A DNA stretch of 32,000 bases from NCBI RefSeq assembly GCF_003289925.1, contig NZ_QLZQ01000002.1, positions 51,282-83,281 on the forward strand. The letters run 5' to 3'. This DNA is from Planococcus maitriensis (lineage in GTDB: Bacteria; Bacillota; Bacilli; Bacillales_A; Planococcaceae). Shown in pieces: positions 1 through 32,000 of the stretch. The position numbers and the translations under genes were made by a program. The number at the start of each line of letters is the position of its first letter. The first letter of the stretch is position 1. Below the pieces are notes generated by a model that ran no database searches, was not told the origin of the DNA, and saw only the letters and a program-made list of their open reading frames with translations.

Positions 1-2898
1 ATCTTTTTCCGCTTCCGCATAAGCTTTCTGGGAAACCCTTCCATTGGTAGCAGATGACAAGTTGAGCATGGCGTCCGCTACCTGTCGGGCCGTTTGGATT
101 TTTGGCAAGCCATTTTTGATGGACTCATCGAAAAACGTGCCATTGATGTGTTTCAGCTCTTCGTATTCATCGGCAACCGAGAAGCTCACGCCGTGCGCTC
201 CGGTCTTCCCGACCACCAAGTTAGGCCCGAGAGAAATGTATTTGTCATGGATTTTTGTATAATCCCGCTCGACTATGCTGAAGTTTGGCATGGTTTTGCC
301 GGGCTCAGCGTCGATTTCCCCTTTCGTCCAGTCTTTCACGACACCCATCGGCTGGGAAATCTCGCTTTTTGTGTCATGTGCCAGCGGTGTCGTGACGACG
401 TCTTTGTAGACACCAGGCAAATGGGTTTTTGCCATCTCCGAAAACTTCTCGGCGAGCTTGCTATAGATATCCCAATCAGATCGTGATTCCCATAGCGGGT
501 TAACTGCCGGGTTGAACGGGTGAACGAATGGATGCATATCCGTTGATGACAAGTCGGTTTTTTCATACCATGTAGCAGCCGGCAACACAATATCTGCATA
601 AAGCGGCGTCGACGTCATGCGGAAATCCAGAGCCACCATAAGGTCGAGTTTCCCTTCCACGTCTTCACGCCAAACGATTTCTTCGGGTTTTTCCTCGACA
701 TTCGGTTCCGCGAGCAAACCGTCTGAAGCTCCGAGTAAATGCTTCATGAAATATTCCTGGCCTTTTGCCGAGCTGGAGATCAGGTTTGAACGCCAAATGA
801 ACAGTGAACGGGGAAAGTTTTCCGGCGCGCCCGGGTCTTCTACAGAAAACTTGGTTTCCCTGGAAGTGACTTGTTCGACTGCATGGTCAATGATTTCTTT
901 ATTAGACTTCTTGCCTTGTTCTGCTGCTTCTTCTGCGAACAGCAAACTGTTTTTTTCAAACTGCGGATACGACGGCAACCAGCCGAGGCGCGCTGCGAGA
1001 ACATTGTAATCAGCGGGATGCTGATAGCTGACCTCTCCGCTGAGTGCAGACTTCAAGCTGTCAGTGCCGCTTTCTTCATATCTCCATTGTTCAGTCGCAA
1101 AATAGAAGAAAGATGTGGCATTCTGCAGCCTTGCAGGACCTTGCCAATCTTTTGCAAAAGCGATAGTGGACCAGCCTTCGATCGGCCGGCATTTTTCCTG
1201 TCCGACATAATGCGCCCAGCCGCCTCCATTGACACCTTGCGAGGCTGTCAGGACTACGAGGTTCAAAATGGCACGATAGATCGTATCGCTGTTGAACCAG
1301 TGGTTAATCCCGGCACCCATGATAATCATTGAACGGCCATCTGTATCCAGTGAGTTTTGCGCAAATTCACGCGCTATCTGTATCACTACGGAAGCTTTGA
1401 CAGAAGTGATTTTTTCCTGCCATGCAGGTGTGTAATGAGACTCTTCGTCGTAATAATCTTTAGCGTTCAACGGGCTGTCAACACGAGCCACACCGTATTG
1501 GCTCATCATCAAGTCATATACAGTGGAAGCATAGCGTTCTGTTCCATCCGCCAATTTCACTTTTTTAGCTGGAATTGTCCGTTTGAATACGCCATTTCCT
1601 GCATTGTCGAAATAAGGGAAGGCAATTTCGACCCATTCTTCCTGATGTCCTTCTACAGACAAGGCAGGTTCCACGCGAGTGCCATCTTCATTTTCCAAAA
1701 TCAAATTCCATTTTTTATCTTCTTCCCAGCGTTGGCCCATCGTGCCGTTCGGTACCATCAGACGATCCGCCGCTTCGTCAAAAATGACCGGTTTCCACTC
1801 TGCGTGTTCGGAAACGTCCCCCAAATCGCTTGCCCGGAGGAATCGGCCCCCTTTTAAGGTATCTTCATGAGTATCCAATAAAATCATAAAAGGCATATCA
1901 GTGTATTGTTTTGCGTAATTGATGAACATCGGTTCCTGGCGCTTCTGGTAAAACTCGTCCAATATAACGTGAGTCATCGCCTGTGCCAATGCGGCATCAG
2001 TTCCTGGATTCGGAGCGAGCCAATTATCTGCGAACTTGACGTTTTCCGCGAAGTCAGGGGCTACAGAGACTACTTTCGTTCCTTTATAGCGTACTTCGGT
2101 CATAAAATGAGCGTCGGGCGTCCGTGTCATCGGCACGTTTGACCCCCACATCATCAAGTAACCAGCGTTGTACCAATCAGAAGATTCCGGCACATCCGTC
2201 TGTTCGCCCCAGATTTGCGGAGACGCGGGCGGCAAATCTGCGTACCAGTCATAAAAGCTAAGCATCTGTCCGCCGAGCAGCGAGATAAACCGGGCGCCCG
2301 ATGCATAACTGACCATCGACATCGCTGGAATCGGCGTGAATCCGGCAATTCGGTCTGGCCCATATGTCCGGATGGTATAGATCAATTGTGCAGCGATCAA
2401 TTCCAGTGCATCTTCCCAGTTAACCCGGACATGTCCGCCTTTGCCACGTGCAGATTTATAGAACTGGGCTTTTTCCGGATCTTCGACGATACTCGCCCAT
2501 GCTTCGACCGGATTATCATGATTCGCTCGGGCCGCTTTCCACAATCTCCAAAGCCGCCCTCGCATATAAGGATATTTCACACGCAATGGGCTGTATTCAT
2601 ACCATGAGAAAGTAGCGCCCCTCGGACAGCCGCGCGGTTCAAATTCCGGCATATCTGGACCGCAGGAAGGATAGTCGATTTGCTGGTTTTCCCATGTAAT
2701 GATTCCGTTTTTCACGAAGACTTTCCAGCTGCATGAGCCGGTACAATTGACGCCGTGCGTGGTGCGGACTACTTTATCGTGCGACCATCTTTGACGATAC
2801 ATGTTTTCCCAATCCCGGCTTTTTTCTTCAAGGATTGACCAGCTTCCTGAATAACTTTCAATTGGTTTGAAAAAGTTGAAACCATATTTTTTCTTCAT
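1..2898 (-). CDS. narG: Respiratory nitrate reductase alpha subunit NarG, N-terminal 966 codons; the C-terminus lies beyond the left window edge
   Basis: Absent from the ORF track because there is no in-window stop. Manual minus-strand translation from ATG 2898-2896 is stop-free to position 1. It reads MKKKYGFNFFKPIESYSGSW...THGVNCTGSCSWKVFVKNGIITWE (His/Cys FS0 cluster motif)...GAGINHWFNSDTIYR...GVNGGGWAHYVGQEK...FIWRSNLISSSAKGQEYF...LDFRMTSTPLYADIVLPAATWYEKTDLSSTDMHPFVHPF. SD AAGGAGTGG lies 10-13 nt upstream. Confidence 0.93.
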   Translation of the reverse strand, partial: MKKKYGFNFFKPIESYSGSWSILEEKSRDWENMYRQRWSHDKVVRTTHGVNCTGSCSWKVFVKNGIITWENQQIDYPSCGPDMPEFEPRGCPRGATFSWYEYSPLRVKYPYMRGRLWRLWKAARANHDNPVEAWASIVEDPEKAQFYKSARGKGGHVRVNWEDALELIAAQLIYTIRTYGPDRIAGFTPIPAMSMVSYASGARFISLLGGQMLSFYDWYADLPPASPQIWGEQTDVPESSDWYNAGYLMMWGSNVPMTRTPDAHFMTEVRYKGTKVVSVAPDFAENVKFADNWLAPNPGTDAALAQAMTHVILDEFYQKRQEPMFINYAKQYTDMPFMILLDTHEDTLKGGRFLRASDLGDVSEHAEWKPVIFDEAADRLMVPNGTMGQRWEEDKKWNLILENEDGTRVEPALSVEGHQEEWVEIAFPYFDNAGNGVFKRTIPAKKVKLADGTERYASTVYDLMMSQYGVARVDSPLNAKDYYDEESHYTPAWQEKITSVKASVVIQIAREFAQNSLDTDGRSMIIMGAGINHWFNSDTIYRAILNLVVLTASQGVNGGGWAHYVGQEKCRPIEGWSTIAFAKDWQGPARLQNATSFFYFATEQWRYEESGTDSLKSALSGEVSYQHPADYNVLAARLGWLPSYPQFEKNSLLFAEEAAEQGKKSNKEIIDHAVEQVTSRETKFSVEDPGAPENFPRSLFIWRSNLISSSAKGQEYFMKHLLGASDGLLAEPNVEEKPEEIVWREDVEGKLDLMVALDFRMTSTPLYADIVLPAATWYEKTDLSSTDMHPFVHPFNPAVNPLWESRSDWDIYSKLAEKFSEMAKTHLPGVYKDVVTTPLAHDTKSEISQPMGVVKDWTKGEIDAEPGKTMPNFSIVERDYTKIHDKYISLGPNLVVGKTGAHGVSFSVADEYEELKHINGTFFDESIKNGLPKIQTARQVADAMLNLSSATNGRVSQKAYAEAEKD

Positions 2899-3183
2899 GT
2901 GCTTATAACCACTCCTTTTCAGAATGAAAGACATTGCGGGAAACAATTCCATCTCATTCGTATGTCCTTATTATGGATTTCCTGTGTTCAGGTTCCCATT
3001 AGGGAAAGTCCTATTGAATGGTTGGAAAACCCTTGTTCACATGAATGCCGGCACAGCCCAAAGCCCTTATCTGGGATATGGCGGGGCACAAGAGCCTGTG
3101 CAATGAATCATGATGATTCAAGAGTTCACGTTTATTCTGTCACCTATCCATTATTCATGAGCCTAAAATATCGGCAATTAAAA

Positions 3184-3225
3184 CAAAGAAAGCATCCTTC
3201 AACTCGCGAAAAGATGCTTTCTTTG
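3184..3225 (-). terminator. Rho-independent terminator after modC
   Basis: Arms CAAAGAAAGCATC (3184-3196) and GATGCTTTCTTTG (3213-3225) form a 13-bp stem. On the minus strand the stem is followed by TTTTAATT. Confidence 0.6.
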
Positions 3226-3236
3226 ACTGCTTTGTG

Positions 3237-3866
3237 CTATTGCTCTGCCATTTGACCTCTCTCAATCCGGAGGCTTCGATGGGCTAGTTTTTCCGCATCG
3301 CTCTTTCTATGAGTCACGAAAATGACCGGGATCTGCCAACGATCATGGATGCGCAAAAGTTGATGATGGCAACGGTCCCTTGTATCATCGTCCAAGGCTG
3401 AAAAGGGTTCATCCAACAACAGGATATCGGGCTTTGCAACCAATGCCCTGGCTAAGGCCACACGCTGCTTTTCACCGCCTGAAATCTGATGCGGATATTT
3501 AGCCAGGATTTCTTCGATTCCTAATATGTGAATCAGCTCTTTCAGCATAGGGCTATCCCGTTTTCCCTGCATGCTATAAAAGATATTCTGTTCTGCAGTG
3601 AAATGCGGAAACAGGGCATAATCTTGAAACAAGTATCCCACTTTCCGTTTTTGGATCTTTAAAGGTCTTTTACCCTCAGTATAAAATATGCGGCCGTTCA
3701 AGGAGATTTCCCCTTGATCTGGCTGTACAATGCCGGCAATACAATTGAGCAGGGTCGTTTTTCCGGAGCCTGAAGGCCCCGTCAGAGCCATGATCTCGTG
3801 ACCCAGTGTAAAGCTTATGTTCAAATCAAAGTTTTCGAGCCCTTTGCTGAAATCCGCGGCCAACAT
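3237..3866 (-). CDS. modC: Molybdate ABC transporter ATP-binding protein, short form without a C-terminal TOBE/Mop domain
   Basis: Walker A GPSGSGKTT, signature ISGGEKQR, Walker B ILLLDEP and H-loop VTH are present. The ATG at 3866 (MLAADFSK) has SD GGGAG and sits 5 nt after the modB stop. The longer track ORF (to 4163) overlaps modB in another frame. Confidence 0.85.
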   Translation of the reverse strand: MLAADFSKGLENFDLNISFTLGHEIMALTGPSGSGKTTLLNCIAGIVQPDQGEISLNGRIFYTEGKRPLKIQKRKVGYLFQDYALFPHFTAEQNIFYSMQGKRDSPMLKELIHILGIEEILAKYPHQISGGEKQRVALARALVAKPDILLLDEPFSALDDDTRDRCHHQLLRIHDRWQIPVIFVTHRKSDAEKLAHRSLRIERGQMAEQ

Positions 3867-3871
3867 ATCGT

Positions 3872-4558
3872 TCACTCCCTCCCGAATCGAATGCTGCTCT
3901 TTTTCTTCCAATAATTGAGCCAAGAGATTGCAGCCAACCCTACAGAGGTGACGATGACGACCCAAAATGCAGCTTTTTCCATGTTCCCTGCTTCGTAGGC
4001 GAAATAGATGGCGAGCGGAATCGTTTCTGTTTGGCCAGGGATATAGCCGGCAATCATCAATGTGGCGCCAAATTCCCCAAGTCCCCTTGCAAAAGATAAG
4101 ACAAGACCAGCAAAGATGCCTGGCCAGGAAAGCGGGAATGTAATGGTCCTGAATATCCGCCATTCGGACACCCCCATCGTTCGGGCCACATTTTCCCAGC
4201 GGGAATCAACTTTTTCGAAAGCTGCCATCGTGCTTTGGTACATCAACGGCAAAGAGACGATAAACGAGGCAATGACAGCTCCCAGCCAGGTAAAGACAAT
4301 CTGGAGTCCAAACCACTCTTCCAATACAGAACCAAGTGGCCCATTGAGCCCAAATAAATAGATAAGACCGAAACCAATGACAGTTGGGGGCAAGACAAGC
4401 GGCAACAGAATTAGCGCTTCCAGCATGCTTTTACCCCAAAAATCACGGTTACCCATAAAGCGCGCCAGAATCAGGCTGGCGAAAAAAACAAAGAATGTGG
4501 AAATAGCGGCTACTTGAAGCGACAAAGCAAATGGGGACAAATCATAGGGCATTTTCAC
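3872..4558 (-). CDS. modB: Molybdate ABC transporter permease
   Basis: Multi-TM protein with an EAA-type loop FARGLGEFGATLMIAG. The GTG start overlaps the modA stop (GTGA); an ATG two codons downstream (4552) is an alternative start. Confidence 0.85.
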   Translation of the reverse strand: MKMPYDLSPFALSLQVAAISTFFVFFASLILARFMGNRDFWGKSMLEALILLPLVLPPTVIGFGLIYLFGLNGPLGSVLEEWFGLQIVFTWLGAVIASFIVSLPLMYQSTMAAFEKVDSRWENVARTMGVSEWRIFRTITFPLSWPGIFAGLVLSFARGLGEFGATLMIAGYIPGQTETIPLAIYFAYEAGNMEKAAFWVVIVTSVGLAAISWLNYWKKKSSIRFGRE

Positions 4559-5319
4559 GTCTCTCCTTCAACATTCGCAAAGCCATAGTCCTCCAGCAAT
4601 TGCTGTCCATCCTCACTTAAAAGAAACGATATAAAGTATTCCGCGGCTTGCCGGTTATCGGTTTTTTCAAGTATTCCCGCCGGATAAAAAACCTCCTGGC
4701 CGCTCATCGGCACGTCAATCAGTGTTTCTACCTTTTGCGACACTCGCGCATCTGATAAATAGACAAATCCCATTTCGGCATTGCCGCTTTCCACATAACT
4801 CAAAACCTGTTTAGCATCTTTTGCGAAAATCAGTTGATCTTCGATTATGTCCCAGAGATCAAGGTCCAACAGGGCGTTTTTTGTAAAAGTTCCAACCGGC
4901 ACACTAGCTGGCTCTCCAATGGCTATACGCGAAGTCGCGTTTTCCAACGCTTGCCGTAAATCAGTTTCTCCTATCGTTTTTGCTGAAACGAGCACTAAGC
5001 GATTTTCAGCGAAATTAACAATAGTATCTTTTGCTACAAAACTTTCCTTCAACAAAAGATTCATATCTTCGGCACTGGCAGATAAAAACACATCAGCAGG
5101 CGCCCCCTGTTGGATTTGATTCCGAAGCTTGCCGGAAGATCCGTAATTAAACCTCACGTTGATCTCGGGATGGCGATTGTGAAATTCAGTTTCTATCGCG
5201 CTCATGGCGCCAGACAAGCTGCTTGCGGCCGAAACCATGAGTTCTGGCTGATGGTCTGCCGATGTAGCGCTGCACGCTCCCAGCAATACAATAGTCATTA
5301 GCAAAATAGCTTTCTTCAT
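4555..5319 (-). CDS. modA: Molybdate-binding lipoprotein (ABC substrate-binding protein)
   Basis: Signal peptide with lipobox LLGAC, and ModA-type motifs FNYGSSGKL and VFLSAS. SD AAGAGG lies 6 nt upstream. It is the first gene of a modABC operon. Confidence 0.85.
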   Translation of the reverse strand: MKKAILLMTIVLLGACSATSADHQPELMVSAASSLSGAMSAIETEFHNRHPEINVRFNYGSSGKLRNQIQQGAPADVFLSASAEDMNLLLKESFVAKDTIVNFAENRLVLVSAKTIGETDLRQALENATSRIAIGEPASVPVGTFTKNALLDLDLWDIIEDQLIFAKDAKQVLSYVESGNAEMGFVYLSDARVSQKVETLIDVPMSGQEVFYPAGILEKTDNRQAAEYFISFLLSEDGQQLLEDYGFANVEGET

Positions 5320-5399
5320 AATCAGCCTCTTTCAATAAAGGAAGTAATTTTTTTAGCTAAGAGAAACCCCTCAACATGCCAGGATCAACTCTCTCTAAA

Positions 5400-5470
5400 A
5401 AGCTTAAAATGGATAGGAATGAAAACCTATCAGGGACTTCCCTCTTTCGGTGAGGGAATGCCCCTAGCTC
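5400..5470 (-). promoter_or_regulatory. Structured 5' leader of modABC (three-way junction); possible Moco-type riboswitch, identity unverified
   Basis: Minus-strand RNA: GAGCU (5470-5466) pairs with AGCUU (5404-5400), enclosing two hairpins. The long one (5465-5432) has stems AGGGGC/GUCCCU and UUCCCUC/GAGGGAA. The second (5431-5412) is GAUAGG/CCUAUC. The strings UCGAGCU and CCCUGAUAGG loosely recall conserved Moco-motif segments. Confidence 0.3.
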
Positions 5471-5491
5471 GAAAAAATCGGCTTTTTTCCA

Positions 5492-5500
5492 TGCTATACT
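5492..5500 (+). promoter_or_regulatory. Extended -10 promoter element (TGcTATACT) for the hemerythrin-like/SEC-C pair
   Basis: TG at 5492-5493 and TATACT at 5495-5500, 28 nt upstream of the ATG at 5529. No good -35 element. Confidence 0.35.
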
Positions 5501-5528
5501 GAGAAAAAATCAGAGAGGATGAAGCAAA

Positions 5529-5954
5529 ATGTCTGGACCGTCGTTACGTCAACTGCATGCCCATCATGCAATCCATGAAGGTGCTTTATCGGGGGCAATC
5601 GCTAAAACAGAAGAAATGGAAGATCTATTGAGAGCAAAAGAATTCGAAGTGGCCCGACAAGCGGCAGATCATTTAGTGGAATACTGGGAAACCCGCATTA
5701 TCAGCCATGCTGATGCAGAAGAGGAAGGGTTTTACCAAGAGATGCTCGAAAAGGACCCCGGGCTTGAGGAAGTGGTCGAAAAATTAAGCCGTGACCACGA
5801 TTTGCTGCGCATCATCGCGAAGGATATAAAGGAGATGCTCACAGAGAAAGGCTTAACTTATGAAGTCATGCAACAATTCCATGCGCTTCTGGTAGTAAAC
5901 GCCATACATAGCCGTGACGAAGAGCGTCTATTGCTCGAGGAACCGAGCCAATGA
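5529..5954 (+). CDS. Hemerythrin-like (HHE cation-binding) domain protein
   Basis: Repeated His/Glu ligand motifs: HAHHAIHEG, SHADAEEEGFY, SRDHDLL and HSRDEE. SD GAGAGGA upstream. The stop overlaps the next start (ATGA). Confidence 0.6.
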   Translation: MSGPSLRQLHAHHAIHEGALSGAIAKTEEMEDLLRAKEFEVARQAADHLVEYWETRIISHADAEEEGFYQEMLEKDPGLEEVVEKLSRDHDLLRIIAKDIKEMLTEKGLTYEVMQQFHALLVVNAIHSRDEERLLLEEPSQ

Positions 5955-7810
5955 CACAGAGCCCAAGCGAAACAAGGAATATAATCGGCCGAAATGACCC
6001 TTGCCCTTGCGAAAGCGGAAAGAAATACAAAAAATGCTGCGGTCAAGATGAGTCCGGAAAATATTTCGTGTTGGAGCAGAATCAAATCCTGCAGTCGATC
6101 CTGCGGGAGTTTTTCGAGAACCATCCCCGCCCTTCCCAACAGAAAGGCTTACTGGACTGGAAAAACAAAACCGAAGATCTCCTCGTCCCGCTATACGGGG
6201 AAGAGAAGTCGGGAAGCATAATCGGAGATGTATATTTCTTTTCGGAACAGGTCGCGATATGGAATGACTTTATTCAGCAGCATATGAAAAAAGAACAGCG
6301 TCCAACCATCCGAAAAGTTCTCGCCGATTGGCTGGATCCTGCTTTTATAGTCGGGGAAGTTCTTTCTATCACAGAGTACCGCGCACAGATGAAAGATGTT
6401 TTGACCGGTAGACAATACGAAATAGATGTTAATGAATCCTTTCCGGTTGAATCCGGAAACTTTGCGATCGGCTTCTTTTTGCCAGACAATCGTGTAGCTT
6501 CCCATTTTCTGATGGTGCTCAATAGTGTAACGATTTCAGCAGAAGTCAAACCAGAGACTGTTGAAAAATTAAAGCAGATGCAGCGTTCTTCTGAAGCGGA
6601 GACAGCAGAGAATTTCTATCGCCAAAATATGATTGCCATTTACCAAATGTTCAGTAGCGGGCTTCTCGCCAATCAGGAATTCGATACTGAAGTCATAGAG
6701 ACCGTGAAGAAACTAGAGCTATTCCTGATTGAAGAAGATGAAAAAAGCGAAGTGCTGATGGAAACATTCTTCCACTATTTGGCCAAACTCCCTCAAGTGC
6801 CTCCCTATGCGCTTGCAGGTGCAGTGCATTTCGGAGTCAAGCAGCAATTGTTGAAACTTTCTTGGCCACTTGAAAAAATAGCGGATTCATTCGATGCAAT
6901 TCAAGGTGAAATCGATACCTTTGCAGAAGAGTTACAGCTTTTCTATAAAACTGCGGATGGACATGAAGAAAAAGAGGCAGCGTATGCGTTTGAAGTCGGC
7001 ACCAATCCAAAGGCCACCGAAGCTCAAAACTGGCAAATCTTCATGCATTTGAAAAACGACAGCATTGCTAGCGAAGCTGCATTAAAGCGCAAGATGGAAT
7101 TCTATCGGACACAAGCTTATGAACCGAAGTCTGCGGCTGAACAAGCGCAACTTCTTGCTTACGAGCTTTATGCAGAAAATAACTTTAAGTTGCCCATCGA
7201 AAAAATAAAACAAATCCAACAGCTTGACCCCCGTTTGGCGGATGGTTTGCTGCTTGCAGCAGAAGCACAAAACGATCCTGTGGCGAAAGAGAGATTATTA
7301 AAAGAAGCTGTCGAGAATGGGCAATCAGCATACGAACCTGAAATGGAAATCTCATGGTTATACATTCCTAACCGGCCGTTTTTGCGGGCAGTCTTTTCGC
7401 GGGGTGTCTATTACTTCGAACAACAGAAGCTGGAAAAGGCCTTTACGGAATTCGAGAAATTACTGCATTTGAATTCAGGGGACCATCAAGGTGCTCGTTA
7501 TTTGGCTATTGCCTCCTTGATCGGGTTAAACAGGTTTGAACAAGCAGAAAGCTTGATCAAGCATTATGAAAAAGATTACTCCGATAATGCTTTTTATGCT
7601 TGGTTCAAGTGGTCCATACAGCGCCGCAAAAATTTGCACGCCCCATCCACGCAAGAGCTGTATATGAAAGCTTTGGACCAAAATCCTTACGTAAAAAAAT
7701 ATATCGACAAACGCCCTGCCGCGGAAGCTTATCCGAAAAAAATGGCCATAACGCCCCGCTCACCCGAAGAAGCGCGCTTGATATGGACATTTTTAGCCCC
7801 GACATTGTGA
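5951..7810 (+). CDS. SEC-C metal-binding motif protein with a C-terminal TPR-like region
   Basis: N-terminal GRNDPCPCESGKKYKKCCG is a SEC-C Zn-finger motif. The C-terminal helical repeats (EKAFTEFEKLLHLNSGDHQGARYLAIASLIGLNRFEQAESLI) are TPR-like. The gene is translationally coupled to 5529-5954. Confidence 0.7.
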   Translation: MTQSPSETRNIIGRNDPCPCESGKKYKKCCGQDESGKYFVLEQNQILQSILREFFENHPRPSQQKGLLDWKNKTEDLLVPLYGEEKSGSIIGDVYFFSEQVAIWNDFIQQHMKKEQRPTIRKVLADWLDPAFIVGEVLSITEYRAQMKDVLTGRQYEIDVNESFPVESGNFAIGFFLPDNRVASHFLMVLNSVTISAEVKPETVEKLKQMQRSSEAETAENFYRQNMIAIYQMFSSGLLANQEFDTEVIETVKKLELFLIEEDEKSEVLMETFFHYLAKLPQVPPYALAGAVHFGVKQQLLKLSWPLEKIADSFDAIQGEIDTFAEELQLFYKTADGHEEKEAAYAFEVGTNPKATEAQNWQIFMHLKNDSIASEAALKRKMEFYRTQAYEPKSAAEQAQLLAYELYAENNFKLPIEKIKQIQQLDPRLADGLLLAAEAQNDPVAKERLLKEAVENGQSAYEPEMEISWLYIPNRPFLRAVFSRGVYYFEQQKLEKAFTEFEKLLHLNSGDHQGARYLAIASLIGLNRFEQAESLIKHYEKDYSDNAFYAWFKWSIQRRKNLHAPSTQELYMKALDQNPYVKKYIDKRPAAEAYPKKMAITPRSPEEARLIWTFLAPTL

Positions 7811-7822
7811 GGGGTTAAAAAG

Positions 7823-7874
7823 CCCAAATGGAAAGACCCGGATCTCTCGAGAGATCCGGGTCTTTCCATTTGGG
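7823..7874. terminator. Perfect 52-bp palindrome (26+26) between convergent genes; terminator, at least for the minus-strand gene
   Basis: CCCAAATGGAAAGACCCGGATCTCTC and GAGAGATCCGGGTCTTTCCATTTGGG are exact reverse complements. On the minus strand the stem is followed by CTTTTT. It begins 2 nt after the stop at 7877. Confidence 0.75.
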
Positions 7875-7876
7875 AC

Positions 7877-8119
7877 TTAACTATTGATGGAATTGCTTTG
7901 CCGATCGTCTTTGGCTGTTTCAAAATTACCTTCCCCGACGCGACGGCGTATCTCTTCTTCCGACAGCTTTTCTCCCACAGCACCTGTTGGAAGATCGTTG
8001 GCACCTTCATCCACTTCCACCCGTTCGACCCTGGCAAAACCTGCATTTGTCCGGCGTCCGATTTCTTCGCGTTCACTCCGGCTCGTGTATCTTTCTTCTG
8101 GTTTGTTGTCAATTCCCAT
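7877..8119 (-). CDS. Small hydrophilic protein (80 aa), probably stress-related; function unknown
   Basis: Strong SD TAGGAGGG 7 nt before the ATG at 8119. A sigma-B-like promoter lies directly upstream and a terminator directly downstream. The protein is rich in E, R, D and G and has no TM segment. Competing ORFs in other frames lack an SD. Confidence 0.6.
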   Translation of the reverse strand: MGIDNKPEERYTSRSEREEIGRRTNAGFARVERVEVDEGANDLPTGAVGEKLSEEEIRRRVGEGNFETAKDDRQSNSINS

Positions 8120-8150
8120 TTCAAGCCCTCCTACAACTGTTTTATAAAGA

Positions 8151-8175
8151 ATTCCCTTTCCATCGATTTTGAAAC
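8151..8175 (-). promoter_or_regulatory. Sigma-B-type promoter (GTTTCA-13 nt-GGGAAT)
   Basis: On the minus strand, GTTTCA (8175-8170) is followed by a 13-nt spacer and GGGAAT (8156-8151). The B. subtilis sigma-B consensus is GTTTAA-N12-15-GGGWAT. The -10 lies about 32 nt upstream of the ATG. Confidence 0.5.
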
Positions 8176-8945
8176 TAATCCACCATTCGGTCGCTTCCGA
8201 AGAAGTTGCGGAACATCTGGATGGTGGTATCCCGATTCATGGATGAAATTGAGGTCGTCAATGGAATGCCTTTAGGGCAAGATTCCACACAGTTTTGTGC
8301 CATGCCGCATTCCTGTATCCCTCCAGGGCCCATCAGCAGGTTCAGTCTTTCATCTCTATTCATGGCCCCAGTCGGATGGGCATTCATTAATCGCACCTGG
8401 GAAATCGGGGCTGCCCCGATATAGTCAGTTTTGTCGTTGACGTTCGGGCATACTTCCAAACAAACACCGCAGGTCATGCATTTGGATAATTCGTATGCCC
8501 ATTGCCGTTTCCTTTCGGGCATGCGGGGCCCTTCCCCTAAATCATGGGTCCCATCGATAGGAATCCAGGCTTTTAGTTTCTTTAAGGTATCGAACATGGA
8601 ACTGCGGTCGATAACCAGATCCCGGACGACAGGAAAGCTCTTCATCGGCTGTAGGCGAATGGGTTGCTCCAGTTGATCGACCAGGGCTGTGCAAGCTTGA
8701 CGCGCCTTTCCGTTGATGACCATGGAACAAGCGCCGCATACTTCTTCTAGGCAATTCATATCCCATGAAACCGGGGTGGTTCTTTCTCCATCTATATTGA
8801 TCGGGTTACGCCGGACTTCCATTAATGCAGAAATTACGTTCATGTTCATGCGGTAAGGTAATTCAAATTTTTCCCAATAAGAATCTTCCTCTGGTCGATC
8901 TCGCCGCTCAATTTCAAAAACAACGGTTTTTGCAGGTTCCCCCAT
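8175..8945 (-). CDS. sdhB: Succinate dehydrogenase/fumarate reductase iron-sulfur subunit homolog, stand-alone (no sdhC or sdhA adjacent)
   Basis: All three Cys clusters are present: CLEEVCGACSMVING (2Fe-2S), CMTCGVCLEVCP (4Fe-4S) and CGMAQNCVESCP (3Fe-4S). The full length is collinear with Bacillus-type SdhB. The start is taken at the ATG at 8945 (MGEPAK), preceded by SD AAAGGA 8 nt upstream. The track ORF extends to 9026. Confidence 0.85.
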   Translation of the reverse strand: MGEPAKTVVFEIERRDRPEEDSYWEKFELPYRMNMNVISALMEVRRNPINIDGERTTPVSWDMNCLEEVCGACSMVINGKARQACTALVDQLEQPIRLQPMKSFPVVRDLVIDRSSMFDTLKKLKAWIPIDGTHDLGEGPRMPERKRQWAYELSKCMTCGVCLEVCPNVNDKTDYIGAAPISQVRLMNAHPTGAMNRDERLNLLMGPGGIQECGMAQNCVESCPKGIPLTTSISSMNRDTTIQMFRNFFGSDRMVD

Positions 8946-8997
8946 TACATCCATCCTTTCTTGACCATTCATGTTTTGACCGAAATTGCGTGTTATA

Positions 8998-9026
8998 ATA
9001 CTATCATTAATTATCAGAAATTTCAA
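8998..9026 (-). promoter_or_regulatory. Sigma-A-type promoter for the sdhB-like gene (TTGAAA-17-TAGTAT)
   Basis: On the minus strand, TTGAAA (9026-9021), a 17-nt spacer and TAGTAT (9003-8998), about 50 nt upstream of the start. Confidence 0.45.
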
Positions 9027-9056
9027 TTTAATTAACTGTTTACTGGTTGTCTACTT

Positions 9057-9947
9057 TCATATCGCTTTTCCAGGAATTGCCGCTTCCTGCCGCTTTTCCG
9101 GCCAATTCACCAGGAAGATGCCTGTAAAGATCAATGCACCGCCAATGATGAGCGATACCCCGACCTGCTCCCCTAAGATCAGCCAGCCCGAGATGACACC
9201 GAAAAATGGCGCCAGGAATAAAAACGCGCTCACTTTCCCGGGATTGCCGTTTTGCAGCAGGAAAAACCAAATCGCAAACTGAATGATCGATGCCGGAATC
9301 GCCAGCCAGAAAATGATGAACAGCGATTCGGGATTGATGGCCAGCCGCTGGGTTTCCAACAAGCTGCTCGCCATCAGCAAAATCAAGCCGCCAAACAGCA
9401 TTTGATACGCCGTCAGCACCCACGTATCGAGCCGGATGCCCCAATGCTTGATCAATAAGGTACCAATTGCCCAGGACACGGCGCTGCCGAAGCCGAACAA
9501 CGTGCCGACTTCCAAGTTCACTTGGCTGCCCATCGTGATGAAGACACCGAAAAACCCGAGCAGCACCCCTCCCCATTGAACGATGCGGTAGCGAATGCCG
9601 AGTGCAACTGTGCCGAAAATCACCACCAATAAAGGATTGGTGAACGTCAAAATGGCGGATTCCCCGGCTGTGATCGTCCGAAGGCTCAGGAAAATGCAGC
9701 CCATGACGCCAGCGGTCTGGAAAAAGCCGATGATGAGAATATGAAGCCATTCGGAACGCTGCCGTGGGTGCTTGCGCCGGAACAGCTTGACGAATATGGC
9801 CATCAAGATGCCCGCAATCGTGAAACGGATCCCGACCAACAGCAGCGGCGAGACGTGTTCGAGGCCGATTTTGCCGACCGCAAATGAAGAACCCATCAAA
9901 CTGGTGGTGACGATGACGAGAAACGCGAAAAGGAATTTATGGTTCAC
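9057..9947 (-). CDS. EamA/DMT-family transporter
   Basis: 296 aa with about 10 predicted TM helices in two EamA-like halves. GTG start with SD AGGAG about 10 nt upstream. The alternative-frame ORF 9040-9750 is rejected. Confidence 0.8.
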   Translation of the reverse strand: MNHKFLFAFLVIVTTSLMGSSFAVGKIGLEHVSPLLLVGIRFTIAGILMAIFVKLFRRKHPRQRSEWLHILIIGFFQTAGVMGCIFLSLRTITAGESAILTFTNPLLVVIFGTVALGIRYRIVQWGGVLLGFFGVFITMGSQVNLEVGTLFGFGSAVSWAIGTLLIKHWGIRLDTWVLTAYQMLFGGLILLMASSLLETQRLAINPESLFIIFWLAIPASIIQFAIWFFLLQNGNPGKVSAFLFLAPFFGVISGWLILGEQVGVSLIIGGALIFTGIFLVNWPEKRQEAAIPGKAI

Positions 9948-10100
9948 AGTGCATCAGCTCCTAGCTGCATGAAAGAACTCATCCAAAAATATTCTAAAAG
10001 TTTTGTCTATTGTTCTATCGTATCGCAATTCCGCTCCGTTTTCCTTAACTTCTTTGAAATTGGCCACATTTCATGCATTGCTGGAGGTTAATTTCCCTGC

Positions 10101-10143
10101 AAAAAAACCGGAAGCATCTTTTCGAATGCCGCTCCGGTTTTTT
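10101..10143. terminator. Bidirectional-looking terminator downstream of the VOC gene
   Basis: AAAAAAA, then CCGGAAGCAT...ATGCCGCTCCGG, then TTTTTT: an imperfect stem flanked by an A-run and a T-run. Confidence 0.5.
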
Positions 10144-10158
10144 GCATTGCAAATTCTA

Positions 10159-10554
10159 TTAGTCATCGATCACAAGGAAGTTCCAGCGATGCCCGTCCAC
10201 ATCCGAAAACCCTGCTCCGTACATGCCGTTTCGCTCACCCGGTGGCGCAAAGATGGTGCCGCCTGCCTGTTCGATACGGAAAATGAAGTTATCCACTTCT
10301 TCAGCGGTTTTTGCCGATAGCGAAAACAATACCTCAGAGCCGATCGATGTATCGGCGATAGCTTGCTGCGTAAAGGCTTTAAAGCTTTCTTCCGGAAACA
10401 GCATCACATACAGATGTTGGCCTTCCAAATAAAACGCTGCTTGCTGGCCATTGCTGGAATCCGCTTTTGGCGTCAAAAATCCAGCTTGTTCATAAAAAGC
10501 TGTGGCCGCCTGCAAATCCTTCACCGGCAAATTGATCCACATTCTGCTATCCAT
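10159..10554 (-). CDS. VOC (glyoxalase/bleomycin-resistance/dioxygenase) family protein
   Basis: 131 aa. The pattern MWINLPVKDLQAATAFYEQAGF...GYGAGFSDVDGHRWNF is typical of small VOC proteins. SD GAGGTG lies 7 nt upstream. Confidence 0.7.
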   Translation of the reverse strand: MDSRMWINLPVKDLQAATAFYEQAGFLTPKADSSNGQQAAFYLEGQHLYVMLFPEESFKAFTQQAIADTSIGSEVLFSLSAKTAEEVDNFIFRIEQAGGTIFAPPGERNGMYGAGFSDVDGHRWNFLVIDD

Positions 10555-10759
10555 TAAGCTTCACCTCGTTTCCATCCCTAAGACGAATGCGGAGAGGATT
10601 GTTGAAAATCCTATATGGCCTTTTTCCTTCCTGCCCCCCTTCTGATTGCTCAGCTTCCGTGATTGTTATGTTCCTATTCCCGGCGTGCTTGTTTGCAAAC
10701 TTCTCATACAGGCCGCTAAACACGTGAATATTCCTCTTCCGCAAGCAAGAGCCGCTCCG

Positions 10760-10788
10760 TTGACTTTCCTTAAATGCTGCTTTAATGT
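10760..10788 (+). promoter_or_regulatory. Sigma-A-type promoter for the YeeE-family gene (TTGACT-17-TAATGT)
   Basis: TTGACT at 10760-10765, a 17-nt spacer, and TAATGT at 10783-10788. Confidence 0.45.
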
Positions 10789-10832
10789 AATATTTTATTC
10801 CCTACTATATCACTCAGAAAAGGATGTTTTAC

Positions 10833-12092
10833 ATGACGACTAGCACACGGGTCCAACCCGTCAATGAAGTAAACGATCCCGTCTACCGGGACACGATCGC
10901 CTTGAACGCACCGCAGAAATCCTTGATTGTCGGTGGCATCTCGGTGGCGGCATTGTTGACCGTCTATCTATTGGCTACGCAGCATATCGCACAAACCGTG
11001 CTACTTGGCATCGGGCTGTTACTGGGCTATACCTTATTCCATGCACGGTTCGGCTTTACGTCCGCGTTCCGCCGCTTCATGTCGGTCGGAAACGGACAGG
11101 CGATGCGCTCGCATATGCTCATGTTGGCGGTGGCCGTGACCTTGTTCGCGCCGATTCTGGCGTATGGCTATTCGTTCTTTGGCACCGAAGTGTCAGGCTA
11201 TGTTTCCCCGGTCGGCGTGAGCCTGGTCGTCGGGGCGTTCATCTTCGGCATCGGCATGCAGCTCGGCGGCGGCTGCGCTTCCGGTACGCTGTATGCAATC
11301 GGCGGGGGGCGTTCGGTCATGTTCATCACGCTATTGTTCTTCATTATCGGAACGACGATCGGCGCATATCATCTGCCGTTTTGGACAGAAGATTTGCCGG
11401 CTTTTGAACCGGTGTCACTGGCAACGTCTACAGGGCTTGGCTACGGCGGCGCATGGCTCGTGTCAATTGCGTTGTTTGGGCTCGTTGCCTGGATTACCTT
11501 GATCATCGAGAAAAAGAAACGCGCACCGAAAATGGCGCCGCTTCCGACCACGACGGGATGGCAACGCATTTTCCGCGGGTCATGGCCGTTGTTTGCCGCA
11601 GCGATCGCACTTGCTGTGTTGAACGCGTTAACCTTGCTGACACGTGGAACGCCTTGGGGCATCACCTCCGCATTCGCGTTATGGGGCTCGAAAATCGCTG
11701 AATTCTTCGGCGTGGACGTCGCGAGCTGGGGCTACTGGGAAGGGGCAAACGCAGCGATGCTCGAATCGTCGATTTTCGCTGATTCCACCACGGTGTTGAA
11801 CTTCGGGGTCATCCTGGGCGCCTTTCTCGCTTCAGCAGCGGGCGGTTTGTTCAAGTTCACCAAAATCACGATGGGGAATTTCTGGGCATCCATTGTCGGC
11901 GGCTTGCTGATGGGCTACGGGGCCCGCCTTGCGTTCGGCTGCAACATCGGGGCCTATTTCGGCGGCATCGCTTCATTTAGCTTGCACGGTTACATCTGGG
12001 GCATTCTGGCACTCGCCGGTACGTTCTTCGCTCTGTACTTGCGGCCTTTGTTCGGCCTGTCTGTCCCGAAATCCAACGATTCGGTGTGCTGA
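10833..12092 (+). CDS. YeeE/YedE-family inner-membrane sulfur (thiosulfate-type) transporter
   Basis: Polytopic membrane protein with the two family-typical Cys motifs GGGCASGTLY and FGCNIGAYFGG. The second ATG (10833) is preferred because SD AAAGGA abuts the first ATG (10824). Confidence 0.8.
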   Translation: MTTSTRVQPVNEVNDPVYRDTIALNAPQKSLIVGGISVAALLTVYLLATQHIAQTVLLGIGLLLGYTLFHARFGFTSAFRRFMSVGNGQAMRSHMLMLAVAVTLFAPILAYGYSFFGTEVSGYVSPVGVSLVVGAFIFGIGMQLGGGCASGTLYAIGGGRSVMFITLLFFIIGTTIGAYHLPFWTEDLPAFEPVSLATSTGLGYGGAWLVSIALFGLVAWITLIIEKKKRAPKMAPLPTTTGWQRIFRGSWPLFAAAIALAVLNALTLLTRGTPWGITSAFALWGSKIAEFFGVDVASWGYWEGANAAMLESSIFADSTTVLNFGVILGAFLASAAGGLFKFTKITMGNFWASIVGGLLMGYGARLAFGCNIGAYFGGIASFSLHGYIWGILALAGTFFALYLRPLFGLSVPKSNDSVC

Positions 12093-12108
12093 TCATAATA
12101 AACCATGC

Positions 12109-12140
12109 AAAAGGTGCACCCATTTGGATGCACCTTTTTT
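12109..12140. terminator. Bidirectional terminator between the convergent YeeE gene and the S-box operon
   Basis: AAAAGGTGCA (12109-12118) pairs with TGCACCTTTT (12129-12138), and a T-run follows. The A-run on the left provides a U-tract for the minus strand. Confidence 0.7.
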
Positions 12141-12157
12141 GTTTGGCCGCTGACCGG

Positions 12158-13540
12158 CTAAATTCCGATCGGTACTGCCTGCTTGACGAAGCGGTGGCCC
12201 GGATGTGCCGGGTTCAGCCGGTCCCCTTTTTGGAACAAGTTGTCACGCAATGTCGCCCCTTTGTATTCGGCCTGCACAAGCCCCCGCTCCTGCAGAATCG
12301 GCACCACCAATTCGATGAAGTCGCGGAAGGTGCCCGGGGTGACGGCATAGGCGATATTGAAGCCATCCACGCCAGCTTCCGATACCCAGCGTTCGAGCTC
12401 ATCTGCCACTTGTTCAGGGGACCCGACCGTTACCGGTCCAAGGCCACCGACGCCGACAAAATCCCGGATGTCCTGGACGGTCGGCTGTTTGCCGGGAATG
12501 ATTTTCGTGAAATTCTCTAACGCCGACTGGATGGCGTCATTTTCGATATACTCGAGCTTTTGGTCCGGGGCGTAGCTCGATAAATCGATGCCTGTCCAGC
12601 CGCCAAACAAGGCCAGGGCGCCTTCATGGCTGATGTGCTTTTTGTATTCTTCGTATTTCGCCTGGGCTTGTTCCGCCGTGGGCGCGACGATCGGCGTGAT
12701 CAAGGTCAAAACGAGTACATCCTCGGGCGCCCGGCCTGCATTGATTGCCGAATGGCGGATGTTGTCGACCGAGCGTTTGGCGATTTCAATAGTGGGTGCG
12801 CCGATAAAGACGCATTCGGCATGCTTCCCGGCAAAGGCAGCTCCTTTTTTCGAAGCGCCGGCCTGGAACAAGACGGGCGTGCGCTGCGGCGACGGTTCGG
12901 ATAAATGTGCGCCCGGCACTTGGAAGTATGTCCCCTTGTGCTCGATGTCGTGAACTTTAGCGGGATCTGCGTAAATGCCCGTTTCTTTATCCACGATGAC
13001 CGCATCGTCTTCCCAACTGCCTTCCCAGAGCTTATAGCACACGTCCGCATATTCATCGGCGATGTCATAGCGTACGTCGTGCTTCACTTGTTCGGCGCCG
13101 ATATTCTCCGCGGCGCTTTTCAGGTAGGAGGTGACGATGTTCCAGCCGACACGCCCGTCCGTCAAGTGATCGAGCGTCGACATGCGCCGGGCGAACGTGT
13201 AAGGATGTTCATGCGTCGTCGAGGCGGTGACCCCGAAGCCGAGATGCTTGGTGACGGCGGACATCAATGGCACGACAAGAGCCGGGTCATTGACGGGGGA
13301 CTGGGCGCCTTGGCGCACGGCTGCATCCCTCGAGCCCTGGTAGACATCATACGTGCCGAGTACATCGGCGAGAAACAAGGCATCGAATTTGCCTCGTTCC
13401 AATAATTGTGCGAGTTCAATCCAGTACCGGCTCCCTTTGTATTCGTGCGAGCGGTCTTCCGGGTGTGTCCAAAGCCCGGGCGACTGGTGCCCTGCGCAGT
13501 TCATGTCAAAAGCATTCAAAACGATCCGTTTGTTCGTCAT
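12158..13540 (-). CDS. LLM-class FMNH2-dependent monooxygenase, NtaA/SnaA/DszA (YxeK/YtnJ-like) family
   Basis: About 460 aa. It reads IVLNAFDMNCAGHQSPGLWTHPED...FDALFLADVLG...RRMSTLDHLTDGRVGWNIVTS...YKLWEGSWEDDAV...SPQRTPVLFQAGAS...HAECVF. The start is placed at the second ATG (13540) because SD AGGAGGA abuts the first (13546). Confidence 0.85.
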   Translation of the reverse strand: MTNKRIVLNAFDMNCAGHQSPGLWTHPEDRSHEYKGSRYWIELAQLLERGKFDALFLADVLGTYDVYQGSRDAAVRQGAQSPVNDPALVVPLMSAVTKHLGFGVTASTTHEHPYTFARRMSTLDHLTDGRVGWNIVTSYLKSAAENIGAEQVKHDVRYDIADEYADVCYKLWEGSWEDDAVIVDKETGIYADPAKVHDIEHKGTYFQVPGAHLSEPSPQRTPVLFQAGASKKGAAFAGKHAECVFIGAPTIEIAKRSVDNIRHSAINAGRAPEDVLVLTLITPIVAPTAEQAQAKYEEYKKHISHEGALALFGGWTGIDLSSYAPDQKLEYIENDAIQSALENFTKIIPGKQPTVQDIRDFVGVGGLGPVTVGSPEQVADELERWVSEAGVDGFNIAYAVTPGTFRDFIELVVPILQERGLVQAEYKGATLRDNLFQKGDRLNPAHPGHRFVKQAVPIGI

Positions 13541-13562
13541 CGTCATTCCTCCTTTTTGTGGG

Positions 13563-14096
13563 TTACAGCAGGACTTTCCGTGAAGCGATGGCCGCAGTCA
13601 GTTCCGACAGCTGCCGATCGAGCCGGGCAGAGAGTTCTTCGTCTGTGATCGGGGCATGGGGCTGTGTTTTATCGATTTTGTCGTCGATGATATAAACGCC
13701 TTGCAAGGTTTGCCCTTTCAAGGCCGCGAGCAGCGGCTTGAAGGAATATTCAAGGGCGAGCAAATGATTGGCGCTGCCGCCGGTCATCAGCGGCAGCACC
13801 GGCTTGTCACGGAAGGCATCGCTCGGCAGCAAGTCCAGCAAGGCTTTCAACACCCCGCTGTAGGCTGCTTTGTATACCGGCGAAGCGATGATGATGCCAT
13901 CCGCTTCTTGGATTTGGCGCTGGATGTGCTGGATTTCCGTACTGTTGAAATTGGCACCCGCCAAGTCCGCAGCCGGCACGTCCTGGACGGATACGTAGGC
14001 GGTGTCATGGGACAGGCGATTTCCGGCGGCGCGCAAGACGAGGTCTGACCTTGAATGGGCCGAAGGGCTTCCAGATATCAATAGGATGTTGCTCAT
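13563..14096 (-). CDS. ssuE: NAD(P)H-dependent FMN reductase (SsuE-like)
   Basis: ILLISGSPSAHSRS...ASPVYKAAYSGVLKALLDLLP...LPLMTGGSANHLLALEY closely follows the SsuE pattern. SD AAGGAGAG favours the ATG at 14096 over 14102. Confidence 0.8.
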   Translation of the reverse strand: MSNILLISGSPSAHSRSDLVLRAAGNRLSHDTAYVSVQDVPAADLAGANFNSTEIQHIQRQIQEADGIIIASPVYKAAYSGVLKALLDLLPSDAFRDKPVLPLMTGGSANHLLALEYSFKPLLAALKGQTLQGVYIIDDKIDKTQPHAPITDEELSARLDRQLSELTAAIASRKVLL

Positions 14097-14163
14097 GTTC
14101 ATCTCTCCTTATAGAGGCTTGAATGATGGTTCCGGTGAATGGTTCTTTAGTAAATCCATTTTT

Positions 14164-15915
14164 TTACTTGGGAATGGCCGTAGACAAAGCCGAGTCGCTG
14201 GCGTTTATGACGGGTTCTTCATCGGCATTCCATGTTTTCAGCTGGCGCCGCAAAATTTTGCCGCTGATTTTCGTTTTCGGCAACTCGGCAAGCACTTCAA
14301 TCTCACGGGGGGCTGCATGGGCCGATAGCTGCGAACGGACAAACAGCCGGATCTCTTGAAGCAGCTCAGGGGTATTCTGATATCCGGGCTTTAGCACGAT
14401 GAACGCCTTGACGATCTCACCGCGCAGCGGATCCGGTTTGCCGACGACACCTGCTTCTGCGACCGCCCCGTGTTCCAATAGTTTGCTTTCCACTTCAAAC
14501 GGCCCGATGCGTTCGCCGGAGGAATTGATCATGTCGTCGCTGCGCCCCTGGAAAAAGACGTAACCATCGGCGTCCTGATAGGCGAGATCTCCCGACAGAT
14601 ACCAGCCGTCGAACTGGAAATAGGACCGGTATTTCTCTTCGTTTTGCCACACTTCGCGCATCAGTCCTGGCCACGGGGCGCGGATCGCCAAATGGCCGAT
14701 GTCGCCTGGCGCCTGTTCGATTCCGTCATCATCGAGAATGCGGATGTCGATGCCCGGGAATGGCCGGCCCATCGACCCCGGCTTAATCGGTTCGGACGGC
14801 AAATTGACGATGAGCTGTGCGCCTGTTTCCGTCATCCACCACGTGTCGTGGATGCGCAGGCCGAGCTGTTCGACGCCCCAATAGATCACTTCTGGATTCA
14901 ATGGCTCCCCGACACTGAGCACATGGCGCAGCGTACTGAGGTCGTATCGTCCCACCAGTTCATCCCCTGCCGCTTTTAACATGCGAAATGCGGTCGGGGC
15001 GCTGTACCATACCGTGACACCCGCTTTTTCTATCGCTGCATACCAGGAGTCGGCGTCAAAGCGCCCGCCGTTCACGACGATGGTCGCGCGGTTCAGCCAT
15101 GGCGCGAAAATGGCGTAGACGGTACCCGTCACCCAGCCTGGATGCGCCGTGCACCAATAGATGTCGTCGTCCTTGATGTCCAAGACCCAATGGCCGGTTT
15201 GATACTGATGGATCATCGCCCGGTGTGCATGGACGATTCCTTTTGGCTTGCCGGTGGACCCGCTCGTGTAATGGATATTGAGCGGGGCGTCCAAGTCCAC
15301 CCATTCGGTCGGCGACCCGGAAACGAAGGTATCCGCCAAGATATCGGTCCAGGAAATTTCATTGTCCCGGCATGATTCCGGCCCGGCTGTCACGAATACT
15401 TTCTCGAGAGACGGCAAGTCTTTGCGCGGAACACGCGCAGCAAGGTCTGGATCGGTGATGAGAAAGCGTCCCTTGCAATCATCGATACGGTCACGCACCG
15501 CTTCTTCCATGAATGCTTCAAAGAGCGGCCCGGCGACAGCCCCGATTTTCACTGTTGCGAGCATCGCAATATAGCAATCGGCGTTTTTCGGCAGGAAGAT
15601 GAAAACGATATCGCCCCGCTTGACTCCTTCATTGCGGAAGGCGGTTGCCCAGCGATCGGTCTCCTGTTTCAGCTCGGCGAATGTCCACACCCGCTGATGC
15701 GCGCCCTCAATGTAATGCAGTGCCGGCTTGTGTCCATAGCCATCCTCTACGTGCCGGTCGATGCATTCATGGGCCATGTTGACGCGCTGGGTCTTGCTCC
15801 AGCTGAATTGCCGTTCGGCTTGTTCCCATGAAAACGTGCGGCATGCCTCTTCGTAGTCTGTTAAGTTCGGTGTATTGCCGGCATCCAATGCCGGCGCCAA
15901 TACAGTTTGTCTCAT
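14164..15915 (-). CDS. acsA: AMP-forming acetyl-CoA synthetase-like adenylating enzyme (Bacillus AcsA type)
   Basis: 583 aa with the motifs YTSGSTGKPKG, WWMTETG, YLSGD, GRSDDMINSSGERIGPFEVES and PKTKISGKILRR. It appears collinear with my recollection of B. subtilis AcsA (not alignment-verified). SD AAAGGAGGGG lies 5 nt upstream. Substrate is not established. Confidence 0.8.
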   Translation of the reverse strand: MRQTVLAPALDAGNTPNLTDYEEACRTFSWEQAERQFSWSKTQRVNMAHECIDRHVEDGYGHKPALHYIEGAHQRVWTFAELKQETDRWATAFRNEGVKRGDIVFIFLPKNADCYIAMLATVKIGAVAGPLFEAFMEEAVRDRIDDCKGRFLITDPDLAARVPRKDLPSLEKVFVTAGPESCRDNEISWTDILADTFVSGSPTEWVDLDAPLNIHYTSGSTGKPKGIVHAHRAMIHQYQTGHWVLDIKDDDIYWCTAHPGWVTGTVYAIFAPWLNRATIVVNGGRFDADSWYAAIEKAGVTVWYSAPTAFRMLKAAGDELVGRYDLSTLRHVLSVGEPLNPEVIYWGVEQLGLRIHDTWWMTETGAQLIVNLPSEPIKPGSMGRPFPGIDIRILDDDGIEQAPGDIGHLAIRAPWPGLMREVWQNEEKYRSYFQFDGWYLSGDLAYQDADGYVFFQGRSDDMINSSGERIGPFEVESKLLEHGAVAEAGVVGKPDPLRGEIVKAFIVLKPGYQNTPELLQEIRLFVRSQLSAHAAPREIEVLAELPKTKISGKILRRQLKTWNADEEPVINASDSALSTAIPK

Positions 15916-15941
15916 CAGTGCCCCTCCTTTTATGACCCATA

Positions 15942-16089
15942 CAAAAATCCCCCACTTCCAAGAAGAGGGGGATGTCCTCTTCTCATCTTCCAGCCACTAT
16001 AGGCTGCAGGAAGTAGCACCTGTGCAAGTAATACTTGCCGGTTGCCGGGTTTCATCGGGCCTGGTCCCTCCACCACTCTTGATAAGAAG
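15942..16089 (-). promoter_or_regulatory. SAM-I (S-box) riboswitch, proximal copy, with intrinsic terminator
   Basis: Minus-strand sequence: CTTCTTATCAAGAGTGGTGGAGGGACCAGGCCCGATGAAACCCGGCAACC...AGGTGCTACTTCCTGCAGCC...GGCTGGAAGATGAGAAG. P1 pairs CTTCTTATC with GATGAGAAG, giving an aptamer at about 15979-16089. The terminator ATCCCCCTCTTC-TTG-GAAGTGGGGGAT plus TTTTT spans 15942-15973. An antiterminator could form between GAGAAGAGG and CCTCTTCTT. Confidence 0.9.
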
Positions 16090-16133
16090 TGCTGCTATGT
16101 AATTGTTGAGCTTCGCGCGAATCATGCAGTCAA

Positions 16134-16282
16134 TAAAAAAACAGACCTTCCAAGAAGGTCTGTTAGCCCTCTCTTATCTGCCAAACGGAAAATCCGTTTG
16201 TTGGAAGTAGCACCTTGGCAAGTTGCCTTGCCGGTTGCCGGGCTTCATCGGGCCAATTCCCTCCGCCTCTCTGGATAAGATA
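16134..16282 (-). promoter_or_regulatory. SAM-I (S-box) riboswitch, distal copy, with its own intrinsic terminator
   Basis: Minus-strand sequence: TATCTTATCCAGAGAGGCGGAGGGAATTGGCCCGATGAAGCCCGGCAACCGGCAAGGCAACTTGCCAAGGTGCTACTTCCAACAAACGGATTTTCCGTTTGGCAGATAAGAG, giving an aptamer at about 16172-16282. The terminator ACAGACCTTC-TTG-GAAGGTCTGT plus TTTTTTT spans 16134-16163. Confidence 0.9.
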
Positions 16283-16325
16283 TGAACGTGTCGTTGACGA
16301 ATGTTTCAAATTCGCTATGTCGACC

Positions 16326-16354
16326 ATATTAAATCAAGATTTTCGGTCTGTCAA
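16326..16354 (-). promoter_or_regulatory. Sigma-A promoter driving the tandem-riboswitch leader (TTGACA-17-TAATAT)
   Basis: On the minus strand, TTGACA (16354-16349), a 17-nt spacer and TAATAT (16331-16326). The predicted TSS is about 35 nt upstream of the distal aptamer. Confidence 0.65.
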
Positions 16355-16521
16355 CGCCATTTTTCCAAAAAACTTGAAAAATTCCGATTTTTCTTATAGG
16401 GATTAAAAAATGGCCGTCCCCTTACCGCTTATCGCCCTGCCTCCTGCTTCTTCGTTCTTGCGCACCCTTCAGCTTGTTCAAGATATTTCCCCGAAATTAT
16501 TCCAAACTTTTTCTTCATTAT

Positions 16522-16530
16522 TGCTATAAT
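16522..16530 (+). promoter_or_regulatory. Extended -10 element (TGcTATAAT) for the AraC-family gene
   Basis: TG at 16522-16523 and TATAAT at 16525-16530, 32 nt upstream of the ATG at 16563. Confidence 0.4.
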
Positions 16531-16562
16531 GGAAAGACATCCTTACAGAAAAGAGTGCTGTT

Positions 16563-17330
16563 ATGCAGGAAGTCACAGTTTGTTCCATCGCATCGGGCGC
16601 AGCCGCTCCAGCCGCCCAAGCAATGCATCGCCATTCGCTGGCCACCGAGATCTGGTGGGTGAGCGAAGGCTTATTGGACATCGAAGCGGGAACGCAGCGC
16701 ATTGCGCTCCAGCCCGGCGAGTTGCTGTTATTGCCTACAGGCGTCTGGCATCGGCTATGTTCCGAGCCTTCTGTCCCGTGCAGCTGGCATCGAGCGGTCG
16801 TGGCGGTGCCAGACGTTGGTTGCGGGGAAGTTTTCCGGCTGCAACCGAAAAATCCACGCTATATCAGCTCGCTTTTCATGGAACTGGAGCGGCTGTATCC
16901 GGAAGATCCAGGGAAATCCGCTTTGATCGCCTCACTCTTGCTGAAAGAAGCCGATCAAGTGATGAGACATGTACCGGAAGCGCTCTTTATGGCGCCCCTG
17001 CAGCATGAGCTTGAAGAAACTTGCCATTTGCCGTTTTCATTGGAAGCTGCCGCTCAGTTCGCGGGCATGAGCAAATACCATTTCAGCCGGAAGTTCAAGG
17101 AAGCCTGCGGGCTATCGCCGCTTCAATTCGTTATCCATTGCCGGGTGGCGCGGGCGGAGAAACTGTTGAAAGAAACAAGCCAGCCGCTTTCTTCGATTGC
17201 CTCTGCTTGCGGCTACCATAGCGCGACCCAGTTCCACGCAGTGTTTACCCGGATTATCGGTGAAACGCCGATGCGCTACCGCAAGGCCCATCAAGCGCAC
17301 TTTGGAAACGGAGGGGTTACCATTGAATGA
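16563..17330 (+). CDS. AraC-family transcriptional regulator (N-terminal cupin, C-terminal HTH)
   Basis: Cupin-like LLLPTGVWHRL, and an AraC HTH region AAQFAGMSKYHFSRKFKEACGLSPLQFVIHCRVARAEKLL...ACGYHSATQFHAVFTRIIGETPMRYR. Confidence 0.85.
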   Translation: MQEVTVCSIASGAAAPAAQAMHRHSLATEIWWVSEGLLDIEAGTQRIALQPGELLLLPTGVWHRLCSEPSVPCSWHRAVVAVPDVGCGEVFRLQPKNPRYISSLFMELERLYPEDPGKSALIASLLLKEADQVMRHVPEALFMAPLQHELEETCHLPFSLEAAAQFAGMSKYHFSRKFKEACGLSPLQFVIHCRVARAEKLLKETSQPLSSIASACGYHSATQFHAVFTRIIGETPMRYRKAHQAHFGNGGVTIE

Positions 17331-17871
17331 CTGGACAACCGCTCTCGAATTCCTCATTTTATTGCTCGTGAATATCGCCATCGGGGCCGTCGGGTTCGTG
17401 CCGAGTGTATTCCTCACGCCCGTCAATCTCGACCGCTTCGGTCTGGCGGGGGGAAGCGTCTTGACGTTTTCCGGAGAGATTTTTGGGGCATTGGCCGGAT
17501 TTTGGCTTTACCGCTTCGGGGCTAATCGGATTCCCCTCAAGTTCCGGGAGCATCGCCTGTTCCGCTATTTTAGCTCCTTGACCAGCCGCAATGTCTTTTG
17601 GTCCGTGCTGCTCTGCCGGCTTTTGCCATTCATGCCTTCAGGTCTTATAACAGCCGCGGCAGCCATCACGAAAATTCGGGCGGGTTGGTTCTTTACAGCC
17701 AGCACATTCGGGAAATTGCCCGCAGTGGCTATTGAAATTGCTTTGGTCTTCGGCTTGACGCTATGGCTTTCGCGTCCGGCGCTGTACGGCTTATTGCTTG
17801 CGACGATTGCCGTATTCGCTATTTCGGCTTATTGGCGGAAACGGCGGCCGTTGGCTTTCCGGAAAACATAA
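17323..17871 (+). CDS. VTT-domain (DedA/TVP38-family) membrane protein
   Basis: The TTG start at 17323 is preceded by SD GGAGGGG 6 nt upstream and overlaps the AraC stop by 8 nt. VTT-type motif RLLPFMPSGLITAAAAITKIRAGWFFTASTFGKLP. The track ORF start at 17197 lies inside the AraC gene. Confidence 0.65.
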   Translation: MNDWTTALEFLILLLVNIAIGAVGFVPSVFLTPVNLDRFGLAGGSVLTFSGEIFGALAGFWLYRFGANRIPLKFREHRLFRYFSSLTSRNVFWSVLLCRLLPFMPSGLITAAAAITKIRAGWFFTASTFGKLPAVAIEIALVFGLTLWLSRPALYGLLLATIAVFAISAYWRKRRPLAFRKT

Positions 17872-17900
17872 AAAGGGCCTCTCCCGGGAGAGGCCCTTTT
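17871..17900. terminator. Bidirectional terminator between convergent genes
   Basis: AAAAGGGCCTCTCCCGGGAGAGGCCCTTTT is a perfect GC-rich stem flanked by an A-tract and a T-tract. Confidence 0.85.
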
Positions 17901-17905
17901 CTTCG

Positions 17906-19501
17906 TTAATTGACTTTTTTGCCACCGCCCCAATACATTTCACGCAATTGGAACTTCTGCAATTTACCGGTCGCCGTCTTCGGCAAGGCTTCCACGAAGT
18001 CGACCGATTTCGGTACTTTGAAGCGCGACATGTTCTCACGCGTATAATCAAGGATTTCCTGTTCGGTCACTTCTGCGCCTTTGTGCAAGACGATGATTGC
18101 TTTTGGCACTTCGCCCCATTTCTCGTCCGGAACCGCGATGACCGCAACTTCCGCGATCGCCGGGTGTTTATAGAGCACGCCTTCGATCTCGGTCGAGGAA
18201 ATGTTCTCGCCGCCGGAGATGATCATGTCCTTGATGCGGTCCTGGATTTCGATAAAGCCGTCCGGATGCGTCACCGCAAGGTCGCCTGTATAGAACCAGC
18301 CGTCGCGGATCGCTTCTGCGGTTTTTTCCGGGTCTTTGTAATAACCGGCCATGACGACGTTCCCGCGGGTGATAATTTCCCCCAGTTCCTTGCCGTTCCA
18401 GGCAACTTCTCTTCCATCGTCCTGGTTGACGACTTTCGTTTCGCCGTTGAAGGCCAGTTCGATGCCTTGGCGTGCCTTGATGCTCGCTTGGGCATCGGAA
18501 TCAAGATCGTTGAATTCGTTTTTCCATTCGCAGTACAGGATGAACGGAGACGTCTCGGTCAAGCCGTAGACGTGCATCATATTCAAGCCCAAAATTTCCT
18601 GGGCTTTGGCGATGAGTGCCGCAGCAGGCGGTGCGCCGGCTGTGCCCATTCGGATTTCCGTTTTCAAGTCGATCTCCTTCGCTTTCGGCTCGTTGACGAG
18701 CATATTGACGACCGTCGGCGCGCCGCATAGCGAGGTGATGCCATGGTTTTCGAACAAATCGAGGATGAGCGGCGGATCGACCTTGCGCAAGCACACGTGC
18801 GTCGCGCCAGCCGCTGTGATCGCCCACACCCCGCCCCAGCCGTTCGTATGGAACATCGGCAAGGTATGCAAATAGACATCATCGAACTTGATCTCCAAAT
18901 GATGCAGGAAGTTGGCGCCGTTCAGGTAATTCGTCCGGTGCGTCTGCATGACGCCTTTCGGATTGGAGGTCGTGCCGCTTGTGTAATTAAGCGACAGCAT
19001 CTGGTTTTCATCCAGTTCGACAGCAGGCAATTGCTCCCCTTCTGAAACACTGCCGATGAATTCCTCGTAATCGACGCCTTTAAGGTTCGTCTCATGGCCT
19101 TCTGCCGGCACGATGATGTATTTTTCGATCGGCAAGTCATCTTGGATATCCTCGATGATCTTGGCATACTCTGCATCGACAATCAGCATCTTCGCATCGC
19201 TATGTTTGATGATATAACCCAAGTCTTTGGCGGACAGCCGGTAATTGAGCGGTACGATGACCGCGCCGAGCGGCGTGATGCCGTAAAAGGCTTCAAGCAT
19301 ATAATGTGTATTCGGCAGCATCACTGCGACATGGTCTTTTTCGTTGATGCCTGCATTATGTAAGGCGATCCCCAACTGGTCGGAGCGGCGTGCAAACTCC
19401 TTGTACGTGAAACGCTTGTCCCCGTCGATGACGGCCACTTTCTCCGGGTAATACTTTACCGCGCGTCGTTTCCAGTCCAGCGGTGTCAATGGTACGATCA
19501 T
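17906..19501 (-). CDS. Acyl-CoA synthetase / fatty-acid-CoA ligase (AMP-binding family)
   Basis: 531 aa with YTSGTTSNPKGV, YGLTETS, YTGDL, ISGGENISSTEIE and PKTATGKLQKFQLR. SD GAGAGGGG lies 8 nt upstream. Confidence 0.85.
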   Translation of the reverse strand: MIVPLTPLDWKRRAVKYYPEKVAVIDGDKRFTYKEFARRSDQLGIALHNAGINEKDHVAVMLPNTHYMLEAFYGITPLGAVIVPLNYRLSAKDLGYIIKHSDAKMLIVDAEYAKIIEDIQDDLPIEKYIIVPAEGHETNLKGVDYEEFIGSVSEGEQLPAVELDENQMLSLNYTSGTTSNPKGVMQTHRTNYLNGANFLHHLEIKFDDVYLHTLPMFHTNGWGGVWAITAAGATHVCLRKVDPPLILDLFENHGITSLCGAPTVVNMLVNEPKAKEIDLKTEIRMGTAGAPPAAALIAKAQEILGLNMMHVYGLTETSPFILYCEWKNEFNDLDSDAQASIKARQGIELAFNGETKVVNQDDGREVAWNGKELGEIITRGNVVMAGYYKDPEKTAEAIRDGWFYTGDLAVTHPDGFIEIQDRIKDMIISGGENISSTEIEGVLYKHPAIAEVAVIAVPDEKWGEVPKAIIVLHKGAEVTEQEILDYTRENMSRFKVPKSVDFVEALPKTATGKLQKFQLREMYWGGGKKVN

Positions 19502-19547
19502 TTCAAAAACCCCTCTCGTGTCTCTTGTGTTCAGCTGTTATATATCA

Positions 19548-19576
19548 AGTATAGAAAGGCGAATACGGGCTGTCAA
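19548..19576 (-). promoter_or_regulatory. Sigma-A promoter for the acyl-CoA ligase (TTGACA-17-TATACT)
   Basis: On the minus strand, TTGACA (19576-19571), a 17-nt spacer and TATACT (19553-19548). Confidence 0.6.
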
Positions 19577-19715
19577 CGGAAGTTTCGGAATTGGCGGAAA
19601 AATGAAACAATGGAGTTTTTGTGTTATAGCACAATTCATCCCGGCCAAGCCACGAACTGCTTCTTTTATTTTCGCTAAATGATGCGACTTGGAATGAAGG
19701 CATTGAAGTGGCCAA

Positions 19716-20270
19716 TTAGTCCCTGGACACCGCGTATTCGCTTTTTAGAATCGCCAAATAATCGACATCTTCGAAGGCTCCATCCATGAAAAATTCCTGT
19801 TTGAAACGGCCTTCGAATACCATGCCCGCCTTCTCCAGCACACGCCGGGATGCGGGGTTGCGTACGAGGCAGCGGCCGAACAACCGATTCAAGCCGTGTT
19901 CGGCGAAAGCTATGTCGATCACTTTGCGGCACGCTTCCGTGGCATAGCCCTGTCCCCATTCTCCGGGATCGATGAAATAGCCGATCTCGCCTGAACGGTG
20001 GGCCTTTGATAGGCTCACCAATCCGCAATTGCCGATATAGCGAGCAGGCTGTTCCTTCGTGAAGACGGCATATTCGAAAGCATGCCCGACCTCAAAGCTT
20101 TTCTGTACATAATCCAGCCAGCCCTCGAGTTGTTTTCTCGGATACGGGTGCGGAATCATTAGCATCGTGTCTGCAATTTCCTGTTTTCGGACCACTTCAT
20201 AAACCCCGTCTGCCATATTCATTCGGTATGGCTTCAACCATAGCCGTTCAGTTTCCGCTATTGTGGGCAT
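19716..20270 (-). CDS. GNAT-family N-acetyltransferase (RimJ/RimL-like)
   Basis: 184 aa. GEIGYFIDPGEWGQGYATEACRKVIDIAF carries the acetyl-CoA-binding Q/RxxGxG/A motif, and NPASRRVLEKAGMVFEG is also present. SD AGGAGGTG upstream. Confidence 0.8.
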   Translation of the reverse strand: MPTIAETERLWLKPYRMNMADGVYEVVRKQEIADTMLMIPHPYPRKQLEGWLDYVQKSFEVGHAFEYAVFTKEQPARYIGNCGLVSLSKAHRSGEIGYFIDPGEWGQGYATEACRKVIDIAFAEHGLNRLFGRCLVRNPASRRVLEKAGMVFEGRFKQEFFMDGAFEDVDYLAILKSEYAVSRD

Positions 20271-20444
20271 TCATGGGTCACCTCCTGTTTGATGTCAAGA
20301 ATATCCCGACCAGACACGTAAAAAGATTTGGCTATAGCGCTGGCCGGTTATTCTAAATGGCGTCCGGCCGCCGGAAAGCATGCGATTATTCATTTATTCA
20401 CCTAACCATTCCACTGAAAAAAATAAATGAATAGGCGTGTTTAG

Positions 20445-20480
20445 AAAAAAGGCGTCGAATGAATGAATCATTCGACGCCT
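20445..20480 (-). terminator. Rho-independent terminator after parC
   Basis: The stem GGCGTCGAATGA...TCATTCGACGCC spans 20451-20480 and is followed on the minus strand by TTTTTT (20450-20445). Confidence 0.8.
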
Positions 20481-20487
20481 TTTAAGG

Positions 20488-22914
20488 TTATTCGGTCGCG
20501 GGCATTAGGTAAGCTGCCGTGACGGCGCCGTCTGTCGCTTCGTCCACGATAAACGAACCGTTGGAATAGCGGTCAACCGCTTTCAGGCGGCCTGGCGCAA
20601 TCGGGATGCGCAGGCCTTTCGCCGTTTCGAGCAGGATCTCCTCTTTGCCGGTCGTGCCGATGACGGCCACGACGCGGTGGGGATTGGATTTCAATTCCCG
20701 CAGCATGATGACGCCGCGTTTGGCACGGCTGCCGCTTTCGAATTCCGTCAGTTTCATCTTTTTGGCAGCCCCGCGCTGCGTCGCGAGCACGAGATCTGGC
20801 TGCTGGTTCGGGTCGATCATGACCGCAGACACCGCTTCGTCGCCTTCTTTTAAGTTCAAGCCTTTGACGCCCGCAGTGCGAAGCCCTGTCACCGGCACTT
20901 CGTCGAGCGGGAAGCGAACGCCATATGCCATTTTCGTGGCCAGGAACAATTCGGTTTCACCCGTCGCGAGCCCCGCGAAGATCATGTTATCGCCTTTTTT
21001 CAGGTTCATCGTCTTGATGGCGCGTGAATAGCGCTGCACCTGGTAGTCTTTCAGCGCGGATCGCTTCACTTGGCCGAATTTCGATACAGTGACGATCGAC
21101 GCTTCTTGTTCGAAATCTTCGAATGGGAACACCGCAAGCACCGATTCGTTGGAATCGAGCGTGACGATGCTCGACAAATGCTGGCCGAGGTCTTTCCATT
21201 TGATGTCCGGCAGTTCATTGACGGGCTGGAACACGAAATTCCCGCCGGTCGTGAAGATCAACACGGTATGCTGCGTATTGAGTGTGCCTTCGAACAACAG
21301 GTGGTCGCTGTCTTTCATGGCAAAATCCTTGCCGTTCGAAGCCGCATGGGAGCGGGTGCTCGTCCGTTTGACATAGCCTTCTTTGGTGACGGTGACAATC
21401 ACTTCTTCACTTGGGATCATGATTTCACGCGTAATGGTCAGCTCTTCGATCTTTTCTTCGATTTCAGAACGCCGTGGTTCCGCGAATTTCTTGCGGATCG
21501 CCTGCAATTCCTTCTTGATGACGTTTTTCAATTTCGTCGCGCTCGTCAAGATGCCGGTCAGCTCGGCAATTAATTTGCGCAAGCTTTCCTCTTCTTTCTT
21601 GAGTTCGGTGATATCGGTATTCGTCAGCCGGTAGAGCTGTAAGGAGACAATCGCTTCTGCCTGCGCTTCCGAAAACTCGAATTTCGCGATCAAATTGTTT
21701 TTCGCGTCGCGTTTGTCTTTTGAAGCGCGGATGGTCTTGATCACTTTATCGAGAATTGACAGGGCTTTAATCAAGCCTTCGACGATGTGCATGCGGTCGC
21801 TTGCTTTTTGCAAGTCGAATTCCGAGCGTTTCGTCACGACTTCTTTTTGGTGCTCAATATAGGCATCAAGCATCGTCGGCAAGGTCATCATCGTCGGGCG
21901 GCGGTGATGGATTGCCACCATATTGAAGTTATAGCTGATTTGCAGGTCGGTATTTTTATACAAATAGTTCAAGATGCCGGCCGCCTGCACTTCTTTTTTC
22001 AACTCGATGACAATGCGGAGGCCCGTGCGGTCGGATTCATCGCGCACTTCAGAAATGCCGTCGAGTTTGCGGTCGAAGCGGTGATCATCGATTTTCTTGA
22101 TGAGGCTCGCTTTGTTCACTTCGAACGGGATTTCCGTAATGACGATCTGTTCCTTGCCGCCTTTTAACGGTTCAATGGCCGCTTTCGAACGGATGACGAT
22201 TTTACCGCGTCCCGTTTCGTACGCCTTTTTGATGCCTTCGACACCTTGGATGATGCCGCCGGTCGGGAAATCGGGTCCTTTAATGACGGTCATCAATTCA
22301 TCGATTGTCGCATCTGGCTTGTCGATGCGCATGAGGACCGCATCGAGTGCTTCATGCAGCGCATGCGGCGGGATGTCGGTCGCATACCCAGCGGAAATCC
22401 CCGTCGATCCGTTGACGAGCAGGTTCGGGAAACGCGCCGGGAGGACGGTGGGTTCGACGTCTACGTCGTCGAAATTCGGAATGAATTCAACGGTGCGTTT
22501 TTCGATGTCTCTTAACAGTTCACCGGAAATCGCGGATAGCCGGGCTTCCGTATAACGCATCGCGGCCGGGGAATCCCCGTCCATCGAGCCGTTATTGCCG
22601 TGCATTTCCACGAGCATGTGGCGGATTTTCCAGTCCTGGCTGAGCCGCACCATCGCTTCGTAAACGGAGCTATCGCCGTGCGGGTGATAGTTCCCGATCA
22701 CGTTCCCGACCGTTTTGGCGGATTTCCGGAACGCTTTGTCGTTAGTATTGCCTTCGTGGTGCATGGCATAAAGAATGCGGCGCTGTACCGGCTTGAGCCC
22801 ATCGCGGGCATCCGGCAGCGCACGGTCCTGGATGATGTATTTACTGTAGCGGCCAAACCGATCGCCGATGACTTCTTCTAAGGGCAGATCTTGGAAACGT
22901 TCGGTTTGTGTCAT
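20488..22914 (-). CDS. parC: DNA topoisomerase IV subunit A
   Basis: 808 aa with [18 protein letters not shown] and the active-site region [10 protein letters not shown]. The ATGA overlap with the upstream parE, and the yneT-plsY neighbourhood as in B. subtilis, support ParC rather than GyrA. Confidence 0.9.
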
Positions 22915-24881
22915 ACGAGTTCCTCCTCAGCGTGAATCAAATCATTTTCTAGAATGTTGCTGTCGTCTTCAAGTCCGAAGTCGACATTGCTTTCGATCCA
23001 TTTGCGGCGCGGTTCGACTTTGTCGCCCATCAATGTCGTGATGCGGCGTTCGGCGCGCGCCCCGTCTTCGATCGTGACGCGGATCAAGGTGCGCGATTCC
23101 GGGTTCATCGTCGTTTCCCACAATTGGTCGGCGTTCATTTCCCCGAGGCCTTTATAGCGCTGGAGCATGTAGCCTTTGCCGATTTTCTTGATCGACTCGT
23201 CGAGATCCGCTTCGGTCCAGGCGTAATCGACGACTTCCTTTTTGCCGACGCCTTTGGACACTTTATAGAGCGGAGGCAAGGCGATGAACACTTTGCCCGC
23301 TTCGATGAGCGGCTTCATGTAACGGTAGAAGAACGTCAACAGCAGCACTTGGATATGCGCACCGTCAGTATCGGCATCGGTCATGATGATGACTTTGTTG
23401 TAGGCGATGTCGTCCACGGAGAAGTCGGAAGATACGCCGCCGCCGATCGCATGGATGATGGTGGCGATTTCTTCATTTTTCATTATTTCTTCCAGTTTCG
23501 CTTTTTCGGTATTGACGACTTTCCCGCGCAGCGGCAAGATCGCCTGGAATGTCCGGTCGCGGCCTTGTTTAGCCGAACCGCCGGCCGAGTCGCCCTCGAC
23601 TAGGTACAATTCGTTCTTTTTGGCGTTGCGCGACTGCGCTGGCGTCAATTTTCCGGACAATAAGGTATCGGATTTCTTGCGTTTCTTGCCATTTCGGGCA
23701 TCTTCCCGCGCTTTTCGTGCGGCGAGACGCGCCTGAGACGCCCGTATTGCTTTGCGGACGAGTGATGCACTGTGTTCTGCGTTCTCCTCGAGGAAGTACA
23801 TCAATTGCTGGGAAATGACCGCATCAACGGCACCGCGGGCTTCGCTTGTGCCGAGTTTGCTTTTCGTCTGGCCTTCAAATTGCAGCAAAGCTTCCGGGAT
23901 GCGTACCGAGACGATGGCCGCCAAGCCTTCGCGGATGTCGGAGCCCTCTAGGTTTTTGTCTTTATCTTTCAATAAATTGATTTTGCGTGCGTAATCGTTG
24001 AATACGCGGGTCATGGCCGCTTTCGCGCCGGTTTCGTGCGTCCCGCCGTCGCGTGTGCGGACGTTGTTGACGAACGACAGGATCGTTTCGGAATAGCCGT
24101 CGTTGAACTGGAACGCGAATTCGACTTCGAGGCTGTCACTCTGCCCTTCCATATACGCCACTTTGTGGAGCACGTCTTTTTCTTCGTTCAAGTATTCGAC
24201 GAAGGCTTTGATACCGGTTTCATAAAAGAAGCTCTCACCGGTTTGGCTGCGCTCATCGATCAACTCGATGTTCATGCCTTTCATGAGGAACGCGGATTCA
24301 CGCAAGCGTTCGCTCAGCGTGTCGTAATTGTATTTGGATACGCTGAAGATGCTTTCATCGGGCAGGAAGTGAATCAAGGTGCCTGATTCTTTCGTTTTGC
24401 CGATCTCTTCCAAAGTCGTGACGGGTTTGCCGCCATTTTCAAAACGCTGGCGGTATTTGCGCCCGTCGCGGTGTATCGTCACTTCCAAAAAACTCGACAA
24501 GGCATTGACGACAGATGCGCCGACGCCGTGAAGCCCGCCGCTCGTCTTGTAGCCGCCCTGGCCGAATTTCCCGCCGGCGTGGAGCACTGTCAAAATGACT
24601 TCCGGTGTCGGTTTGCCGCTTCTGTGCATTCCGGTCGGCATGCCGCGGCCATAATCGCGCACGCTGATGCTGTTGTCTTCGTGAATGGTCACCGTTATGC
24701 GGTCGCCATATCCGGCAAGCGCTTCATCGACGGAATTATCGACGATCTCATAGACCAAGTGGTGAAGCCCGCGGGCATCGGTCGAACCGATATACATCCC
24801 TGGGCGTTTGCGTACCGCATCCAGCCCTTCTAGAACTTGGATCGCTTCTTCGTTATATGCATTGCTGTTCGTTTTAGCCAT
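22911..24881 (-). CDS. parE: DNA topoisomerase IV subunit B
   Basis: 656 aa. GHKL ATPase motifs [10 protein letters not shown] and [13 protein letters not shown], plus TOPRIM motifs [16 protein letters not shown] and [20 protein letters not shown] upstream. Confidence 0.9.
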
Positions 24882-24895
24882 CTATTTCCCTCCAA

Positions 24896-24909
24896 CAAAC
24901 ATTTGTTCG
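24896..24909 (-). promoter_or_regulatory. Candidate LexA (Cheo/SOS) box in the parE leader
   Basis: The minus strand reads CGAACAAATGTTTG, against the Bacillus consensus CGAAC-N4-GTTCG (one mismatch). It lies 15-28 nt upstream of the parE ATG, downstream of the candidate promoter TTGACA...TACGAT. Confidence 0.5.
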
Positions 24910-24998
24910 TATACTCTCTTCTTTTAATCGTATGCCATTCCGGGCGTTCCTGTCAATGTTCATAGAAAAAGAGCGCTAGGCGCCCTTCGTGAAAGCTG

Positions 24999-25409
24999 CT
25001 ATTTCAGGATGGCATGTTCGACTTTGATGCAACGGTCCATGATGACCGTGTACCCGGCGCCGTGGAGGCGGTTAAACACCACTTCATCCACGACGTTTAG
25101 CTGCGTCCAGAACACCGGGGCATCGATCTTCAGGAAATCTTCCGCAATGCTCGGTAAAAATTCGCTGCGGCGGAACACATTGACGATGTCGACCGGCTCC
25201 GGAATATCCGTGAGCGTCGCGTAGCTTTTCTCCCCCAGCACTTCATCCGCCATCGGATTGACCGGGATGATGCGGTAGCCTGCGTCTTTCATGGCTTTGG
25301 ATACCATATAGGAAGTTCTCATCGGATTCGGGCTCAGGCCAACTACGGCAATGGTCTTGGCATTGTCGAGCACTTCTTTGATTTCTTTGCGGTCTGGGTT
25401 TTTCAACAA
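24999..25409 (-). CDS. yneT: CoA-binding domain protein (YneT-like)
   Basis: IAVVGLSPNPMRTSYMVSKAMKDAGYRIIPVNP...VDIVNVFRR...DRCIKVEH. The start is uncertain. The longest ORF (ATG at 25496) has no SD. A TTG at 25409 follows AAAGGA by 9 nt and gives the roughly 136-aa length I recall as typical of this family. Confidence 0.7.
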   Translation of the reverse strand: MLKNPDRKEIKEVLDNAKTIAVVGLSPNPMRTSYMVSKAMKDAGYRIIPVNPMADEVLGEKSYATLTDIPEPVDIVNVFRRSEFLPSIAEDFLKIDAPVFWTQLNVVDEVVFNRLHGAGYTVIMDRCIKVEHAILK

Positions 25410-25541
25410 AATCACCTGTCCTTTTAGTCTATCATACATGAAACCGGGGTGTTTGTTGAATAATCCGCCATCTATTGTTTCTGTGTCTTCGGTCATGGTA
25501 AACTGTAGAAAAGAAAACAGTGTACGTCAAAGGAGTCAATC

Positions 25542-26132
25542 ATGGACATTTTGCTTCCGGTAATTATCGCTTATTTACTCGGATCCATCCCTTCAGCATT
25601 ATGGATCGGAAAACTTTTCTACAATACCGACATCCGGACTAAGGGCAGCGGCAATTTAGGGGCGACCAACACATTCCGCGTGCTGGGCCCGAAAGCCGGA
25701 TTTATCGTCACCGTCCTGGATATTCTAAAAGGCACGGCTGCGACACTGCTGCCGCTTGTCATGGCCACCGATGTCCACCCGCTTATCCTGGGTGTTATTG
25801 CGGTCATTGGCCATATGTTTCCGGTGTTTGCCCGTTTTAAAGGCGGCAAGGCCGTTGCTACTTCCGGCGGGATCCTGCTTGGCTATCAGTGGCCGTTGTT
25901 TTTACTCGCCGTAGCCGTTTTATTGATTGCGTTGAAGATCACGAAAATGGTCTCGTTGTCTTCCATCATTTTAGCGGTCGTGTCGGTCATCTATACGGTC
26001 ATTTACACCATCAATACCGGCGATTACTTGTTTTTTGCCGTGATCTTAACACTCGCCACGTTCATCATTTACCGGCATCGCGCGAACATTGCGCGCATCC
26101 GCGCAGGCACCGAACCGAAGATCAAGTGGTAG
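25542..26132 (+). CDS. plsY: Glycerol-3-phosphate acyltransferase PlsY
   Basis: 196 aa. [13 protein letters not shown]...[15 protein letters not shown]...[28 protein letters not shown] upstream. Confidence 0.92.
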
Positions 26133-26153
26133 AACCTGAAAGGACGTGTTGGC

Positions 26154-26450
26154 ATGGAAATCCATTTGAGCAAAGATGCAAGAGATTGGTTCCATAACGA
26201 AATGGAAGTCGAGGCCGGCGAAGCGGTACGGTTTTTCGTCCGCTACGGAGGAGACGGGCTGCAGCCAGGCTTCTCTCTCGGCGTCACGAAAGACAGCCCG
26301 TATGAAGCGGTGGTCCGGCTGGAAGAGGATGAAGTGCTGTATTTCATAGAAGAAGCCGATCATTGGTATTTCGATGAACACGACCTGCATGTCACCGTGG
26401 ATGACACTTTGGGGGAATTGAGTTATTCATATGAATCAAAAGAAGCATGA
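26154..26450 (+). CDS. yneR: HesB/YadR/YfhF-family small protein (YneR-like)
   Basis: 98 aa. Position and size match B. subtilis yneR next to plsY, with the RFFVRYGG...GFSLGV pattern. Confidence 0.65.
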   Translation: MEIHLSKDARDWFHNEMEVEAGEAVRFFVRYGGDGLQPGFSLGVTKDSPYEAVVRLEEDEVLYFIEEADHWYFDEHDLHVTVDDTLGELSYSYESKEA

Positions 26451-26478
26451 CGCAACTCGGCGTCATGCTTCTTTTTTT
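26441..26478. terminator. Bidirectional terminator between yneR and yneQ
   Basis: AGAAGCATGACGC (26441-26453) pairs with GCGTCATGCTTCT (26460-26472), followed by TTTTTT. It overlaps both stop codons. Confidence 0.8.
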
Positions 26479-26797
26479 ATTCATTCGGATTTCCGTTGTT
26501 TTTGACTAACCTATTCAATTGATCGAGGCGGCCTTCCGCTTCAAGGATTTCCGCTTGCCTGTTCCCGAATAAATCGAAATGCGGGTAATCATTCCGCAGA
26601 TCGAGCCACTCGCGCTGCAGGCCGTAGCGGCTCCCCCAGTCGACCAATTTGTCGATATCCGAGCAGCCTACCTTCGTCACCGTCGAACAGCCGGGAAAAC
26701 GGTGGTCCACCCAGTAATGGGTCAAAAAAGAGATATGGCCGGCTTGTACATCCTGTTTCCAGCGTTCCAATTCAGGTCGTCGGATTCCGAACGCCAT
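26477..26797 (-). CDS. yneQ: YneQ-like protein of unknown function
   Basis: 106 aa. Strong SD GAGGGGGGGAGA lies 3 nt before the ATG at 26797. The position between the yneP-like and yneR-like genes matches B. subtilis. Confidence 0.65.
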   Translation of the reverse strand: MAFGIRRPELERWKQDVQAGHISFLTHYWVDHRFPGCSTVTKVGCSDIDKLVDWGSRYGLQREWLDLRNDYPHFDLFGNRQAEILEAEGRLDQLNRLVKNNGNPNE

Positions 26798-27221
26798 GTT
26801 CTCCCCCCCTCACCACTTCCTTGTATTTTGCATCCCATTCAGGTGCCACTTTCGCTAGCGGGACCGGACGGAAATTGTCTTTTTTCACCACGACATGCTC
26901 AGAGGTCGCTTTCGCGGCCAGCGTCCCGTCCTCGTGTAGCACCTCATAGCCGTATGTGGTCCTCAAGCGGCCGTGTGATTCCACCCAGGTCTTGACGCGC
27001 GCTTTTTGCCCGTAGCGCAGCGCCGCTTTGTATTGGATAGAGATATCGGTCACCGGGGACAAGAACCCTTGCGATTCCATCCCCGCGTACGTAAAGCCGA
27101 GATCCTCGATCAATTGGGTGCGCCCGAGCTCAAGCCAGACCAAATAATTCGCGTGATAGACGACACCCATCTGGTCCGTTTCCGCGTAGCGGATTTCAAT
27201 TTCCTTTTCGCTTATGTACAT
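26772..27221 (-). CDS. yneP: Acyl-CoA thioesterase, hotdog/4HBT family (YneP-like)
   Basis: IEIRYAETDQMGVVYHANYLVWLELGRTQL is an Asp-containing 4HBT motif. The ATG at 27221 is preceded by SD GGAGAGGTGAAGGA. The upstream part of the track ORF (to 27395) is rejected. Confidence 0.8.
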   Translation of the reverse strand: MYISEKEIEIRYAETDQMGVVYHANYLVWLELGRTQLIEDLGFTYAGMESQGFLSPVTDISIQYKAALRYGQKARVKTWVESHGRLRTTYGYEVLHEDGTLAAKATSEHVVVKKDNFRPVPLAKVAPEWDAKYKEVVRGGEHGVRNPTT

Positions 27222-27424
27222 TTCCTTCACCTCTCCTCTAGTATACAGGACATGTCTCGGGATCAAAAAGCACAAGCCTCTGGAATGCCTTGGTTTCAAA
27301 AGCTTTTTGTCCGCTTGCTGTTGCAGGTTCACGCACAAGTCTCCTTGTTCACTAGCTGCACTTGCTGGCTTTTCCCGAACGGCTCTCGGCATCATCGATA
27401 GCTAAATCTTAAATTTTTTCCTCA

Positions 27425-27456
27425 AAACAAAAAGGCCGCCCAGAGGCAGCCTTTTT
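27425..27456 (-). terminator. Rho-independent terminator after citB
   Basis: AAGGCCGCC-CAGA-GGCAGCCTT forms a stem with one mismatch, followed on the minus strand by TTTTGTTTTG. Confidence 0.75.
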
Positions 27457-27461
27457 GTTTT

Positions 27462-30176
27462 TTATGCTTCTAGCAATTTGTTGCGGAGCACCATTTGCAG
27501 GATGCCGCCGTGACGGAAGTAGTCGACTTCCACTTCTGAATCGAAGCGTGCGAGGACTTGGAATTCCGTTACTTTGCCATCTTCAGCAGTTGCTGTGACA
27601 GTCAGTACGTCGCGCGGTTTCACGTCGTCAGACAAGTTGACGCTGATTGTTTCGTGGCCTGTAAGACCAAGTGATTCAGCGTTTTCGCCGTTAACGAATT
27701 GAAGCGGCAAGACGCCCATCATGACAAGGTTTGAACGGTGAATACGCTCATAGCTTTCCGCGATGACTGTTTTGACGCCAAGAAGGAATGTTCCTTTGGC
27801 AGCCCAGTCACGGGAAGAGCCCATGCCGTAGTCTTTACCGGCTAGAACCACGAGGCCAGTGCCTTGCTCTTGGTACTTCATGCATGCATCGTAGATTGGC
27901 ATAACTTCGCCAGTCGGCCAGAATGTCGTGAAGCCGCCAGTTGTGCCTGGTGCGACTTGGTTACGGATACGGATGTTCGCAAACGTACCACGCATCATGA
28001 CTTCGTGGTTTCCGCGGCGGGAACCGTAGGAGTTGAAGTTGCGCGGCTCAACGCCGTGTTCACGCAAGTACAATCCAGCAGGTGTGTCTTTTCCGATCGC
28101 GCCAGCCGGTGAAATGTGGTCAGTCGTGATCGAATCAGCAAATTTCGCCATGACGCGTAGGCCTGAAAGCGGCTGGATCGGTGCCGGTTCTTTTGAAAGG
28201 CCAGTGAAGAATGGCGGGTTTTGGATATAAGTCGAAGATTCGTCAAATGCGTACAATGAATCGTCGTTTGTTTCGATTGCGTTCCAAGCATCGTTTTCTG
28301 TGAAGACGTGCTCGTATTCTTTACGGAACAATTCAGGCGTTACTGTGTTGTGTACGACATCTTTTACTTCTTCAGTAGAAGGCCAGATATCTTTGAAGAA
28401 CACATCGTTGCCGTCTTTGTCCTGGCCGATCGGGTCTGTTGCGAAGTCGATATCCACTGTTCCTGCAAGTGCATAAGCTACAACGAGCATCGGGGATGCC
28501 AAGTAGTTTGCTTTTACCAATGGGTGGATACGCCCTTCAAAGTTACGGTTACCGGACAATACTGAAGAAACGAGCAAGTCGTTTTCAACGATCGCTTCTT
28601 CGATTTCCGGAAGAAGCGGGCCGGAGTTACCGATACATGTTGTACAGCCATAACCGACCAAGTTGAAGCCGATTTGGTTCATGTAGTCAAGAAGGCCGGA
28701 ATCGTTCAAATAGCCAGTAACGACTTTTGAACCTGGAGCCAATGACGTTTTCACGTATGGCGGAGGCGTCAAGCCTAATTCAACAGCTTTTTTCGCAACT
28801 AGGCCAGCCCCGAGCATAACGTACGGGTTTGACGTGTTTGTGCAAGATGTAATGGCAGCAATCGCCAAAGCGCCTGTTTTCATTTCAGCAGTCTTGCCGT
28901 CATTGAATTTAACAGTTGCTGTTTTGTTGATTTCATTCTCATCCAACGCGAAACCGTGTGGTCCTTCAGCAGCCGTGATTGCAGTGTTGAACTCTTTCTT
29001 CATTTGAGAAAGCGGAATCAAATCCTGCGGGCGTTTAGGGCCGGATAGGTTCGGTTCGATTGTCGACAAGTCGATTTCCACAAGGTCTGTATAGATTGGA
29101 TCTTCGTTGTCGACAGTGAAGAACATGTCATTCGCTTTCAAGTATTCTTTTGTGATCGCGATTTGCTCTTCAGTACGCGCTGTTAGACGCATGTAAGTAA
29201 GTGCTTCTTCGTCTACCGGGAAGAAACCGCAAGTTGCGCCGTATTCAGGTGCCATGTTGGCAATTGTCGCGCGGTCAGCAAGCGGCAATGTTGTAACGCC
29301 AGGCCCGAAGAACTCGACGAATTTGCCGACTACGCCTTTTTTACGCAATGTTTCAGTGACTTTAAGCGCCAAATCCGTCGCAGTTGCGCCGTTTGGCAGT
29401 TCGCCAGTCATTTTCACGCCGATAACTTCAGGAATCGGGAAGTATGAAGGTTGGCCGAGCATGCCCGCTTCCGCTTCGATACCGCCGACGCCCCAACCAA
29501 GAACGCCGATCCCGTTGATCATGGTCGTGTGGGAGTCTGTACCGACGAGCGTATCCGGGAAGGCTTCGAATGTGCCATCTTCGTTTGGTACAGCGTGGAC
29601 AACATTCGCCAAGTACTCAAGGTTTACTTGGTGGACGATACCAGTAGCTGGTGGAACCGCACGGTAGTTGTCGTAAGCTTTTTGAGCCCAGTTCAAGAAC
29701 TGGTAACGCTCTGCGTTGCGTTCAAACTCAAGCTCCATGTTCGCGCGCAGTGCATCTTCAGTGCCGTAACGGTCAACTTGCACCGAGTGGTCAATGACCA
29801 AGTCAACCGGGATTTCCGGGTTGATCTTGTCCGGGTCGCCGCCCATTTCAGCCATTGCTGAACGAAGTGCTGCCAAGTCAACGACAACCGGTACGCCGGT
29901 GAAATCTTGAAGGATGACACGTGAAGGTTTGAATGGAACTTCCGCTTCTTTGTTCGCGTCTTTGCCCCATTTTGCTAGTTCTTCTACATGTTCGTCTTTG
30001 ATGACATATCCGTCGTGCTGGCGCAATACGGATTCCAATAGTACTTTTACAGAGTACGGAAGGCGAGATACTTTCGCGATCCCCGCTTCTTCGAGTGCTG
30101 CGAGACGATAATAGTTATACGTCTTGCCGTTTAGCTCGAACGATGTGCGGCTGTTGTGCAAACTGCTCTTTGCCAT
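27462..30176 (-). CDS. citB: Aconitate hydratase (aconitase A / CitB)
   Basis: 904 aa. It has VGTDSHTTM and the Fe-S ligand motifs [10 protein letters not shown] and [14 protein letters not shown], plus [21 protein letters not shown] lies 7 nt upstream. Confidence 0.95.
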
Positions 30177-30237
30177 AATCGTGTTCCTCCTTTAAATCTT
30201 CTGAAAAGGCGTGTTACCGCGTCTTTTCTCCTCTTCC

Positions 30238-30266
30238 ATCATACCGAAACAAAGTGCATAAGTAAA
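30238..30266 (-). promoter_or_regulatory. Candidate sigma-A promoter of citB (TTTACT-17-TATGAT)
   Basis: On the minus strand, TTTACT (30266-30261), a 17-nt spacer and TATGAT (30243-30238), giving a leader of about 55 nt. Confidence 0.45.
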
Positions 30267-30306
30267 TTACATTAAAATTATACTTTGTGATAAGTTTTCC
30301 GAATGA

Positions 30307-30870
30307 CTATTTCTTATTCTCATCGATTTTTCTTAAGGTCTGTTCCAACTGCGACAAATGCCGTTTCTCGTGGTAACCGACAAATGGAAACCATTGCACA
30401 AGCGGCACATCGCCAAACACAGGGTGCGGCATCGAATTATTCTTCAGGATTTCCGCATCCGCCGAAGCGAAAACTTCATATAACCGGTTCCTGGATGAAT
30501 TCAATTTCTTTTTCATTTCATCTAGCGTGAAATAATGTTCTTCCGGCACGGTGTGCTTCGGTGCATCCACTTTGACTTTGCGGCTGACCGATAATTGAAT
30601 CGGTTTCTTCCAGGCTTTTTTCTGTTCATTTTTTTTCGCTGCTCTTGCGACGCCTTCTGCAATCGTCGTTTCGATTTTCTGGAGATGGTCCAGGATCTGC
30701 ATGGCGGACCACTCGCTCTCAGACGGTTTTTGATTAAGGTCTTCATCGCTGAATGGTTCGACTTTTTTCAAGATGGTATGGCGGATTCTTGCGTTTTCTT
30801 CATTTTGCAAATACAGCACCCCATTTCTTTTCCCATTATCTTTCTTTATACCCTTTTTGTCGATAATCAT
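30307..30870 (-). CDS. DinB-family (DinB_2-like) metal-dependent protein
   Basis: 187 aa. WSAMQILDHL...PHPVFGDVPLVQWFPFVGYHEKRHLSQL shows the spaced His pattern of the DinB four-helix bundle. The SD is weak, so the start is uncertain. Confidence 0.6.
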   Translation of the reverse strand: MIIDKKGIKKDNGKRNGVLYLQNEENARIRHTILKKVEPFSDEDLNQKPSESEWSAMQILDHLQKIETTIAEGVARAAKKNEQKKAWKKPIQLSVSRKVKVDAPKHTVPEEHYFTLDEMKKKLNSSRNRLYEVFASADAEILKNNSMPHPVFGDVPLVQWFPFVGYHEKRHLSQLEQTLRKIDENKK

Positions 30871-31024
30871 TCGTTTTTTCGCCTTAGATGCCCCTCTTTG
30901 TTTGCGGGGTTTTTATTTTTTCATTTTTCCTTATGTAGTTCATTACTTATGAATGAATAAAACAGCTTTTTTCAGTCATTTCCACCCGGAACAAGGGAAA
31001 GCACGTTCTATTTCGACCCAAAAC

Positions 31025-31033
31025 TGGTATAAT
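31025..31033 (+). promoter_or_regulatory. Extended -10 element (TGgTATAAT) for the recombinase-like gene
   Basis: TG at 31025-31026 and TATAAT at 31028-31033, 24 nt upstream of the ATG at 31058. Confidence 0.4.
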
Positions 31034-31057
31034 GAATAAAACCTAGTAGAGAGGTGA

Positions 31058-31936
31058 ATGCCCATGCCATACGGTTACGAAAAATACAGACTGGATAACG
31101 GCATCAGCCCGAACACGGTTATCCATGAAGTCCAATTGATCCGCGCCCTTTTTGCCTTTTTGCGGAAAACCTATAAAAAATCGGTCGAGCCCCATGAGAT
31201 CCGCCCTTCCGATATCCAGAAATTCCTGTTGGAGCAAAAAGAAGCCGGCATCAAAGACAGCACCTTGAACCGCAAATTGATTTATATCCGCCGCTGGTTC
31301 GATTATATGTGGCAGATCGGCAAGATCCCGAATGATTTCATGCCGAAATTCAAATTGAACCATAAGCTTGATTTAAAACCGCACGATATCGAAGTCAATT
31401 ACGAACATCTATTGGAAAAGAAACCGGATGTGCTGAAGTCCGCCAAGCTGCCGCTAAACGCCAAGCTGCTGTATGTCTTTTATCTAAGGGGCTTGCGCCT
31501 CCGTGATATGGTAAGGATCGATATCGATAACTTCCTGGATGACGCAGACGGCCTCCACCTGGATGTCGAAAAAAAAGACGGTTACCATTGTACGCTGCAT
31601 TTCGATAAAGACGAAGAGGCCGTGATGGAACAAGGAATTGAACGCGCGAAAACACGCGGCACTTCCTACTTGCTGTCGTCGAAAGTGAAAGACCAATTCA
31701 CTAGCTTTCAAATGGGGTCCCTGTCCGACTATACCGAGGCGCTTGCCGATTTCGTCGGCGCCCCGATGCGGTCGGGGGATATCCGATTTGCGTACGTCCA
31801 TTACCTGTATGCGGTCGAACACAAGAATTTGGAGGAGATCCAGGAAATCCTTGGCGTCTCGCTCGAATCTGCTTCCCGCATGCTGAAAGACTCCCTTGTG
31901 CGCATGAAACGGCAAGCCCATCCGCCAAAGGCATGA
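31058..31936 (+). CDS. Tyrosine-recombinase-like protein (integrase fold) with a degenerate catalytic set
   Basis: The N-terminal SAM-like core-binding pattern is SPNTVIHEVQLIRALFAFL...IRPSDIQKFLL...STLNRKLIYIRRWFDYM. The box I Arg is kept (GLRLRDMVRI). The box II region reads GDIRFAYVHYLY...ILGVSLESASRMLKDSL, which lacks the canonical His residues and the Tyr nucleophile. SD AGAGAGGTG upstream. Confidence 0.65.
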   Translation: MPMPYGYEKYRLDNGISPNTVIHEVQLIRALFAFLRKTYKKSVEPHEIRPSDIQKFLLEQKEAGIKDSTLNRKLIYIRRWFDYMWQIGKIPNDFMPKFKLNHKLDLKPHDIEVNYEHLLEKKPDVLKSAKLPLNAKLLYVFYLRGLRLRDMVRIDIDNFLDDADGLHLDVEKKDGYHCTLHFDKDEEAVMEQGIERAKTRGTSYLLSSKVKDQFTSFQMGSLSDYTEALADFVGAPMRSGDIRFAYVHYLYAVEHKNLEEIQEILGVSLESASRMLKDSLVRMKRQAHPPKA

Positions 31937-31940
31937 AAAA

Positions 31941-31977
31941 GACACCCATTTCGCCAATGCAAATGGGTGTCTTTTTT
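31941..31977 (+). terminator. Rho-independent terminator after the recombinase-like gene
   Basis: GACACCCATTT (31941-31951) pairs with AAATGGGTGTC (31961-31971), followed by TTTTTT. Confidence 0.8.
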
Positions 31978-32000
31978 GGGCTGTTCATTCAGGTCTTCCG

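Follow-up and report, generated by a model that had tools for sequence, protein, structure and literature searches.

Within the 32,000-nt stretch of Planococcus maitriensis DNA analyzed here (the window), the minus strand carries a promoter, two complete SAM-I riboswitches, and genes for an acetyl-CoA synthetase-like ligase, an SsuE-type reductase, and an NtaA/DmoA-family monooxygenase, in that order (Table 1). The first-pass annotation of this DNA had described tandem S-boxes, the three genes, a shared terminator, and a converging yeeE; all of these elements were found and every detail was correct.

Table 1. Features of the riboswitch-controlled operon and its surroundings (window coordinates).
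Feature	Coordinates	Strand	Evidence
Sigma-A-type promoter, TTGACA-17 nt-TAATAT	16326..16354	-	10/12 consensus matches
SAM-I aptamer 1 (S-box)	16171..16281	-	RF00162, 88.2 bits, E = 6.6e-20, full model 1-108
Riboswitch 1 intrinsic terminator	16140..16164	-	11-bp stem then UUUUUUU; -15.2 kcal/mol
SAM-I aptamer 2 (S-box)	15980..16088	-	RF00162, 87.9 bits, E = 8.2e-20, full model
Riboswitch 2 intrinsic terminator	about 15947..15973	-	AUCCCCC...GGGGGAU stem then UUUUU; centroid hairpin -16.9 kcal/mol
S-box-clade paralog of AMP-forming acetyl-CoA synthetase, 583 aa	14164..15915	-	AMP-binding and AMP-binding_C domains
SsuE-type NAD(P)H-dependent FMN reductase, 179 aa	13563..14102	-	PF03358; TIGR03567 199.1 bits (cut-off 164)
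FMNH2-dependent monooxygenase, DmoA/LadA branch of NtaA/DmoA family, 462 aa	12158..13546	-	TIGR03860 568.9 bits (cut-off 280)
ssuE-monooxygenase segment, present/absent among Planococcus strains	12150..14163	-	Pairwise comparison of syntenic loci
Bidirectional intrinsic terminator, common to the operon and yeeE	12109..12138	.	13-bp stem, -24.6 kcal/mol, z = -4.29
yeeE (Sulf_transp family), converging	10824..12092	+	Domain match

Both aptamers score far above the Rfam gathering score for RF00162 (44.4 bits), which agrees with the S-box control proposed for the unit, and the promoter is the sole site of sigma-A type upstream of the leader. The terminator of riboswitch 1 is more stable than its shuffled controls (z = -3.38; 0 of 200 shuffles fold equally well), while that of riboswitch 2 has a shuffle z of just -0.97 because the segment is G/C-rich. 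The ribosome-binding site AAAGGAGGGG and the ATG of the ligase, at 15915, come after this second terminator. As had been noted, the intergenic gaps are short (61 nt between the ligase and ssuE, 16 nt between ssuE and the monooxygenase gene) and without an intervening terminator, the 61-nt gap showing no structure above shuffled controls (z = 0.04). The single hairpin at the end of the operon is flanked by an A-run and a U-run and can thus terminate transcription in both directions. A functional tie to yeeE, whose convergence on this hairpin had been noted, was not borne out, as yeeE is a constant syntenic neighbor with or without the ssuE-monooxygenase pair and no riboswitch was detected in front of it. 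In S-box regulation, the SAM-bound riboswitch forms a terminator. The three genes would form one transcription unit that is repressed while SAM is plentiful; both serial riboswitches would therefore have to be unliganded for read-through, so that low leak and a steep response are expected.

The ligase exceeds the cut-off of the NCBIfam acetate--CoA ligase model NF003313 (790.8 bits; cut-off 729) and matches Bacillus subtilis AcsA (PDB 9g79) with 727 bits over residues 8-564. The suspicion that it is not an ordinary acsA product was upheld by phylogeny, which places it in a separate, S-box-linked clade of Bacillales AcsA paralogs (36 loci) that is monophyletic in 50/50 bootstraps, with a mean identity of 65% within the clade and 56% to housekeeping AcsA. 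Signature residues of this clade are H258, an I550 insertion, C147, and F454, with K110 and A288 as additional signatures relative to B. subtilis AcsA. Among the approximately 80 loci compared, which are the best matches to the P. maitriensis ligase rather than a random sample and whose genes were called with a crude ORF caller, an S-box lies upstream of 34 of the 36 signature-bearing ligases (of the other two, one is without an S-box and one fell outside the search) and of 0 of the 46 housekeeping acsA genes. This linkage is far beyond chance. Conversely, acuA adjoins housekeeping acsA in 29 of 46 loci and the S-box-clade ligase in 0 of 36. Both AcsA types are encoded on the same scaffold in Evansella clarkii and within one species in Alteribacter natronophilus.

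In other Bacillales, the signature-bearing relatives are found downstream of one to three SAM riboswitches (serial arrays of two or three aptamers occur often in operons of this family), typically in the order [MetY-CoA_binding]-SsuA-SsuC-SsuB-ligase-[MetX]-[Hom]. Such operons occur in Cytobacillus, Fictibacillus, Halobacillus, Gracilibacillus, Virgibacillus, Sporosarcina, Planococcus, Salinicoccus, and others. The usual neighbors are MetY (O-acetylhomoserine sulfhydrylase), an importer of the SsuABC family (TIGR01728, 237 bits), MetX, and Hom; metX, metY, hom, and ssuABC were not found within the P. maitriensis window. MetY makes homocysteine, releasing acetate, and MetX consumes acetyl-CoA. 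The ligase thus probably recycles MetY-released acetate into acetyl-CoA, which would supply the O-acetylation of homoserine by MetX when methionine is scarce. Acetate is the proposed substrate because the acetate-sized pocket is kept: in the substrate-pocket comparison that the first-pass annotation had called for, the residues of the Trp gate (DTWWMTETG), WVTG, and SVGEP are identical to those of B. subtilis AcsA, and the motifs CTA(D/H)PGWVTG, LSVGEP, and DTWWMTETG are alike in the S-box and housekeeping clades. The earlier idea of a genuine AcsA serving an acetylation-linked route fits this pocket and the MetY/MetX/Hom neighbors as far as O-acetylhomoserine synthesis is concerned. On the other hand, the SsuABC-type importer of other genomes has no place in a pure acetate-recycling model, and the flux through MetY seems small for a dedicated synthetase.

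AcuA contacts B. subtilis AcsA at residues 253-264 and at the K549 loop (PMC11910552). Position 258 is His in 100% of the S-box clade and Asp in 96% of the housekeeping clade, and the I550 insertion is present in 100% of the former and 0-4% of the latter. This one-residue insertion in the A10 loop (PKTKISGK in the ligase, PKTRSGK in B. subtilis AcsA) converts the PX4GK motif (PMC11619455) to PX5GK. Since the clade-specific changes, D255H in the stretch that lines the CoA site and the insertion that breaks PX4GK, coincide with the two AcuA contact sites, we infer from the sequence that the ligase escapes AcuA binding and acetylation. Alternatively, H258, which lies in a segment lining the active site, could alter substrate or CoA handling instead of AcuA binding.

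The best solved match of the monooxygenase is DmoA (PDB 6ak1; 540 bits, 53.6% identity over 450 aa), followed by LadA (PDB 3b9n; 513 bits); the scores against DszA (284 bits) and YtnJ/MoxC (247 bits) are far lower, and the likeness to DszA and YxeK that had been drawn from the family assignment is not supported. In an alignment read by eye, 18 of the 19 binding residues listed for DmoA (PMC9259527) are kept, and the compared residues are also common to LadA. Judged by its sequence, the enzyme appears about equally close to the alkane hydroxylase LadA and to DmoA, and the compared residues would not discriminate between their substrates. Orthologs (68-81% identity) have their own SAM riboswitch in five of the six sampled loci, three of these with an SsuE-type reductase and one with a Cys/Met PLP enzyme, while no riboswitch was found at the Bacillus smithii ortholog. 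The SsuE of P. maitriensis shares 51-54% identity with the reductases encoded ahead of the orthologs in loci L086 and L087, the latter being an Oceanobacillus locus with exactly the arrangement S-box-FMN_red-monooxygenase.

These contexts bear on two further readings of the monooxygenase. It might be a LadA-type long-chain alkane hydroxylase that was inserted behind the ligase by chance and has no link to sulfur or methionine, as its score against LadA and the mobility of the pair (see below) would allow. We consider this hardly credible, as SAM riboswitches ahead of orthologs in different genera (five of six) are hard to square with carbon catabolism, and a Cys/Met PLP enzyme follows one of them. 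Alternatively, the ligase could feed an N-acetylation-dependent salvage of S-alkylcysteines, comparable to B. subtilis SnaA/YxeK and CmoO/CmoJ, with an N-acetylated S-conjugate as the substrate of the monooxygenase. YtnJ/CmoJ and MoxC do belong to the LLM family, and a GNAT gene lies at 19716-20270, about 3.8 kb away; however, this gene is not part of the S-box unit and also occurs in strain L089, which lacks the pair, and no acetyltransferase or deacetylase was found in the operon or beside the sampled orthologs. Together with the low YtnJ/MoxC score, this makes such a salvage very unlikely, and with it that part of the earlier AcsA proposal.

Within one syntenic Planococcus locus, ssuE and the monooxygenase gene constitute an indel of 2.07 kb. 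The pair is missing from this locus in two sister strains (L004 and L089), in which similarity to the window ends near 14228-14235 and restarts at 12093-12090, while L088 remains collinear throughout the segment (78.5% identity across 2419 nt). As the pair is strain-variable, the P. maitriensis operon joins two independent S-box modules. This distribution argues against the first-pass hypothesis of a single dedicated pathway, in which the ligase would activate a larger sulfur carboxylate, as DmdB does with methylmercaptopropionate, and the monooxygenase would desulfurize the product. Co-transcription, H258 in place of an invariant Asp within the active-site-lining segment, and the SsuABC-type importer of other genomes are compatible with this scheme, but it is unlikely: the pair is found elsewhere behind its own S-box without the ligase, none of the four acetate-pocket positions (Trp gate included) is altered, the 25 best NCBIfam matches of the ligase do not include the 3-(methylthio)propionyl-CoA ligase model, and the conserved partners of the ligase are MetY, MetX, and Hom rather than enzymes that process CoA esters.

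DmoA converts dimethylsulfide to methanethiol, and MetY-type enzymes can join methanethiol and O-acetylhomoserine to give methionine directly. We favor a SAM-repressed unit that combines an acetate-recycling ligase paralog with an organosulfur-cleaving SsuE/monooxygenase pair, a reading in which our confidence is evenly divided. Low methionine would switch on the AcsA paralog together with the flavin monooxygenase pair, which may oxidatively cleave an organosulfur compound and thereby provide a sulfur nucleophile for methionine synthesis. A possible, though rather doubtful, variant is that the pair is a desulfonating system for sulfonates or sulfones like SsuD or SfnG, yielding sulfite and then sulfide for MetY without methanethiol, with the ligase still recycling acetate. 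The alkanesulfonate system uses SsuE as its reductase, the ligase clade usually adjoins the SsuABC-family importer, and the S-box-regulated OB3078 of Oceanobacillus iheyensis is annotated as a "predicted sulfonate monooxygenase" (RegPrecise; PMC3766115 supplement), its orthology with the P. maitriensis enzyme not being assumed. In contrast, the SsuD and SfnG models, with cut-offs of 383-518, give no more than 63-70 bits, and the nearest characterized enzymes use a thioether (DmoA) or alkanes (LadA).

Compared with known systems, the ligase has the length class, fold, core motifs, acetate-pocket residues, and catalytic Lys of B. subtilis AcsA (PDB 9g79/9g7f), which is accompanied by AcuABC. It differs in falling into a separate clade, in being encoded downstream of SAM riboswitches instead of divergently from acuABC, and in having His for D255, the A10-loop insertion, and no PX4GK motif. 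The operon shares its aptamer family, terminator-based platform, and induction at low SAM with the classical Bacillales S-box regulon of met, mtn, and cys genes, but its cargo includes an acsA paralog. That an acetyl-CoA synthetase homolog is not a standard member, as the first-pass annotation had noted, agrees with the S-box gene lists in the accessible part of the PMC3766115 supplement, in which the paralog does not appear. A literature search found no publication tying a SAM riboswitch to the regulation of a gene for acetyl-CoA synthetase, the sole co-mention being an unrelated survey of Staphylococcus aureus sRNAs, and no earlier description of an AcsA paralog as a member of the methionine regulon.

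For the pair, the same source lists O. iheyensis "ssuE" and "OB3078-77 predicted sulfonate monooxygenase" as S-box-regulated (RegPrecise; Sun et al., 2013), so that SAM-riboswitch control of an FMN reductase and of an LLM monooxygenase had already been noticed in one member of the Bacillales. This is a list entry alone, lacking both a ligase and any functional study. DmoA of Hyphomicrobium sulfonivorans is likewise a two-component enzyme with a separate FMN reductase, but it serves methylotrophic growth on dimethylsulfide, whereas the P. maitriensis gene is SAM-controlled, belongs to a Gram-positive heterotroph, and is paired with an SsuE-type reductase. LadA of Geobacillus thermodenitrificans, another Bacillales enzyme, falls into the same LLM subfamily; it functions in alkane catabolism, while the SAM riboswitch and the sulfur and methionine neighbors of the monooxygenase point elsewhere. 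The ligase and the monooxygenase each belong to a module that stands under SAM-riboswitch control in many Bacillales.

The S-box regulon is a textbook regulon, and the SAM-bound S-box aptamer favors its terminator. In the operon on the minus strand of the window, two SAM-I riboswitches lie in series ahead of a ligase gene, an SsuE-type reductase gene and a monooxygenase gene. According to the covariance model, both aptamers form the full four-way junction and score above the RF00162 gathering threshold of 44.4 bits, and each directly precedes an intrinsic terminator, itself upstream of the ligase gene. The intergenic gaps are 61 nt (ligase-ssuE) and 16 nt (ssuE-monooxygenase), and yeeE, which converges on the operon, stops at the hairpin that ends the operon. 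The operon as described in the first-pass annotation (tandem S-boxes, three genes, gaps, common terminator, converging yeeE) is fully borne out, including its claim that no hairpin stands between ligase and ssuE, as the gap has no meaningful structure; an S-box remnant or terminator in this short, unstructured gap is likewise excluded. When SAM is bound, each of the two leader aptamers would favor its predicted terminator. Since both S-boxes must be free for read-through, their arrangement in series is expected to give less leak and a sharper response. At low SAM, three proteins would be made: an acetate-recycling synthetase, SsuE, and the monooxygenase.

Features of the operon and of neighboring genes in the window
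Feature	Position	Strand	Evidence or remark
Promoter TTGACA-17-TAATAT	16354-16326	minus	motif
SAM-I riboswitch 1	16281-16171	minus	RF00162 88.2 bits, model positions 1-108 of 108
Leader terminator 1 with U-run	16164-16140	minus	hairpin
SAM-I riboswitch 2	16088-15980	minus	RF00162 87.9 bits, model positions 1-108 of 108
Leader terminator 2 with U-run	about 15973-15947	minus	hairpin
Ribosome-binding site, then ATG	ATG at 15915	minus	downstream of leader terminator 2
Ligase (AcsA-like)	15915-14164	minus	583 aa
SsuE-type FMN reductase	14102-13563	minus	TIGR03567 199.1 bits vs. cut-off 164.05; PF03358 109 bits
NtaA/DmoA-family monooxygenase	13546-12158	minus	TIGR03860 568.9 bits vs. cut-off 279.7, profile positions 1-422 of 422
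Operon-end hairpin	12138-12109		-24.6 kcal/mol, z = -4.3
yeeE	10824-12092	plus	
AraC/cupin regulator	16563-17330	plus	near S-box promoter
VTT-domain membrane protein	17197-17871	plus	near S-box promoter
PRK08162-like acyl-CoA synthetase	17906-19501	minus	near S-box promoter; 622 bits vs. cut-off 677
GNAT acetyltransferase	19716-20270	minus	near S-box promoter
parE/parC	20488-24881		
CoA_binding_2 protein	24999-25496	minus	165 aa, standalone, YneT-like
plsY	25542-26132		
Aconitase	27462-30176		

Four Planococcus loci (the window and the homologous loci L089, L004, and L088) have like flanks, with acyl-CoA synthetase, VTT, and AraC genes, in conserved order, on one side and yeeE and EamA genes on the other. 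In L089 and L004, whose ligases are 87 and 78% identical to the ligase studied here, the tandem S-boxes and the ligase are followed directly by yeeE; in L088 (ligase 84% identical) and in the window, ssuE and the monooxygenase gene lie between ligase and yeeE. Nucleotide similarity between the window and L089/L004 ends near 14230 and restarts at 12093-12090, and L088 is collinear throughout. The ssuE-monooxygenase pair is a 2.07-kb indel, and the operon is a recent fusion in which the pair is under the riboswitches of the ligase and has no S-box of its own. This indel speaks against a three-gene pathway with one substrate common to ligase and monooxygenase, and the proposal that the three genes form one dedicated pathway is not supported, as the pair is missing at the same locus in two strains and has its own S-box elsewhere. 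The indel is compatible with two modules that both contribute to methionine supply.

Further features of these loci can be noted. Among the Planococcus strains, YeeE identity is 91-96%, as against 78-87% for the adjacent ligase, whose last ~20 residues diverge (L089, L004, L088); the ligase evolves faster than yeeE, or was exchanged. Of the genes beside the S-box promoter (acyl-CoA synthetase, GNAT, VTT, AraC), none lies behind a riboswitch, and the acyl-CoA synthetase is unrelated to the ligase. The GNAT gene was confirmed in L089 only; L004 has an unannotated 202-aa ORF there, and the L088 sequence ends before this point.

The monooxygenase and its reductase form an S-box module in their own right. 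Six monooxygenase orthologs were sampled (about 68-81% identity). In Planomicrobium chinense (L084) and Planococcus shenhongbingii (L085) the monooxygenase gene stands alone behind its own S-box; in Oceanobacillus (L087) the S-box is followed by FMN reductase and monooxygenase genes, to which Sediminibacillus halophilus (L086) adds a downstream Cys/Met PLP enzyme, and in Bacillus sp. 1P02SD (L091) a DUF2292 gene precedes the reductase and monooxygenase. The B. smithii ortholog (L090, 67% identity) has no riboswitch, its 590-nt upstream gap (L090 1633-2224) having no Rfam match even at a permissive E = 0.01. On the opposite strand, ~2.5 kb downstream of this ortholog, is an Rrf2-family regulator gene, and control of the L090 monooxygenase may be protein-based. 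In supplementary data of Sun et al. (2013; PMC3766115), the SAM regulon of O. iheyensis includes "ssuE" and "OB3078-77, predicted sulfonate monooxygenase," so that SAM control of such enzymes had been noticed earlier, though unstudied. A full-text literature search for LadA together with riboswitch returned nothing relevant.

The best solved relative of the monooxygenase is the dimethylsulfide monooxygenase DmoA (6ak1; 540 bits, 53.6% identity over 450 aa), followed by LadA (3b9n; 513 bits). More distant are DszA (283.8 bits), YtnJ (246.9), MoxC (246.8), NtaA (218), and EmoA (152). On these scores the earlier comparison with DszA and YxeK gives way to DmoA and LadA, and the YxeK/YtnJ/DszA analogy was dropped. 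In an alignment read by eye, 18 of the 19 binding residues listed for DmoA (PMC9259527) are conserved, the exception being G231, which is replaced by lysine; because this list is derived from LadA, it is unable to separate DmoA from LadA function. SsuE would supply FMNH2 to the monooxygenase, which may cleave the C-S bond of an organosulfur compound. If it works like DmoA, which converts dimethylsulfide to methanethiol and formaldehyde, its product would be methanethiol. Comparably likely to this thioether reading is that the enzyme acts like a sulfonate or sulfone monooxygenase, releasing sulfite, although the monooxygenase falls widely short of the models for SsuD (TIGR03565, 63 bits vs. a cut-off of 518.2) and SfnG (TIGR04021, 69.5 vs. 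382.95 bits). The operon places DmoA/LadA-like monooxygenases in the methionine regulon, and SAM control of their genes suggests that they help to provide sulfur or methionine. Many Bacillales genes of the LadA/DmoA branch are labeled "long-chain alkane monooxygenase" or generic oxidoreductase.

The ligase falls in an AcsA paralog clade tied to S-boxes. Its best 80 genomic relatives were collected with 10-kb flanks, a non-random sample as these are top matches, with genes called by a simple ORF rule. A covariance model derived from five SAM riboswitches was used to search these loci, and Rfam confirmed the matches on three subsets. The loci divide cleanly into two groups: (i) an S-box group with 57-78% identity to the query ligase, which includes Planococcus, Sporosarcina, Bhargavaea, Cytobacillus, Metabacillus, Fictibacillus, Lederbergia, Halobacillus, Gracilibacillus, Virgibacillus, Amphibacillus, Evansella, Alteribacter, Alkalicoccus, and Salinicoccus; and (ii) a housekeeping group with 55-60% identity, which includes Paenibacillus, Halalkalibacter, Shouchella, Jeotgalicoccus, and others. 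Ligases of the S-box group have one to three same-strand SAM riboswitches upstream, whereas the covariance-model search found a SAM riboswitch in none of the housekeeping loci. In a neighbor-joining tree rooted on a more distant ligase both groups are clades, the S-box clade appearing in 50 of 50 bootstraps. An AcuA homolog adjoins the housekeeping acsA in 29 of 46 loci, as against 0 of 36 in the S-box clade, and acuA, acuB, and acuC are absent from the window and from all 36 S-box-clade loci. Where checked, the three divergent genes beside housekeeping acsA encode GNAT, CBS+ACT, and HDAC proteins, that is, AcuA, AcuB, and AcuC, which were named by these Pfam domains, NCBIfam giving no AcuA or AcuC model match. 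An acsA gene divergent from an acuABC operon is typical of Bacilli (PMC13121692). The suspicion that the ligase is an AcsA paralog was well placed, given its separate, S-box-linked clade. A single genome can contain both types: the 5,224,402-bp scaffold of Evansella clarkii DSM 8720 bears one gene of the S-box clade (L028) along with two of the housekeeping type (P0267, P0327), and Alteribacter natronophilus has L034 (S-box clade) and P0272 (housekeeping).

The usual operon of the S-box clade reads [MetY fused to a CoA_binding_2 domain]-SsuA-SsuC-SsuB-ligase-[MetX]-[Hom]. MetY in this operon scores 661 bits with the OAH sulfhydrylase model TIGR01326, the binding protein of the importer belongs to the SsuA family TIGR01728 (237 bits), and Hom to NF004976. 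Genes of 363-372 aa that pass the MetX equivalog NF001209 follow the ligase immediately or, just upstream, stand behind an additional S-box. In the window, no metX, metY, hom, or ssuABC was found.

The C-terminal CoA_binding_2 domain of MetY is ~170 aa long (L001:3573-5372), and the same gene comes first in most S-box-clade ligase operons (fusions also in L007, L010, L013-L015, L017-L019, L021-L030, L033, L034, and L056); a CoA-binding domain is here attached to an acetate-releasing enzyme that shares an operon with an acetyl-CoA synthetase paralog. A "45% MetY" match in Planococcus L004 was rejected as a MetY, as it covered the CoA-binding domain only. Its counterpart in the window (42% over 136 aa) is a match to the standalone CoA_binding_2 protein, which seems to be of the housekeeping YneT type and outside the S-box unit, because plsY, parE/parC, and aconitase surround it. 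Three SAM riboswitches lie within ~2 kb before the metX/metY-ssuABC-ligase genes in L021 (4914-5438), L028 (2635-4474), and L034 (3638-5338), and two lie in series in ~17 of the loci examined, as read off locus maps; riboswitch stacking seems unusually frequent in this operon family. An extra SAM riboswitch is found immediately 3' of the ligase stop codon in L017 (11800-11904), L018 (11657-11761), and L025 (11849-11961), preceding in L017 a 323-aa gene with a weak likeness to FMN-dependent L-lactate oxidase/dehydrogenase (98 bits, far under the cut-off) and in L025 an ABC ATPase gene. The genes 3' of the ligase differ among loci (L009 11713-15591, L011/L012 11716-12375, L014 11689-14956, L016 6114-6863, L006 11756-12520). 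For instance, Sporosarcina has an AhpD/CMD-family protein, after which L009 encodes an SsuE-like reductase plus two monooxygenases of the LLM family; an isochorismatase-family hydrolase occurs in L014 and L016 and is followed in L014 by a GAF protein and then a monooxygenase of 57% identity; and a TANGO2-family protein is present in B. timonensis. A MAG labeled Wenzhouxiangella, a member of the Gammaproteobacteria (L031, contig DATGTG010000082.1), also has an ssuABC-ligase operon bearing the S-box-clade signature, in which no SAM riboswitch was found; a binning error or transfer is the likely source.

The ligase is 100% identical to a P. maitriensis protein named acetate--CoA ligase, aligns over its full length with B. 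subtilis AcsA (PDB 9g79, 727 bits), and exceeds the cut-off of the acetate--CoA ligase equivalog NF003313 by a modest margin (790.8 vs. 729 bits). All four pocket residues are unchanged in its motifs CTAHPGWVTG, LSVGEP, and DTWWMTETG, and both clades share Val and Thr in WVTG, Val in SVGEP, and the gate Trp in DTWWMTETG. These residues (the Trp gate within DTWW(M/Q)TETG) we take to form the acetate pocket, on the strength of studies of Acs from S. enterica and M. thermautotrophicus, which reportedly include that of Ingram-Smith from 2006. The 3-(methylthio)propionyl-CoA ligase model NF005426 (cut-off 822 bits) is outside the best 25 NCBIfam families of the ligase; the unrelated acyl-CoA synthetase nearby reaches 355.5 bits with this model, far under the cut-off. 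A DmdB-like activation of a sulfur-containing carboxylate, one of two roles offered in the first-pass annotation, is unlikely, as it is at odds with pocket residues, family scores, and gene neighbors.

Eleven alignment columns separate the S-box clade from the housekeeping clade almost perfectly. Two of these columns stand out. At the position of B. subtilis D255, 100% of the S-box clade has His258, and 96% of the housekeeping clade has Asp. D255 lies within AcsA residues 253-264, which line the active site and are protected once the C-terminus of AcuA moves into the CoA site (PMC11910552). H258 might, however, affect catalysis and not the binding of AcuA. The second change is I550, a one-residue insertion in the A10 loop of 100% of the S-box clade. 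The loop reads PKTKISGK in the ligase versus PKTRSGK, turning PX4GK into PX5GK with the catalytic Lys retained; the ligase departs in this spacing (P-K-T-K-I-S-G-K) from the PX4GK that marks the AcsA type. PX4GK is the acetylation motif (PMC11619455), the A10 loop bears the catalytic, acetylated lysine, and this loop is the second AcuA contact site (PMC11910552). Judged from its sequence, the ligase probably remains an acetate-activating enzyme that has diverged at the surfaces AcuA uses for binding and acetylation.

MetX uses up acetyl-CoA and MetY releases acetate. Because MetX and MetY are the partners of the S-box-clade ligases, the most economical reading is that the ligase returns acetate to acetyl-CoA for the O-acetylhomoserine route at low SAM, without AcuA feedback. 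The second role offered earlier, a genuine AcsA feeding O-acetylhomoserine synthesis, agrees with this reading: the acetate pocket and the MetX/MetY neighbors elsewhere speak for it, and the lack of metX and metY in the window is a weak point. Under a pure acetate-recycling model the SsuABC-type importer is without a role. MetY-type enzymes can also condense methanethiol with O-acetylhomoserine to methionine, and the two modules could then be joined in a closed, SAM-controlled path from thioethers to methionine, which we consider rather improbable as a whole. The DmoA-like monooxygenase, with FMNH2 from SsuE, would produce methanethiol from dimethylsulfide or another methyl thioether; MetY would join it to O-acetylhomoserine, giving methionine directly; and the acetate freed by MetY would become the substrate of the S-box AcsA paralog, to be recycled as acetyl-CoA to MetX. 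Rebuilt at both AcuA contact sites, this paralog would be exempt from acetylation control. If this is correct, Bacillales would salvage methionine from volatile sulfur compounds under riboswitch control and possess a natural "acetylation-proof" acetyl-CoA synthetase.

Because all parts are of known kinds and there is no new three-enzyme pathway, the feature is in one respect more ordinary than the first-pass annotation proposed; with functions read from sequence, the operon is a solid lead and not a first-rank surprise. It offers a testable link, in Gram-positive bacteria, between volatile organosulfur compounds and methionine synthesis. In another respect the operon is more interesting, as it brings to light a widespread and apparently undescribed S-box-regulated AcsA clade altered at both AcuA contact sites. 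From Planococcus to Cytobacillus, Halobacillus, and Salinicoccus its members are now annotated as ordinary "acetate--CoA ligase," a label that hides a differently regulated paralog. Full-text literature searches that paired the S-box or SAM riboswitch with either acetyl-CoA synthetase or monooxygenase terms returned nothing relevant, though Rodionov et al. (2004, NAR) may mention such a link. The clade-specific changes match the two AcuA-AcsA contact sites structurally defined in 2024-2025, and allow a direct test of disabling AcsA acetylation control. B. subtilis AcsA has D255 and PX4GK, whereas the ligase has H258 and PX5GK; the acetate pocket is common to both.

Follow-up and report, generated by a model that had tools for sequence, protein, structure and literature searches.

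Tandem riboswitches that sense the same ligand twice are already documented for the SAM-I class. A published catalogue lists 164 doubles of the SAM-I riboswitch and a single triple (Sherlock et al., 2022, RNA Biol, PMC9481103), and it applies the name "pseudo-cooperative" to same-ligand tandems, a behaviour that was described in TPP tandems and is predicted for SAM-I doubles. A more recent study (Microb Genom 2025, PMC12452182) also reports SAM-SAM tandems in Bacillota, where they precede ssuABC-like, metNIQ, hom and amhX genes. The experimentally studied model of the behaviour expected from such arrangements is the tandem TPP riboswitch of Bacillus anthracis tenA (Welz and Breaker, 2007), in which, as cited in PMC9481103 and PMC2258182, two independent terminating switches for one ligand are placed in series. 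Two terminator-based OFF switches also share one leader upstream of metE in Bacillus clausii, where one is a SAM-I riboswitch, the other responds to AdoCbl, and the pair forms a NOR gate for two ligands (Sudarsan et al., 2006). No biochemical characterisation of any double SAM-I riboswitch was found in the literature that we searched.

Here we describe a leader from Planococcus maitriensis that very probably places two SAM-I OFF riboswitches, acting independently, in tandem on one transcript, an arrangement published under the name "pseudo-cooperative". As a kind of regulator it is nothing new, since the double SAM-I architecture has already been catalogued. A preliminary description of the locus had regarded tandem complete riboswitches of one class as rare and had listed TPP-TPP and SAM/AdoCbl pairs as the precedents, an assessment that is outdated and incomplete in view of the 164 doubles and one triple (PMC9481103) and of the SAM-SAM tandems reported in PMC12452182. 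The leader holds two complete SAM-I units on the same strand of one intergenic region; no ORF separates them, and the gap is shorter than 300 nt. Its architecture does not differ in any respect from that of the catalogued doubles, in which two complete SAM-I riboswitches, each consisting of aptamer and intrinsic terminator, precede one ORF without an intervening ORF and with a gap below 300 nt, both being OFF switches for one ligand (PMC9481103). It also shares the Bacillota lineage and the sulfur/methionine theme of the tandems reported in PMC12452182. The likeness to tenA, as that system is cited, lies in the series of two same-ligand terminating switches, and the difference lies in the ligand and the aptamer class. 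Compared with metE, the leader would read SAM twice and would therefore lack two-input logic.

Throughout, the window is the whole 32 kb stretch of DNA that was analysed (contig NZ_QLZQ01000002.1, positions 51,282 to 83,281), and coordinates are those of the window. An Rfam scan of the whole window at gathering thresholds returned exactly two matches to RF00162 (SAM-I, S-box), both on the minus strand, and no other Rfam family scored above its gathering threshold. Aptamer 1 lies at 16281-16171 (88.2 bits, E = 6.6e-20) and aptamer 2 at 16088-15980 (87.9 bits, E = 8.2e-20); both matches span positions 1-108 of the 108-position model, and both score about twice the curated gathering score of 44.4. 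All of the strongly conserved Rfam consensus positions are matched in both aptamers, and the distance from the start of aptamer 1 to the start of aptamer 2 is 193 nt. The proposal of two complete SAM-I aptamers in one leader, about 195 nt apart, is thus borne out by the RF00162 search, which placed both copies within 1-2 nt of the coordinates predicted for them.

The secondary structure was assessed in an alignment of 15 related aptamers, considering helices P1-P4 and the pseudoknot between the P2 loop and J3-4. Standard pairs occupy 96% of the cells in these elements, and 13 pairs change on both sides, which constitutes covariation; when the 3' partners were slid by 1-3 columns as a control, pairing dropped to 36-49%. 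The four-way junction of P1-P4 is backed by pairing and covariation in both window aptamers. The pseudoknot reads UUGG/CCAA in aptamer 1 and CAGG/CCUG in aptamer 2, and covariation is seen at two of its four pairs across the 15 sequences. Differences between the two window copies are compensatory in P2 (C-G in one, U-A in the other) and in P4 (CAAACGG/CCGTTTG versus CAGCC/GGCTG). The preliminary description had claimed such divergence for both P3 and P4; it holds for P4 but not for P3, where the stems are essentially identical (GGCAAG/CTTGC) and the differences are confined to the loop and one closing pair.

The segments UCUUAUC, AGAG, GGAGGGA, GGCCC, GAA, GGCAACC, AGGUGCU, UCC and AGAU-AG are invariant in the 15 aligned aptamers. 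We take the ligand contacts in SAM-I to be the A-U/U-A pairs of P1, the AGAG of J1/2, the bulged A of the P3 GCAACC, and GGUGC. The SAM-contacting core strings (UCUUAUC..AGAG, GGCAACC, AGGUGCU and AGAU-AG) are unchanged in both window copies, so that no core nucleotide is missing from either of them; the core strings quoted at the outset are present, as are the P1 strands GATAAG and GATGAG. The P1 of aptamer 2 (GAUGAG) carries a single U-G pair at position 5, outside the ligand-contacting A-U/U-A pairs of the published structure. From these features we infer that both aptamers bind SAM.

A consensus scan identified a sigma-70-type promoter, TTGACA-17-TAATAT, at 16354-16326 on the minus strand, exactly as had been proposed. 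It is the sole promoter-like site of the leader, and the TTGAC of its -35 element is invariant in five Planococcus leaders. The gap between the aptamers measures 82 nt and contains no called gene, only spurious antisense ORFs; within it, the spacer between unit 1 and unit 2 (16134-16089, minus strand) has neither an ORF nor a promoter-like site. The whole tandem leader is compact, at about 440 nt. Transcription would start at the single promoter at 16354-16326 (minus strand) and would then meet two successive decision points.

The two units might instead not act in series, with unit 1 and its terminator yielding a short transcript of their own, a small RNA derived from the riboswitch, and with unit 2 served by its own promoter in the spacer. 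The strength of the first terminator would suit such an arrangement, as would the TTGACT at 16133-16128, which resembles a -35 element, and a block immediately upstream of aptamer 2 (AATTACATAGCAGCAC, 16104-16089) that is conserved for no known reason. We rejected an internal promoter that uses TTGACT as its -35 element, since reading of the sequence finds no -10-like element 16-18 nt beyond it and the scan was negative. The scan found no promoter-like site with at least 9 of 12 consensus matches in the spacer, although a start site there is not thereby disproved, and the rest of the spacer is poorly conserved (66%). Two separate transcripts are in our judgement extremely unlikely, and we return to the reading of one transcript with two switches in series.

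Each unit is followed by a hairpin with the properties of an intrinsic terminator, although the two differ in how readily they are detected. Terminator 1 (16164-16135, minus strand) was found by the scan and consists of an 11-bp stem at 16164-16140 with a 3-nt loop, followed by a U7 tract; it folds at -24.8 kcal/mol with z = -4.2 relative to shuffled sequences in a 66-nt context. A terminator hairpin is found at the same position in four aligned Planococcus leaders that have two intact aptamers. Terminator 2 (15973-15941, minus strand) has a stem of 7+4 bp with an internal U/U mismatch at 15973-15947 (AUCCCCC-U-CUUC, loop UUG, GAAG-U-GGGGGAU), followed by UUUUGU, a U-tract that is short and interrupted. 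Because of the mismatch, a simple scan does not detect it. The centroid fold is this hairpin, at -16.9 kcal/mol, a value that alone is not significantly better than that of shuffled sequences (z = -1.0). Support for terminator 2 as a probable terminator comes from its conserved position in relatives: a hairpin with a U-tract is present there in five aligned Planococcus leaders (L001, L081, L083, L085 and L086), and that of L001 was also confirmed by folding.

For both units we found an antiterminator that is tied to P1 and mutually exclusive with the terminator, the one in unit 1 being the weaker. Antiterminator 1 (16173-16152, minus strand) pairs GAGAGGG (16173-16167) with CCUUCUU (16158-16152) in a suboptimal fold, and overlaps both the 3' strand of P1 and the 5' strand of terminator 1. 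It has only 7 bp, two of them G-U, and shares only 3 nt with P1 unless an outer helix (GCAGAU/GUCUGU) forms, which lengthens it as far as 16181 on the upstream side and about 16141 on the downstream side. The energies of the alternatives in unit 1 are -14.8 kcal/mol for the antiterminator and -15.9 kcal/mol for the terminator. Antiterminator 1 is backed by the closest relative in the genome collection, L001, since the same helix is perfect there (GAGAAGG/CCTTCTC). Antiterminator 2 (15984-15960, minus strand) pairs GAGAAGAGG (15984-15976) with CCUCUUCUU (15968-15960) through 9 Watson-Crick pairs; the helix takes up terminator 2's 5' strand and shares 5 nt with the 3' strand of P1. When the 5' strand of P1 in unit 2 was blocked, the minimum-free-energy fold switched to this helix, so that by prediction it is a textbook antiterminator. 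The scan, the folds and the blocked-P1 fold together uphold the claim that both units have their own terminator and a plausible antiterminator alternative.

The two terminators have CTTCTT (CUUCUU) in common, a motif complementary to AAGAG in the 3' strand of P1, and other tandem S-box leaders have similarly pyrimidine-rich 5' terminator strands (CCUUCUCUU, CCUCUUCU and CUCUCUUCUU). The presence of CTTCTTGGAAG in both terminators argues only weakly for duplication, because antiterminator pairing with the AAGAG of P1 demands CUUCUU. The motif reflects this antiterminator constraint at least as much as it reflects common descent.

On the minus strand, 15930-15913 comprises a ribosome-binding site (AAAGGAGGGG, 15930-15921) and the start codon (ATG) of the first gene, and terminator 2 sequesters neither. 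The ribosome-binding site is located at least 10 nt beyond the U-tract of terminator 2, and it is unpaired in the predicted fold and thus not sequestered. We considered translational control by unit 2 as the main mechanism and set it aside on account of this position and the absence of pairing; both units would by the same token act on transcription. SAM-dependent termination is predicted at both terminators from the sequence and its folds.

The comparison with other genomes covered 80 loci that encode relatives of the acetate--CoA ligase (ACS) downstream of the leader, taken from species-representative genomes, and 8 loci from closer relatives. Each locus was searched with Rfam and also with a covariance model derived from the matches. 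The same two-unit leader stands directly before the orthologous ACS gene in six other Planococcus loci, namely L001 (Planococcus sp. SSTMD024), L081 (Planococcus sp. SIMBA_160), the metagenomic L082, L083 and L084, and L085 (P. maritimus), with ACS identities of 78-88% to the window. A single SAM-I riboswitch was found at L003, L005, L006, L008, L009, L021, L023, L029 and L088. Separate tandems, with one terminator per aptamer, occur at L002 (P. salinus), L013 (a Bacillaceae MAG) and L017 (Bhargavaea). At L002 and L017, leader and ACS are separated by SsuA/C/B-like ABC transporter genes, a homoserine dehydrogenase gene follows ACS at L002, and a transposase gene is located just upstream of the leader in P. 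lenghuensis (L086). This examination of orthologous leaders, which the preliminary description had suggested, indicates that one-aptamer and two-aptamer forms are both common in the operon family, since both are found among the relatives, and that the two-aptamer state is stable within a Planococcus clade.

Aptamer 1 of the window is 85% identical to aptamer 1 of L001, and aptamer 2 is 86% identical to its L001 counterpart, while the two window aptamers are 75% identical to each other. As the copies match by position better than they match within the genome, the duplication predates these species, and an old tandem duplication is supported by the sequences compared. The suggestion of an ancient duplication therefore stands as regards age, through this positional orthology, but not as regards the motif shared by the terminators, on which it had been based. 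In a neighbour-joining tree of the aptamers (~110 nt), one ancestral tandem and several duplications are not separated for L002, L013 and L017; the clear parts of the tree are the positional orthology between the window and L001 and the within-genome clustering in L013.

Mean pairwise identity across four Planococcus two-unit leaders is 84% for aptamer 1 and 90% for aptamer 2, compared with 68% for the promoter, 58% for the 5' leader, 69% for the terminator 1 segment, 66% for the spacer, 74% for the terminator 2 segment and 47% for the segment preceding the ATG. Both aptamers are therefore islands of conservation in a leader whose other segments range over 47-74%. This pattern, together with the compensatory changes in P2, P4 and the pseudoknot, supports the earlier view that selection has kept both window aptamers.

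It also bears on the possibility that one unit is a non-functional relic of the duplication and that regulation depends on a single riboswitch. Duplicated aptamers can decay, as the first copy in P. lenghuensis demonstrates (L086:3582-3686). The second aptamer of that leader scores 94.7 bits in Rfam and is intact, whereas the first, though still recognisable as a homologue, has core mutations (GGCAACC to GATATCC, and AGGTGCTA to AGATGTCG), scores only 23 bits in our own covariance model and falls below the Rfam threshold, and the segment homologous to terminator 1 has decayed together with it. This copy appears to illustrate a decaying duplicate under relaxed selection. The relic reading could also draw on the individually modest terminator 2 and antiterminator 1. 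The window copies do not resemble the P. lenghuensis one: each reaches about 88 bits across the whole model, each exceeds its flanks in conservation among the four Planococcus leaders, they differ from each other in a compensatory manner, and relatives retain both terminators. We therefore regard a relic as very unlikely and favour two functional units.

In the proposed mechanism, bound SAM would keep P1 closed and the antiterminator blocked, so that terminator 1 (16164-16135) or terminator 2 (15973-15941) stops the polymerase; when SAM is low, the 3' strand of P1 would pair with the 5' strand of the terminator and the polymerase would read through. Only transcripts that pass both checkpoints would reach the operon, and the output would be the product of the two read-through probabilities. 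We explored the consequences in a toy equilibrium model of two identical, independent switches that ignores kinetic control. The apparent Hill coefficient rises only to about 1.1-1.2, and maximal repression is squared, for example from 10-fold to 100-fold. On this model, the main gain expected from the tandem is a much tighter OFF state, with a response that is modestly steeper and not markedly "digital". The expectation of a steeper, more switch-like response thus survives only in part, and deeper repression would be the principal effect. Riboswitches of this type are often under kinetic control, which could alter the expected shape of the response.

That two identical switches steepen the response so little in the model is one argument for a different function, in which tuning differs between the two switches, in SAM concentration or in folding kinetics, and the tandem widens or stages the response, coarse and fine, instead of sharpening it. 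The copies have long been distinct (75% identity), the antiterminators are unequal (7 bp with wobbles as against 9 bp of Watson-Crick pairs), and P1 of aptamer 2 has a U-G pair in the window, L081, L083, L086, L002 and L013. The ligand-contacting cores are nevertheless identical, and the published expectation for such tandems is that of similar sensitivity. Differential tuning is in our view unlikely, and two similar, independent switches remain the preferred interpretation.

The tandem precedes three genes on the minus strand. The first (15915-14164) encodes an AcsA-type acetate--CoA ligase of 583 aa (NCBIfam NF003313, 790.8 bits against a cutoff of 729). It is 100% identical to an NCBI protein of P. 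maitriensis named acetate--CoA ligase, and its best solved relative is the AcsA-type acetyl-CoA synthetase of PDB 9g79 (727 bits). It is followed by genes for an SsuE-type NADPH-dependent FMN reductase (14102-13563; TIGR03567, 199 bits, cutoff 164) and for an FMNH2-dependent monooxygenase of the NtaA/DmoA family (13546-12158; TIGR03860, 569 bits), whose best solved relatives are the dimethyl-sulfide monooxygenase DmoA (6ak1, E = 3e-161) and LadA (3b9n). No promoter-like site was found inside the operon in 11900-14300, and a probable operon-end hairpin terminator, read from the sequence at about 12140-12109 on the minus strand, is common to the operon and a convergent YedE-like gene. The flanking genes share 94-97% protein identity with those of Planococcus sp. 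SSTMD024.

The three-gene operon looks like a sulfur-scavenging or methionine-supply module, and in relatives the same ACS is associated with genes for an SsuABC-like transporter, homoserine dehydrogenase and a MetY-like enzyme. Tandem SAM-I riboswitches followed by SsuA/C/B-like transporter genes and then ACS, as at L002 and L017, correspond to tandems reported in PMC12452182, as does the hom theme, represented by the homoserine dehydrogenase after ACS at L002. The window differs from those tandems in that it has no transporter genes, and its tandem stands directly before ACS, which is followed by the SsuE/DmoA-like pair. This combination of ACS with SsuE/DmoA-like genes was not found in the enrichment-table passages of PMC12452182, and the Planococcus entries among those listed from its supplement are T-box only. 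A literature search for S-box or SAM riboswitches linked to acyl-CoA synthetases, sulfonate or monooxygenases likewise returned nothing.

As a speculative extension, to which we give a small chance of being correct, the tandem might guard an undescribed, SAM-repressed route from scavenged organosulfur to methionine. The DmoA-like monooxygenase and the SsuE reductase would release methanethiol or sulfide, a dedicated AcsA paralogue would supply or recycle acetyl-CoA for O-acetylhomoserine, and the need for a very tight OFF state would explain why two SAM-I switches recur in front of this module; in a related reading, each of the two aptamers might have a SAM threshold of its own.

In conclusion, the leader is a clean and compact example of a double SAM-I riboswitch, with both units under selection and the two-copy form present in several Planococcus species. 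Rfam-based annotation would be expected to flag both aptamers, given scores far above the gathering threshold. The leader would be a good test of whether the effect of SAM-I tandems is a sharper response, deeper repression or a staged response, with P. lenghuensis as a natural control that has a decayed copy. Greater originality lies in the metabolic lead, an AcsA paralogue and a DmoA-like monooxygenase that are predicted to be SAM-repressed and are found repeatedly with homoserine and sulfur-uptake genes. The AcsA paralogue and the DmoA-like two-component monooxygenase widen the S-box regulon and merit metabolic follow-up.

The locus of P. lenghuensis (L086; CP019640) is a natural case of a SAM-I tandem losing one of its units. 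Its first SAM-I copy (L086:3582-3686) is decayed, with a score of 23 bits and mutated core motifs, while an intact second copy can be found directly downstream and a transposase gene (L086:2215-3390) lies just upstream of the decayed copy. Elsewhere in this locus, an Rfam abiF RNA match (L086:892-928, minus strand) was observed barely above threshold (38 bits vs. 37); it is found near toxin-antitoxin genes and bears no relation to the tandem riboswitch.

Directly 5′ of aptamer 2, the leader in the window contains a block, AATTACATAGCAGCAC (16089-16104, minus strand), which varies by at most one substitution across the four Planococcus leaders in which both aptamers are intact. The P. lenghuensis leader has kept this block only in part, and the spacer outside it is not conserved. 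A similar block, ACATAGCGAA (16310-16301, minus strand), comes after the unit 1 -10 element. The AATTACATAGCAGCAC block could be a piece of the duplicated unit, or it could be a processing or structural element.

The segment comprising the leader and the acetyl-CoA synthetase (ACS) gene (14235-16393) shares ~75% nucleotide identity with Planococcus sp. SSTMD024, compared with ~86% for the flanking regions (9054-12090 and 17902-19882), and the regulated segment is therefore either diverging faster or has been exchanged. Divergent from the riboswitch promoter is a gene encoding an AraC-family regulator with cupin and HTH domains (16563-17330, plus strand). The same divergent arrangement occurs in all six Planococcus loci where the gene was seen (L001, L081-L085), and the window protein shares just 42% identity with its counterpart in SSTMD024 (L001). 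This regulator may supplement SAM-dependent attenuation with a further layer of control, acting when transcription is initiated.

The genes encoding the SsuE reductase and the DmoA/LadA-like monooxygenase (12158-14102, minus strand) represent an insertion/deletion difference between close Planococcus relatives: the pair is carried by the window and by metagenomic loci L083 and L084, and is missing from L001, L081, L082 and L085. In P. lenghuensis, the pair has a SAM-I riboswitch of its own (L086:7131-7238), with a gene for a Cys/Met PLP enzyme downstream of the pair. Two neighbouring window genes, neither of which has a riboswitch, fit the sulfur theme: one for a YedE/YeeE-type sulfur-transport membrane protein (10824-12092, plus strand), convergent with the operon, and one for a second acyl-CoA synthetase (17906-19501, minus strand), located upstream on the operon's strand and weakly similar to 3-(methylthio)propionyl-CoA ligase.

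The AcsA-type ACS paralogue itself (14164-15915, minus strand) is repeatedly clustered with genes for an SsuABC-like transporter, homoserine dehydrogenase and a MetY-like enzyme (P. salinus L002, Bhargavaea L017, L086, L087 and L088). Four of these clusters (L002, L017, L086 and L088) have a SAM-I leader upstream; none was detected in the 4 kb examined upstream of the L087 cluster. Our literature search found nothing on this paralogue in O-acetylhomoserine-based methionine synthesis. Its recurrent clustering with SAM-I leaders and methionine/sulfur genes suggests a role in this pathway, through acetyl-CoA supply or acetate recycling.
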